Shown: piece after piece, positions 1 to 64,000 of the stretch | Layout: each line of letters opens with the position of its first letter | Numbering within the stretch: position 1 is the first letter of the stretch | DNA from: the human T2T-CHM13v2.0 reference genome, Homo sapiens | DNA: 64,000 nucleotides | Assembly: GCF_009914755.1 (NCBI RefSeq) | Contig: NC_060947.1 | Reading direction: 5' to 3' (one strand) | Notes under the pieces: model-generated | What the model was told of the DNA's origin: nothing | Seen by the model: the letters and a program-made list of their open reading frames with translations, nothing else | Database searches by the model: none | Made by a program: the position numbers and the translations under genes

Positions 1-205
1 CAAAACGGAAAACACTTAAACTTCACTGATTATCAGAATCAGGAAAACAATGGTTTAGGAAATAATAGCATTCTGCAATCCACTGAAGACATGCTGAATC
101 AGTTTCTTCTAGGTCTGGAAACAAGAAATTTATTTTTTCTCAGCTGTTGAATTATTCCGATGTAAACAGGTTTAGTGCTTAAATTTGGAAATCAGTGTCA
201 TAGAT

Positions 206-352
206 GAGTGGTTGTCAAAATGTTGTTCATAGACCAGCAGCATCAGCATCACCTAGGAAAATGTTAGAAATGCAAATTCTTGGGCCCCATCACTCAATCG
301 CTGAGGATGGGACACAGGTGGTTCTGATGCATGCTGATGACTGAGAATCACG
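206..352 (+). mobile_element. MER5A (hAT-Charlie) DNA transposon remnant, internally deleted
   Basis: gagtggttgtcaaaa...gaccagcagcatcagcatcacctaggaaaatgttagaaatgcaaattcttgggcccc...tgagaatcac follows the recalled MER5A consensus. Confidence 0.85.
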
Positions 353-365
353 GTACAGAATATAC

Positions 366-824
366 TGATGCAGGATTTTCTGCTCCTTAGCTCACCTAAA
401 TCCGGGATCTTGTCTCATCACCAGGAAGTAGTAGGCACACGGACACAATGAAGGGGGGTGAGGGCAGAATTTATTAAGTGAAAGGAAAGCACTCAGTAAA
501 GAGAGGTGTCCTGCACACAGGCTTCCACCTCACAAATTTGAATACCAGGCCACCACGCATGAGTTGCAAAGGTAAGGCTCCTCCCCCACAAAAGGTGCAA
601 ATTCCTGGGGGTTTGACCCTATTCTCTCAGGGTGCATGCCGACCCTTAGTCTGAGCCACTCCACATTGATTTATTTCCATTACTGTGCATGTGTTAAGGG
701 ATGGAATTTTTGAGTGTGGGCATATTTAGGCAACCCCCATGTGTGGAATGATTTGGGCAGGTTGGAGGTTCTTTGAGGGCCCTTCCCTATCTGCTAGGCA
801 TTTGTCAGCTTCCTGCCTCTATCA
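366..824 (-). mobile_element. 3' LTR of the provirus (MER61-like)
   Basis: tgatgcaggattttctgctc...cctgcctctatca; TG...CA termini; homologous to 6551-6968. Confidence 0.8.
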
Positions 825-1470
825 TTCCCGCTTCTAAAGAGGTACATCTGACTGTGTTAGAATACGGATGAAGACTGATCTTAACTGCTTCCTGCTGACA
901 GGGGGCGCTGTTTTGGGAAGATGGCAGTCATGTCTCCCTCAGAGGCCTATCTAAGGGTCCCCAGTAAAAAGAGCCATCATCAGAGGCATTGTTTGCATGA
1001 CCATTTAGAGTTTGGTGGCCTGAAGGTGAGAAGAGACAAACTGGGTTATTAGAATACATGTATCAAAACGAAACAAAAAGGGGTGGGTAAGGACAGCTCA
1101 AAAATCCCAAGACTGATGGCACACCCAGATAGCTGGTGGCTACAGTTATGCCTGCCAAGATTTGGGTGCATGGGACTTGGCTTTGATTAGCTCCCTTGGT
1201 CTTATTTTCCCGTATAAAGAAACCTCCGGGTTATGGACAGCCTATTTACTCGTATCACCTTGCAGGGTTTGTAGGATAATTGCCCAGAACTAGAATATTA
1301 ATCCAGACTTTTACATTACGCATCCCTTCTGTTTCTTCTGAACTGCAGCTAGACATCACTGGTTGATCCATGAAATAAGCAGGGTTAGTTCAAAATGTGG
1401 GTAAAAAGCTTAAAAACAACTGAGTCTAGAATTTAATGACAAATGTATGGTAAGTTTTGAAACTTATCAT

Positions 1471-1716
1471 ACAGTGGCATGCTCTCAGCTCACTGCAACC
1501 TCCACCTCTCCAGTTCAAGTGATTCTCCTTCCTCAGCCTCCCTAGTAGCTGAATTACAGGTGCACGCCAACATGCCCAACTAATGTTTGTATTTTTAGTA
1601 GAGACAGGGTTTCTCCACGTTGGCCAGGCTGGTCTCAAAATCCTGGTCTCAAGTGATCCTCCCGCCTCAGCCTCCCAAAATCCTGGGATTACAGGAGTGA
1701 GCCACCATGCCTGGTC
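1471..1716 (-). mobile_element. Alu (S/J type) lacking its 3' end and poly(A)
   Basis: acagtggcatgctctcagctcactgcaacc...gccaccatgcctggtc; no T-run on the left. Confidence 0.9.
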
Positions 1717-4700
1717 CATTCTGTTAACACTTGTTCTGTTTGATATTTCTGAACATTTCAGCTATTCATTAATCCTGTATGTTTTTCCTTATTCCAATGT
1801 CATAATCTCCAAAGTTATCAGAAACCTGAATTTGAGAGCACCTGTCGAAGTCTTATAGCTGATTATAAATCATCTTTTGAAGAGGATCAAGATGAGACAA
1901 TTGTCTGTGAATAACAAAATGTCCAGGGTAGTTACAATTAAATACACAATTGACAAGAAATTTGGTTATCACTTTGGTTTACAATAATTTAACCTTAATT
2001 ATGATTGATAGCAGCATATACTCAGACATTCGAATTTTAGAAATCCCATAAAATTTTGGAACGTATATTAATATTATTCACTAAAATGTAACCTGAAGAA
2101 GACTGAACATCATTTTAGTAATCTCACGTAACTAAACTTGTCAAATAATTCTGTTTACCTCTCTTTTGGATGCTCCAAGAGCCCTCTGTAGCATCCAAAA
2201 GCCAGGGGTCAGGAAAGACAACCCTGAAGCTAAAATTTGATTTTGAGAAGCCTGTTTAATGTTAGAGTTTTAAAACATTTAATGTCATGAAATAGAATTC
2301 CAGATTACCATGAATTAGTTATTTTGCCAAAATGATGACTCAAAAATTATAAAACAAGGTAAAAACCTTTACTCATTAAAAGGGAAAACAGCTTTGCAAA
2401 CAATTTGTCTCCTTTCTTCTCTTTCTTTGTCTTGGCAGTTTATCTGCAAGGCAAATGGAAATTTTTCACTATTATTTACTATTACATGAAAATCTTGTAC
2501 AAGGGAGAGAAAGCCAAATTTTACCCTTACATTAGTTTACTATTAATGTCAACCCCAATTTTTTAAATGAAACATTATAGGCAATTCTATCCAATCTTAA
2601 CCAGTTTGACTATGAGGTAAGATTCTTATAAGCCTTTCACAACCCTTTACAAATTTTGCTGAAGAGCAGATTAGTGCCTTAAGGAAACCTTGTTGTGCTT
2701 TTATTTCAATGCACAATTTACAGAAAAATCATATAATACCCGTTTGAATTTAGCTAATATGTTCACACACAGACTTTCTTTTCCAAGATTAGTTTTTACA
2801 ATCCCTCCACAACTTGTTTAAACCTTCAGTTTTATCTCATCTAATTCAAAACAATCCTTTAACCCTAGGCAAAAAATTACATTTCTATACCTTCTTATAA
2901 TTTTTTACTAAAAAAACACATTTTACTGTCCTTACACACCTTCCATGTAAATCCATTTTCAGTGGTCTCAATTACATATTATAATGTTAACTCTCAGCAA
3001 TTTTTAACTTTAATGTAAAATCTGGTAAGTTGTTTTAATTACGCACTAGGTGCCAATAAAGTTTGAATCCTATCAGCATAGTTAAGGGAGTGGTTAATTC
3101 CATATGGCTCCAGGCCTTACCAAGTTGTAAAGCAGGCAAGTCGAACAGTTATCAATGCCAAAGAAGCAGTTTACAACCATAAAACACTTAGCAAACCTAG
3201 TATCTGACCTGCCTAAGTTAGACCACCTTTTTTATTTTAATGACATTTGCATTTTACCAATAATCTTTAAGACTGTTTTTATTTCTCAAAGAATAAAGTT
3301 ACGTGAACTAAAAGGTATTACAGCTTTCACCTTTCCTTCAAAAAATAGTTGATTTAAGTGTTTCGTTTTCTTTAAGCCAATTAATTAGAGCTCTTTTTTA
3401 TAGACATTATACACAACACATATATAACTACACAGACAGATAGAAAAAGATCCAGTAGTTACAAGATTTTTTGTTTGCCAATCTCCTAATTGGATTATTG
3501 GCATCCACGTGGAGCCCTTTAAGAGCAAGGCTAGGAAAACATGCAGTTTCTAGGGCCCAATAAGCAGGTATAGCTGAAAGACAAAAACAGATGTTGAGAG
3601 TCATGTATTTGCTGTCAACCAATTCCTGTGGTTCCCTAAGGAAAACAGGTTTTTCCCAAAGTGGAATCCATGGTGCCTTTTCTGTTTTTCCCAGGGATTC
3701 CCAGGCCATCAGAAGTTATCTTAGGGCCTCACATGTGTACATTATGAATGGCAACACAAAGTGGAGAAAAGTAATTCAGTCGACTGAGAAAAAAACCTCT
3801 TTTCAGAAAAACAAGATCCAAGAAGAGAAACAAATGTAAAGGTCTTTTAAACATGCCTATAACTTGAATATCCACTTTTAATTAAGCCAAGCTCTCTTTA
3901 AGTCCATTTAAATCACTTATTACCTGACTTTAGACATGCAAAGTGGCCAATATTTCCGGCTTTTGAACTCTACCAAAGGTAGCCTCCCAGGTGCCCAGGG
4001 GAAGGAAAATTCAAGATGGTTCATGGAGGGGAGGAGAATCGACAAATGGTAAATGTCACACAGATATCAAACCGGAAAGGACTCCTTACCTATGCTGAGA
4101 ATTGAACTTGGGCCACCACTATGAAAGAACAAAGCCTTAGCTACTGAGCTATAGCACTGGGCAGTCTTCATTCCCTTTCCCAGAAGGAGTCTAGAGTAGG
4201 TAATTTTGGGTTTGCAAAGACTTTTAACTACTTAATAATTTTTAGAGAGAACTATGCCATGAACCCCAAAATTCCTGTTCCCTGGAAGGTGTAGACCAAG
4301 AAGAAGTACCACCATGTGATTACAAGGTCAAGTTCCTCAGGATATAAAACAAGATGGAGACTTCATCCAGTTTGTTTGTTTGTTGAACTGTGGCAAAGTT
4401 TGTTGCCGACCAACCAGCTTGCTGGGTCATTTTGAACAGCAAGCTTATGGGGTCCTTAGCCTGTGTTCTATCCTAAGGAACCCCTCTTAATGACAGAATG
4501 ACACAGAAAGACAAATTTATAGCACAAAATAAACCAGATTCACTACAGCTTAAGATCAACCTCATAAATCCTTTTTCATTAATGAAAACTTTACAGAGGA
4601 TATAAACAGTGATCCTTACCATTCCTTGTACTGGTTTGCACAGGGAGAGAGAGGCCAAAAGTCTGACTTGTGAAAAAAAACTTTTACCCCTTTGCTGGCC

Positions 4701-5667
4701 TGTCAGACTTCTGGGTTCCCTTCCCCTAAACTCAATTCTAAGTCAACCAGTTTAAGGTTTGGCAAATTAACTTTCCCTAGTTTGGAGGATTCATCTGAGG
4801 GGAGTATCTTGTAGTACAGGGACAAAATTACCCATCTGTAAAGAGAGGACAGAAAAGGAAAAAGGAAAAAAGAAGGCATCTTTTTTTTCAAAGGAGTCAA
4901 AGGGGTTCAGGATGCATTCGAAAGTGGTACAGACTGAAAATGGATTGACTACTCATATAGAAAGAGGGGAGCCAGGCATCCCTGGTTCCTTTTTCTTCCT
5001 AGCAAATACCCATGATACATGAGGGAGAAAAGGAAAAGCATCCTCTTTCCTTCTTCCATCCTTATATCCCCGAGTCTTGGTGATCTCGACAGGGTGCTGC
5101 CATGGGTTTCAGAGTGGCTTTCACCCATGCTAACCGGGGGTCTAAGAGTGGGATCATACACTCTGACCCATGTGTTGCCTTTTCCCTCTGCTGTCAGTAG
5201 TCTTCAAGTTCCCTAGACCTCATTAATACCATGGATACTAGCATGAGCTTTATCCATGAAATGGGAGGCTTGGCTTAATCGGCAGGAATTAGTCATGCTT
5301 ACCTGCACTGTGCATTTTAACTTCAGTTGTCATCTGCCTCCGGATCAATCAGATCCAGTTTTCTTTCCTAGATTTTCAACCTGAATCTTGGAATTGAGTT
5401 TGGGACAAAGCAATTGCCTTGGGGGTACATAAACTCTTCAAGCCCCAGGTGTCCCTTGCCAGACTGACTGTTGCCTCCTCAAATAAGGGAGATAAATGGG
5501 TGTCTTGTAAATGTAAATAGGGGTCCTGACCTAACAAGATGTCTTCCAAAGGACAAAAAAAAACAAAGAAACAAAACCTCTCGCATAAAAGCTAACTCCT
5601 GACAGAGTGAAGAAAAGAAAAAAAACATCTTAAGTCTGGGGCAGGGAAGATGACTGAGTGATAAAAC

Positions 5668-5962
5668 TTTTTTTTTTTTTTTTGAGATGGAGTCTTGCTC
5701 TGTTGCCCAGGCTGGAGTGCAGTGGCATGATCTTGGTTCACTACAACCTCTGCCCCCCAGATTCAAGTGATTCTCCTGCCTCAGCCTCCTGAGTAGCAGA
5801 GATAACAGGTGTGTGCCAACACGCCCCACTAAGTTTTGTATTTTTAGTTGAGATGGGGTTTCACCATGTTGGTCAGGCTGGTCTCGAACTCCTGACTTTG
5901 TGATCCACCTGCCTCAGCCTCCCAAAGTGCTAGGATTACAGGTATGAGCCACCACACCGGCC
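5668..5962 (-). mobile_element. AluS inside the ERV internal region
   Basis: poly-T then gagatggagtcttgctctgttgcccaggctgg...accacaccggcc. Confidence 0.95.
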
Positions 5963-6550
5963 TAAGATCCTCTTATTCTTATGCAAATAGGTTACTCCAA
6001 CAGAGAGAAAAACTTTTAATTGCTGTTGTACTGAGCTGGACCCCTGGGCTGGAGGAGGGGACGGCTCCTTGGATGTGAAGCAGAGAATGCTGGTTTGCCA
6101 GCCATGTGGGGCCTGTGGCCCCCGAGACTGCCCTGAGGCCCAGGCAGTGGCTATGGCTCAGTTACGCCCTACATGGCTGTTTGATGCTTCACGCACAGCA
6201 GACACTGCCATGCATGCCAGCTGGGAGAGGAGGGGGAGCAGGAAGGGGCTGTTTGCCCATCCTTCCTGCTTGTGTGCCTGTGGCTGTTGGGGTGGTGGTG
6301 GAACACCCCTAATACCGTAAAAGAAAATATAAATGCCATTGCAGTCCTGAAAAAAAGAAAGAAAATGCCATAGAAAAGACTCAGTTGCACTGAGGCCGAC
6401 ATTCCTGAACCCTGAGAGCGACGTGGAAGGGCAGTTTCCCTGCCCTCGGACTAAGTCTAAGGTTGAAGAAGCTTAGAAATGAAAGGGAAAGAGATTTTTG
6501 GGTCCACATTTTACTTACCCTTCCTCATGGCCCTGTACAGGCCACAGAAA

Positions 6551-6968
6551 TGATGCAGGATTTTCTGCTCTTTAGCTCAGTTAAATCCGGGATCTTGTCT
6601 CATGGCGAGAAAGAAGTAGGCATGTGGACACAATGAAGAGTGAGGAGGATGAAATTTATTAAGTGAAAAGTAATCAAAGTTGAATACCAGGCCTCCACAC
6701 ACAGGAGCTGAAGAGACCAGGCTCCTCGTCAACATAAAGCACAAATTCCTGGTGGCTCCTCCCCATTCTTTTAGTGCCCATGCCGGCCCTAAGTCTGAGC
6801 CACTCCATATTGATTTACTTCCCTTATTGCACATGTGTTAAGGGATGGAATTTTTCGCTGTGGGCATGTTTAAGAAAGCCCACTGTGTACAACGACCTGG
6901 GTGTGAAGGAAGTTCTCTGGGGAGCCTTCCCTATCTGCTAGGCATTTGTCTGCCTCCTGGCTCTATCA
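6551..6968 (-). mobile_element. 5' LTR of the provirus (MER61-like)
   Basis: tgatgcaggatttttctgctc...cctggctctatca; shorter than the other LTR because of deletions; PBS-like tggcctgtacaggg follows on the - strand. Confidence 0.8.
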
Positions 6969-9037
6969 ATACCCATACAAGATAATCAACTTTTGGTTAG
7001 CATAGTGTACCTTACATATTTGGTACCTTATTGATAATTTTAATATTCACAAATATTAAATATTCATAGAAGCTACTCTGTATCTTTCTTCTCTAAAGTG
7101 TAGTTTTTATTATTTTTTGTTGCTCTATAAAATCTTTGGGTGCAGTTAATTTTCAAGAAAATTATTCTTCAATGAGTATAGGTAAGATGAAAAGACCATT
7201 CATTCTTAAGAAAAAGAAATCCTGATCTCTGCAGAATCATAACTGGAATCTAGCAGACTTTTTTTTTCTGTGAACTTGTGTAGAGAAGTATCTAGCAGAC
7301 TGTTTTCACAAAGAGAGCCCTAGTCTGTCATGATTTTGGTCAAGGAACTAAAGCTGCAAAGGAATTATTATAACATTTATTGGATAATTATTGTATAAAA
7401 ATAAATGAGCAGTTGATAAAAATTTTTTCTATAACCCAAGTTTTATGAGATTTCATCAGATATCAAATTCATATTTATTAATACTTACACAAATCATTTT
7501 ATTCAGTTTCCTCAAGAAATGTGTGGCACCTCTGATATAATTAATTAGAAAGATTCTTTCAATTTTAAGGAGAACGAGCTTTTAAAATGAAGCAGCATAA
7601 TTTTTTTTGTTTGTTTTGACCCTCATGCTTTTTATGCCTTTCTTACCTTTATCAATTTAAAATGTTGAAAACTTGTCTTAATCCTTATGTATTTGTTCCT
7701 AAATTCTCACTAGAATTAAAAATCAGTGACTTTTTAAGGCATAGAAGACAATGTAAAGATCATCCAGTCCAACTCCTTGTTTCATACATGAATAATCAAA
7801 TTAAAGATAGGTACAGTCCATAAATTGCACATAATTCAGTATCTTAAAACTGTTAGTATTAATAATAATATGAGGACAATAGTGAGGTGAAGAAGAAGGA
7901 CAAGTACACTGGCTTCTAGAAAGGTATTGGGGATAATTTTAGTACAGTTTTCTGTTTGCATTCAGACATAACTAAACCGTTTACTTTCATATTTTATTAC
8001 TGGAGCCACATAAACAGAGGGCGAAACAATTTCGTAAAAACTCAAATTTGAGATCATAGAACATGTTAAAGATATTTGGTAAATGAGACTCTTTAAAAGT
8101 GAACGCTTCCCTCATCTTTTCAAACTAATTTATATTGCAACTTTGGAAATATGTTTTAGAAAATCTCAGAAATCCTTCCTGAGATTAATTTCTTTTTTTG
8201 TTCCAATATCAAATGAAAAGTAATTTTCAGCTCTAAATTTCCACTTATTGCTTTCCTTTGTTTTCTGTCCTTTATCAACTTTTCAATTCAATAGTTCATT
8301 TATCCTCCTTTTCATGATTCCATACCCTTGACATTAACCTTTGATGTGTAAGCCTGATGAATGCTTTCTGAAAAAACATGTAACATTATTTCAAAGTGTG
8401 TCTACATTGCAAAAGTGTCTTCAAATATGTTCAGTGTTTTTCAGTCACAATCTTCAGTTGTGAAAGCATTTTCGTTGTTGATCAAACTATGTTTCTTATC
8501 CCAAAATGTTCCTCAGTTGATGCTTGCTTTTTTTAAAGGCTTGAGAATTTCTCTTTTAGTTATGTCAAGCTGATTGAGTTACAACCAAAATGAGGTCTTT
8601 TTGGAGTAAGTGAAATAAATGTTTGTGGCTTCACTTCAAATATAAATAGACCTTAAAAAATCCATCGTGCCATTTAGGCTAATGTGAAGGTATGTTCATG
8701 TATATAGTTAGGTATTCAAAGATAGTCACTCACGTTTACATATATTTTGAGAAAGTATACACTTAAATTTTTATATATACCTCACAAAATATCTACCTCT
8801 TTTTAATATATTAAATATTACAATATTAAACATTAACAATCTTCTACAATATTAACATAAATGATATATAACTTAACAGATTATTGCATAATAGCAAGTT
8901 CACTTTAAATCATATTAGTGTAGCTTAGATAGAAATTTGAGCTTAAACAGAAACTGATTTCAGTACATAATTACCAACAATTCTCTTGTACTTGAACTGT
9001 TCCCTGAGTGTAAATTAGGTTGTAAACAAGATAGCTC

Positions 9038-9525
9038 TGTTAGAGGAACCCCTAAGTACCAGGCCTCTGGTTTAATAAATAGCCACATTCCAAGCTGACA
9101 ACCACTTATAATTACAGAATAATTGTGGACATACAGAGCATCTCCCACCAAGCCTGCCAAGTGTCCAGATGTCCTAAGATGTAGCCTTCTGTACTTAAAG
9201 ACAAATTAATGAGCAAGCTTAGGTTAAAAGATTAATAGTCATCAATATGGTCATTGATAACACCAATAGCCCCTACCTTTAGTGAGCGTGTAGACACATT
9301 CCAAGTTTAATTATATATCCTTATAGTTTCTTTTAAGTAGAGGCACTAACAAAAGATGGGGTATTCCTCTTCTTACTTTCTGAGGACTCCTCACTTTGTA
9401 TCAGAATAATTTCTAATAAAATTTCTTCTTTCACTGTGCTCTGTGACTTGGTCTGAATTCCTTCCTGCATGAGATCCATGAACCTGCTCTTGGGGACTGA
9501 ATTGGGACCATGTTTTTAGGCAACA
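9038..9525 (+). mobile_element. Solo ERV1 LTR (MER4 group; MER67/LTR54-like)
   Basis: TG start; AATAAA at ~9415; typical U5 end gagatccatgaacctgctcttgggg...ggcaaca; near-TSD gctc/cctc. Confidence 0.7.
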
Positions 9526-9574
9526 CCTCTAGAAACAGCACTAACTAATTTGTGAGCACATTAAAGCAGAGTGG

Positions 9575-9868
9575 TTTTTCTTTTTTCTTTTTTTTTGAGG
9601 CGGAGTCTGGTTCTGTCACCCAGGCTTGAGCATAGTGGCATGATCTTGGCTCACTGCAAACTCTGACTCCCAGGTTCAAGCAATTCTCCTGCCTCAGCCT
9701 CCTGAGTAGCTGGGATTACAGGTACATGCTTCCATGCCTGGCTCATTTTTGTATTATTAGTAGAGACGGGTTTCGAGAGGCTGGTCTCGAATTCATGACC
9801 TCAGATGATCCGCCTGCCTTGGCCTCCCGAAATGCTGGGATTACAGGCACAAGCCATCACGCCCAGCC
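9575..9868 (-). mobile_element. AluS
   Basis: Full Alu body; TSD aaagcagagtg at 9563-9573 / 9869-9879. Confidence 0.95.
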
Positions 9869-10669
9869 AAAGCAGAGTGTTTTTGCAGCGAGTCTCATAG
9901 AACTGTATCCTTCTATTGGAGCCTGTTAGGATTTTATGGGATACTTACAAGTAGCAGTGATAATTCAGTTTTGAAATTTGAATAAAAACCAAATCACTTC
10001 AGCTATTCCCTAGCCATAGACTGACACAGGTATAAAAATATTTACCTTCTGTAGGTTCATCTCTGCACAATTTCTCAATTAATGAGAGTAAAACCTTGAG
10101 GTTTTTTTTCATGAATACACAAGAGTTTTGATTGAGATCATGGCCTCAATCTCAGGGCATCTGAAGTCATAATCTGTGCATATGCCTCAGACAGCCTTCT
10201 GTCTAACTTCTACTGGGTATATTTAGTTTAACCAACTGAGCTTCTATCTTAGTTTGTGCTTCCCAGTTCCCTAAATTACTAATTATCTCCCAGGGCATTG
10301 ATTTATCTTTTCTACAGCAGGAATCTTTTTCCTGTACCATCTGTGACAGTTCTTTCCGGAAATACAGTCATTTTTCACACTTAAAACTGAAAAACCAAAA
10401 CAAGTCAGAGAAGCCTAGAATCCTTTTGGCCTATCCTTTAGCCCTTTATTGCAACCATGTTCTTCATTTTTCCCACACTCCTTTTGAACCATTTGTATAA
10501 TGATATTAAACTGGATGGGAATTCATTTTCTGCAGCCCCTGCAGATTAAAATCTGCAATGTTAGTCACTCCTTGTGAGAATACAGCCAAACTGTTCCTGG
10601 ATTATTCTCTTTTTCAAGCACATAGATATATATGTAATCCCCAAGTTCTAAGCAGAAGGAACTGGGATA

Positions 10670-10860
10670 CAATACCTGGCACTTTACATGCAATGTGTCA
10701 TTGAATTGATCAATAACGCTATGTAGGTAGGTGTGTTTGTCTGTTATATTTTCGAAATGAGGAAACCAAGACCTGGAGATGTGAGGTAATTTGCCCAAAG
10801 TCCACAGATACTAAATGGAAGATATCGGATTCAGACTTATATTTTGGGATCCAAAAATCC
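10670..10860 (-). mobile_element. MIR SINE
   Basis: attttcgaaatgaggaaacc...gaggtaatttgcccaaagtccacag matches the MIR core. Confidence 0.7.
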
Positions 10861-12024
10861 ATGTCCTTCTTATATATGACACTCAGCCTTATGAGTTATA
10901 AAAATCTGTATATAGAAAATATGAAATGGCGAATCTTCATACCTCTCCTCAATCTATTGAACATTCTAATTATACTAATATTCATTTGGGGCTGCTGTTA
11001 TTATAATTGTTATTGTTTGAGGAAACGAAACGGGATATTGGATTTAATTATTTCAGTATTGTAATGAGAGAGCCAAACTTGAGGACACAAAGCAAAGAAG
11101 GATAACATATACAAATGATCCGAACAGAGCAGGCATATTGTTATTCTCTATTACCACATGAGCAATTACATAATACTTACACCTGGAAAACCAAGAGCCC
11201 CCATACTTCCCATACCTCATGATGTTCCCTTGGGTGTTAGGAAATGATGTGTTATGCTGTAAACTCTTTCTTGAATGTAGACCTTTGATTTCCTAATCTT
11301 CTTTAGGAAATCAAAAAGAGATTCTACGACAAACATTTATCCATTTTGTGGATACTGAGCTTTATTTCTTATTTTGTTAGTAGCCCAAAATATTTTGAAC
11401 ACAGAATTAGTAACTCATCACCTCTCAAAGAGTCAGGCATATGAAAGAAGTATAGCAGTCTGTCCGATAGGGCTCTTTTTAAGTTGGTAATTTGGTTACA
11501 GTTGCAAAGAACTTTCTATATAAACCAGCAGCTAGTCAGTGGCTTTGGTCATACTGATTCAATAATTTTGACTAGGTTACTGAATTATTATTTGCTCAAA
11601 TTCAGCAGGTTATATTGAAACTCCTTTGTGAGTAAATACACAGCTTTTGAAAACAGGTTAATAGTGAATTTGGTAAATATAATAATTGCTATATTTATAT
11701 AGGTGCAATGTTAAAAGAAAATAATGGTTCTTAAAGATCAAGATTGAGTACTGAGTAGAAAAGTTTTATTTCCAACCTGGAAACCAATCCAGCACAGTAT
11801 AAATAAGCTCTAGAGCTAGGAGATAGTACTTAGGAAGGAGGAATGGAACAGGTTTTTAAAAGCCAAAACCCATCTGCCTTTCTTCCTGAATAAAGCAATC
11901 TAAAAGCCATTAGGTGGGGCCAAACAAGGCTGTCATCTGTGCAATTTTGAGAGTGAGAGAAGAGCCATGCAGAGATCTGACAGACTATTGGGATCCATGC
12001 ATGGGGACAAGGACATAATGGTAC

Positions 12025-12138
12025 TGGGTACTGATGCCACATGCTGGGCCATTTGGTATCATAATTTGATGATCAAATTATGGCCATTTGGTATCAAATT
12101 ATGATACCAAATGGCCCAGCATGTGGTATCCGTACCCA
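12025..12138. repeat. Compound inverted repeat (34-bp perfect arms, ~46 bp with mismatches)
   Basis: 12037-12070 is the exact reverse complement of 12093-12126; the 22-nt centre is built from arm fragments. Confidence 0.95.
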
Positions 12139-13222
12139 AGTGGGCAAACAGGCTGGAACGTGTGGTGGGTGGACAAGGGATAAAACGTTAGAAGCAGTGA
12201 TTGGTGATTACTTATACAGAGAGCAGATTAAGCAAACAAGTAAGTATATTTAAGATAACAGAAGTCATAATTTTCACTGTCAGAAAAGGCAGTCACAGAT
12301 ATGAAAAGGCAGAACATTAAAATGAACACTGTGGTTTTATATTGAAATTAAAGTTATTGGCATAAACTCTAATCATTTTCAATATATAAAGAGATGGAGT
12401 AGAGGTAGATATAAGTTTAGGTACGTGTGAGTTTGCACATACATATATTTCCTATCTTTGTCTGGGAACGGTGCTACCTAATAGCAGTGAGCATACCTGC
12501 ACCCAGATCTTGCTTTCTAAATGCCATTGTCCACTGGCAGAAAGAAGGGCTTATTAGAAAAAATGGCCAATTTCAAAACTGAGATGGGGTTAAAAAAAAA
12601 ACAAGATGAGCCTGGAACATTGCGTTACGCTAGAAAGCAAAGAAGTACTCAAATAATGATGGGAACATGTCAAGAGAATATAGGAGCCAGTTTGAAGGAG
12701 CTTCACTGCCAAATTAGGTATAATTTGAGCATCAAAATAAATAACGATAATAATAAATTTAACCCATTGAATATTCATGAGCCCATAGTGATATAAATAA
12801 ATAAATGAATAAATTAATCAGAGAGGGAAAAATCTCTTTTTTAACAGTAGAAGATCAACTAGTGAAAATGTAGACATAATATTGGAAGTGAAAATCACCT
12901 TTTTATTGCCATGATATTAATAATTATTTCAGCCCCAATTTTAAAGCTGGTGGAGAAAGTTTTCAAAACGGATCTTTCCACAGTATTAATGCATCTCCCC
13001 ACAAAACACCTGTTTATTACAAAAGCAAACAAGTAACTTTGCAGTGGAGAAAACTGGCAGATATCACCTCAATCAAGTAAGTAAAAGGAACATTATCAGG
13101 AATGGGATAAATCAAAATTCTGTGCACTGAAGATGAACTAAGAAGAATGAGAAAAATATGACTTCAGTAATTTTTCAGCCAAAAATGTATAACTTGAATC
13201 ACACAAACCCAAATTAAGGGAC

Positions 13223-13659
13223 TGCATTAGTCTTCTAGGGCTGCCATCACAAATTTTCAAACCTCGATAGCTTAACTCAGAAGAAATTTATTCTCTCACA
13301 ATTCTTAAGGCTCGAAGCCTGAATTCAAGGTGTCAACAGAGGCATGCTTCCTCTGAAGGCTCTAGAGAAGAACTCATTCTTGCCTCCTTTAAATTCCAGT
13401 GGCCCCAAGCAATTTTTGGTGTTCCTTGGCTTGTAGGCCCTTCACTCCAACCACTGTTAACGATCTTCGCATAGCCGGCTTCTCTGTCTTTGTGTGTCTT
13501 TTTCTCTTCTTTTAAGGAATTAGAACCCATCCTAATCCAGTATGATCTCATCTCAATCCTTAAGTCATTACATCTTCAAAAATCTTATTTTCAAATAAGG
13601 TCACATTCTGGGGTCCCCAGTGAACATGAATTTGGGGGAACACTATTCAACCCACTATA
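13223..13659 (-). mobile_element. MLT1 MaLR solo LTR
   Basis: ttagtcttctagggctgccatcacaaa...aataaggtcacattctgg...gggggaacactattcaacccacta; near 5-bp TSD gggac/gagac. Confidence 0.85.
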
Positions 13660-13772
13660 GAGACTTTCTACAAAATTTCTGGCCTGTAATCTTCCAATGT
13701 GCAAAGGTAATGAACATCAAAGAAAGATTTAAGAACTCTTCAAAAATAAAGGAGAGTAAAGAGACATGTCAA

Positions 13773-14274
13773 TAAAGGAAACAAAAATATTTTTGTCCAA
13801 AATATTGGGGATTATTAAATTAAAGACATTTGAAAATGCAGGGGAACGCTCTGCCTCAGCATTAATATGACTACAGGTAGGACATAAATCTTTCTTTGCT
13901 GAAGACAGCACTTGCTTATCTGCCTAGAGAAGGCACTAGAAGCACCAGAGGAATCTGGAAACTGATTTTACTATATTTACACATTTTTCCACCATTTAAA
14001 AGACTGCAACTGCTATATTCTTTGTCTTCTCACTATGTAGGATTTATGGCTCTTTGTTAAAATACTATTTAATTAAGGCCCTTAAGCAGCCACTTTGAGA
14101 GAGAAATACTTTTGAACTGTGGCCTTTCTCATATGATGGGAATGATGGGATTAATAGCACGCATTAATCAACTTTACTTGTTTTTCTTTTATTAATTAGA
14201 CTTTTATTAATTTTCTTGTGTCTCGACTAAGGAGTCCAAAAAAGGAAAGGAAAGAAATTGTTTTCTCTCCTACA
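13773..14274 (+). mobile_element. ERV1 solo LTR (MER34-group-like)
   Basis: Starts taaaggaaacaaaaatattt...ccaaaatat, ends ttttctctcctaca; splits the host L1 with near-TSD tcaa/ccaa. Confidence 0.55.
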
Positions 14275-14658
14275 CCAACTAAATGTAACACATGAACTTA
14301 AATTGGATCTTTCTATTATTAAGGATATTACTGAGACAACTGATGAAACTTGAATGAAGTCTGACAATAAGATGACAGCAAAGTATCAGTTTTAATTTCC
14401 TGATTTCTATGCTTATATTGTGGTTATGTAGGAAAATGCCCTTGCTTGTAGAAATTTCACACTAACACATTCAGCAATAGTGAGGCATTATGTTGGTATT
14501 ATGTTGTAGGGTACTTGCAATGTTTTTATAAATTTATAATTATATATATTTTAAAAAAACTGAAATCAGAAACTGTCTCTTTCTCATTTTAGGGGAGCAA
14601 ACATTCTAAGTGCTGTTGATAAAGTGTTTGTCAGTAAGATAAGAAGTGTGAAAGATGG

Positions 14659-15108
14659 TGGCAGGCCTCTGAGCCCAAGCCAAGCCATCGCATCCCCTGT
14701 GACTTGCACTTATAAGCCCAGATGGCCTGAAGTAATGAAGAATCACAAAAGAAGTGAAAATGCCCTGCCCTGCCTTAACTGATGACATTCCACCACAAAA
14801 GAAGTGAAAATGGCCAGTCCTTGCCTTAAGTGATGACATTACCTTGTGAAAGTCCTTTTCCTGGCTCATCGTGGCTCAGAAAGCTCCCCAACTGAGCACC
14901 TTGGGACCTCCACTCCTGCCCGCCAGAGAACAAATCCCCTTTGACTGTAATTTTCCTTTATCTACCCAAATCCTATAAAACGGCCCCACCCTTATCTCCC
15001 TTCCCTGACTCTCTTTTCGGACTCAGCCCACCTGCACCCAGGTGATTAAAAGCTTTATTGCTCATACAAAGCCTGTTTGGTGGTCTCTCCACACAGACAC
15101 GAGTGAAA
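14659..15108 (+). mobile_element. LTR7 (HERV-H) solo LTR
   Basis: caggcctctgagcccaagccaagccatcgc...TATAAAA at ~14975...ATTAAA...gagtgaaa; perfect 5-bp TSD GATGG (14654-14658 / 15109-15113). Confidence 0.95.
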
Positions 15109-15431
15109 GATGGCTGCATACATCTGAGGTAATTTTGAAGCTTATGGCATCAAAATGCCGCTGGTGTTTATACATCTAGCTTTCCTGATTTGTATGTTGG
15201 ATGCCCAAATTGAAAATATATTACTGAGTCATGGCTATAGCAGTGTCATCAAGCTAAGTCGGACAGTTCAGGGTTTATCAATAGACTTTGATAAGTGGAA
15301 AAGATTTCAGGTAAGATCTAGAAAAAAATCTTGCCATGTGGCCATTTAAATTATATATATGTACAGCATTTTATTTTACATAAAATAATTTTCCTCATTC
15401 ATAACTTTTTTCTATAGAGAATTGGAAACCT

Positions 15432-15730
15432 GACCGGGTGCAATGGCTCACGCCTGTAATCCTAGCACTTTGGGAGGCTGAGGTGGATGGATCATGAGGT
15501 CAGAAATTCGAGACCAGGCTGGCCAACATAGTGAAACCCTGTCTCTACTAAAAATATAAAAATTAGCTGGGCGTGGTGTCACGTGCTTGTAGTCCCAGCT
15601 ACTCGGGAGGCTGAGGCAGGAGAATTGCTAACCCAGGAGGTGGAGGTTGCAGTGAGCCGAGACTGCACTACTGCACTCCAGCCTGGGTGACAGAGCTAGA
15701 CTCCATCTCAAAAAAAAAAAAAAAAAAAAA
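15432..15730 (+). mobile_element. AluS (Sg/Sc-like)
   Basis: Full Alu with A-tail; TSD agaattggaa. Confidence 0.95.
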
Positions 15731-16479
15731 GAATTGGAAGACTGTTAAACTGAAAACAGGAGGAGAACTGGTTACAGACCCAATAACAATAATTAGTATT
15801 TAGTATAGACATATTTTCTCAATATTTAAAAAGTATTTTTGAACATCTATGATTTTCTTACCCTTGAAATATTTTTGTTAAGAATGCCCATAAAATAGAA
15901 ACACAAATAAAATATTGTAAATGTTGAAATGAATTTTACCTTGCTGTACTCAAGTATCTTCTTTTTGTATATATCATTATATTCAGTTTTTATTTCTGTG
16001 GATGAATTTATCAACCTTTAATAAATGTTCCTGTTCATTGTATAGTCTTTTTATTAAGCCTTCCATTGAGTCCAGCATTTATTTACTTGTAAAATAGGGA
16101 GTAATTTCAGTGTTAATGGATTTGAATATGAATAAAAGGAATGATGCTTTCTCTTAAAGGAATCCACATAGAAGCAAGTCAAAACAAAAATCTATACACC
16201 AGGTTTTCCAATGAATAGGACTAATTGGTTGTTTAAAAGATAGATATCAATTAGGAAACATTATTTGTCTATACTTTCCTTGGCAACAAAATAAATTGCT
16301 ACTAATTATTTTTCACAATACTACAGTCTTTCTAAAGTACTCCCAATCATATATACATACAGTGCATTTCAGTAAAATAAAAAAAAAAAGAAATATATAT
16401 ACACACACATAGAAGCAGCCTCATTTTTGACAAAAGGTCACACAGTTCATCAATTATAGCTTACAAACAACTAGTCTAC

Positions 16480-18125
16480 TTAAAATATGTATTATTTTCC
16501 AGTCTGTGGCTTGTCTTTCACAGAGCACTTGTTAATTGCAATGAATTCCAACTGCATCATTTTTTTGTTTCCTGAATATGTCTCTAGAGACTTACTAGAG
16601 ACTATTGCTAAACCTAAGATCACCTAAACTTTCTCTTGTTACCTTCTAGAATGTTTAAAGTTTTTTTGTTTTGCATTCAGGTCTATGATACATTTCAAAT
16701 TAATTTTTATGCACAGTGTAAGGTCTGTGTCAGAAAAAGGGAATATTCCTTTTTATTAATTTCTAGGTTCACAGATGAGGCCATTATAAAAAAAAACACA
16801 TTATCCAGAGAAAAGCATACAAATATTTTGCCCTGCTTCTACGTCTTTTGTGCTTTCATACAAATTTGAAATCAATATGTTACAATCTATAAAATATCTT
16901 GCTTGGGTTTTGATTGGGATTACATTGAATCTACAGATTTAGTTGGGAAGAATTGGTATCTTGACAATATTGAGTCTTTCAACTGATGAACGCAGCATAT
17001 TTCTCCATTTATATATTAGTTGATAATTTTCATAAGGGTTTATAGTTTTACACATGTATATTCAATATACATTATGTTAGATTTATAGATAAGTATCACA
17101 TTTTCTGGATTCTATTGCAAATGATATTATTTTCTTCTAATTTTAAATTCAAATTTTTATTGGTGCTATATAGGAAATTAATTGACTTTTGGATATTAAC
17201 CTTATAACCTGTGACCTTGCTACACTTGCTTATTAATTACAAGAGTGAATTTATTGATTCTTTGAGATTTTCTGTGTCAGGTGGCCTGAAAATAAATACA
17301 GTTTTCTTTCTTTCTAATTCATATATATTTTATTATTGTTTCATTCCTTATTACAATGATGAGGACTTCTGGTAAAATGGTGAATAAGAATTTTGAAACC
17401 TGACATTTTAATTTTATTTCCAATCTTATAGAAAAAGTGTATAGTTTCTCACAATTAAATATTGTTAACTGGAGAATTTTTGTAATGGTTCCTCATAAAA
17501 TTGAAAAGTTCCCCTCTATTTCTGGTTTGTTGAATTTTTACCATTAATGGATGATGTATTTTGTCAAATGTTTTTCCAGTGTCAATTGAAATAATCATAT
17601 GATTTTTCTTGTTTAGTCTGTTAATGTAGTGGAATACATCAATTGATGTTTGAATGTTAAATAAGTGTTGCATACCTAAAATAAATGCCACTTGGTTTTA
17701 GCATATAATTCTTTTATATATTGTTAGATTTTATTTGCTAACATTTTGTTGAATATTTTTGTATCTTTGTTAATAAAATATGGGCCTATAGTTTTCTTTT
17801 CTTGTAATGTCTTTAACTGAGTTTGGTATTAATGTAATGCTGACCGCATGGAATGAGTGAGGAAGTATTCCCTCTGCTTCTATTTTCTTGCAGAGAGTGT
17901 GGAGGATTTGTATCATTTCTTTCTTAAGTGTTTGGTAGAATTCACTGGTAAAACCATCTGACCCCAGTAATTTCTTTTTTTGAATGGTGTTAATTAAAAA
18001 TTTATATTATTTAACCACTAGGGTTATTCAGGCTATTTCTCCGTGTGAGGGTTTTTGGTAGGATGTGTCTTTAAATGAATTGGTCAATTTTATCTAAATT
18101 ATCAGACTTAAGCCCATACAGTTTA
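16480..18125 (-). mobile_element. Old L1M ORF2 fragment
   Basis: ttgattgggattacattgaatctacagat...; ORF 17455-17691 translates to L1 RT-like 'HYINRLNKKNHMIISIDTGKTFDKIHHP'. Confidence 0.85.
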
Positions 18126-18272
18126 TGATGGTTACTGTTATGTGTCAGCTTGGCTAGGCTATAGTACTGAGATATTGGTTCAAACATTATTTTAGATGTT
18201 TCTGTGAATATTTTTAAAATGAGATTAACATTTAAATTGGTAGACTTTGAGTAAAGCAGATTATACTTCATG
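18126..18272 (+). mobile_element. MLT2 (ERVL) LTR 5' fragment
   Basis: tgatggttactgttatgtgtcagcttggctaggctatagtac...gtagactttgagtaaagcagatt. Confidence 0.75.
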
Positions 18273-18416
18273 TTTCTTTTTCAGATTTAGTTGATTTTAA
18301 TTGAAAATTTTAAGTGATCTTATTTTATCTCTTCTCTTAAAAAATCAAGTGAACTTTTTAGTTATTTCCCTGAAATTTAAAATATACATTTTTTAACTAA
18401 TCTAAATTCATCTTCA

Positions 18417-21332
18417 GTTTGTAGAGCAAGCTGGCCAACTAGACACAGACAGGAGAAACATCGGCTAATTCAGACAAAAACAAAGAAAAGTCAATGAAGA
18501 AGAATGAACAAAACCACTGAGAAATATGGGATTATGTAAAGAGACCAAATCTATGACTCATTGGTGTCCCTGAAAAAGAGAGCGAAACCAAGCAACTCAG
18601 AAAACATATTTCAGGATATTGTCCATGAAAATTTCCCCAACCTCTCTACAGATGCCAACATTCAAATTCAGAAAATGCAGAGAACTTCTATGACATACTA
18701 TCCCCAGGACACATAGTCATAAGATTCTCCAAGGTAAAAATGAAAGGAAAAAATATTAAAGACAGTTAGACAGAAGGGGCAAGTCACCTGCAAGGAGAAC
18801 CTTACCAGGCTAAGAGTTAAATTTTCAGCAGAAATCCTACAAGCCAGGAAAGACTGGGGGCTTATATTTAGCATTTGTAAAGAAAATAAATTCCAACCAA
18901 GAAATTCATATCTAGCCAAACTAAGCTTCATAAGTGAAAGAAAAATAAGATCCTTTTCAGACAAGCAAATAGTAAGGGAATTTGTTAACACCAGACCTGC
19001 CTTGCAAGAGGTCCTGAAGGAAGTGCTAGATATGGAAAGCAAGGATCCTCACCAGCCACTACAAAAACACACAAGTACATAGAGCATTGACACTATAAAG
19101 CAACCACACAATCAAGTCTGCCTAATAAAAACATTATGACAGGATCAAATCCATGCATATCAATACTAACCTTGAATGTAAATGGGCAAAATGCCCTGAT
19201 TCGAAGTCACAGAGTTGAAAGCTGGATAAAGAAGCAAGATCGGCATGGTGCCATGGCTTACGCCTGTAATCCTAGCACTTTGCGAGGCCGAAGCAGGTGG
19301 ATCCCCTGAGGTTGGGAGTTCAGGACTAACCTGACCAACGTGGAGAAAACCCGTCTCTACTAAAAATACAAAAGTATCCAGACATACCTGTAATCCCAGC
19401 TACTCAGGAGGCTGAGGCAGGAGAATCGCTTGAACCAGGGAGGCAGAAGTTGAGAGCTGAGATCGAGCCATTGCACTCCAGCTTGGGCAATGAGAGAAAT
19501 TTCATCTGAAAAAAAAAAAAAAAAAAAAAAGAAGCAAGACCCAATGGTATGCTGTCTTTAAGAGGTATATCTCACATGTAATGACACCCACAGACTCAAC
19601 ATAAAAAGATGGAGAAAAATATACCAAGAAAATGGAAAACAGTGAAAAGCAGAGGTTGCTATTACAATTTCAGACAAAATAAATGATAAACCAAAATAAA
19701 TAAATAAATAAAACAAAGAAGGGCATTACATAATGGTAAAAGGATTCAATTCAGTAATAAGAGCTAACTATCCTAAATATATATGCACCCAACACAGGAG
19801 CACCCAGATTCAAAAGCAAGTTCTTGGAGACCCATGAAGAAACTTAGATAAGCACACAATAATAGTGGGAGACTTCAATACCCCACTGACAATATTAGAC
19901 AAACCATTGAGGCAGAATACTAACAATGATATTCAGAATCTGAATTCAACAGTTGATCCAATGGACCCAATAGATATCTACAAAACTCTCCACCCCAAAA
20001 CAATACTAAGAAAATCACTTAAGACAATATAATTACCTGGAAATTAAAAACAACGTGCTCATGAACGACTTTTGGGTAAGCAATAAAATTAAGGAAGAAA
20101 TCAAGAAGTTCTTTGACACTAATGAGAACAAAGGTACAATATGCCAGAATCAACTTAAAATGAATTAAAGATCTAAATGTAAAACCAAAACTATAAAAAC
20201 CCTCGGAGATAAACTAAGAAATATCATTCTGAATATAAGATCTTGCAGAGATTTCATGATGAAGACTCCAAAAGCAATTGCAACAAAAATGAAAATTGAC
20301 AAATAAGACCTAATTAAAGAGCTTCTGCACAGCAAAAGAAACTATAATCGATGGAGTAATCAAATGATTTACAGAATGGGAGAACATATTTGCAAACTAT
20401 GCATCCAACAAAGGCCTAATATCCAAAATCTATAAGAAACTTAAACAAATTTACAAGCAAAAAAACAAACAACCCTATTAAAACTGGGGCAAAGGACAGG
20501 AACAGATAATTTTCAAAAGAAGACGTATGTATGGCCAACAAGCATATGAAAAAAATGCTCAACACCACTGATCATTAGAGAAATGCAAATCACAACCACA
20601 ATGGATACCATCTCACACCAGTCAGAATGGCTACAATTAAAAAGTAAAAATATAACAGATGCTTACAAAGTTGCAGAGAAAATGGAATACTTATACACAA
20701 CTGGCAGGAATGTAAATTAGTTTAGCTTTTGTGGAAAGCAGTTTAGCAATTTCTCAAAGAACTTAAAACAAAATTACCATTTGACCTAGCAATCCCATTA
20801 TTTGGTATATACAAAGGAATATAAATCATTCTACCATAAGGACACGTGCATATGATTATTATTCACAGGAATACTCACAATAGGAAAGGTATGGAGTCAA
20901 CCGAAATGCCCATCAACAGTCAATTGGATAAAGAAAATATGATACATATGCACTGTGGAATACTATACACTCATAAAGAAGAATGAAAATGTGTTCTTTG
21001 CAGCAACATAGATGGAGCTGGAGGCCATTATCTTAAGTGAACTAACACATGAATATAAAACCAAATGCCACATATTCTCACTTTTTACCTGGGAGCTAAA
21101 CATTGAGTACATATGGACGCAAAGAAGGGAGCAACAGACACTGGGTCCTACTTGAGGGTGGAAGATGGGAGGAAGGTGAGGATCAAAAGACTACCTATCA
21201 GGTACTGCACTTATTACCTGGGTGATGAAATTATCTGTGCACCAAACCCCCACCTCATGTAATTTGCCTATATAACAAACCTACACATGTACTGCTGAAA
21301 CTAAAAGTTAAATATCAGTAACATAAAAAAAG
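18417..21332 (+). mobile_element. L1PA13-16-like element with both termini and large internal deletions
   Basis: 5' tip gagcaagctggccaactagac, ORF1 C-terminal part, ORF2 EN region, jump at ~20150 to late ORF2, 3' UTR; TSD aattcatcttca / aattcaccttca (18405-18416 / 21333-21344). Confidence 0.85.
19240..19530 (+). mobile_element. AluS (Sp/Sq-like) inserted in L1
   Basis: Alu body plus long A tail; TSD aaagaagcaaga. Confidence 0.9.
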
Positions 21333-21872
21333 AATTCACCTTCAAATACCACTATATAGTGCTGCTTATTGACTATTTGTATAACATCTATTATGAAAAA
21401 GCTCTTTAAATATTTTGCCCATGTCTTTTTTATAAATTAAATAATATTAATGGATTTAAGTGTTTAATATATTACAGTTAGAACTCTATTATCATATATA
21501 TACACATATATGTGTATGTATATTTTTTACAATTATTTTCACTTAATTTTCCACGTATATTTCCTAAGACATCAATATAATTTAATGACCTAGAAAAAAT
21601 GATTCATTAAAGTGGGAAGAAGTTTAATGTTTTCAAGTGCGGATTGTTTAAACAAAAACAATGTTAGATCACTCTATGCATTTCTTATGTTATTTTTCAC
21701 ATATGAAGTGGTTGTCAATTGTTTCTAAATTAGGCATTTGGTGACCACGTGAATTAGACTGCATTTTAAGTGACTTGTTAACTAAACTGAAATTGTCTAA
21801 CTAGACTATATTTATATAAACAGATTCTGAGAGCTACAAGAGACTTCAAAAGACATTTTACCCAATAGTTTT

Positions 21873-22185
21873 TATTTTATTTTTATTATTTATTTATTTA
21901 TTTTTTGAGATGGAGTCTCGCTCTGTCGCCCAGGCTGGAGTGTAGTGGTGCGATCTCGGCTCACTGCAATCTCCGTCTCCTGGGTTCAAGGAATTCTCAG
22001 CTGGGATTACAGGTGCCCACCACCACACCCGGCTAATTTGTTTCTTTTTTTTTTTTTTTTGTATTTTTAGTAGAGACAGGGTTTCACCATCTTGGCCAGG
22101 CTGGTCTTGAACTCCTGACCTTGTGATCCACCCGCCTCGGCCTCCCAAAGTGCTGGGATTATAGGCATGAGCCACCACGTCCAGC
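21873..22185 (-). mobile_element. AluS with short internal deletion
   Basis: TSD ttacccaatagtttt (21858-21872 / 22186-22200). Confidence 0.95.
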
Positions 22186-22399
22186 TTACCCAATAGTTTT
22201 TAAACTCTGTGAGACTTCAGCATTTTATACTGTTCTAGTGGGCTAGGGAAAAGCCATGTGTGATAGCACTGAATCCTACATCTCCCACTTCAAACAGAGC
22301 AGCTCAACTTTTATTTGTTTCTGCGTATATTGGAGGGTTGTATAAGGTCTGATCAAAAATCGGAAGGCTTCTGCTGTTAAATTTTGAAAACCAACTTAC

Positions 22400-23432
22400 T
22401 TATGTTAATTGAGATATAAATCATATATAATATAACTAACCCTTTTAAATTGTACATTTAAGTGGCTTTTAGTATACCTACAAAGTTGTACAGCCATAAT
22501 CACAAGTTAATAGCAGAACACCTTTGTCATCCCAAAAAGAAACTCTTTACCCATTAGTAGTAAAGTAGGTGCCATTCTCACCCTCACCCAGACCCTGGCA
22601 ACAACTAATCTACTTTCTGTTTTTGTGGATTTGCCTATTCCAGTCATTTCATGAAAATTGCTAAATGGACTATAGCCTTTTGTGTCTAGATTATTTTACT
22701 TCTTATATTTTTATGTTTATTCTTATAGTAGCATTTATCAGTACTTCATTCCATTTTATCGTTGAGTAATATTCTATGGTTTGTATAATAAAATATTTTG
22801 TTTATCCATTCTTTAGATGGACATTTGGGTTATTTCCACTTTCTTGCTCTTATGAATAATGTGGCTATGAATAATTGTGTATAAAGATATTGGGTAAAAA
22901 TATATTTTCAATGCTCTTCGAATATAGCTTGGAGTACACTTGCTGGGCAATATGGTAACTTTATGTTTAACTTTTTCAGGAATTACCAAATTGTTTTCCA
23001 AAGTGGCTGCAAAATTTGCCATTTTCACTAGCAACATATGAGCATTCCAATGTCACCATATCTTCAAAAACAAATTATAATTTTTTTAATTAAACTCATT
23101 ATTATGGCTGTGAAGTTTTGCATTGTAGACTTGATTTGCATGCTCTTAATAACTAATGATATTAAGCTTATATTTTGGGCTTATTGGCCATTTGTATAGC
23201 TTATTTGAAGGAAAACACTTTGATTTTTTTATTGGATTGACTACTTATTGTTGAATTATACGTTCTCTATATATTCTGTATATCAGATCCTTATAAGACA
23301 TACGGTTTACAGATATGTTCTCCCTTTGTGTAGATTGTCTTTTTATTTTCTAGATGCTATTATTTGTAGTATAAATGGCTTTTACTTTAATAAAGCTTTA
23401 TTTATTTATTTTTTTATTTGGTTACTTGTGCT
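22400..23432 (-). mobile_element. L1MB-type 3' end
   Basis: ttaattgagatataa...ccctggcaacaactaatctactttctgt...gatggacatttgggttatttccac. Confidence 0.8.
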
Positions 23433-23944
23433 TTCACCAAACTATTCTGACTCTATAATTTTATGTAATAAGTAATTGATGCCAGAGTGATCTAATAAAG
23501 TTCATAATTCTAGTTAAGATTCTAATTAATTGTGACATAAAACTTGTACTATAAATTATTGAGCCCACATTTCAAGAAGGTTTTAAGACTTAACATACTT
23601 ATACACTTTCTAACACATAAGTGCTATTGAGAAAAAATTATCTGAACTATCGTGAAAGAGGGCCAAAGACACACAATCCTATGCGGAAGGCTGAAAAACT
23701 AAACTTAATTATTCCTAGACATATTGAACTATGGAAATTGTCATGTGCTATAATTATTATGTTTTAAAAGTTCAAGAAACTTTGTAAAATATCAAAATCA
23801 TATACATTATGCATATATATATATGAAGAAATTATATACATGCAGTTTTGGATATATGTGCAAAGGAGAAATTATATGATATGTACATATGCACATATAT
23901 TATATATATTTTTATATATTCATACTGCTTACAAACAATATATG

Positions 23945-24293
23945 CAGTTGGCCTTCTGTATGAGTGGGTTTTGCAGCCATGGGTTTCATGTCAGTGAATT
24001 CAACCAAATCAGAAAAACAAATATTCAGCAAAATACTCCCACAAAGTTCCAAAAAGCAGAAGTTGAATTTGCCACACTCTGAGTACTATCTTGGATCCAT
24101 GTGAATGACGTGATGTGTAGGCATTGTATTAGGTATTATAAGTAATCTAGAGATTATCTAAAGCATGTGAGAGGATGTGCATAGGTTATATGCAAATACT
24201 TCATCATTCTATATAAGGACTTGGGCATTCACAGATTTTATTACTTGAGGGCCACCTTAGCACCAATTATTCATAAATACCAAGGGACAACTG
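23945..24293. mobile_element. MER2/MER2B (TcMar-Tigger) element
   Basis: TIRs cagttggcctt / aagggacaactg; gtattaggtattataagtaatctagagat core. Confidence 0.8.
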
Positions 24294-24495
24294 GACATTT
24301 ATGATACAGAACACAAGATCATAAGTAGTTTTGAAATTGTATTGAATATTGAGCAAAAATAAAAATATGCATTCTATAAGCTCTGACTTTGTTGAGAAAT
24401 TTATAATCATAAGCTTACAAAGTTTATAGGCTCTAAGGAGTTACTATTCATTTCCTCCTTTTACAGTTGCCTCACAGAGTGCTTCTGTCCACAGC

Positions 24496-25430
24496 ATATA
24501 TTTATATATTATATTTATATATATTATTAAATATATACTTATATATTATATTTATATATATTATTAAATATATATTTATATATTATATTTATATATATTA
24601 TTAAATATATATTTATGTATTATATTTATATATATTATTAAATATATATTTATGTATTATATTTATATATATTATTAAATATATATTTATATATTATATT
24701 TATATATTATTAAATATATATTTATATATTATATTTATATATATTATTAAATATATATTTATATATTATATTTATATATATTATTAAATATATATTTATA
24801 TATTATATTTATATATTATTAAATATATATTTATATATTATATTTATATATTATTAAATATATATTTATATATTATATTTATATATTATTAAATATATAT
24901 TTATATATTATATTTATATATATTATTAAATATATATTTATATATTATATTTATATATATTATTAAATATATATTTATATATTATATTTATATATATTAT
25001 TAAATATATATTTATATATTATAGTTTATATATTATTAAATATATATTTATATATTATATTTTATATATTATTAAATATATATTTAAATATTATATTTTA
25101 TGTTATTAAATATATATTTCTATAGTATATTTTTATATGTTATTAAATATATATTTATATAGTATGTTTATATATATTATTAAATATATATTTATATAGT
25201 ATATTTTTATATGTTATTAAATATATATTTATATAGTATGTTTATATATATTATTAAATATATATTTATATAGTATATTTATATATTATATTTATATATT
25301 ATTAAATATGTATATATTATATTTATATATATCTTTATGTATGTATATATTATATTTATATATCGTTAAATATGTGCATATATATTATATTTATATATCG
25401 TTAAATACATATGTATATATTATATTTATA
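24496..25430. repeat. Almost pure-AT minisatellite, 37-bp unit (35-bp variants), TATATTATTAAATATATATTTATATATTATATTTATA
   Basis: Roughly 25 tandem units read directly; the last units gain C/G (tatcgttaaatatgtgca, tatcgttaaatacatatg). Confidence 0.95.
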
Positions 25431-28400
25431 GGTGTCGTAAAATACCGACGTATATATTATATTTATAGGGGTTGTAAAATACCGACATATATATTATATT
25501 TATAGGGGTCGTAAAATACCGATGTATATATTATATTTATAGGGGTCGTAAAATACTGAAGTATATATTATATTTATAGGTATCGTAAAACACCGATGTA
25601 TATATTATATTTATAGGTATCGTAAAATACCGACGTATATATTATAGGTATCGTAAAATACCGACGTATATATTATATTTATAGGTGTCGTAAAATACCG
25701 ACGTATATGTTATATTCATCAGTGTCGTAAAATACCAACGTATATGTTATATTCGTAGGTGTCATAAAATACTGATGTATATGTTATATTCATAGGTGCC
25801 GTAAAATACCGACATATATGTTATATTCGTCGGTGTCATAAAATACCGACGTATATCTTATATTCGTCAGTGTCGTGAAATACCGACGTATATCTTTTAT
25901 TCGTCAGTGTAGTGAAACACCGACGTATATTTTTTATTTGCTGGTGTCGTAAAATACTGACGTATATCTTACATTTGCAGGTGTCGTAAAATACCGACGT
26001 ATAACTTATAATCGCAGGTGTCATAAAATACTGATGTAAATCTTATATTCGCTTGTATCATAAAATACTGACATATATTATGTTTATAGGTATCGTAAAA
26101 TACCGACGTATATATTATATTTATAGGTATCGTAAAATACCGCCGTATATATTATAGGTATCGTAAAATACCGACGTACATCGGTGTCATGAAATACCGA
26201 AGTATATCTTATATTCGTACGTGTTGTGAAATACCGACGTATATCTCATATTAGTCGGTGTCGTGAAATACCGACGTATATCTTTTATTCGTTGGTGTAG
26301 TGAAACACCGACATATATTTTTTATTTGCCGGTGTCGTAAAATACCGACGTATATCTTACATTCACAGGTGTCATAAAATACCGACGTATAACTATTCGC
26401 AGGTGTCATAAAATACCGACGTAAATCTTATATTCGCTTGTGTCATAAAATACCGAAATATATGTTATATTCACAGGTGCCATAAAATACCGATGTATAT
26501 GTTATATTCGTCGTTGTCATGAAACACCGACGTATACCTTATATTAGTCGGTGTCGTGAAATACCAACGTATATATTATATTTGTAGGTGTTGTAAAATA
26601 ACGTCATATATATTATATTTGTAGGTGTCGTAAAATACCGACGTATATAGTATAGGTGTCGTGAAATACCGACGTACATATTATATTCCTGGTGTCGCAA
26701 AATAACGACATATATATTACATTTGTAGGTGTCGTAAAATACCGACGTATATAGTATAGGTGTCGTGAAATACCAACGTATATCTTATATTCGTAGGTGT
26801 CGTGAAATTCCGTCGTATATGTTATATTCGTCGGTGTCGTAAAATACCGACGTGTATGTTATATTCGTCGCTGTCGTAAAATAAGGACATATATGTTACA
26901 TTCGTCGGTGTCATAAAATACCGATGTATATGTCACATTCGTCGTTGTCGTGAAATACCGACGTATACCTTATATTAGTCAGTGTCGTGAAATACCGACG
27001 TATATATTATATTTGTAGGTGTCATAAAATAACGTCATATATATTATATTTGTAGGTGTCGTAAAATACCGACGTATATAATATAGGTGTCGTGAAATAC
27101 CGACGTATGTATTATATTCGTAGGTGTCATGAAATTCCGTCGTATATGTTATATTCGTCGGTGTCGTAAAATACTGACGTATATGTTATATTCGTCGGTG
27201 TCGTAAAATACCGATATATATCTTAGATTCGTCGGTGTCATAAAATAAGGACGTATATGTTACATTCGTCAGTGTCATAAAATAACGACGTATATGTTAC
27301 ATTCGTCGTTGTCGTGAAATACCGACGTATACCTTATATTAGTCGGTGTCGTGAAATACCGGCGTATATATTATATTCATAGGTGTCGTAAAATAACGAC
27401 ATATATATTATATTTGTAGGTGTCGTAAAATACTGGCGTATATATTATAGTCTTCCGTGTCGTAAAATACCGACGTATTTGTTATAATCGTCGGCATCGT
27501 AAAATACCGACGTATATGTTATGTTCATCGGTGTCATAAAATAACAACATATATATTATATTTGTAGGTGTCGTAAAATACCGACATATATAGCATAGGT
27601 GTCGTGAAATACCGACGTATAATATTCGTAGGTGTCGTGAAATACCGACGTATATATTATATTCATAGGTGTCGTAAAATAACGACATATATATTATATT
27701 TGTAGGTGTCGTAAAATACCGACGTATATAGTATAGGTGTCGTGAAATACGGACGTATATATTATATTCGTAGGTGTCGTGAAATACCGACGTATATCTT
27801 ATATTCATAGGTGTCGTGAAATTCCGTCATATATGTTATATTCGTCGGTGTCGTAAAATACCAACGTATATCTAAGTCGGTGTCGTAAAATAAGGACGTA
27901 TATGTTACATTCGTCGGTGTCGTAAAATATCGACGTATATGTTACGTTCGTGGTTGTCGTGAAATACCGACTTATACCTTATATTAGTCAGTGTCGTGAA
28001 ATACCGGCGTATATTTTATATTCGTAGGTAAAATAACGACATATATATTATATTTGTAGGTGTCGTGAAATACCGACGTATATCTTATATTCATAGGTGT
28101 CGTGAAATTCCGTCGTATATGTTATATTCGTCGGTGTCGTAAAATACGGACGTATGTGTTATATTCGTCGGTGTCGTAAAATACCGACGTATATCTTAGA
28201 TTCGTCGGTGTCGTAAAATACCGACGTATATCTTAGATTCGTCGGTGTCGTAAAATACCGACATATATCTTAGATTCGTCGGTGTCGTAAAATACCGACG
28301 TATATGTTATATTCGTTGCTGTCGTAAAATACCGACGTATATCTTAGATTCGACAGTGTCGTAAAATACCGAAGTATATCTTATATTCGATGATGTCGTA

Positions 28401-31400
28401 AAATACCGACGTATATCTTGTATTCACTGATGTCGTAAAATACTGACGTTTTTCTTACTTTCGCAGGTGTCATAAAATACAGGTGTATAACATAATCGCA
28501 GGTGTCATAAAATACCGACATAAATCTTATATTCGCTTGTGTCATAAAATACCGAAATATATGTTATATTCACAGGTCTCATAAAATACCGATGTATATG
28601 TTATATTCGTCGGTGTCGTAAAATACCGACGTATATCTTAGATTCGTCGGTGTCGTAAAATACCGACGTATATGTTATATTCGTCGATGTCGTAAAATAC
28701 CGACGTATATCTTAGATTCGACGGTGTCGTAAAATACCGAAGTATATCTTATATTCGAGGATGTCGTAAAATGCCGACGTATATCTTATATTCACTGGTG
28801 TCGTAAAATACTGACGTGCATCTTACATTCACAGGTGTCATAAAATACAGGTGTATAACTTATAATCACAGGTGTCGTAAAATACCGACGTAAATGTTAT
28901 ATTCGCTTGTGTCATAAAATACCGAAATATATGTTATATTCACAGGTGTCATAAAATACCGATGTATAATATTCGTCGGTGTCGTAAAATACCGACGTAT
29001 ATGTTATATTCGTAGGTGCCGTAAAATACCGACGTATATGTTATATTCTTCCGTGTCGTAAAATACCGACGTATCTGTTATATTCGTCGGTGTCGTAAAA
29101 TACCGACGTATATGTTATATTCGTCGCTGTCGTAAAATACCGACGTATATCTTAGATTCGACGGTGTCGTAAAATACCGAAGTATATCTTATATTCGAGG
29201 ATGTCGTAAAATGCCGACGTATTTTACGTATGTATATGTTGTATTCGTAGGTGCCGTAAAATACCGACGTATCTGTTATATTCTTCCGTGTCGTAAAATA
29301 CCGACGTATCTGTTATAATCGTCGGTGTCGTAAAATACCGACGTATGTATCATAGTCTTCCGTGTCGTAAAATACCGACGTATTTGTTATAATCGTCAGC
29401 GTCTTAAAATACCGACGTATATGTTATATTTGTCGGTGTCGTAAAATAACGACATATATGTTATATTTGTAGGTATCGTAAAATACCGACGTATATAGCA
29501 TAGGTGTCGTGAAATACCGACGTATATATTATATTCGTAGGTGTCGTGAAATACCGACGTATATCTTATATTCGTAGGTGTAGTAAAATAACGACGTATA
29601 TGTTTTATTCGTTGGTGTCGTGAAATAACGACGCATATGTTACATTCGTTGGTGTCGTAAAATACCGACGTATATAGTATAGGTGTCGTGAAATACCAAC
29701 GTATATCTTATATTCGTAGGTGTCGTGAAATTCCGTCGTATATGTTATATTCGTTGGTGTCGTAAAATACCGACGTATATGTTATATTCGTCGGTGTCGT
29801 AAAATAAGGACGTATATGTTACATTCGTTGCTGTCATAAAATACCGACGTATATGTTACATTCGTCGTTGTCGTGAAATACCGACGTATACCTTATATTA
29901 GTCGGTGTCGTGAAATACCGACGTATATATTATATTCGTAGGTGTCATAAAATAACGTCATATATATTATATTTGTAGGTGTCGTAAAATACCGACGTAT
30001 ATAGTATAGGTGTCGTGAAATACCGACGTATATATTATATTCCTGGTGTCGTAAAATAACGACATATATAATATATTTCTACGTGTCGTAAAATACCGAC
30101 GTATATAGTATAGGTGTCGTGAAATACCGACGTATGTATTATATTCGTAGGTGTGAAATTCCCTCGTATATGTTGTATTCGTCGGTGTCGTAAAATACCG
30201 ACGTATATGTTTTATTCGTCGGTGTCGTAAAATACCAACAGATATCTTAGATTCGTCGGTGTCATAAAATAAGGACGTATATGTTACATTCGTCGGTGTC
30301 GTAAAATACCGACGTATAAGTTACATTCGTCGTTGTCGTGAAATACCGACGTATACCTTATATTAGTCGGTGTCGTGAAATACCGGCGTATATATTATAT
30401 TCGTAGGTGTCGTAAAATAATGACATATATATTATATTTGTAGGTGTCGTAAAATACCGACGTATATAGTATAGGTGTCGTGAAATACCGACGCATATAT
30501 TATATTCGTAGGTGTCGTGAAATACCAACGTATATCTTATATTCATAGGTGTCGTGAAATTCCGTCGTATATGTTATATTCGTAGGTGCCGTAAAATACC
30601 GACGTATCTGTTATATTCTTCCGTGTCGTAAAATACCGACGTATCTGTTATAATCGTCGGTGTCGTAAAATACCGACGTATATATTATAGTCTTCCGTGT
30701 CGTAAAATAACGACATATATATTATATTTGTAGGTGTCGTAAAATACCGACATATATAGCATAGGTGTCGTGAAATACCGACGTGTATATTATATTCGTA
30801 GGTGTCGTGAAATACCGACGTATATATAATATTCGTAGGTGTCATAAAATAACGACATATATATTATATTTGTAGGTGTCGTAAAATACCGACGTATATA
30901 GTATACGTGTCGTGAAATACCGACGTATATATTATATTCGTAGGTGTCGTGTAATACCAACATATATCTTGTATTCGTAGCTGTCGTGAAATTCCGTCGT
31001 ATATGTTATATTCGTCGGTGGCTTAAAATACCGACGTATATGTTGTATTCGTCGGTATCGTAAAATAAGGACGTATATGTTACATTCGTCGGTGTCATAA
31101 AATACCGACGTATACGTTACATTCGTCGTTGTCGTGAAATACCTACGTATACCTTATATCAGTCGGTGTCGTGAAATACCGATGTATATATTATATTCGT
31201 AGGTGTGGTAAAATAACGTCATATATATTATATTTGTAGGTGACGTAAAATACCGAAGTATATAGTATAGGTGTCGTGAAATACCGAAGTATATATTATA
31301 TTCCTGGTGTCGTAAAATAACGACATATATATTATATTTGTAGGTGTCGTAAAATACCGACGTATATAGTATAGGTGTCGTGAAATACCGACGTATGTAT

Positions 31401-34400
31401 TATATTCGTAGGTGTCGTGAAATTCCGTCGTATATGTTATATTCGTCGGTGTCGTAAAATACCGACGTGTATGTTATATTCGTCGGTGTCGTAAAATACC
31501 GACGTATATCTTAGATTCGTCGGTGTCATAAAATAAGGACGTATATGTTACATTCGTCAGTGTCGTAAAATACCGTCGTATATGTTACGTTCGTCGTTGT
31601 CGTGAAATACCGACGTATACCTTATATTAGTCGGTGTCGTGAAATACCGGCGTATATATTATATTCGTAGGTATCGTAAAATAACGACATATATATTATA
31701 TTTGTAGGTGTCGTGAAATACCAACGTATATCTTATATTCATAGATGTCGTGAAATACCGACGTATATATTATATTCGTAGGTGTCGTGAAATACCAACG
31801 TATATCTTATATTCGTAGGTGTCGTGAAATTCCGTCGTATATGTTATATTCGTCGGTGTCGTAAAATATCGACGTATACGTTATATTCGTCGGTCGTAAA
31901 ATACCGACGTATATGTTATATTCGTTGGTGATGTATATGTTATATTCGTCGCTGTCGTAAAATACCGACGTATATCTTAGATTCGTCGGTGTCGTAAAAT
32001 ACCGACGTATATGTTATATTCTTCCGTGTCGTAAAATACCGACGTATCTGTTATATTCGTCGGTGTCGTAAAATACCGACGTATATGTTATATTCATCGC
32101 TGTCATAAAATACCGACTTATATCTTAGATTCGGCGGTGTCGTAAAATACCGAAGTATATCTTATATTCGATGATGTCGTAAAATACCGACGTATATCTT
32201 ATATTCACTGGTGTCGTAAAATACTGACGTATATCTTATATTCACTGGTGTCGTAAAATACTGACGTATATCTAACTTTCGCAGGTGTCATAAAATACAG
32301 GTGTATAACTTATAATCTCAGGTGTCGTAAAATACCGACGTAAATCTTATATTCGCTTGTGTCATAAAATACCGAAATATATGTTATATTCACAGGTGTC
32401 ATAAAATACCGATTTATATGTTATATTCGTCGGTGTCGTAAAATACCGACGTATATGTTTTATTCGTCAGTGTCGTAAAATAACGACGCATATGTTACAT
32501 TCGTTTGTGTCGTAAAATACCGACGTATATAGTATAGGTGTCGTGAAATACTGACGTACATATTATATTCGTAGGTGTCGTGAAATACCAACGTATATCT
32601 TATACTCGTAGGTGTCGTGAAATTCCGTCGTATATGTTATATTCGTCGGTGTCGTAAAATACCGACGTGTATGTTGTATTCGTCGGTGTCATAAAATACC
32701 GACGTATATGTTACATTCGTCGTTGTCGTGAAATACCTACGTATATCTTATATTAGTCGGTGTCGTGAAATACCGACGTATATATTATATTCGTAGGTGT
32801 CGTAAAATAACGTCATATATATTATATTTGTAGGTGTCGTAAAATACCGACGTATATAGTATAGGTGTCGTGAAATACCAACGTATGTATTATATTCGTA
32901 GGTGTCGTGAAATTCCATCGTATATGTTATATTCGTCGGTGTCATAAAATACCGACGTGTATGTTATATTCGTCGGTGTCGTAAAATACCGACGTATATC
33001 TTAGATTCGTCGGTGTCATAAAATAAGGACGTATATGTTACATTCGTCGGTGTCGTAAAATACCGACGTATATGTTACGTTCGTCGTTGTGGTGAAATAC
33101 CGACGTATACCTTATATTAGTCGGAGTCGTGAAATACCGGCGTATATATTATATTCATAGGTGTCGTAAAATAACGACATATATATTATATTTGTAGGTG
33201 TCATGAAATACCGACGTATATCTTATATTCATAGGTGTCGTGAAATTCTGTCGTATATGTTATATTCGTCGGTGTCGTAAAATACCGACGTGTACGTTAT
33301 ATTCGTCGCTGTCGTAAAATACCGACGTATATCTTAGATTCGTCGGTGTCGTAAAATACCGACGTATATGTTATATTCGTCGCTGTCGTAAAATACCGAC
33401 GTATATCTTAGATTCGACAGTGTCGTAAAATACCGAAGTATATCTTATATTCGATGATGTCATAAAATACCGACGTATATCTTGTATTCACTGGTGTCGT
33501 AAAATACTGACGTTTTTCTTACTTTCGCAGGTGTCATAAAATACAGGTGTGTAACTTATAATCGCAGGTGTCGTAAAATACCGACATAAATCTTATATTC
33601 GCTTGTGTCATAAAATACCGAAATATATGTTATATTCACAGGTGTCATAAAATACCGATGTATATGTCATATTCGTAGGTGTCGTGAAATACCGACGTAT
33701 ACATTATATTCGTAGGTGTCGTAAAATAACGACATATATATTATATTTGTAGTTGTCGTAAAATACCGACGTATATAGCATAGGTGTCGTGAAATACCGA
33801 CGTATATATTATATTCGTAGGTGTCGTGAAATACCAACGTATATCTTATATTCGTAGGTGTCGTGAAATTCCGTCGTATATGTTATATTCGTCGGTGTCG
33901 TAAAATACCGACGTATATGTTATATTCGTCGGTGTCGTAAAATAAGGTCGTATATTTTACATTCGTTGGTGTCATAAAATACCGACGTATATGTTACATT
34001 TGTCGTTGTCGTGAAATACCGACGTATACCTTATATTAGTCGGTGTCGTGAAATACCGAAGTATATATTATATTTGTAGGTGTCGTAAAATACCGTCATA
34101 TATATTATATTTGTAGGTGTCGTAAAATACCGACGTATATAGTATAGGTGTCGTGAAATACCGACGTATATATTATATTCCTGGTGTCGTAAAATAACGA
34201 CATATATATTATATTTGTACGTGTCATAAAATACCGACGTATATAGCATAGGTGTCGTGAAATACCGACGTATGTATTATATTCGTAGGTGTCGTGAAAT
34301 TCCATCGTATATGTTGTATTCGTCGGTGTCGTAAAATACCGACGTATATGTTTTATTCGTCGGTGTCGTAAAATACCAACAGATATCTTAGATTCGTCGG

Positions 34401-37400
34401 TGTCATAAAATAAGGACGTATATGTTACATTCGTCATTGTGAAATACCAAAGTATACCTTATATTAGTCGGTGTCGTGAAATACCAGCGTATATATTATA
34501 TTCGTAGGTGTCGTAAAATAACGACATATATATTATATTTGTAGGTGTCGTAAAATACCGACGTATATAGTATAGGTGTCATGAAATACCGACGCATATA
34601 TTATATTCGTAGGTGTCGTGAAATACCAACGTATATCTTATATTCGTAGGTGTCGTGAAATTCCGTCGTATATGTTATATTCGTCGGTGTCGTAAAATAC
34701 CGACGTATTTATTATAGTCTTCCGTGTCGTAAAATACCGACGTATTTGTTATAATCGTCGGCATCGTAAAATACCGACGTATATGTCATGTTCGTCAGTG
34801 TCGTAAAATAACGACATATATATTATATTTGTAGGTGTCGTAAAATACCGACGTATATAGCATAGGTGTCGTGAAATACCGACCTATATATTATATTCGT
34901 CGGTGTCGTGAAATACCAACGTATATCTTACATTGGTAGGTGTCGTGAAATTCCGTCGTATATGTTATATTCGTCGGTGTCGTAAAATACCGACGTATAT
35001 GTTGTATTCGTCGGTGTCGTAAAATACCGACGTATATGTTATATTCTTCGGTGTTGTAAAATACCGACGTATATCTTAGATTCGTCACTGTCGTAAAATA
35101 CCGACATATATGTTATATTCGTCGGTGTCGTAAAATACCGACGTATATCTTAGATTCGTCGGTGTCGTAAAATACCGACATATATGTTATATTTGTTGGT
35201 GATGTATATGTTATATTCGTTGGTGTCGTAAAATACCGACGTATATCTTAGATTCGTCGGTGTCATAAAATACAGAAGTATATCTTATATTCGATGATGT
35301 CGTAAAATACCGACGTATATCTTATATTCACTGGTGTCGTAAAATACTGACTTGTATCTTACTTTCGCAGGTGTCATAAAATACAGGTGTATAACTTATA
35401 ATCTCAGGTGTCGTAAAATACCGACGTAAATCTTATATTCGCTTGTGTCATAAAATACCGAAATATATGTTATATTCACAGGTGTCATAAAATACCGATG
35501 TATATGTTATATTCGTCGGTGTTGTAAAATACCAATGTATCTGTTATATTCGTCGGTGTCGTAAAATACCGACGTATATGTTTTATTCGTCAGTGTCGTA
35601 AAATAACGACGCATATGTTACATTCGTCGGTGTCGTAAAATACCGACGTATATAGTATAGGTGTGAAATACCGACGTATATATTATATTCGTAGGTGTCG
35701 TAAAATAACGACATATATATTATATTTGTAGGTGTCGTAAAATACCGACGTATATAGTATAGGTGTCGTGAAATACCGAAGTATATATTATATTCCTGGT
35801 GTCGTAAAATAACGACATATATATTATATTTGTAGGTGTCGTAAAATACCGACGTATATACTATAGGTGTCGTGAAATACCAACGTATGTATTATATTCG
35901 TTGGTGTCGTGAAATTCCGTTGTATATGTTATATTCGTCGGTGTCGTAAAATACCAACGTATATCTTAGATTCGTCAGTGTCATAAAATAAGGACGTATA
36001 TGTTACATTCGTCGGTGTCGTAAAATACCGACGTATATGTTACGTTCGTCGTTGTGGTGAAATACCGACGTATACCTTATATTAGTTGGTGTCGTGAAAT
36101 ACCGGCGTATATATTATATTCGTAGGTGTCGTAAAATGACGACATATATATTATATTTGTAAGTGTCATGAAATACAGACGTATATCTTATATTCATCGG
36201 TGTCGTGAAATTCCGTCGTATATGCTATACTCGTCGGTGTCGTAAAATACCGAAGTATATGTTATATTCGTCGCTGTCGTAAAATACCGACGTATATCTT
36301 AGATTCGACAGTTTCGTAAAATACCGAAGTATATCTTATATTCGATGATGTCGTAAAATACCGACGTATATCTTGTATTCACTGGTGTCGTAAAATACTG
36401 ACGTTTTTCTTACTTTCGCAGGTGTCATAAAATACAGGTGTGTAACTTATAATCGCAGGTGTCGTAAAATACCGACATAAATCTTATATTCGCTTGTGTC
36501 ATAAAATACCGAAATATATGTTATATTCACAGGTGTCAGAAAATACCGATGTATATGTTATATTCGTAGGTGTCGTGAAATACCGACGTATACGTTATAT
36601 TCGTAGGTGTCGTAAAATAACGACATATATATTATATTTGTAGGTGTCGTAAAATACCGACATATATAGCATAGGTGTCGTGAAATACCGACGTGTATAT
36701 TATATTCATAGGTGTCGTGAAATACCGACGTATATATAATATTCGTAGGTGTCATAAAATAACGACATATATATTATATTTGTAGGTGTCGTAAAATACC
36801 GACGTATATAGTATACGTGTCGTGAAATACCGACGTATATATTATATTCGTAGGTGTCGTGAAATACCAACATATATCTTGTATTCGTAGCTGTCGTGAA
36901 ATTCCGTCGTATATGTTATATTCGTCGGTGGCTTAAAATACCGACGTATATGTTGTATTCGTCGGTATCGTAAAATAAGGACGTATATGTTACATTCGTC
37001 GGTGTCATAAAATACCGACGTATACGTTACATTCGTCGTTGTCGTGAAATACCTACGTATACCTTATATCAGTCGGTGTCGTGAAATACCGATGTATATA
37101 TTATATTCGTAGGTGTGGTAAAATAACGTCATATATATTATATTTGTAGGTGACGTAAAATACCGAAGTATATAGTATAGGTGTCGTGAAATACCGAAGT
37201 ATATATTATATTCCTGGTGTCGTAAAATAACGACATATATATTATATTTGTAGGTGTCGTAAAATACCGACGTATATAGTATAGGTGTCGTGAAATACCG
37301 ACGTATGTATTATATTCGTAGGTGTCGTGAAATTCCGTCGTATATGTTATATTCGTCGGTGTCGTAAAATACCGACGTGTATGTTATATTCGTCGGTGTC

Positions 37401-40400
37401 GTAAAATACCGACGTATATCTTAGATTCGTTGGTGTCATAAAATAAGGACGTATATGTTACATTCGTCAGTGTCGTAAAATACCGTCGTATATGTTACGT
37501 TCGTCGTTGTCGTGAAATACCGACGTATACCTTATATTAGTCGGTGTCGTGAAATACCGGCGTATATATTATATTCGTAGGTGTCGTAAAATAACGACAT
37601 ATATATTATATTTGTAGGTGTCGTGAAATACCAACGTATATCTTATATTCATAGATGTCGTGAAATACCGACGTATATATTATATTCGTAGGTGTCGTGA
37701 AATACCAACGTATATCTTATATTCGTAGGTGTCGTGAAATTCCGTCGTATATGTTATATTCGTCGGTGTCGTAAAATATCGACGTATACGTTATATTCGT
37801 CGGTCGTAAAATACCGACGTATATGTTATATTCGTTGGTGATGTATATGTTATATTCGTCGCTGTCGTAAAATACCGACGTATATCTTAGATTCGTCGGT
37901 GTCGTAAAATACCGACGTATATGTTATATTCTTCCGTGTCGTAAAATACCGACGTATCTGTTATATTCGTCGGTGTCGTAAAATACCGACGTATATGTTA
38001 TATTCATCGCTGTCATAAAATACCGACTTATATCTTAGATTCGGCGGTGTCGTAAAATACCGAAGTATATCTTATATTCGATGATGTCGTAAAATACCGA
38101 CGTATATCTTATATTCACTGGTGTCGTAAAATACTGACGTATATCTTATATTCACTGGTGTCGTAAAATACTGACGTATATCTTACTTTCGCAGGTGTCA
38201 TAAAATACAGGTGTATAACTTATAATCTCAGGTGTCGTAAAATACCGACGTAAATCTTATATTCGCTTGTGTCATAAAATACCGAAATATATGTTATATT
38301 CACAGGTGTCATAAAATACCGATTTATATGTTATATTCGTCGGTGTCGTAAAATACCGACGTATATGTTTTATTCGTCAGTGTCGTAAAATAACGACGCA
38401 TATGTTACATTCGTTTGTGTCGTAAAATACCGACGTATATAGTATAGGTGTCGTGAAATACTGACGTACATATTATATTCGTAGGTGTCGTGAAATACCA
38501 ACGTATATCTTATACTCGTAGGTGTCGTGAAATTCCGTCGTATATGTTATATTCGTCGGTGTCGTAAAATACCGACGTGTATGTTGTATTCGTCGGTGTC
38601 ATAAAATACCGACATATATGTTACATTCGTCGTTGTCGTGAAATACCTACGTATATCTTATATTAGTCGGTGTCGTGAAATACCGACGTATATATTATAT
38701 TCGTAGGTGTCGTAAAATAACGTCATATATATTATATTTGTAGGTGTCGTAAAATACCGACGTATATAGTATAGGTGTCGTGAAATACCAACGTATGTAT
38801 TATATTCGTAGGTGTCGTGAAATTCCATCGTATATGTTATATTCGTCGGTGTCATAAAATACCGACGTGTATGTTATATTCGTCGGTGTCGTAAAATACC
38901 GACGTATATCTTAGATTCGTCGGTGTCATAAAATAAGGACGTATATGTTACATTCGTCGGTGTCGTAAAATACCGACGTATATGTTACGTTCGTCGTTGT
39001 GGTGAAATACCGACGTATACCTTATATTAGTCGGAGTCGTGAAATACCGGCGTATATATTATATTCATAGGTGTCGTAAAATAACGACATATATATTATA
39101 TTTGTAGGTGTCATGAAATACCGACGTATATCTTATATTCATAGGTGTCGTGAAATTCTGTCGTATATGTTATATTCGTCGGTGTCGTAAAATACCGACG
39201 TGTACGTTATATTCGTCGCTGTCGTAAAATACCGACGTATATCTTAGATTCGTCGGTGTCGTAAAATACCGACGTATATGTTATATTCGTCGCTGTCGTA
39301 AAATACCGACGTATATCTTAGATTCGACAGTGTCGTAAAATACCGAAGTATATCTTATATTCGATGATGTCATAAAATACCGACGTATATCTTGTATTCA
39401 CTGGTGTCGTAAAATACTGACGTTTTTCTTACTTTCGCAGGTGTCATAAAATACAGGTGTGTAACTTATAATCGCAGGTGTCGTAAAATACCGACATAAA
39501 TCTTATATTCGCTTGTGTCATAAAATACCGAAATATATGTTATATTCACAGGTGTCATAAAATACCGATGTATATGTCATATTCGTAGGTGTCGTGAAAT
39601 ACCGACGTATACATTATATTCGTAGGTGTCGTAAAATAACGACATATATATTATATTTGTAGTTGTCGTAAAATACCGACGTATATAGCATAGGTGTCGT
39701 GAAATACCGACGTATATATTATATTCGTAGGTGTCGTGAAATACCAACGTATATCTTATATTCGTAGGTGTCGTGAAATTCCGTCGTATATGTTATATTC
39801 GTCGGTGTCGTAAAATACCGACGTATATGTTATATTCGTCGGTGTCGTAAAATAAGGACGTATATTTTACATTCGTTGGTGTCATAAAATACTGACGTAT
39901 ATGTTACATTTGTCGTTGTCGTGAAATACCGACGTATACCTTATATTAGTCGGTGTCGTGAAATACCGAAGTATATATTATATTTGTAGGTGTCGTAAAA
40001 TACCGTCATATATATTATATTTGTAGGTGTCGTAAAATACCGACGTATATAGTATAGGTGTCGTGAAATACCGACGTATATATTATATTCCTGGTGTCGT
40101 AAAATAACGACATATATATTATATTTGTACGTGTCATAAAATACCGACGTATATAGCATAGGTGTCGTGAAATACCGACGTATGTATTATATTCGTAGGT
40201 GTCGTGAAATTCCATCGTATATGTTGTATTCGTCGGTGTCGTAAAATACCGACGTATATGTTTTATTCGTCGGTGTCGTAAAATACCAACAGATATCTTA
40301 GATTCGTCGGTGTCATAAAATAAGGACGTATATGTTACATTCGTCATTGTGAAATACCAAAGTATACCTTATATTAGTCGGTGTCGTGAAATACCAGCGT

Positions 40401-43400
40401 ATATATTATATTCGTAGGTGTCGTAAAATAACGACATATATATTATATTTGTAGGTGTCGTAAAATACCGACGTATATAGTATAGGTGTCATGAAATACC
40501 GACGCATATATTATATTCGTAGGTGTCGTGAAATACCAACGTATATCTTATATTCGTAGGTGTCGTGAAATTCCGTCGTATATGTTATATTCGTCGGTGT
40601 CGTAAAATACCGACGTATTTATTATAGTCTTCCGTGTCGTAAAATACCGACGTATTTGTTATAATCGTCGGCATCGTAAAATACCGACGTATATGTCATG
40701 TTCGTCAGTGTCGTAAAATAACGACATATATATTATATTTGTAGGTGTCGTAAAATACCGACGTATATAGCATAGGTGTCGTGAAATACCGACCTATATA
40801 TTATATTCGTCGGTGTCGTGAAATACCAACGTATATCTTACATTGGTAGGTGTCGTGAAATTCCGTCGTATATGTTATATTCGTCGGTGTCGTAAAATAC
40901 CGACGTATATGTTGTATTCGTCGGTGTCGTAAAATACCGACGTATATGTTATATTCTTCGGTGTTGTAAAATACCGACGTATATCTTAGATTCGTCACTG
41001 TCGTAAAATACCGACATATATGTTATATTCGTCGGTGTCGTAAAATACCGACGTATATCTTAGATTCGTCGGTGTCGTAAAATACCGACATATATGTTAT
41101 ATTTGTTGGTGATGTATATGTTATATTCGTTGGTGTCGTAAAATACCGACGTATATCTTAGATTCGTCGGTGTCATAAAATACAGAAGTATATCTTATAT
41201 TCGATGATGTCGTAAAATACCGACGTATATCTTATATTCACTGGTGTCGTAAAATACTGACTTGTATCTTACTTTCGCAGGTGTCATAAAATACAGGTGT
41301 ATAACTTATAATCTCAGGTGTCGTAAAATACCGACGTAAATCTTATATTCGCTTGTGTCATAAAATACCGAAATATATGTTATATTCACAGGTGTCATAA
41401 AATACCGATGTATATGTTATATTCGTCGGTGTCGTAAAATACCAATGTATCTGTTATATTCGTCGGTGTCGTAAAATACCGACGTATATGTTTTATTCGT
41501 CAGTGTCGTAAAATAACGACGCATATGTTACATTCGTCGGTGTCGTAAAATACCGACGTATATAGTATAGGTGTGAAATACCGACGTATATATTATATTC
41601 GTAGGTGTCGTAAAATAACGACATATATATTATATTTGTAGGTGTCGTAAAATACCGACGTATATAGTATAGGTGTCGTGAAATACCGAAGTATATATTA
41701 TATTCCTGGTGTCGTAAAATAACGACATATATATTATATTTGTAGGTGTCGTAAAATACCGACGTATTTAGTATAGGTGTCGTGAAATACCGACGTATGT
41801 ATTATATTCGTAGGTGTCATGAAATTCCGTCGTATATGTTATATTCGTCGGTGTCGTAAAATACCGACGTATATGTTATATTCATCGGTGTCGTAAAATA
41901 CCGACAGATATCTTAGATTCGTCAGATTCGTCGGTGTCATAAAATAAGGATGTATATGTTACATTCGTCAGTGACGTAAAATACCGACGTATACCTTATA
42001 TTAGTCGGTGTCGTGAAATACCGGCGTATATATTATATTCGTAGGTGTCGTAAAATAACGACATATATATTATATTTGTAGGTGTCGTAAAATACCGACG
42101 TATATAGTATAGGTGTCGTGAAATACCGAAGTATATATTATATTCGTAGGTGTCGTGAAATACCAACATATATCTTATATTCATAGATGTCGTGAAATTC
42201 CGTCGTATATGTTATATTCGTCGGTGTCGTAAAATACCGACGTATATGTTATATTCGTCGGTGTCGTAAAATACCGACGGATATGTTATATTCGTCGCTG
42301 TCATAAAATACCGACGTATATCTTAGATTCGACGGTGTCGTAAAATACCAAAGTATATCTTATATTCGATGATGTCGTAAAATACCGACGTATATCTTAT
42401 ATTCACAGGTGTTGTAAAATACTGACATATATCGTACTTTCGCAGGTGTCATAAAATACCGATGTATATGTTACATTCGTTGGTGTCGTAAAATACCGAC
42501 ATATACGTCATATTCGTTACTGTTGTAAAATACCAACATATATGTTATATTCGTCGGTGTCGTAAAATACCAACTTATATCTTTTATTCGTCGGTGTTGT
42601 GAAATACTGACCTATATCTTTTATTGGTCAGTGTCGTGAAATACCAACGTATATCTTATATTCGTAGGTTTCGTGAAACACCGACGTATATATTATATTC
42701 GTATGTGTCGTGAAATACCGACGTATATCTTATATTCTTAGGTGTCATCAAATGCCGACATATATATTATTATCTTAGATTCGTCGGTGTCGTAAAATAC
42801 CGACGTATATGTTATATTTATAGGTGTCATAAAATACCGACGTATATCTTATATTCATAGGTGTCATCAAATGCCGACATATATATTATATTCGTAGGTG
42901 TCATAAAATAACGACGTATATATTATGTTTGTTGGTGTTGTAAAGTACCGACGTATATATTATAGGTGTCGTAAAATACTGACCTACATATTTTATTTAT
43001 AGGTGTTGTAAAATACCAATGTATATATTATAGGTGTCGTAAAATACCGACGTATATATTATATTTATAGGTGTCATAAAATACCGACGTATATATTATA
43101 TTTATAGGTGTTGTAAAATACCGACATATTTATTATAGGTATCGTAAAATACTGACGTATATATTATATTTATAGGTATCGTAAAATACCGACATATATA
43201 TTATATTTATAGGTATCGTAAAATACCGACATACATATTACAGGTGTCGTAAAATACCGACGTATAGATTATATTTGTAGGTGTTGTAAAACACCGACGT
43301 GTATATTATATTTATAGGTGTCGTAAAATAACGACATATATATTATATTTATAGGTGTCGTTAAATACCGATATATATATTATATTTATATTTATCGTTA

Positions 43401-43409
43401 AATACCGAC
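25431..43409. repeat. ~18 kb CpG-dense, AT-rich satellite/VNTR; 37-bp consensus GGTGTCGTAAAATACCGACGTATATGTTATATTCGTC (~500 monomers by length), with 31-bp variants and higher-order structure
   Basis: Continuous head-to-tail monomers; variants recur in fixed orders; no interspersed TE. Confidence 0.98.
30697..41767. repeat. Internal duplication with 5,910-bp period (30697-35857 matches 36607-41767)
   Basis: ORF-track peptides recur at exactly +5910 (32748/38658, 34031/39941, 34105/40015, 34891/40801); line-by-line near identity. Confidence 0.92.
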
Positions 43410-43465
43410 ATATATATTATATTTATATATATCATTAAATATATATTTATATAATATATTTAATA
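43410..43465. repeat. Short AT-only terminal monomers of the array
   Basis: tatatcattaaatatatatttatataatatattt matches the left-hand AT unit. Confidence 0.8.
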
Positions 43466-46400
43466 AATGTTTATTGAATTTCATGGAAATTTTACCCAGG
43501 CAGAGTTGGGCATTCTGTTTTAATGCCAAACAAACATGAAACAAACTTACTCCACACAACCCTGATAATAACCAGCCAATATTTTCTTTTTTTTTCTTTC
43601 TTAGCCCATTTATTTGCCCATACATCTGTAATAGAGACACACTGTGAGTCAGGTTTACATTTTCCCAGCAAACAGAATCATCAAACAATAGGATTTTAAA
43701 GATCTGTCTTGCTTGTATATAGGTTGTATTTCCCTAATTTTGCATATGTTAGCATTTCACCTGTTATCATCTGTGGAGTTCCCTAGATTCTGTTTCCTTC
43801 TGAAATCTGATTTCAAAAGAGGAGGAATGTTTATAAAATGTTTTATGTGCCATATCTTATATAAATATGAAAACCACATTTTCATATGGGAAAAAAATTA
43901 TAATTATTATACCTTCCTTACAATTACGTTGCTCAAAGAAAGTTAATAACTTATCCATATCATTGAGCTTTTCAGTGCCAGAGTTTAGATTTTTATCCCG
44001 GTCTGCTTAACTCCAATGCGATTCTCTTTTCTAAAGCATAAGACCAAACAAAACTATTGTTATCTTATAAAGATTACATTTCCATTGGAAATGTCACATA
44101 ATAGAAATTAAAATCTAGTATAAAGTAGGCCACTATAATTCTTTGATTCAAAAATATGAAATGGACTTTTTCCCTCTGTATCAACCTTCCATGCACCATT
44201 TCCCAACATTTTTCATTCTTTTCAAGCTGATATTCACAAAACTTTAAGTTAGAATAATGATTGTGAAACAGCATGAAACAAAGAAAGCTAAAAATACCCT
44301 AAAAGGTGAATGAATACAGGAAAACACTTTGCATAACTTGGTAAGGATGAATTTAAAATAGTTTATATTGCATAACTTTTAAGACAAAAAAACTATTGCA
44401 GAATACAATTTTCCTGCACATTACATTGAACATTTTATGCCAATTACATTAACATTTTTCCGATTCATGTTTTAGCCTGCAATCATGCACTAGATCTCAG
44501 AAAACTCATATGAAAAATAAAACAAAAACAAACCGACATGAAATAGACAATTGCTGGTCACAGTGGTAAGATAATAATTTTATGCCATAAGAAAACACAA
44601 CCAGAATATTTTCCTAGGTAATAAACTGTGTTTCCTTTTGAAATATTTACTACTAGACACTTCATCTCAATCCAGTTGAAACAACCTTTAAAACATCCCA
44701 AAGGAGTGCCATACTCTGTTCCAGAGAATTTTTGTATGTGGCTTCTCTTCGACACCCCTTAGTAATCTATTGCTAGTTTTCTCTATCTTCTCTTTTTCCT
44801 TGTTTTGTTCAACCTGAAGTGTCTCTCTTCCCACAGGCTTTAAAACATTTATATTAGTGTTTGTTGGGAGGGAATCTTGTAATGAATACATTATTAATAA
44901 ATCATTAATAACATTTATTAATGGATCATTAATATTTGCTACCTAGATATCTGGCTTTCTTTTTGTGGGTTTCATTTTCCATACTACCATGTGATCATTT
45001 AAGTCAAAGATGGAAAATAGATTTCATTTTGTGTTCCATATTCAAATAGATGGTAGTGGCATGCTACATTGAGATAAGAGTAGGAGATTATGTCTTCTTT
45101 AAATGAAGAAAAGTTACATGAACATAGATAGTTGGGTGGGTGGCTAGTGATGACAGTGTGCTATGTATTTCCCATTTTGATTGAAAATGTAGTCACTATT
45201 GAAAATATTTTCCTGTTGTATTAATTGAATATGCCCCCAAGATACACCTCTCTGATCTAGTCATACAAACTGTGAGAAGAATCTAGGATTTCTTGTAACT
45301 GCTGTGTTGTCCTAGACTGCAATATATTCCATACTAGCATTTATTGAATGCAGACTCTGCATTAGGCACAATTTTAAGTTGTTTACAGGTGTGTTAGTTA
45401 CTGTTATTATCTTCAATGTGCAGATTAGGTAACTGAGGAAACGGGGTTAGGTAAAAACACTTCAATTTCCTTCAACATATACTTTCTTTAGATAAAATGT
45501 TTTTGAGGAGTATAAGGCTATGGAAGAACAGGCAGCATTCTTGTTCCTGAAATGGTTAGTTAAATGTAAGTACCATTTATTGGAATTGATTTCAAGGCCA
45601 TAATTCACAAGTCAGACAGTGAACAATCTTTACCCTTGTACAGGATGCCTAAATTTTCTTAATTTCTCCATTGGACAGACAATACTTGGGAATCATCTAT
45701 GAAGTTGGTTTAAAAAGTTCAACTCTTTCAAGTTGTTATATTTAAAAAGATCATTATGACTAACAACCAATTCACTTGCTGTGAGAAGAGGTGGATGTGA
45801 GTCATAAAATAACTTTTAAGTCAGAAAATTGGATTTAATTCAGACTTTTCCTCCTCTTACATCAATTGAATGACAGGGATAAATGAACTTGATTTAGCTA
45901 GATTTAGAATTGGAGTTGTCTTTCTTATCTATCAAAAGCATGGCAGGACTGATCATCTGGATATCATCAGCTGATGATCAAACATGTCAAATTAATGCAG
46001 AAAAAATAAAATAATTTGTGGCATTATATTCTATAATTTATTATGTTGATTTATGACACTTTATTTATTGCAAAAATATGGCATCAAAATTTGGAATTTT
46101 ATCTACATTACGAATTGGGTAAAGTAACTTTTAATTACATTGTATACTTTAAGAAATGTGTTAGCCATTCTACTGCAATTGTAAAAATATGTCCACCCAT
46201 TAAATTTAAAACCTCCTAATTGAGATAATTCTAATACAATTTTTAAAAATTCTTCAAAGCTTCAAAAACTTCATATTTCTGATCTTGTAATAAGTATAAA
46301 ACTAAGAGATGCTTTTTCTGTGTAAGCAATGATTGTTAATATAATAGCTATTGAGTTTTCTCTTTTAGTTGAAAGCATTGTATTTTGACATCAGAAGTTA

Positions 46401-47075
46401 CATGTGAAACAATAATTGTTATAATAATTTAATTACCCACTTTAAATGACCGTATATAATGTAGTTGCTAATATATGCTGTTTTTTCTACAGAACATCAT
46501 TGACAAGATTATGTACATATTCACTATTAGCTTCGAGAACTTTTTATGTACAAAAGGCTAGTAAAAGCGCATTCAAAATTACATGTTTTAGGCTGAGGTC
46601 TCACTCCTACAGTGCCTTCAGCAAAGTTTTTGGCCTCAGATCATATTCTCAGGCAAATTGTTTTCTATAAAAACTTCCTTTCTGTATTGAAAGGCTGAAG
46701 GAATAAAATAAGGAAAAATCCCTTCATTTCTCTCAGACAGTGCAAAGGGAGAAAAATTCTCTGGATAAATACACTGACAGTTTTATTTAATGATTTGAAT
46801 ATAAATTAAATAAGTGTTTAAGAAGTAGTTTAGCTAGTTATACACTTCCTTCATTTAGACAAATAATACAATCACATTTTTTGGCATTATTGGAAATAGC
46901 ACACAATTTAGGGTCAGTTATTTCTAATTCTGATCATTCAAATTTCAAGCTCTTTGACTTTCTATGTTTTTAACATTGGCCAAGTCATTAATCTCTTAAA
47001 TGTTCAATGTATTCAATTTAGAACTTTATAAAATGTATAAAATATAGCTAATAATACAGGTACAACCTACTTCAT

Positions 47076-47240
47076 GACAGAATACAACATCCCAAAATAT
47101 TCCACTCTGGCATATTGGCAATTTCAGTTAAAGGCACTTAAAAAACAGCAGATTCAAGAAAAATGCTCTGATCTTCCTTCTCCCTTTTGTTTCTTAAAAG
47201 CAGAAGATGAAATTCCCACTTGAAAGAAGTCCTCCCTATA
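47076..47240 (+). mobile_element. MER34-like ERV1 LTR 5' fragment
   Basis: tgacagaatacaacatcccaaaatattccactctgggcat...aaaggcacttaaaaaacagcaga. Confidence 0.65.
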
Positions 47241-47603
47241 TGATATGGCTTGACTGTGTCCCCACCCAAATCTCATCTTGAGTTGTAGCTCCCATAATCC
47301 CCATGTGTCATGGGAGGGACCCAGTAGGAGGTAATTGAATCATGGGAGTAGATTTTTCCTGTGCTGTTCTTGTGATACTGAATAAGTCTCATGAGATCTG
47401 ATGGTTTTATAAAGGGTAGTTCCCCTGCATGTGCTTGTGCCAGCTGCCCTGTAAAGTCATGTATTTGCTTCTCCTTTGCCTTTTGCTATGATTGTGAGGC
47501 CTCCCCAGCCATGCAGAACTGTGAGTCCATTAAACCTCTTTTCTTTATAAATTACCCAGTCTTTGGTATGTCTTTATCAGCAGCATGAGAACAGACTAAT
47601 ACA
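47241..47603 (+). mobile_element. THE1 (C/D-like) MaLR solo LTR
   Basis: tgatatggcttgactgtgtccccacccaaatctcatcttg...gaacagactaataca; perfect TSD CTATA. Confidence 0.95.
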
Positions 47604-47769
47604 CTATATCAGAAAAAAAGTAACATTCTGCATACTGGGTGAGATAGAGACACATAAATGCCTCAAATGATCATTTACCAATGTGCTATGTGTTTATGGA
47701 GTGAAAAATAACTTTAAAAACATTTTAAGATATCTTGCATAGGCATAGGACATAAAACATTTTTTTCCT

Positions 47770-48095
47770 TCAGAGGTTTTCTCAAAATGTCACCTATTTA
47801 GTGTAATCTTCCCTGACCATTGTATTTAAAACTGCAATCTCTTCCTCTCCCAGGTATAACCACCTCAGAGTACCTCTTACTGTCTTTTCAGGTATTATTG
47901 TTCTTCTTAATATTTATCACTTTCTGACTTATATATTACAAATATATTTGTTTGTTTGTGTCTCTTCACTATATTTTGAACAGAAATTTTATTTTTCTAT
48001 TTTGTTCAATACCGTTTCCCCAACTTTTGGAATAATGACTGGCACGTAATAGCTGCTCAATAAGTATTTTTTAAATAGATAAATTAGTAAGTGAT
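47770..48095 (+). mobile_element. L2a 3' end
   Basis: aaatgtcacc...ttccctgacca...ctggcacgtaatagctgctcaataagtatt. Confidence 0.7.
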
Positions 48096-48218
48096 CAGAA
48101 AATGCTTTATATAATGGCCAACAAAGACATATAATTTTAAAATATATGAATTTTCACTTTATTGATTTATTGGCTTTCAGTTCACAGTGATTTATGACAT
48201 AAAACTTATACATTTTCA

Positions 48219-48621
<403 letters not shown>

Positions 48622-49508
48622 TTATTAAAAAGCCCTGGGGACATCTCTTATCAGATATTCGAACTGAAAATTTAGTATATGCAATCAAGTTGGTTTCATA
48701 AATACATTTTAGAGAAAATAAAAACTAATAGTATAAACAATACATCCCAGATTAATTTAAGAATTAAAGGTGTTATTTATTTTTATTTCAAAAATAAAGC
48801 AATTATAAAAAAATTCAAGTCTCTTTGTATCTGAACTCTTTTCACACCTTAATTTTATTTTATACAGTTACCTTAGAATGACAGTCACTTTATTTTCAGT
48901 TCTTGGACCCTACAAAAAAATGCTGCAATAAATATCTTTGTATATACACTCTTACAAATTGATATCCAAATCTTCACACTTTTTCATCAGGGTGTTAAAA
49001 TACAAAGACCCCTACATATCTGCCAATATTAAATGTGTTACTATTTTATATTGGAAGAGACTAATATGATAGCTCTTAATCACTTTAACTGTGATTTCCT
49101 TGACTTAGTAAATTTAAAATGTTTTTCATGTGGAATGTTTACCATTTTGGGTTGATCATCTCTGAAGTGTCTAGTCATCTATTTCCCATTCTTTTCTATT
49201 GGGATTTTTACATTTTTTCCTCGTCAATTTAAAAGAACTATGTATGCATTACAGAAGTAACTTTTTGTCTTTCTAGAGTAGTTTTGGTTTCTGTCAAAAT
49301 AATTACTAACCTGAGTTCTTGGTTCTCTCCTCCCAAAATATAAACTCTGGCAAATTATAGAAAGAATATAGAATACAGAAATCTGCAACAACAAGGAGAA
49401 AAATCCCTGGATGTCAAAAGACTGTTTTAACTTTCTGCAGGAGAAAGGTACGTGTCTATAGTCTATAGCAAGAGGCATCAGGTTCAACTCTGAAATAATA
49501 AATTTGAG

Positions 49509-49690
49509 TAGTGGTTCTCAAAGTGTGATTCCAGACAACCAGCATCAATGTCACTTGGGAAATTGTTAAAAATGCCAATATGGGGGCCCCGCCTTGGATT
49601 TACTGGATCGGAACACCTGGCTGTGGTGGCCAGTAAACTGTTAGAACAAGCCTATCAGATGATTCTCATTCAGAGTGGAATGTGAAAACG
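49509..49690 (+). mobile_element. MER5A
   Basis: agtggttctcaaagtgtg...cagcatcaatgtcacttgggaaattgttaaaaatgc...aacaagcc. Confidence 0.8.
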
Positions 49691-49749
49691 AATAAATTTT
49701 TGAAAAAACTGTTGAATTTTGTTCTTCCATTCTCCTTGCCATTTCCTTT

Positions 49750-50260
49750 GTAACAATTAATATCTGCTTCTTCACTACAGTAATCCTGAGGCAATAACTC
49801 AGACCACTGACTGAATAGACAAATGGACTATCCCAGATCATGTGTGAAAACAGAACTCTGACCTACAGCCTCTACTGAAAGCAGCCCAGGAAGTCAAACC
49901 ACTTACATAGCAATCATCCCAGAATAGTCAGGACTTGATCAGGGACTGCAAGCTTCCCTATTTTTTATTCCCAGCTTTGGACTAGGGACTAACAAGAGAA
50001 AGCTGAATATGCTCCCCAAACCAATCAATCACCTAAGATTCCCCACTTCTAGTTAGCATGCCTCTAGCTTTTTCATGCCAACAACCTCCAATCAGAACAT
50101 AATTGATGCTTTCCCTTTTTCTATCATAGTTTTTCCACTTCCCTGCATATCTCTGAGTCTGCCAAAATCAAGTGATGTTGGTTGACTTCCTTACTGTAGC
50201 AAGTTCTAAATAAACAGCCTTTGTTTGTTTTCATTTGGTTGGTCTTCATTTATTTCCACA
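49750..50260 (+). mobile_element. ERVL-type LTR (MER77/MER21/MER68-like)
   Basis: aacagaactctgacc...cagcccaggaagtcaaaccac...gtcaggacttg...aataaa...atttccaca; left boundary approximate. Confidence 0.6.
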
Positions 50261-51264
50261 CTGCTAATGCAAGTGTAAATAATTCTAATATCAGAGCAGT
50301 GTATAAAACACTGCTGGGGTGAAGGATTGCTACTAACTGGAGTGTTATTTACCCTCCTCCACTCTCTTTTTCCATTCCCCCAGTTAGTGGTCTACTATGG
50401 TCTTCTGAGGATTTAAAATTGAAACACAGACCTGAAGAGTTGTTTGGTTAAGTGAATGATTAACTATGGTTCTATGGCCCCTGGGCTTTTCACAACAGAA
50501 CTTGTTCACCTCCTCTCTGGAAGTAGTTCTTTTGGCCCTGAAAAATTAGCACAATCTGAGTAGCCAGTATCCCCAGGTGAATAAGAGCTCACAGGCCAAA
50601 ATAAAGTTATGCCTTAGGAGACAAGTCTGCCTCAAAAGACTGTTTTCTTTAAAAAATAAAATTCAAACATATATCCTTTTAACTTTACATTTTTTTATCT
50701 TGGTTAGGGAAGACTCCAACACCCTTCAATTTTACGTGTAGGCTTTTAGATTTTCCTGCAAGATTTTTTAATATTTACATTTTAAACTTTAGTACATCTG
50801 GAGATTATTTTTGTTTCCTCTATAAGATAGAGTCTCATTTTCATTTATTTCTAGATTAAAGAAGCATATATGCTATTAAAATGCATAAAATAGTTTATCT
50901 TTCGTTGTTAAATTCAGCCACTGAATTTGTCATATATTAGTTTCCCATATGTCTTAGTATCCGAAAACACAATGATCTGATGTAGACACAAAAGATTATA
51001 TTCCATAGTTATTCCTCCAAATATCTTATAGGATCTTTTTTTTTCTAAATTCTCTCCTCACTGCCACACCCTCTTCAAAAAAAATTATATTAAAATTCCC
51101 TCCTTACTGCCATACTACCAACAAAAATCCTATTGAAATTGCACTAAACTTGTTGTTGTTGATTTTAAAGTATTAACATACTTGCAATATGCAATCTTTC
51201 GCTATACAAAAATCAGAATCTGGGGTTGTTGTCCAACTTTCCACAATTTTCCTAGTAACCATAA

Positions 51265-51713
<449 letters not shown>

Positions 51714-51982
51714 CTATTTCCACTCATTTTATAAACTAAAAATCTATTTCATAGATTTGGTGCTGAAAATATCTTTCCTCCCTTGTTTCTGGACCTGTAA
51801 GGTTGTGAGTCAGGTGCCATTGGCAATCCCATTGCTGCTAACAGGCAGAGACAAAGCACATTAAGATAATCAGAGTCCTGACGGCATTTAAGTCCATAGT
51901 TCCTATAATTTCTGAGACTAGTTTCACTTCTTTCCATCATGTAGTTTGGATATTAAACCAACAGATTTCACTTTTTGCTTAA

Positions 51983-52373
<391 letters not shown>

Positions 52374-53128
52374 TTACATAGTTAACATTTTTAAATGTCT
52401 AAAATGTATTCATGTCTCTATATTACAAATTAATTTTGAATTTTCCTCAACTAGGTTTTAAGTATTTTTATTTAAGATGCTATCTAGTTAGATAATATAT
52501 TTTGTTCTTATACTAATGTGCTGTGTCCCTACTTAATATTTCTACCGATTATTTCTGATACGTAGAAAAGTTAGTGATTGTTGTACATTTGTTTCTTCAC
52601 CAGCCAACTATGCTATTTTACTACTAAAATATTTGTTTTTCAACTATTTCTTTTCTGTTTTGAGATAAATTGAATTTTTTTACTTGTCCTTCAACTAATA
52701 GCATGCTTTATTTCTGTTTTCTAAACATTTCAGACATTATGAAATTATATTCTATATTGTATGTATATAGATATACATATATACATGTGTATGCACACAT
52801 GTACGTGTGTGTGTAAAATACATTATATGATATTTGGGATTACGGGGCTAGAAACAATTAGAAAGTTACTATTTATCTTGGCTATTCAGTTGACTTTTTA
52901 GAAAAAGAATAAATAACAGGGAAATTATTTGATAATATAAATTATCAAAGCAAAATTAGTCATGTTTGTTCAAGAAATACAAGAGCCATAAAAAATTTGT
53001 ATAGGTATATTTTCTAGCTATTCATATCACAATATTAAACTATTGAACTAATGTGAGCACTTAATTCCCTATAAATCTGAACTTGTAAAGTTGCTTTAAT
53101 ATATATTCCTTTAAAAATAAAAAAATGA

Positions 53129-53190
53129 ACTCCAGCCTGAGTGACAGAGTGAGATTGTCTCAAAATAAATAAATAAAACAAACAAATAAC
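53129..53190 (+). mobile_element. 5'-truncated Alu 3' tip
   Basis: actccagcctgagtgacagagtgagattgtctcaaaataaataaa. Confidence 0.8.
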
Positions 53191-53264
53191 ATAAAAGTCA
53201 TAAAATAGGTTTTCAAAAAATTATTTTATTTTTAAAATTATTGCACATTAAATTTTGATTGATA

Positions 53265-53728
53265 TTCAATAAGAGTCTCCTTGACAAAACTCCATTCAAG
53301 CTTCTCTGAATTGTCCTCCCAACTAGGATTCGATTCCTGGGTTTTCATGTTCTTCTCTGCATTGCCCAATTTTAGCCAAAACCCTGCTAAGCCAGTTTAG
53401 CCAGAATCCCCTACTCTACATCTGATTGTGTTCCTCATCCCTAGCAATCCTCCAAATGATATCTGATGGCTGGTCTGACCTCACCAAGAATCATGTTAGG
53501 TAGGTTTAGCCAGAATCCTCCCTTATCCCTGATGTCTTCGATTAGTAATTTCTCTCCAACTACACCTTCTCCCCTACATTCTTGACTGTAAATTTCCACT
53601 TTTCTTTATTGTATTTAGAATTGATTTCAGTTCTATTCTGAGATATTTTTCCCCCTTATTGCAGTAGTTTTTGGGTAAAATATGTTCTACTGCTTTAACT
53701 GCTATCCAGCTCTAGCTTTTCTTTGACA
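53265..53728 (+). mobile_element. MER31-like ERV1 solo LTR
   Basis: tctccttgacaaaact...ctgctaagccagtttagccagaatccc (repeated)...tttctttgaca. Confidence 0.7.
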
Positions 53729-55878
53729 AACATTCACAGATTGTATAACAATCATCACAATCAACATACAGAATACTACCATCACCTCAAAATCTTTCTC
53801 ATGTTATCTCTAAAAGATAATTTTAAAATTTAAGTTTTTATTTTTATACGCTTTGTGTCACAAATATTATACTAAGATGCATTTGTAGAAAAATATAGAC
53901 TATAAAATTGAACCTAATCTACTGCCAATTATATTTGCTTCTGTGATCTTAAAATACACACAGAAACAGTGAGATAGAAAGGTTCTCTGAGCTAAAAGGC
54001 TGACCCCCAGATGAATTTATTTAACCAATAATAGAGATCAAAGATAAAAGAAACACACAAAGCTGCAATCATTAATATCAACTATAGATAACATTAAACA
54101 GCTGAAAACAAGGTATTCAATGTTATTAACATTTATCCTGAATTGTATTCCTCCTATAAACGTATCCTTAAAGGTGAATTTCCTCTTCTTAATATGCATA
54201 TATACATTATTATTTTTAATACAGAGACATCACACAGAAGATATTGGTTCACATCACAGTTAGATTCCTAACATGTCTGAGTAAAATAGCATATTGATTT
54301 ATATATGGTGACTGTTTTCAATTGATATAAAAATATTTACTGTTTAATAAAGCTAGTTGTTGCTTTTGGAACAATATAAAAAATGAAGAAACTATAGATT
54401 TCTATATACTTGCTAAAATTACTGTGTGTTAAAAAAGATATCAGAAGGTTCTATGCTTTAGACTTTAAACACCACTGCTGCTTTTCCAACGTTACATTAA
54501 AGGCTATTCCCAGTGACTGGTCCTCATTATTCTTTTATAAAGTCAGATTTTCTAGGGGTCCTTATTTTGCAATTCAGTTACCTTCTATGTATTTAAGGGG
54601 CAGTATAGGTTAAATTCTATCAATTGTTAGACTTGCATCCATAACTACTAAACATACTCAGTTTCTTCTTTATTCTGTGAAACTCTAAGTCAGGTAAAGT
54701 CCTTTGCAACTAATAATTTTAATGTAAACAAAGCTCTAAAGACAAAAATTTGATAACAGATTTGAAACCAAAATCTTGACCCAATGAGGCCCAAATTGCA
54801 ACTTCTTAATCACTCCATCATTGTAATATACGTGACTATCTAGGGGAAGACATTTTTTATTATTTTGGGTCATCTGCATTTAAATGAATACATTATGAAG
54901 AAAACATGCATAGCACAAGTGAGCTTTTATTTTTCCTTTTAGTTAATGTAGATTTAGTGTGTTTTACTGTTTTAGTTCAAAGTAGGCAGGTTCACAGACT
55001 TTGAATAATAGTAATATCAGAAATTCAAGTGTACTGAAAGGAGGAGACAAATACTGTGGTTTTTAAGTTCATTTTAGGTAAATGAACTGAATGCTGGTTA
55101 TTCCTGCATATAGATTTATTAATGAACAAAATAAGAGAATACTGAGAATAGTTTTTGCAGAGTGAGAGCAAGATATCAGCAAATAATTTAGTTCTATAAA
55201 TAGGGATACCACATTGCAACTCAGTCTGAAAGACTTATTTGAGATGAATGACCCCATTTTATTTTGTTATTTTAATATTTTAAAATAAAACATGGAAGTT
55301 AAAGATTTAACTTTTTTTTTTTGATGTATCCAAAAACTAGATCCAAATATCTGAAATAATAAGGCTGTTTGGAGGATTGTTTTCATCTAATTCATATAGT
55401 ATAATATCCATGATTTTCTAAAATAACTTTATTGTGTGAATATGTCATGCCATAATTTTTGTTTTTTTTTTAGTATGAATGCCCTCATTCCTCAAAGTCA
55501 ACCTTTGATATAAGTGTAAATAGACTTCATCAGTGTGTTCAGGGAAAAGATAAGAAATATAAAACTGTTAAAAATTTGTATGCATATTTAAAAAAAAATT
55601 TGTACTTCATCCTTTCTCAGACACAGCCCCAAAGCCAAGACAAATAATATGATAGAAGATTTCATTCTAAATAAAAATCTTCTTTTTAAAATGGTAACCT
55701 GAAGCTGTATAATAGTATTTGTACAATAACTAATTCTTATATTGAAAGTTTAGTGAGGTATCTAGGCAGCACTTGCCATGTTTGCAGTTTATTAAGCAGT
55801 TTGAAGATGGTTGAACATTAGATACAAAAATAATTGAAGCTCAATACTGTTAGGTTTAGTAAGAACATAATGTGTCTT

Positions 55879-56187
55879 CTCTTTCCTTTTTTTCTTTTGT
55901 TTTTTTTGAGATGGAGTCTCGCTCTGTTGCCCAGGTTGGAGTGCAGTGGCACGATCTCAGCTCACTGCAACCTCCACCTCCTGGGTTCACGCCATTCTTC
56001 TGCCTCAGCCTCCAAGTAGCTGAGACTACAGGCGCCTGCCACCACGCCCGGCTAATTTTTTGTATTTTTAGTAGACACAGGGTTTCACCATGTTAGCCAG
56101 GACGGTCTCGGTCTCCTGACCTCGTGATCCACCCACGTCGACCTCCCAAAGTGGTGGGATTACAGGCGTGAGCCACCGTGCCCAGCC
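55879..56187 (-). mobile_element. AluY/Sc-like
   Basis: Full Alu; TSD cataatgtgtctt. Confidence 0.95.
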
Positions 56188-56940
56188 CATAATGTGTCTT
56201 TTTAAATTAATTAACTCTTAAGATCAGTGGAGTGTGTAGATGTTTACTTATATTTCTATCTTCACTTAGCTGTTCCCAGGATGAAAAAAAAAAAGACTAG
56301 TGGCTCTGTTAAACCCTGAAAATTAGCTTAATGATCTTACCTCTTCATCCTTTCTACCAATCTGGCCCCTTTTAAACCCCCGAATGTAATCATTGGTACT
56401 CATTGGTACTATCTTCCTCTTGATTTCAGAGAACACCTCCTTGCAAATTTGTTAATTTTTCTCTTTTACTGTATTAAATCACTTACTGAGTAAAGTAATT
56501 CTTTCCTTGAAATGCGATTTGGTTTCTTCTTTGCTCTCCATTTCTATGCCATTTCCACTTAAACTTGTCCCTGCATTGTTGCAAAAACCTAACTGGTTTC
56601 TTTGATGTGACAAAATTAGAGAGATTACCTTTTTGATAGTAAGGTCAAAGCTCACCTACTAATCTGGACATCTAAAGCTGTCCTTCAATCAAATGCTCTC
56701 ATTCCTCTGCTTCCTATCTTCTTCACTCATTCCATAATAACATTCCTTGTTACTTCTAAGCATACCTCTTCTCTTTCAGTTGACCATGATCCTTTCCATC
56801 TCATAGGCACTGCTTTTTATTTTACAACAATGACTTTGCTTATAAAGATCACTTCACCTAATATGTTCCCTGGCACATTGCTCCCTGTTCAAACAAGCCT
56901 TCATAAAAACCCAGATGTTTTAATATTATATTGATAATCA

Positions 56941-57350
<410 letters not shown>

Positions 57351-57683
57351 GAACATGAGTGCTTAATCTGTCTATATATTTGCAACCTTTTGTCATTCTT
57401 TCTCGATCTATCTTAAGCTTCTCTTTGGCGAGTTCCTTGTGTTCTCACCTCATTTACATCATATCCCTAGTACCTAGTAAAGTTCAATTAACATCATAAA
57501 GTATTAAATAATGCTTACTAAGTGAATGGATCTCTCTGCAGCCATTACAAGAAGGAAAATAAAATTTCGTACCCATTTGAGGTGTTTAATTTTACATAGT
57601 TTGGACATTCATAGACTCAAACATTTTAGAACTTGAAGGATGGTAAGGGAGCATCTAAGTATTTACCTCATTTTATAGGTAAT

Positions 57684-58104
57684 TGCTGTGGTTTGGATAC
57701 TCCAAAACTCATGTTGAAACCTGATCCCCAGTGTTGGGGGTGGGGTGTAGTAGAAGGTGGTTGGGTCATGGTGGCTGATTCCTCATGAATGGCTTCGTGC
57801 TCTCCATACTGTAATGACTGAGTTCTCTCTCTATTAGTTCACGTGAGAGCTGATTGTTTAATAGAGCCTGGCACCTCCCTCCCCACTCTCTGTATATCCC
57901 TCTCCTGCTATGTGATCTCTGCACCTGCAGCCTCCTCTTCGCTTTCTGTCATGAGTGGAAGCAGCCTGCACCACTCAACAGAAGCATATGCGGTCCCCAT
58001 ACTTCTTGTATAGCCTGCAGAACCATTAGCCAAATAAATATATTTTCTATATAAATTACCAAGTATCAGGTATTCTTTTATAGCAACAGAAACAGATTAA
58101 GACA
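57684..58104 (+). mobile_element. MSTB-like MaLR solo LTR
   Basis: tgctgtggtttggat...aaactcatgttgaaa...tcaggtattcttttatagcaacagaaacagattaagaca. Confidence 0.9.
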
Positions 58105-59317
58105 ATAGTGGTACAATAGGAAGAACATAAAGAAAATATTCTAAGAGTTCAATTACTCAGTAGAAAGGCCAAAGCATTATGTTTTTGGGTTTCCAAAGCT
58201 CTGCTTCAGTATGTTCCAGGATTGTTCTAGGTAGTCTATTTAGTGCACATTCTTTGAATTCTCAGACACTGCTAGGTGCCTAAGCACAGGAGTTCTACAA
58301 ATAATGTGTGATAGAGCATTACATTTGTATGGATAAGTACTAAGGTAATCAAGTTTTGGTGGATTCAAATCAAGTTTGGTGGATTCAAAATACTGAATCT
58401 CCTCTGTCAACTAGAAAACTTCCTTTTGGTTTTATGTACTACAGTTGAGCACAAAAAATCCATATGTCCAAAATCCTAATGTTACCAAAAAATGTGTGTT
58501 TTGAGGGTTAGGTGATTCCAGAGTGGCTGGAGTTTAGACAATAGAAGAGCAAATACCAGAAATGTCTCAAAAGGGAAGTAGGAAATAGATCACCATGCAT
58601 TGCCTTCAATATGTTCAGATTTTATTCTCAAGGTAATGGGAATTCACTGAAGAGGTTTCCACTTGTAAGTGACCTGTCCAAATATGTTTTGTTTATTCTA
58701 TATCAAAGTTATAGGCATACATGTTTTAAAAAACTTGTTGTAGGTGGTCACTAAAATTATTTTAGTTATTTATTGTGGTATTTACTACTAGGTTTCATAA
58801 TAACATGCTTATACTATTATTCCTTGATTTTCAGTGCTGTATGTAATGTAATGACTACTTACTATGGAAGATGAGCCTATTGTTCACTTACCACCACCAT
58901 CACCACCACACACTAAGGGCACCCCACTGTTCTTTAGCACATGCATACTCTCCCACCCCTACAGTAGTGGCCATGGAAATCTCTTACTCAGATGGCCAGC
59001 TCCAGGGAGCACAGTTGACTGATATTCCATGCTGCCACACCTCTGGATTCACCATTTACATTGTGCTAAAATTTTGCATTCCTTAGGCTGCTCTTGGCCA
59101 ATGACTAAGTATGCCAGTGGTAGCAGAAAATAGTTTTGACCTTACAGATTCGTTGAATTTATGTTGTGAATGACTAGCAGTCCTGGATCCCACTTTGAGA
59201 ACCACTGACCTATGCTGCCTTCAATCTACCACACAGCTGAAATTCAGATATTTGTTTTAGAACAATCACTCTGACAGAACAAAGACACAGGCATACCTAG
59301 GAGATATTGCAGGTTTG

Positions 59318-59428
59318 GTGAGAGCTGATTGTTTAACAGTGCCTGGCACCTCCCTTCCCTCTCTCTCTATCTTCCTCTCCTGCCGTGTGATCTCCGTACA
59401 TGCAGGCTACTCTTCACCTTTGGTCATG
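59318..59428 (+). repeat. 111-bp MST internal fragment colinear with 57843-57953
   Basis: Ungapped, same length; interrupts the Tigger1 terminus (gg|ttccagacc). Confidence 0.85.
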
Positions 59429-60622
59429 TTCCAGACCAACACAATAAAGCAAATATCACAATAAAGTAGGCCATGTACATTTTTTTGGTTTCCCAATGCA
59501 TATACAAGTTATGTTTGTACTATACATTAGTCTATTAAGTATGCAACAGCATGTGTCTAAAAATGTATATACTTTAATTATAAATGCTTTATTGCTAAAA
59601 AATGTTAATGATCATCTGAGCCTTCAGTGAGTCATAATTTTTTTTGCTGGTCCAAGGTCTTGTCTTGATGTTGATGGCTGCTTACTGTTCAAGGTGGTGA
59701 TTGCTTAAAGTCAGGTGGCTGTGGCAATTTTTAAAAATAAAACAACAATGAAGTTTGCAACATCAATTAACTCTTCTTCTTATGAAAGATTTCTCTGTAG
59801 CATGCAATGCTGTTTCATAGCATTCTACCCATAGAATATTTTTCAAAATTGAAGTAAATGCTCTCTCAAACTATGCTGCAGATTTATAAACTAAGTTTGT
59901 ATAACATTCTAAAACTTTTTGTCATTTCAACGTGTTCAGTTTCTTCACCAAAAGTAGATTTTATCTCAAGAAACCACTTTCCTTACTCTCCCATCAGAAG
60001 CAACATCTCATCTGTTCAAGTTTTTTCATGAGATTATAGCAATACAATCACATCTACAGGCTCCACTTCTAGTTCTTTTGCTATTTCCTCCACATCTGAA
60101 GTTAATTTCTCCACTGAAGGCTCAAACTTCTCAGAATCATCCATGAGGGTTGGAATCTATATCTTCTAAATTCCTGTTAATGTTGATGTTTCTACCTCCC
60201 CTCATTAATCACAAATGTTCTTAACGGCACCTAGAAGGGTGAATTCTTTACAGAAGGTTTTCAATGTACTTTGCCCCGGTCCATCAGAGGAATCAACATC
60301 TATGGCAGCTAGAGCCTTACAAAATATATCTCTTAAATAATAAGATTTGAAAGCTTAAATTACTCCTTAATCCATGAGCTAAAGAATAGATGTTGTGTTT
60401 GCAGGCATAAAAGCAACATTAATCTCCATGGACACGTCCATCATAGAACTTGGGTGACCAGGTGCATAGTTAATAAGTAGTAATATTTTGAAAGAAATCT
60501 TATTTCTGAGCCATAGATCATAAAATTGGGTTTAAAATATTTAATACACGATTCTGTAAATAGGTGGGCTTTCACCCAGGCTTCATTGTTCCATGTATAG
60601 AGCACAGGCTTAGTAGATTTAG

Positions 60623-60932
<310 letters not shown>

Positions 60933-62052
60933 GCATAATTCTTAAAGACCCAAGGATTTCCAGAATGGCAAATTAGATTCAGCTTCAACTTAAAGTCACT
61001 AGCTGCATTAGGCCATAACAAGAGATTCAGCCTGCCTTTTGAAGATTTGAAGCCAGACACTGACTTCTCCTCCCTAGCGATGAAAGTCCTTTATAGCATC
61101 TTCTATCAATATAACCCTATTTTGTCTGTACTGAAAATCTGTTGTTTAGTGTCACCACCTTCATCAATTATTTTAGCTAGATCCTCTGGATAATATGCTG
61201 CAGCTTTCACATCAGCCCTTCCTGTTTTGCCTTACGGAGACGGCTTCTTTCCTTAAATCTCAAGAATCAAACTCTGCTAGCTTCAAACTTTTTCTTCTGC
61301 AGCTTCCTCGCCTTTTATAGGATTAAAGAGAGTTACGGCCTTCTTCTGAATTAGGCTTTGGCTTAAAGGAATGTTATAGCTAGTTTGATCTATCTAGATT
61401 ACTAAAACTTTCTTCACATCAGCAATAAGGCTGTTTTGCCTTTTCATCATGTGTGAATTCACTACAGTAGCACTTTTAATTTTCTTCAATAACTTTTCCC
61501 TTGCACTCACAAATTGATTAACTGTTTGGTGCATGAAGCACAGCTTTCAGCCTATCACAGCTTTGAATATTTCTTCCACAGTAAGTTTAATCATTTCTAG
61601 TTTCTCATTTAAAGTGAGAGATATGTTACTGTATTTTTTCCACCAGAACATTTAGAAGCCATTTTAGAGTCATTACTTGGCCTAATTTTAATATTCTTGT
61701 CTCTCAGAGAAGAGGGAAGACTAAAAAGAGGGAAAGTGAAATGGGAGTGGTGGGTTGATGGAGCAGTCATAACACATTCATTTATTAAGTTCACTGTCTT
61801 ATATGAGTGCAGTTCATGGTGCCTGCAAACAATTATAATAATAATAATATTAAAGATCACTGAGTACACTACTGCACACACAGGTCATTATGACAGATTT
61901 AATAATAATGAAAAATGTTTAATATATTTCAAGAATTACTAAAACATGACACAGAGACATAGTGATCACATGCTGTTAGAAGTATGGTGCCAATAACATT
62001 GTTTGATGCAGGAGTGACATAGATCTTCCATTTTTAAAAATGCAATATTTAT

Positions 62053-63612
62053 TCTGGTTCAAAATACCTGACTAGAGACATTAGACATTTATGTTTTCCA
62101 GAAAACAAAGGACCAAATTATGAATAGACAATTATGCTACAAATAAAGCATCTAGGAGAGGAACACTAGAGTCCAGCAGAGAAGTCATGGGAAACACCTG
62201 AAGCACAGAAAAAGATGGATGTCAGTAGCCAGCTCAGCTGACATTGGCTGAAGCCTAGAGGAGCTTGCTATTGCAGGTAAAGAGTAAGTGAGGAAATGTT
62301 AGTAGTCCACATCACCACCATTAATAGTTGCAATCCAAACAACAGGGAGAGCTCCGCTACCCACAGAAATGCTGACTACCATTGTCAGTAATCTGGAGAC
62401 CCTGTAAGAGCATTACACCAGACAGGGGATGTGTTCTTGGTCGCTCACACCCCAGACACCTAAGTGGTTGGATCAGGGCACCATTGTGAGAGCATAGCCA
62501 TAATGGGACTGTATCCTGCCCTGGGGAGCCACAGCCTCCATATCTCCACATTCTGGGAGCTCCAACATATATCCCCCGGTGTTACAGCTACAGTGGTACA
62601 GTGCTGGCTGAACCCAAAGGTGTCACAGGATTCTCAAGACTCTAGCCAATAGGGAGTACCACTCCCTGAGAATAGAACAGTGCAGCACACCAAAAGATGA
62701 CCAAAGCACATGCTTTCCAGAGCCCAAGAGCTCTGGTGCTGTGAAAAGAGATTCTTTTCCCAGCAGTGGCACAAACTTTTGCTTGGACTGGCAGGCAAAC
62801 AGTATGATCCCCTCTCCCACTTGGCACTCTGTCACAGCAGTTGCTGCAACTAGAAACCCAGGTTGGTGAGTCTGAAAGTTGACCCTCTGAGGCTGGAGGA
62901 AGTGACTCTACCTCAACCATCACAGTGGCCTCTGTGCTCAGTCTCCTCTGTAGAGAGAAGTACCCCCTTTTCTTCTCTGCACACCGCTGCAGCCACAGAT
63001 GCTGCTGCTGCTACCAAGGACTGGGGTGAATGAGCAAAATTGCTACCCGCCTGGGGTTGTGAGTAGTGATAGTCCTCCCACTGGTGGCATGGCCTCAGTG
63101 CTTGGGCTCACTCACAAAGAGTGGGGCCATTCCACACCTTTACATGGTGCTGTCATGCTGTCTCTGCTGCTTAGAGTGGGCAAGCATGAGAACTACTTGT
63201 CCAGGGCTTTGGGTGTTCAATCTGCATTGCAACAACTGCCAAGACCAGCACATACTCCAAATAATGTTTTTTGCAGCAACTTAGATGGAGCTGGAGCTCA
63301 TTACTCTATGTGAAGCAACTCAAAAATGAAAAATCAAATACTGTATGTTCTCACTTACAAGTGGAAATTAAACTATGGGTATGCAAGGGCAGACAGATTG
63401 CTATAATGGACTATGGAGACTCAGAAGGAAGAGTCAGAAGGGGTAAGTGATAGAAAATTACATATTGTATACAGTATACACTACTTGGGTGATAAGTACA
63501 CTAAAATCTCAGACTTCATCATAATACAATTCATCCATGTAACCAAAAGCCATTTGTACCCCCAAAGCTATTGAGATAATAAAATTAGAAAATTTAAAAA
63601 TAAAAAAAATTA
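62053..63612 (+). mobile_element. L1PB-type element: 5' UTR joined to 3' end, ORFs absent
   Basis: L1 5'-like start (ctgactagagacatt...aacactagagtccagcagagaagt), GC-richer UTR, then tttgcagcaacttagatggagctggag...aattcatccatgtaaccaaaa...gctattga and A-rich tail. Confidence 0.65.
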
Positions 63613-63659
63613 AATACATGGCTAGTTTCTATGTGCTAAAAAAAGAAACAAAACACTTC

Positions 63660-64000
63660 CAAATTGGAAAAAAGGAAATAAAACTGTCCCTCTTTGCAAA
63701 CAACATGATAGTATGTCTACACAAATGTAAAGACTCTACCAAGAAACTTTTAGAAGTGATAAATACAGTGAAGTTTTAGGATACAAAATTAACATTAAAA
63801 CACAGGAGCATTTCCATATAGCAATAATGAAATATCCAAAAAAGAAATCAAGAAGGAAATTTTATTTACAATGCTAAAGAAAATAAAGTACCCAGGAATA
63901 AATTTAACAGTGAAGGTGGTGTGTTCTCTATAAGGAAAACTACAAAATACTGATGAAAGAAATTGAAGAGGACACAAACAAATTGATAAACATCCCATGT
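63660..64000 (+). mobile_element. L1 ORF2 (RT region) fragment, runs off the window
   Basis: aaattggaaaaaaggaaataaaactgtccctctttgcaaacaacatgata corresponds to a decayed KLSLFADDM motif. Confidence 0.85.

What the first reader, a model, noticed from the sequence alone, without database searches (positions are those of the whole stretch)
24496..43465. A CpG-rich satellite that grades into a pure-AT repeat of identical 37-bp period: possible birth record of a satellite
Seen: the AT-only unit TATATTAT-TAAA-TATATATT-TATATA-TTATATTT-ATA aligns without gaps to the edge CpG unit GGTGTCGT-AAAA-TACCGACG-TATATA-TTATATTT-ATA, with the last 17 nt identical. Stepwise intermediates lie at the left boundary (tatcgttaaatatgtgca 25361, tatcgttaaatacatatg ~25396) and at the right boundary (ggtgtcgttaaataccgata, tttatcgttaaataccgaca, tatatcattaaatatatattt, 43353-43450). 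The interior gains two more CpGs (TTTATAGG to TTCGTCGG). Inference: since array edges are usually the oldest part, an AT minisatellite gained CpGs stepwise and the CpG-rich variants expanded ~20-fold. That runs against normal CpG decay and would need GC-biased conversion or preferential amplification. The reverse reading (edges decayed to AT) fits poorly with how homogeneous the AT block is, but is not excluded.
Basis: partly seen in the sequence, partly recalled or inferred. Interest (0 to 1): 0.9.

Follow-up and report, generated by a model that had tools for sequence, protein, structure and literature searches.

The report
Layered satellite at the X-transposed boundary
A 19-kb tandem repeat on the human X, with pure-AT units at both ends and a CpG-rich middle, lies where X-Y homology of the human-specific X-transposed region stops, and the Y copy, cut off inside the repeat, gives a dated second copy for following how the repeat changes.

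Summary
A head-to-tail array of 523 units of 37 bp spans window 24503-43460. It has 22 AT-only units on the left and 1.3 on the right, mosaic intermediates at both ends, "TTTATAGG" units inside them, and a CpG-rich core (CpG observed/expected 3.0 at 34% GC).

The family is not dispersed. All 445 forward genome matches of its 20-mer lie in this array or in one chrY array. That chrY copy (142 units) belongs to the X-transposed region. The right flank is 98.4-98.7% identical between X and Y. The X left flank has no Y copy. The Y array starts in mid-unit, joined to an Alu tail of Y ampliconic DNA through 4 bp of microhomology. So X-Y homology ends inside the array.

The right-hand gradient is also on Y, unit for unit, so it predates the transposition. 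The array interiors share no 1:1 orthology.

The same outer unit types at both ends, including transversion states absent from all 471 core units, favour the order AT-only, then intermediate, then CpG-rich (about 0.6). No outgroup could be examined. CpGs at the array edge diverge at the same rate as flank CpGs, so there is no sign of ongoing CpG gain.

The parts
22200..24495 (.). X-only left flank, outside X-Y homology
   Evidence: A genome search of 22200-24495 gives the self match plus 40 diverged dispersed-repeat matches at 66-77%, none on chrY. The last 120 bp match X only.
24496..25310 (+). Left AT-only block: a partial unit, then units 0-21 of the a-type TATATATTATATTTATATATATTATTAAATATATATT
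   Evidence: TRF row 1; unit table; GC 0.6%; no CpG in 24496-25343.
25311..25413 (+). Left mosaic intermediate units 22-24 (TATATCGTTAAATA...)
   Evidence: T at column 26 and CG at columns 23-24 are shared with the right-hand intermediates.
25414..25703 (+). Left block of e-type units 25-32 (TTTATAGG[T/G][G/A]TCGTAAAATACCGACG), including one 31-bp variant
25704..42805 (+). CpG-rich core, units 33-503 (TTCGT[A/C]GGTGTCGT[A/G]AAATACCGACG types), built of irregular segmental duplications
   Evidence: 1528 CpG in 17102 bp, observed/expected 3.0, GC 34.8%. Internal repeats of 0.6-1.3 kb at 91-97% at many offsets.
30630..35964 (+). First copy of a recent 5.9-kb tandem duplication inside the core
   Evidence: 99.49% to 36540-41874 over 5335 bp, 27 mismatches, no gaps, offset 5910. 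Only 9 differences in 30702-35844.
36540..41874 (+). Second copy of the 5.9-kb tandem duplication
42465..43460 (+). Right edge, orthologous unit for unit with the chrY array (L009 7028-7927)
   Evidence: Global alignment: 867 aligned bases, 29 mismatches, gap runs of 1, 37, 8, 74, 32, 5 and 5 bases.
42806..43336 (+). Right block of mainly e-type units 504-518
43337..43410 (+). Right mosaic intermediate units 519-520
   Evidence: The same two units are present on chrY (units 138-139).
43411..43460 (+). Right AT-only unit 521 plus partial unit 522
   Evidence: 36/37 identical to the left a-type consensus. chrY has the same unit with 2 mismatches.
43461..55851 (.). Unique right flank that is part of the X-transposed region
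   Evidence: 98.74% to chrY over 2070 bp. 98.38% and 98.74% over 8.6 and 3.5 kb. The first 130 bp match X and Y only.

Best explanation
This is a single-locus 37-bp satellite, 18.96 kb and 523 units long, in a gene desert of Xq21.3. It evolves by ordinary tandem-array dynamics. Unequal exchange and segmental duplication renew the interior quickly, and the outermost units are left almost untouched.

The array is therefore layered: AT-only units at both extremities, then mosaic intermediates, then TTTATAGG units, then a CpG-rich core. The most likely age order is AT-only first and CpG-rich last (inferred, about 0.6).

The array marks the proximal end of the human X-transposed region. The X-to-Y copy begins inside the array. 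On chrY a unit cut in mid-length is joined, through the 4-bp microhomology GGTG, to the T/G tail of an Alu at the inner end of an IR3-like ampliconic repeat. So a chromosome break fell inside the array, either at the transposition itself or in a later Y rearrangement, and was repaired by end joining or template switching (inferred).

Since the split the two copies have kept their shared right edge, gradient included. That edge mutated at the same per-site rates as the unique flank, with heavy CpG decay. The interiors were reshuffled beyond 1:1 orthology, and the X array gained a 5.9-kb duplication very recently.
For: **Array anatomy.**

**Single locus plus Y paralogue.**
- The 20-mer GGTGTCGTAAAATACCGACG with up to 2 mismatches occurs 445 times forward and once in reverse in the genome (reversed-pattern controls 3 and 12).
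- 351 of these are in the window and 94 in L009, which accounts for all 445.
- The AT-only 37-mer with up to 2 mismatches occurs only here (13) and at the Y right edge (1); the 6 hits elsewhere all have 3 mismatches, against controls of 3 and 2.

**X-Y homology ends inside the array.**
- The chrY array is at C24:6200825-6205927, 142 units.
- The right flank is 98.4-98.7% identical.
- The Y left flank has no match in the window, and the X left flank has no Y copy.

**The Y junction.**
- L009 1-2828 is 98.06% identical to an inverted copy at C24:9.937 Mb, and the homology stops at the junction.
- That second copy continues into an intact antisense Alu. The two sequences share ...GGGGTGGGGTG and then diverge into TCGTAAAATACC or GAGAAAAAG.

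**Edge stability and interior turnover.**

**Normal mutation at the edge.** CpG-context sites differ at 21/128 against 23/116 in the flank. Non-CpG sites differ at 8/739 against 64/8467 in the flank.

**Mirror-image layers.** T at column 26 is in 0 of 471 core units. It is in 21 of 22 left a-type units, 2 of 3 left intermediates (the third has a gap there), both right intermediates and the right a-type unit on X, and the same three unit positions on Y. TA at columns 14-15 is in 2 of 471 core units, 7 of 8 left e-type units and 7 of 15 right e-type units.

**Recent 5.9-kb duplication.**

**Papers.** Passages seen describe the XTR as a duplicative X-to-Y transposition followed by an inversion (10.1101/2022.12.01.518658). 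[quoted passage not shown]
Against: - No outgroup sequence was available, so the age order of the unit types rests on symmetry alone.
- The layering is not clean. e-type blocks lie inside the arrays (X units 43-45; Y units 82-111, flanked by core units on both sides).
- All changes from core to e-type to AT-only run G/C to A/T, the direction of the usual mammalian mutation bias. The path ATCGTT, ATCATT, ATTATT reads naturally as CpG decay.
- Fourteen to fifteen substitutions in 37 bp are far more than neutral point mutation gives in primate time, in either direction (my arithmetic).
- The Y truncation could be a later deletion or an IR3-linked rearrangement and not the original transposition breakpoint. 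The sequence that follows the junction in the second Y copy has no second copy of 90% or more anywhere, so this was not a simple insertion.
- Single-strand folds give only weak support for hairpins: z from +1.3 to -2.2, and AT-only units fold no better than shuffles.
Confidence: 0.7

Rival explanations
1. Reverse polarity. The CpG-bearing unit is ancestral, and the outer units are its oldest copies. They lost all G/C through AT-biased mutation, CpG decay and TA slippage. One such AT-only variant then expanded on the left.
For: Every difference from core to e-type to a-type is G/C to A/T except one A/T swap. CpGs here decay at the flank rate. TG and CA are the main variants at every CpG column. 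The right a-type unit keeps ATCATT where intermediates have ATCGTT and the left block has ATTATT. The left AT block is very homogeneous, so it expanded recently.
Against: Five of the 11 a/e differences are transversions. Columns 33-34 (CG against AT) and 36-37 (CG against TT) are not deamination products. The same a-type (36/37) and the same intermediate motif sit at both ends, which independent decay would not produce. Losing 10 of 10 G/C while changing 1 of 27 A/T needs far more time than the CpG retention of the neighbouring units allows (inference).
Confidence: 0.25
2. The 20-bp G/C-bearing half (GGTGTCGTAAAATACCGACG) entered an AT-only unit, or was replaced by AT sequence, in one or a few patch events such as templated repair or slippage. 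The intermediates would then be recombinants between the two unit types and not mutational steps.
For: All 11 differences lie in columns 18-37 and none in columns 1-17. By my arithmetic the chance of such clustering is C(20,11)/C(37,11) = 2.0e-4, or about 0.007 after allowing all 37 registers. Unit 520 reads as a-type-like on the left and e-type on the right; units 23 and 24 are patchworks.
Against: 9 of the 10 A/T positions in the variable half agree between the two types (P about 0.01), which argues for descent and not replacement. No donor for the 20-mer exists elsewhere in this genome.
Confidence: 0.2
3. The break inside the array is not the original X-to-Y transposition breakpoint. It is a later chrY event, a deletion or the rearrangement that shaped the IR3 arms, which removed the left part of a once complete Y copy.
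For: The junction coincides with the inner end of an IR3-like repeat arm. IR3/IR3 inversions are recurrent among human Y chromosomes (passages of 10.1101/2022.12.01.518658). The target-side continuation has no second copy, so sequence was lost.
Against: No X sequence proximal to the array is found anywhere on chrY. A single junction with 4-bp microhomology explains the data without a second event.
Confidence: 0.3
4. Assembly artefact: the array length or the 5.9-kb duplication is a mis-assembly of a shorter repeat.
For: The two 5.9-kb copies differ at only 9 sites over about 5.1 kb, the kind of repeat that assemblers can mis-join.
Against: The copies differ by discrete substitutions and have diverged borders. 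An independent chrY paralogue from another individual's assembly shows the same family and the same right edge. Read-level support could not be examined here.
Confidence: 0.03

Closest known systems
Layered expansion of satellite arrays (centromeric alpha satellite; unequal-crossover models of Smith and Stephan). Recalled, no paper read here.
   Same: Young homogenised units lie in the middle and older divergent units are pushed to both sides. Edges take little part in exchange. This was shown directly by the X-Y comparison.
   Different: This is a 19-kb euchromatic array of 37-bp units with no regular higher-order repeat. The layers differ in base composition (0% to about 35% GC), not only in random divergence.
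AT-rich minisatellites of the rare fragile sites FRA16B (33 bp) and FRA10B (about 42 bp). Recalled.
   Same: An AT-only unit of similar length that expands as a pure block (22 near-identical units), and a chromosome break within the array.
   Different: Most of this array is CpG-bearing. No cytogenetic fragility is known or tested. Folding gives no hairpin signal beyond composition for the AT units.
The human X-transposed region (XTR), Xq21.3 to Yp11.2.
   Same: The right flank and the array's right edge are X-Y paralogues at 98.4-98.7%, as published for the XTR (98.8% in a passage of PMC9187127).
   Different: The array is the boundary element itself: half in and half out. I found no paper that places the boundary in a tandem repeat. 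Skaletsky 2003, Ross 2005, Schwartz 1998 and Mumm 1997 could not be read.
CpG-rich X-linked macrosatellites such as DXZ4. Recalled.
   Same: A CpG-dense tandem array on the X, far from genes.
   Different: The unit is 37 bp, not 3 kb. GC is 34%, so it is not a CpG island. There is no evidence of CTCF binding or an epigenetic role, and CpGs decay at the flank rate.

Membership tests
Tandem satellite / minisatellite array | Head-to-tail copies of one unit with a constant period | tested here: met
   TRF period 37, 25.6 + 493.4 copies. 428 of 523 units are exactly 37 bp.
Higher-order-repeat satellite | A regular multi-unit period with much higher identity than the basic unit | tested here: not met
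   Period 111 gives 79% matches against 76% at period 37. Internal duplications lie at irregular offsets of 1261, 1489, 2877, 3033, 4138 and 5910 bp.
Dispersed satellite family | Copies at several unrelated loci | tested here: not met
   All 445 forward matches of the 20-mer lie in the X array (351) or its chrY paralogue (94). The a-type 37-mer with up to 2 mismatches occurs only at these loci.
CpG island (Gardiner-Garden and Frommer criteria, recalled) | GC above 50% and CpG observed/expected above 0.6 | tested here: not met
   Observed/expected is 3.0 but GC is only 34.8%.
X-transposed region (XTR) | An X-Y paralogue at about 99% identity, absent from other chromosomes | tested here: met
   Met for 43461 onward and for the array's right edge. 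Not met for sequence left of the array.
X-transposed region (XTR) | Human-specific: absent from the Y of other apes | not testable with these tools
   Only a passage of PMC11168930 was seen: no X-transposed regions on non-human ape Y chromosomes.
Palindromic or hairpin-forming fragile repeat | Single-strand folding clearly stronger than composition gives | tested here: inconclusive
   z ranges from +1.33 to -2.17 over 7 folds. The best has 7 of 200 shuffles folding at least as well. A perfect 7-bp inverted repeat CGTCGGT..ACCGACG is in 61 of 523 X units and 12 of 142 Y units.
Array born inside a MIR element | The flanks are the two adjoining parts of one MIR copy | not testable with these tools
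   This is a resemblance recalled from memory only. No repeat library is held, and flank searches found only X (left) or X and Y (right).

The most novel reading that the evidence does not exclude
The array is a true fossil series. An AT-only 37-bp minisatellite became step by step richer in G/C and CpG (0, then 1, then 4-6, then 10, then 12-14 G/C per unit), and each richer variant out-amplified its parent from the middle. That needs a bias such as GC-biased conversion during intra-array repair, or preferential amplification of hairpin-capable units like CGTCGGT..ACCGACG. The same instability made the array the breakpoint of the hominin-specific X-to-Y transposition.
Probability: 0.2. Interest if true: 0.75.

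Novelty: new member of a known kind. Interest (0 to 1): 0.55.

Why it matters
Two things follow.

First, the end of X-Y homology of the human-specific X-transposed region can be placed to the base. It lies inside a tandem repeat, with a microhomology junction to an Alu tail on the Y. This bears on how that 3-4-Mb transposition, or the rearrangement after it, happened. It also explains why read mapping and variant calls at this boundary will be unreliable.

Second, the X and Y copies are two samples of one satellite separated for a few million years, with a unique flank as an internal clock. They show directly that array edges are frozen and interiors are renewed, and that CpGs in the array decay at the ordinary rate. 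From CpG retention, the CpG-rich core should be only about one to two X-Y split times old (rough inference).

Tried and rejected
- **Dispersed family:** rejected.
- **Hairpins as a clear property of the units:** the folds are weak. AT-only units have z of -0.5 and 0.04; core segments run from +0.10 to -2.17. This is kept only as a possibility.
- **Mapping the Y breakpoint onto the X array:** the first Y units resemble X units 123-133 most closely, but with 16-30 mismatches per 222 bases. Later windows jump all over the array, so no position can be given.
- **Polarising CpG changes at the shared right edge:** transitions with the CpG only on Y number 12 and only on X number 4. Transversions with the CpG only on X number 5 and only on Y number 0. 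The totals are 12 against 9, with no outgroup. Five of the X-side losses fall at columns 36-37 of neighbouring units, so they are not independent. No direction can be read.
- **MIR origin of the flanks:** local and genome searches found nothing usable.
- **A simple insertion of X DNA into the IR3-like repeat:** rejected, because the continuation beyond the junction has no second copy of 90% or more.
- **Literature:** the unit sequence is in no held paper, and no paper was found on a 37-bp X repeat or on the base-level XTR boundary. Three look-ups failed because the papers are not held or the term was malformed.
- **bioRxiv supplements:** closed, including the T2T-Y sequence-class table. They may give the annotated XTR coordinates.
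Full report
**1. What is there**

TRF reports an AT-only 37-bp array at 24496-25430 (25.6 copies, 91% matches). It runs directly into a CpG-bearing 37-bp array at 25379-43423 (493.4 copies, 76% matches). GC falls to 0.6% in 24500-24999 and is 31-37% through the rest.

A wrap-around alignment to the TRF consensus cuts 24503-43460 into 523 units. Of these, 428 are exactly 37 bp and 37 are a recurrent 31-bp deletion form.

Reading the units in order gives this layout:
- Units 0-21 are AT-only (a-type).
- Units 22-24 are mosaic intermediates (i-type).
- Units 25-32 read TTTATAGG..TCGTAAAATACCGACG (e-type).
- Units 33-503 are the core. Columns 14-15 are CG in 280 of 471, columns 17-18 are CG in 162 of 471, and column 6 has become G or C in 307 of 471.
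- Units 504-518 are mainly e-type again.
- Units 519-520 are intermediates.
- Unit 521 is an a-type unit with one mismatch to the left consensus, and unit 522 is a 13-base stub.

- Identity is 26 of 37 in that register, against 19 at best in any other.
- Columns 1-17 are identical.
- 9 of the 10 A/T positions in the variable half agree (shuffle P = 0.0097).

The core has 1528 CpGs in 17.1 kb, observed/expected 3.0 at 34.8% GC. The flanks stand at 0.21 and 0.23.

**2. It is a single-locus family with one paralogue, on the Y**

The 20-mer GGTGTCGTAAAATACCGACG with up to two mismatches occurs 445 times forward and once in reverse in the whole assembly; the reversed-pattern controls give 3 and 12. 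The window holds 351 of these and the chrY locus L009 holds 94, which accounts for all 445.

The a-type 37-mer with up to two mismatches is found only in this array (13 times) and once at the Y copy's right edge. The six hits elsewhere all have three mismatches, against controls of 3 and 2. The refuting case of a dispersed family seeded from elsewhere is therefore excluded for this genome.

The hub's note that 25471-43465 is unmasked fits a repeat that belongs to no library family. I could not query Dfam.

**3. The array is the end of X-Y homology**

The chrY copy (G000:C24:6200825-6205927; L009 2825-7927) has 142 units.

- *Right side.* X and Y are collinear at 98.74% over 2.07 kb, and at 98.38% and 98.74% over a further 8.6 and 3.5 kb. 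This is the identity published for the X-transposed region (98.8%, passage of PMC9187127).
- *Left side.* The two loci share nothing. The Y flank has no match in the window. The X flank 22200-24495 finds only itself plus old dispersed repeats at 66-77%, none on chrY. The last 120 bp of the X left flank match X alone, whereas the first 130 bp of the right flank match X and Y.
- *Start of the Y array.* It begins at column 18 of a core-type unit.
- *The Y flank.* It is Y ampliconic sequence, with a 98-99% inverted second copy at C24:9.937 Mb and many copies at 84-89%. From the passages on IR3 in 10.1101/2022.12.01.518658 and recalled maps, I read it as the inner end of the distal IR3 arm. That label is my inference.
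- *The junction.* Homology between the two Y copies ends exactly there. The second copy runs on into an intact antisense Alu. The junction copy switches, after the shared ...TTTTTGGGGGGTGGGGTG, into TCGTAAAATACC. GGTG is common to the Alu tail and to the satellite unit, so the join has 4 bp of microhomology.
- *No simple insertion.* The sequence that follows the junction in the second copy has no other copy of 90% or more. The event was not a clean insertion into that repeat.

What is shown: present-day X-Y homology stops inside the array, at a microhomology junction.

What is inferred: this is the original transposition breakpoint and not a later Y deletion. I put the latter at about 0.3.

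**4. What the X-Y pair says about the array's dynamics**

*The right edge is frozen.* The last ~1 kb aligns unit for unit (X 42465-43460 with L009 7028-7927). There are 867 aligned bases, 29 mismatches and a few indels of one to two whole units. The e-type, intermediate and a-type units are all there on Y (units 125-141). The gradient therefore predates the split. Papers put the split at a few million years ago: about 6 Myr in a passage of PMC4065359, and 3-5 Myr recalled from Skaletsky 2003 and Ross 2005.

*Mutation rates at the edge equal those of the unique flank*.

| Site class | Array right edge | Unique flank | Fisher p |
|---|---|---|---|
| CpG-context | 21/128 (16.4%) | 23/116 (19.8%) | 0.51 |
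| Non-CpG | 8/739 (1.08%) | 64/8467 (0.76%) | 0.38 |

The array's CpGs behave like ordinary, presumably methylated, CpGs. Nothing suggests that CpGs are being gained now.

*The interiors have turned over.* The best X-Y matches are 86-94%, and windows of six units map in scattered order.

*The X array grew recently.* The segments 30630-35964 and 36540-41874 are 99.49% identical. Only 9 differences lie in about 5.1 kb of their central part, and five of them are CpG transitions. Scaled to the flank rates, this duplication is roughly 0.03-0.13 of the X-Y split age. The numbers are small, so this is inference.

*Rough age of the CpG-bearing units.* Retention of CG at the three CpG columns shared by e-type and core is 69-77% in the core and 15/28 to 24/28 in the X e-type edge units. 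With the flank's CpG loss rate, the CpG-bearing units would share ancestors only about one to two split times back. This is rough: amplified variants are not independent events, and methylation is unknown.

**5. Which came first**

*For AT-first.*
- The same unit types lie at both extremities in mirror order.
- The right a-type unit shares all five transversion states with the left block (36/37 identical).
- T at column 26 is in 0 of 471 core units but in the outermost units on both sides, and on Y.
- The intermediates on both sides share TATCGTTAAATAC.
- Independent decay at two ends would not produce this. The frozen-edge behaviour is now observed and not merely assumed.

*Against AT-first.*
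- Every step from core to e-type to a-type is G/C to A/T, the usual mutational direction.
- ATCGTT, ATCATT, ATTATT looks like CpG decay.
- e-type blocks also lie inside the arrays (X 43-45, Y 82-111).
- The homogeneity of the left block shows only a recent expansion.

*A problem for both directions.* Eleven differences packed into one 20-bp half, with none in the other 17 bp, are unlikely under scattered point mutation; my arithmetic gives about 0.007 after allowing all registers. Fourteen to fifteen substitutions in 37 bp are far beyond neutral change in primate time. Some accelerating process is needed: biased conversion, mutagenic repair inside the array, or a few patch or recombination events.

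I put AT-first layering at about 0.6, the reverse at about 0.25, and leave the mechanism of G/C gain open. A GC-biased process is not excluded, but no result here supports it.

**6. Hairpins and fragility**

The TTCGTCGG units carry a perfect 7-bp inverted repeat, CGTCGGT..ACCGACG, in 61 of 523 X units and 12 of 142 Y units. One such segment folds with z = -2.17. Other segments and the AT-only units fold no better than shuffles. A break did fall inside the array, but fragility remains a hypothesis.

**7. Comparison with what is known, and novelty**

In kind this is an ordinary locus-specific satellite that shows layered expansion, a pattern well described for centromeric arrays (recalled). Its AT-only block resembles the AT-rich minisatellites of FRA16B and FRA10B (recalled). 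It is not a CpG island, because GC is 34%.

I did not find the following in print:
- the unit itself;
- any 37-bp X repeat in T2T papers;
- a base-level account of the XTR boundary (passages).

The key older papers (Schwartz 1998, Mumm 1997, Skaletsky 2003, Ross 2005) and the T2T-Y supplement could not be read. The boundary may well be tabulated there without comment.

**Verdict.** The most useful new facts are the X-transposed-region boundary inside the array and the dated Y copy.

Noticed in passing
window 52079-52373: An Alu present on X but absent from the chrY paralogue. It is flanked by a 19-bp target-site duplication (TTACATAGTTAACATTTTT), and Y shows the empty site. It was therefore inserted on X after the X-to-Y transposition.
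   Followed up: yes
L009 1-2828 and L010 6125-8939 (chrY C24:6.198-6.201 Mb and 9.937-9.940 Mb): The Y sequence joined to the array is a multi-copy Y ampliconic family. It has one inverted copy at 98-99%, about 17 further chrY matches at 84-89%, and a relative on contig C3 near 149.55 Mb at 79-82%.
   Followed up: partly
L010 about 5800-6125 (minus strand): An intact antisense Alu whose T-tail has mutated to a T/G run. The same tail is the chrY side of the X-Y junction.
   Followed up: partly
window 24380-24495 and 43461-43560: From memory only, the two unique flanks look like adjoining parts of one antisense MIR element. That would mean the array arose at a point inside an ancient repeat. It could not be tested without a repeat library.
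   Followed up: partly
window 43461-52078 against chrY: In the unique X-Y flank, CpG-context sites are about 26 times more diverged than other sites (19.8% against 0.76%). This is a convenient internal clock for the region.
   Followed up: yes
L009 623-731: A compound A-rich (AAAC)n and (AC)n microsatellite in the Y ampliconic flank.
   Followed up: no

What the first reader, a model, noticed from the sequence alone, without database searches (positions are those of the whole stretch)
25431..43409. An 18-kb 'AT-rich CpG island' that standard CpG-island rules would miss
Seen: the consensus has 6 C and 8 G in 37 nt (38% GC), and 5 of the 6 C are in CpG (obs/exp about 3.9 for the consensus), so roughly two thousand CpGs sit in a region that is otherwise CpG-depleted. 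Frequent TG/CA variants (gtcata, actgac, accaac, gacata) point to germline methylation that expansion outpaces. Established: MeCP2 prefers methyl-CpG next to runs of 4 or more A/T, and CXXC proteins read unmethylated CpG. Inference: the array may be a copy-number-variable methylation domain or reader sink.
Basis: partly seen in the sequence, partly recalled or inferred. Interest (0 to 1): 0.75.

Follow-up and report, generated by a model that had tools for sequence, protein, structure and literature searches.

The report
Repeat at the X-to-Y duplication breakpoint
This 18-kb CpG-dense, AT-rich repeat on the human X has its only other copy on the Y, cut off mid-repeat exactly where the human X-to-Y duplicated block begins, so that copying event likely started inside it; a role as a methylation "sink" is untested.

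Summary
CpG transitions run 6-10 times above other changes, consistent with germline methylation. It aligns without gaps to an adjacent AT-only 37-mer and likely grew from it by AT-to-GC changes. The only other copy is on Y (6,200,825-6,205,895), starts mid-unit and is followed by 98% X-like sequence: the array is the proximal end of the X-transposed region. On Y, one whole IR3 copy is bounded by the two ends of that region; the far junction holds three chromosome 7 fragments with 4-10-bp overlaps. A template-switching event likely made the transposition and IR3 together. No function of the array is shown; 1,578 CpGs in a gene desert make a weak reader sink. I found no paper describing this anatomy, but could not read the primary XTR papers.

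The parts
24496..25430 (.). AT-only 37-bp tandem cap (25.6 copies, GC about 0.05), in register with the CpG unit; likely the ancestral form of the repeat
25340..25700 (.). Left transition: units gain G/C stepwise, from 4-5 to about 10 per unit
25379..43423 (.). 37-bp CpG-dense AT-rich minisatellite, about 493 units, 1,578 CpGs; imperfectly palindromic unit; 31-bp deletion variant in 42 of 495 anchor-delimited pieces
30697..35860 (+). First copy of a 5.2-kb block repeated at offset 5,910; 9 isolated differences, 5 of them CG versus TG/CA
36607..41770 (+). Second copy of the duplicated block
31900..37950 (+). Approximate zone to which the start of the Y copy maps (best unit chain starts at 37,869, equivalent to about 31,960 in the first copy; four-unit contexts also point to about 28,990). 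Published XTR start = window 36,550
42970..43474 (.). Right transition back to AT-only sequence; colinear with the end of the Y array
43481..57835 (+). Unique right flank, 98.4-98.5% identical to Y 6,205,948-6,220,000 (as far as Y was fetched): X-transposed region
22300..24460 (+). Left flank with no Y copy: genome-wide search gave only itself and old-repeat matches of at most 77% (40 of 8,460 candidates scored)

Best explanation
The array is an X-linked 37-bp minisatellite whose only other copy, on Y, is cut off mid-unit at the start of the X-transposed region, so it likely holds the proximal breakpoint of the human X-to-Y transposition, likely made by microhomology-mediated template switching that also duplicated IR3. 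Steps: (1) inferred: an (AT)n-derived 37-mer gained 14 G/C bases, ten of them as complementary pairs across one dyad axis, and these units expanded in the centre while older forms stayed at the edges; (2) inferred from the mutation spectrum: the CpGs are methylated in the germline and decay, and block duplications recopy units, which keeps CpG density high; (3) shown: Y sequence of the IR3 family joins the array core through a 4-bp microhomology, and the other end of that IR3 copy joins the far end of the XTR through three chromosome 7 fragments; (4) inferred: a repair or replication fork copying Y switched into the array, copied 3.9 Mb of X and returned to Y about 286 kb away; (5) inferred: the array has no selected regulatory role.
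For: 397 of 398 genome-wide matches to a 16-nt unit motif (one mismatch allowed) are in the two arrays: 313 in the window, 84 on Y, 1 on contig C1. The Y array is 6,200,825-6,205,895, 139.9 units; its right flank is 98.4% identical to the window's right flank and nothing matches the left flank or the AT-only cap. It starts with core-type units of 13.6 G/C and chains colinearly to the right part of the X array. Left of the junction is sequence 97.5% identical over 2.3 kb to Y 9.937 Mb; that copy and 4 of 4 further paralogs examined continue into an Alu-like sequence instead. At the other end that copy continues in step with 2 of 2 paralogs fetched, whereas the distal copy stops at 5,914,798. 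XTR ends at Y 5,914,561 = X 91,570,785; the 236 bp between are C7 27,985,240-275 (minus, 94%), 27,985,274-378 (94%) and 28,219,168-279 (100%), with overlaps of about 4, 0, 10 and 4 bp. The published XTR start on CHM13 X, 87,642,550, falls inside the array (PMC11168930 supplement). AT-only to core unit: 14 A/T-to-G/C changes, 1 A/T-to-A/T, none G/C-to-A/T; 26 of 37 positions pair on one axis, p 0.0025 against random placement, 0.0125 with five CpGs kept.
Against: No ape sequence could be examined, so the direction AT-only to CpG-rich and the single ancestral IR3 are not polarized by an outgroup. A 4-bp microhomology is weak alone: the motif occurs at 2.1% of array positions. The hairpin link is weak in real sequence: 148-bp pieces fold at z +2.9 to -4.0 against shuffles, 1 of 7 array or cap pieces below -2. 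Variants at dyad partners co-occur above expectation at only 1 of 13 within-unit pairs, and CpG decay can explain that one. GC-paired positions are not significant once five CpGs are kept (p 0.17). The GC gradient is confined to about 1 kb at each edge (Spearman 0.19), and Y has about 30 low-GC units in its interior, so edge-equals-old is not clean. The exact X breakpoint cannot be placed. One array in 3.9 Mb holding a breakpoint is a single event and does not show that the array is fragile.
Confidence: 0.7

Rival explanations
1. The transposition began further left and a later Y deletion cut into the array, so the junction is secondary.
For: The Y array has been remodelled since the split (140 against 493 units; a private low-GC block). 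Deletions within the Y XTR are recalled from the literature, not checked here.
Against: Both ends of the distal IR3 copy coincide with XTR termini and both carry microhomology; one event explains both. No left-flank remnant was found on Y, though only 22,300-24,460 was searched genome-wide.
Confidence: 0.12
2. The array is a functional, copy-number-variable methylation domain or sink for MeCP2 or CXXC proteins.
For: 8.8 CpG per 100 bp over 18 kb; 94% of CpGs near an A/T run; MeCP2 preference for such sites (PMC8102816 passages); different X and Y sizes would give a sex difference in dose.
Against: CpGs decay at a methylated-neutral rate with no sign of protection; no annotated gene or element within 100 kb; no Rfam match in 22,000-47,000; tiny share of genomic CpG. 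No direct data either way.
Confidence: 0.1
3. The CpG-rich unit is ancestral and the AT-only cap is its decayed end.
For: CpG decay is active and edge units are CpG-poor.
Against: Three of five CpGs correspond to AT, TT and AT in the cap, which needs transversions that deamination does not give; the cap is more homogeneous (91% matches) than the array (76%).
Confidence: 0.08

Closest known systems
X-transposed region (XTR), Xq21.3/Yp11.2
   Same: The array overlaps the published start (CHM13 X 87,642,550; Y 6,200,973) and my junctions match the other published limits.
   Different: The tables give limits only. In what I read, none notes that the end lies in this repeat, that an IR3 copy fills the space between the two ends, or the chromosome 7 fragments. 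The true Y junction is at about 6,200,825, 148 bp left of the listed limit.
CpG islands (length, GC>50%, obs/exp>0.6; criteria recalled)
   Same: CpG obs/exp 3.0 and island-like CpG density.
   Different: GC at most 0.405; tandem repeat; no gene; mutation spectrum of methylated DNA.
AT-rich fragile or palindromic repeats (FRA16B, FRA10B, PATRRs; recalled)
   Same: AT-rich, 30-40-bp near-palindromic unit; sits at a rearrangement breakpoint.
   Different: CpG-dense core; folding of real units mostly near that of shuffles; fragility untested.
FoSTeS/MMBIR and templated-insertion junctions (recalled)
   Same: Short microhomologies, a chain of small fragments from another chromosome with one inverted, flanking duplication.
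   Different: A fixed evolutionary event of 3.9 Mb plus about 286 kb, not a patient rearrangement; polymerase-theta end joining could give similar junctions.
MSR1 and HSAT6 satellites
   Same: Recalled as a 37-bp minisatellite and an AT-rich satellite.
   Different: Both are listed with 0 bp on CHM13 X and Y in the repeat table of PMC11168930.

Membership tests
CpG island | CpG obs/exp above 0.6 over 200 bp or more | tested here: met
   3.02 over 17,979 bp
CpG island | GC above 50% | tested here: not met
   0.344 overall, at most 0.405 in 200 bp
CpG island | Unmethylated in the germline | tested here: inconclusive
   No methylation data; the 6-10-fold CpG transition excess argues for methylation
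Minisatellite/VNTR | Head-to-tail units of 10-100 bp at one locus | tested here: met
   37-bp unit, 493 copies; one X locus plus its Y paralog
Minisatellite/VNTR | Copy number varies between individuals | not testable with these tools
   One X and one Y held; X versus Y size and the internal duplication only suggest it
X-transposed region boundary | About 98-99% X/Y identity on one side, none on the other | tested here: met
   98.4% on the right; no Y match on the left
Template-switch (FoSTeS/MMBIR-type) junction | Microhomology and templated insertions at junctions | tested here: met
   4 bp at the array junction; three C7 fragments with about 4, 0, 10 and 4 bp overlaps at the far junction
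AT-rich fragile site or PATRR | Unusually stable hairpin or cruciform potential | tested here: inconclusive
   Majority unit symmetric (p 0.0025-0.0125); real segments z +2.9 to -4.0
AT-rich fragile site or PATRR | Breakage or fork stalling in cells | not testable with these tools
   Needs experiments
MSR1 / HSAT6 | Annotated as that family by repeat masking | tested here: not met
   0 bp of either on CHM13 X in the published table; no direct sequence comparison was made

The most novel reading that the evidence does not exclude
The XTR and the IR3 segmental duplication were born in one template-switching event that entered the X inside this minisatellite and picked up three chromosome 7 fragments. 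The X-plus-IR3 unit reached its present place inside a single L1 on Yp as a circular permutation (late XTR, IR3, early XTR), possibly through a circular intermediate. The array that seeded it is a CpG-dense domain built from an AT microsatellite by fold-back copying.
Probability: 0.4. Interest if true: 0.78.

Novelty: new variant of a known kind. Interest (0 to 1): 0.58.

Why it matters
The XTR is a large human-specific addition to the Y, and IR3 drives a recurrent Yp inversion (Hallast preprint passages). Base-level junctions would give a testable mechanism for how both arose and would refine the 'LINE-LINE recombination' account (Schwartz 1998, seen only as a cited title). The array also keeps intermediate forms of a repeat moving from 0 to 5 CpGs per unit, against the usual direction of CpG loss, and its X and Y copies give a paired test of repeat evolution with and without recombination. 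As a regulatory element it is probably ordinary.

Tried and rejected
Other family members: none beyond X and Y except one isolated one-mismatch hit. Structured RNA: no Rfam match. Ongoing compensatory change between hairpin arms: not supported, 1 of 13 within-unit pairs and no clear excess in 17 between-unit pairs. Strong folding of real units: mostly not seen. Exact placement of the breakpoint on X: not possible. A name for the repeat: unit motifs gave no relevant paper and no hit in 4 searchable supplementary files of PMC11168930; it is not among the CHM13 X composite repeats listed. Ape conservation: 11 human-only segments listed inside the array sum to 6,043 bp by my arithmetic, which hints that the rest aligns to apes, but that table was filtered for tandem repeats, so I give it little weight. 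In-register L1-L1 recombination at the XTR split: the X and Y sequences at the break did not align to each other, so end joining fits better; tested on 500, 330 and 600 bp only.

Full report
Observation. TRF finds a 37-bp array at 25,379-43,423 (493.4 copies, 76% matches) and, just left of it, an AT-only array of the same period at 24,496-25,430 (25.6 copies, 91%).

Methylation signal. I pooled 412 full-length units from X and Y, leaving out the 145 X units of the second duplicate copy and all gapped units. I took types seen once that differ by one base from a commoner type, assuming rare means derived. Of 90 such changes, 41 are CpG transitions: 15.9 per 1,000 positions against 2.8 at other C/G and 1.6 at A/T. 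Of 9 isolated differences in the internal duplication, 5 are CG versus TG/CA. In the colinear right end of the X and Y arrays, 17 of 134 CpG columns differ by a transition against 5 of 785 others; the unique flank differs at 31 of 3,994. This fits germline methylation. It is an inference, not a measurement.

Origin of the CpGs. The AT-only unit and the majority unit align without gaps, and edge units are intermediate; mean G/C per unit rises from 8.2 within 150 bp of an edge to about 13 beyond 2 kb. The difference is 14 A/T-to-G/C changes, one A/T-to-A/T and none the other way; ten of the 14 form five complementary pairs on one dyad axis. Random placement keeps 26 paired positions with p 0.0025, or 0.0125 when five CpGs are imposed; the count of GC-paired positions is then not significant (p 0.17). 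Fold-back copying or GC-biased conversion between units could do this. Real segments mostly fold like their shuffles and present-day variants do not co-vary across the dyad, so the hairpin step is weakly supported. Three CpGs face AT, TT and AT in the cap, which argues against the cap being a deamination product.

Turnover. A 5.2-kb block (30,697-35,860) recurs at offset 5,910 with near identity. Y holds about 30 low-GC units in its interior that this X lacks. Block duplication and deletion therefore reshape the array.

The Y copy. A 16-nt motif with one mismatch has 398 genomic matches: 313 in the window, 84 on Y and one on C1. The Y array spans 6,200,825-6,205,895 and is followed by sequence 98.4% identical to the window's right flank; the left flank and cap are absent from the 30 kb fetched, and 22,300-24,460 has no close match elsewhere among 40 scored candidates. 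The Y array begins mid-unit in core-type repeats and chains to X units from about 37,869 (or 31,960) to the right edge. The supplement of Makova et al. 2024 (PMC11168930) starts the XTR at X 87,642,550, window 36,550, and labels Y 5,914,561-6,200,973 ampliconic.

Junction anatomy. Left of the Y array is sequence with a 97.5% inverted copy ending at Y 9,937,125; that copy and 4 of 4 older paralogs examined run on into an Alu-like sequence, and the join to the array shares 4 bp. The duplicated segment (IR3 by position; name recalled and) extends to Y 5,914,798 = 10,238,668, where the proximal copy continues in step with 2 of 2 paralogs fetched and the distal copy does not. The distal copy is thus the derived one. 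The XTR's far end is Y 5,914,561 = X 91,570,785, and the 236 bp between are three pieces of C7 (taken as chromosome 7), one inverted, with short overlaps (40 of 338 candidates scored, and the middle piece lies partly in a repeat with other matches up to 93% over 43 bp). The XTR is split at X 87,835,351-359, with 9 bp present on both Y blocks. The Y sequences outside the two blocks align 11 bp apart on one old L1 copy. So Y carries late XTR, IR3, early XTR inside one broken L1: a circular permutation. Insertion between direct IR3 copies followed by two inversions, or excision and reinsertion as a circle, give the same junctions, and I cannot separate them. Hallast et al. infer the reference IR3 orientation as ancestral among living men, which the circle gives without a further fixed inversion.

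Function. No gene or element is annotated within 100 kb (hub note) and Rfam finds nothing. The CpGs lie near A/T runs by a loose measure of my own, so MeCP2 binding is plausible if they are methylated, but binding in proportion to density is not a function. I rate the sink idea at 0.1.

Literature seen. Ten searches found no paper naming the array or these junctions. Passages only: Rhie preprint (plus section 6), Makova preprint, Hallast preprint, two versions of the 2026 Y-population preprint, PMC4065359, PMC5816366, PMC6315018, PMC8102816. PMC11168930: supplement term searches and 2 of 162 parts of one file; one file was unreadable. Ross 2005, Hoyt 2022 and the journal version of Rhie 2023 were not obtained; Schwartz 1998 and Skaletsky 2003 were not read. 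Any of them may describe part of this, and T2T repeat tracks may name the array.

Verdict. A real, unusual minisatellite, probably methylated and neutral, whose interest is that it marks the proximal end of the X-to-Y transposition and leads to a readable mechanism for it. Interest 0.58.

Noticed in passing
L055 (Y 5,914,558-5,914,801): The far XTR junction on Y is a chain of three chromosome 7 fragments (36 bp inverted, 105 bp, 112 bp) between the X end and the IR3 copy.
   Followed up: yes
L056 (Y 2,727,073), L057 (Y 6,400,875), L062 (X 87,835,351-359): The XTR split duplicates 9 bp of X; short local repeats are inserted at both Y junctions; the outer Y flanks are adjacent halves of one L1.
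   Followed up: partly
window 52,079-52,373: An Alu present on X and absent from the Y copy, also listed as a human insertion; probably inserted after the transposition.
   Followed up: partly
L014 (Y 6,203,781-6,204,860): About 30 diverged low-GC, edge-type units inside the Y array with no counterpart block on this X.
   Followed up: partly
L057 (Y about 6,401,200-6,402,170): A 970-bp element with many 97-98% copies genome-wide, about 330 bp beyond the XTR end; likely a young solo LTR (recalled from its size).
   Followed up: no
L060 (X 91,573,535-91,573,896): An (AT)n-type tract lies 2.7 kb beyond the distal XTR end on X; the break is not in it.
   Followed up: no
L014:1-830: The Y sequence left of the junction has 12 other Y copies (86-98%) and a 78% copy on C3 at 149.55 Mb.
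   Followed up: no
window 25,379-43,423: The array is not among the hub's listed masked stretches although the AT-only cap is, so pipelines that rely on that mask would treat it as unique.
   Followed up: no

What the first reader, a model, noticed from the sequence alone, without database searches (positions are those of the whole stretch)
25431..43409. Most monomers carry a posterior-HOX/CDX consensus site (GTCGTAAAA / GTCATAAAA)
Seen: the conserved non-palindromic 10-mer is GTCGTAAAAT, with common variants GTCATAAAAT and GTCGTGAAAT. Established: GTCGTAAA is the in vitro consensus of Abd-B-class homeodomains (HOX10-12; TCGTAAA for HOX13) and CDX1/2, (G)TCATAAA is their alternative site, and several of them prefer the methylated CpG form. 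Inference: hundreds of sites at 37-bp spacing could act as a homotypic enhancer or a titration sink that survives CpG deamination. The match may be coincidental.
Basis: partly seen in the sequence, partly recalled or inferred. Interest (0 to 1): 0.7.

Follow-up and report, generated by a model that had tools for sequence, protein, structure and literature searches.

The report
Repeat array marks X-to-Y copy breakpoint
This 18-kb array of 37-base repeats on the human X carries a HOX/CDX-type word in most units, likely by accident, but it is where the X-derived block on the human Y begins, and the joins suggest that block and a 290-kb Y duplication likely arose in one copying accident.

Summary
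Observation holds: 310 of 496 monomers carry TCGTAAA or TCATAAA; 128 carry TCGTGAA, which lacks the TAAA core. GTCGTAAA is a published CDX2 optimum. A regulatory role is not supported: all copies descend from one unit; the motif mutates as fast as the rest in orthologous X/Y sequence (7/205 vs 17/566); 387,391 equally good (C/G)CAATAAA sites exist elsewhere; no gene is annotated within 100 kb. What the array does mark: its only other copy is on Yp, truncated on the left and joined through a 4-bp microhomology (GGTG) to the end of one IR3 arm. The other end of the X-transposed region joins the start of the same arm through three chromosome 7 shards, again with 4-bp microhomologies. These are the two 'closure' junctions left unresolved in the published circular-intermediate model (PMC7450558, Table S3 N/A). 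Inferred: one template-switching event made both the X-transposed block and the second IR3 copy. Circle versus insertion plus two inversions stays open. Not found in open literature; three key subscription papers were unreadable.

The parts
24496..25413 (+). AT-only 37-bp array, about 25 units, in the same register as the CpG-rich array; last units are intermediates. Absent from the Y copy.
   Evidence: TRF period 37, 25.6 copies, 91% matches; monomer alignment; exact unit found 7 times, all here, in the genome
25414..43410 (+). CpG-rich 37-bp minisatellite, 496 monomers, GC 34%, CpG observed/expected 3.0. Unit = 27-bp quasi-palindrome plus the 10-bp GTCGTAAAAT spacer. The Y copy begins inside it.
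   Evidence: 88 CpG/kb vs 7 in flanks; Y copy of 140 units at C24:6200825-6205895
30679..41795 (+). Recent internal tandem duplication: 30679-35885 repeated at 36589-41795, shift 5.9 kb (163 monomers), 0.49% different
   Evidence: differences listed
43411..43474 (+). Right-hand terminal AT-type units, shared with the Y copy
43471..55851 (+). First unique DNA of the X-transposed region, 98-99% identical to Yp (checked this far only)
   Evidence: 99.07% over 3563 bp, 98.06% over 5566 bp, 98.74% over 3489 bp
22300..24460 (+). X-only left flank: no Y counterpart, so the X-Y homology ends within the array
   Evidence: genome search gave only the self hit and old interspersed-repeat hits of at most 77% (40 of 8460 candidates scored); window 10001-24480 has no high-identity match to the Y loci flanking the Y array

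Best explanation
The array is a minisatellite whose HOX/CDX-type word is likely a by-product of how the unit evolved, and it holds the point where the X-derived block on the Y begins, likely through a template-switching copy event. Shown: the unit differs from the adjoining AT-only unit at 13 positions, 12 of them A/T to G/C, with mutually complementary changes on the two arms of its palindrome; the TAAA half of the word is already in the AT-only unit and the GTCG half mirrors an arm. Shown: the Y copy starts mid-array and is joined by GGTG to the end of a 286-kb IR3 arm, whose start is joined to the far end of the X block through chromosome 7 shards. Inferred: the AT-only unit is ancestral; the CpGs are methylated in the germ line; a broken or stalled fork at the end of the Y IR3 sequence switched into the X array, copied 3.9 Mb of X, touched chromosome 7 and returned about 290 kb back on Y, making the X-transposed region and the second IR3 copy together. 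Whether the product was a circle that later entered a Y LINE, or a direct insertion followed by two inversions, is not resolved.
For: Only two loci genome-wide: 321 pattern matches = 265 X + 56 Y. Y right flank 99.07% identical to X, left flank not X-like. Y left flank matches the proximal IR3 arm up to the join (97.6%); that arm and three older Y paralogues run on into an Alu, so the array join is the derived state; overlap GGTG = monomer positions 18-21. Far end: X 91570785 = Y 5914561, overlap CAAT into chr7:27985275-240 (minus), then chr7:27985274-378, then chr7:28219168-279 (100%, 112 bp), overlap TGAA into the IR3 start. Three of five joins have 4-bp overlaps; about 2% expected each. Mid-arm IR3 spot check 100% over 2386 bp, inverted. 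Substitutions at IR3 ends (32/2334, 6/2204) are of the order of X-Y ones (27/3563, 29/3484, 49/4565). Same signature as clinical complex insertions (PMC5120786). Motif not spared; CpG sites change 13/104 vs 11/667. Arm covariation across the short loop: 46 compensatory cells vs 23.6 +/- 4.3 shuffled on X.
Against: One event, read after the fact: nothing shows the array caused the break. Hairpin potential is modest: fold z -0.5 to -1.7 in 4 of 4 stretches, perfect 7-bp arms in only 40 of 429 adjacent pairs. Covariation is not significant for compensatory cells on Y (p=0.155) or within monomers, and the shuffle ignores relatedness. The motif window is the most conserved part of the unit, and G>A (site-keeping) exceeds C>T at its CpG more than at other CpGs (55 vs 12; others 42/22, 23/19, 31/22, 16/20). 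The exact X-side break cannot be placed (best match 85%). IR3 ages are blurred by conversion. The first chr7 shard is about 94% identical and LINE-like, so its donor is less sure. No ape sequence was available, so direction and timing are inferred.
Confidence: 0.72

Rival explanations
1. The array is a working CDX/posterior-HOX platform (homotypic enhancer or titration sink) kept by selection.
For: GTCGTAAA is a CDX2 optimum and methylation helps binding. The X array holds 220 of the genome's 8,722 copies, 2.5%, in 18 kb. The motif is the most conserved window and shows the strongest G>A over C>T bias.
Against: No sparing of the motif in X/Y orthologous sequence. 128 of 496 units have TGAA. 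The CA state appears in the intermediate unit at the AT boundary (43411), so it may be ancestral. 387,391 competing sites. No annotated gene within 100 kb. One literature search found no binding report.
Confidence: 0.12
2. The array join is secondary: the X block first closed or inserted with other ends, and a later Y-to-Y duplication of IR3, with deletion, replaced the original junction.
For: PMC7450558 left the closure unresolved and blames such cases on later duplications or insertions. The Y array is truncated inside the repeat, and repeats shrink easily.
Against: A later insertion would have to land on and remove the one junction in 3.9 Mb. IR3-end and X-Y divergences are of the same order. 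Both IR3 joins carry the same style of scar.
Confidence: 0.15
3. The array's main biological role is as a dense methyl-CpG block in A/T-rich context that binds methyl-CpG readers and forms local heterochromatin.
For: 88 CpG/kb vs 7 in flanks; 1032 of about 1578 CpGs lie within 3 bp of a run of four A/T, a context recalled as favoured by MeCP2. CpG transitions dominate recent change.
Against: No chromatin data were available; methylation is inferred from mutation only; binding need not mean function.
Confidence: 0.1

Closest known systems
X-transposed region as circular-DNA-mediated duplication cSDP6 (Chicote et al. 2020, PMC7450558)
   Same: Same block and the same permuted order; their ancestral start, hg38 chrX:89,201,803, maps by offset to about window 36,750, inside this array (inferred, assumes no indels). 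I re-found their integration junction: 9-bp overlap at X 87835351-359, inserted in one Y LINE.
   Different: They resolved only the integration; closure is N/A in Table S3. Here the ends are not fused directly: a 286-kb IR3 copy and chr7 shards lie between them. That also gives a natural second inversion (IR3/IR3), which weakens their parsimony argument against two inversions.
Complex chromosomal insertions by FoSTeS/MMBIR (Gu et al. 2016, PMC5120786)
   Same: Short microhomologies, templated shards from a third chromosome, and a duplication at the insertion site (about 182 kb in one family).
   Different: Those are de novo or familial clinical events; this one is fixed in the human lineage and later rearranged.
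HOXB13/CDX2 dual-optimum sites (Morgunova et al. 2018, PMC5896879)
   Same: GTCGTAAA is an exact CDX2 optimum, 220 times.
   Different: HOXB13's CTCGTAAA is absent; TCA is a weaker site; a quarter of units lack TAAA; no sign of selection.
Large locus-specific VNTR arrays (Warburton et al. 2008, PMC2588610)
   Same: Locus-specific array over 10 kb with internal duplications.
   Different: No 37-bp X array in the Table 1 passage seen; this one is A/T-rich yet CpG-enriched and abuts its apparent AT-only precursor.

Membership tests
CDX/posterior-HOX binding site | Exact optimal 8-mer (GTCGTAAA for CDX2) | tested here: met
   220 copies; optimum from PMC5896879
CDX/posterior-HOX binding site | HOXB13 optimum CTCGTAAA | tested here: not met
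   0 copies
Homotypic enhancer or titration sink | Sites spared from mutation relative to neighbours | tested here: inconclusive
   Not spared in X/Y orthologous sequence, 7/205 vs 17/566, p=0.81, low power; but most conserved window across monomers
Homotypic enhancer or titration sink | Site number large against the genomic pool | tested here: not met
   220 vs 8,722 + 387,391
Homotypic enhancer or titration sink | Occupancy in cells and effect on a gene | not testable with these tools
   No ChIP, chromatin or expression data
Template-switch (MMBIR/FoSTeS-type) complex insertion | Microhomology at joins, no long homology | tested here: met
   GGTG, CAAT, TGAA at 3 of 5 joins; no X-Y homology beyond them
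Template-switch (MMBIR/FoSTeS-type) complex insertion | Templated shards from other loci | tested here: met
   Three chr7 pieces in a 236-bp insert
Template-switch (MMBIR/FoSTeS-type) complex insertion | Copy gain at the recipient site bounded by the joins | tested here: met
   Distal IR3 arm is bounded by both joins; proximal arm has native flanks at both ends; arms compared at both ends and one mid point only
Template-switch (MMBIR/FoSTeS-type) complex insertion | All joins made in one event | not testable with these tools
   Needs ape and archaic Y sequence; divergences only of similar order
Circular-intermediate duplication (cSDP) | Permuted block order in the same orientation | tested here: met
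Circular-intermediate duplication (cSDP) | Donor ends fused directly with at most a short scar | tested here: not met
   286 kb of Y DNA plus 236 bp lie between the ends
Palindrome-mediated fragile site | Long, stable hairpin or cruciform | tested here: inconclusive
   z -0.5 to -1.7; 40 of 429 perfect arm pairs; supercoiled extrusion not modelled

The most novel reading that the evidence does not exclude
The human-specific X-transposed region and the IR3 inverted repeat of Yp were born in one three-chromosome template-switching event (Y to X array to chromosome 7 to Y), with the entry point inside this palindromic CpG-rich minisatellite; IR3 is the insertion-site duplication, and its own recurrent inversion supplies the 'second inversion' that makes a DNA circle unnecessary.
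Probability: 0.55. Interest if true: 0.7.

Novelty: new member of a known kind. Interest (0 to 1): 0.55.

Why it matters
The X-transposed region (PCDH11X/Y, TGIF2LX/Y) is the largest human-specific gain on the Y, and how it arrived is unsettled: duplication then inversion (PMC3752934) or a DNA circle (PMC7450558). The junctions here fill the gap that the circle model left open, tie the origin of IR3, a recurrently inverting repeat, to the same event, and give base-level markers (a 112-bp chr7 shard, three microhomologies) that can be sought in ape and archaic genomes. The array also seems to preserve, side by side, an AT-only unit and its CpG-rich derivative, a readable case of CpG gain in a tandem repeat. 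The HOX/CDX idea alone would rate about 0.2.

Tried and rejected
Rfam scan of 20000-48000: no match at gathering thresholds. HOXB13 optimum: absent. Titration sink: rejected on numbers. Strong hairpin: not shown; within-monomer covariation not significant. LINE-LINE homologous crossover at the mid-block junction: the X and Y sides share only the 9-bp overlap in the stretches compared, and the two Y junction regions gave no hit to each other; I could not read the paper that proposed it. Placing the break on the X array: failed, 85% best match. A first self-BLAST for internal duplications printed nothing and was replaced by monomer-level comparison. In one search I dropped the first of six aligned X/Y blocks (326 bp, 51 mismatches) as non-orthologous before counting. 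Literature searches for the array or junction: 0 papers; 6; 1; 1, unrelated; noise; 1, unrelated; one search found PMC7450558. Ross 2005, Schwartz 1998, Hughes 2010 and Teitz 2018 were not held; Skaletsky 2003 was not tried. They may describe these junctions.
Full report
Observation. TRF finds a 37-bp array at 25379-43423 (493 copies, 76% matches) and an AT-only 37-bp array at 24496-25430. The main array is 34% GC with CpG observed/expected 3.0, against 0.21-0.23 in the flanks. 310 of 496 monomers carry TCGTAAA or TCATAAA, 128 carry TCGTGAA and 58 something else; the share is 62% after removing a recent 5.9-kb internal duplication and 64% (89 of 139) on Y.

Is it a HOX/CDX element? In passages of PMC5896879 (passages only) the optimal sites are CCAATAAA and CTCGTAAA for HOXB13 and the same with G for CDX2; TCA is bound more weakly; methylation raises HOXB13 affinity. 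The array has the CDX2 form 220 times and the HOXB13 form never. Binding in vitro is likely. But the copies are one amplified unit. A shuffled unit holds this 8-mer in 0.18% and one of five related 7-mers in 7.4% of shuffles; if 200-1200 8-mers are optimal for some factor (my assumption), 20-75% of 37-mers hold one. Against: in five orthologous X/Y blocks (771 sites; a sixth, non-orthologous block dropped) the motif differs at 7 of 205 sites and the rest at 17 of 566 (p=0.81); a quarter of units have lost TAAA; 387,391 (C/G)CAATAAA sites compete; no gene is annotated within 100 kb.

Where the word comes from. The AT-only and CpG-rich units align without gaps and differ at 13 positions, 12 of them A/T to G/C. 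Both ends of the array grade into AT-type units. Positions 14-20 and 31-37 are inverted arms in both units, with three fully compensatory double changes, one mismatch repaired and one partial (read). Across adjacent X monomers the arms covary (46 compensatory cells vs 23.6 +/- 4.3 in 1000 shuffles), but not within monomers and not significantly on Y. The TAAA half of the site exists in the AT-only unit, and GTCG is the reverse complement of arm positions 33-36. I infer an AT-only ancestor, CpG gain by templated copying between arms, and expansion from the middle; the direction needs ape sequence. CpG sites change at 13 of 104 against 11 of 667 other sites since X and Y split, which points to germ-line methylation. 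Folding is only mildly better than shuffles.

The breakpoint. The array has one other copy: 140 units on contig C24 (the Y) at 6200825-6205895; the 321 genome-wide pattern matches are 265 on X and 56 on Y. Right of the array X and Y are 99.07% identical; left of it they are unrelated. The Y copy lacks the AT-only block and starts mid-monomer. Its left flank is multi-copy Y DNA whose closest copy, at 9937129 on the minus strand, matches to the join. That copy and three older paralogues run on into an Alu, so the array join is derived, with a 4-bp overlap GGTG. The names IR3 and X-transposed region come from position and, partly recalled.

The other end. X 91570785 equals Y 5914561. Then come 236 bp: overlap CAAT, 36 bp of chr7:27985275-240 reversed, about 95 bp of chr7:27985274 onward, 112 bp identical to chr7:28219168-279, overlap TGAA, and the start of the same IR3 arm, whose partner at 10238668 again has native flanks. 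So one 286-kb arm carries both X junctions and the other (301.5 kb) none; a mid-arm sample is 100% identical and inverted. Three of five joins have 4-bp overlaps, about 2% each by chance. The two X blocks on Y meet X at 87835351-359 with a 9-bp overlap, and their outer Y flanks are consecutive pieces of one LINE, 13-17 bp apart in 5 of 5 paralogues, with short templated scars.

Mechanism. Most likely a fork at the end of the Y IR3 sequence switched into the X array, copied 3.9 Mb, touched chromosome 7 and returned about 290 kb back on Y. This matches clinical complex insertions with microhomology, third-chromosome shards and insertion-site duplication (PMC5120786; abstract and passages). Two routes then give today's order: the product as a circle entering the Y LINE, or a direct insertion followed by an end-joined inversion and an IR3/IR3 inversion. 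The junction sequences are the same under both. IR3 inversions recur in humans, though the reference state was judged ancestral among living lineages (10.1101/2022.12.01.518658, passages). That the array provoked the break is unproven.

What is known. PMC7450558 (main text parts 1-3 of 4, the methods supplement, and matched rows of the spreadsheet; figures, Table 2 and the slide file not seen) already proposes a circular intermediate for this block and resolves its integration, but lists the closure as N/A. The block is absent from ape Ys (10.1101/2023.11.30.569198, passages). Passages of PMC4065359, PMC3752934 and 10.1101/2022.12.01.518724 give the duplication-then-inversion account or boundaries without junction detail. 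PMC2588610's Table 1 passage lists no 37-bp X array. Searches found no description of the array, the GGTG join or the chr7 shards. Schwartz 1998, Ross 2005, Hughes 2010 and Teitz 2018 were not held, Skaletsky 2003 was not tried, and bioRxiv supplements were not seen; any may bear on novelty.

Verdict. Motif real, regulatory function unlikely (about 0.12). The array's firm significance is as the proximal breakpoint of the human X-to-Y transposition. New member of a known kind; interest 0.55.

Noticed in passing
window 52062-52373: Alu present on X and absent from the Y copy, with a flanking direct repeat and intact CpGs: likely inserted after the transposition.
   Followed up: partly
L053:5202-6171 (C24 about 6401200-6402170): About 970-bp element with many 97-98% copies genome-wide, inserted in the LINE 330 bp beyond the X-block junction; looks like a young solo LTR (label recalled).
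   Followed up: no
L053:4876-4915 (C24 about 6400876-6400915): Junction scar with a short five-base run repeated four to five times and a small inverted copy of nearby LINE sequence, like polymerase-theta end joining (recalled).
   Followed up: partly
C3:149545640-149549506: The multi-copy Y sequence left of the Y array has a 79% homologue on contig C3, perhaps its autosomal source.
   Followed up: no
C1:2955245-2955392: Another tandem repeat (35-bp spacing) carries GTCGTAAA in several units, showing that such words recur in unrelated arrays.
   Followed up: no
window 42527-43448 vs C24:6205091-6205920: Of 13 CpG transitions between orthologous X and Y units, 10 lost the CpG on X and 3 on Y, opposite to male-biased mutation; small numbers.
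   Followed up: no
window 25414-43410: A recurring 31-bp monomer (37 of 495) lacks six bases in the short loop of the palindrome.
   Followed up: no
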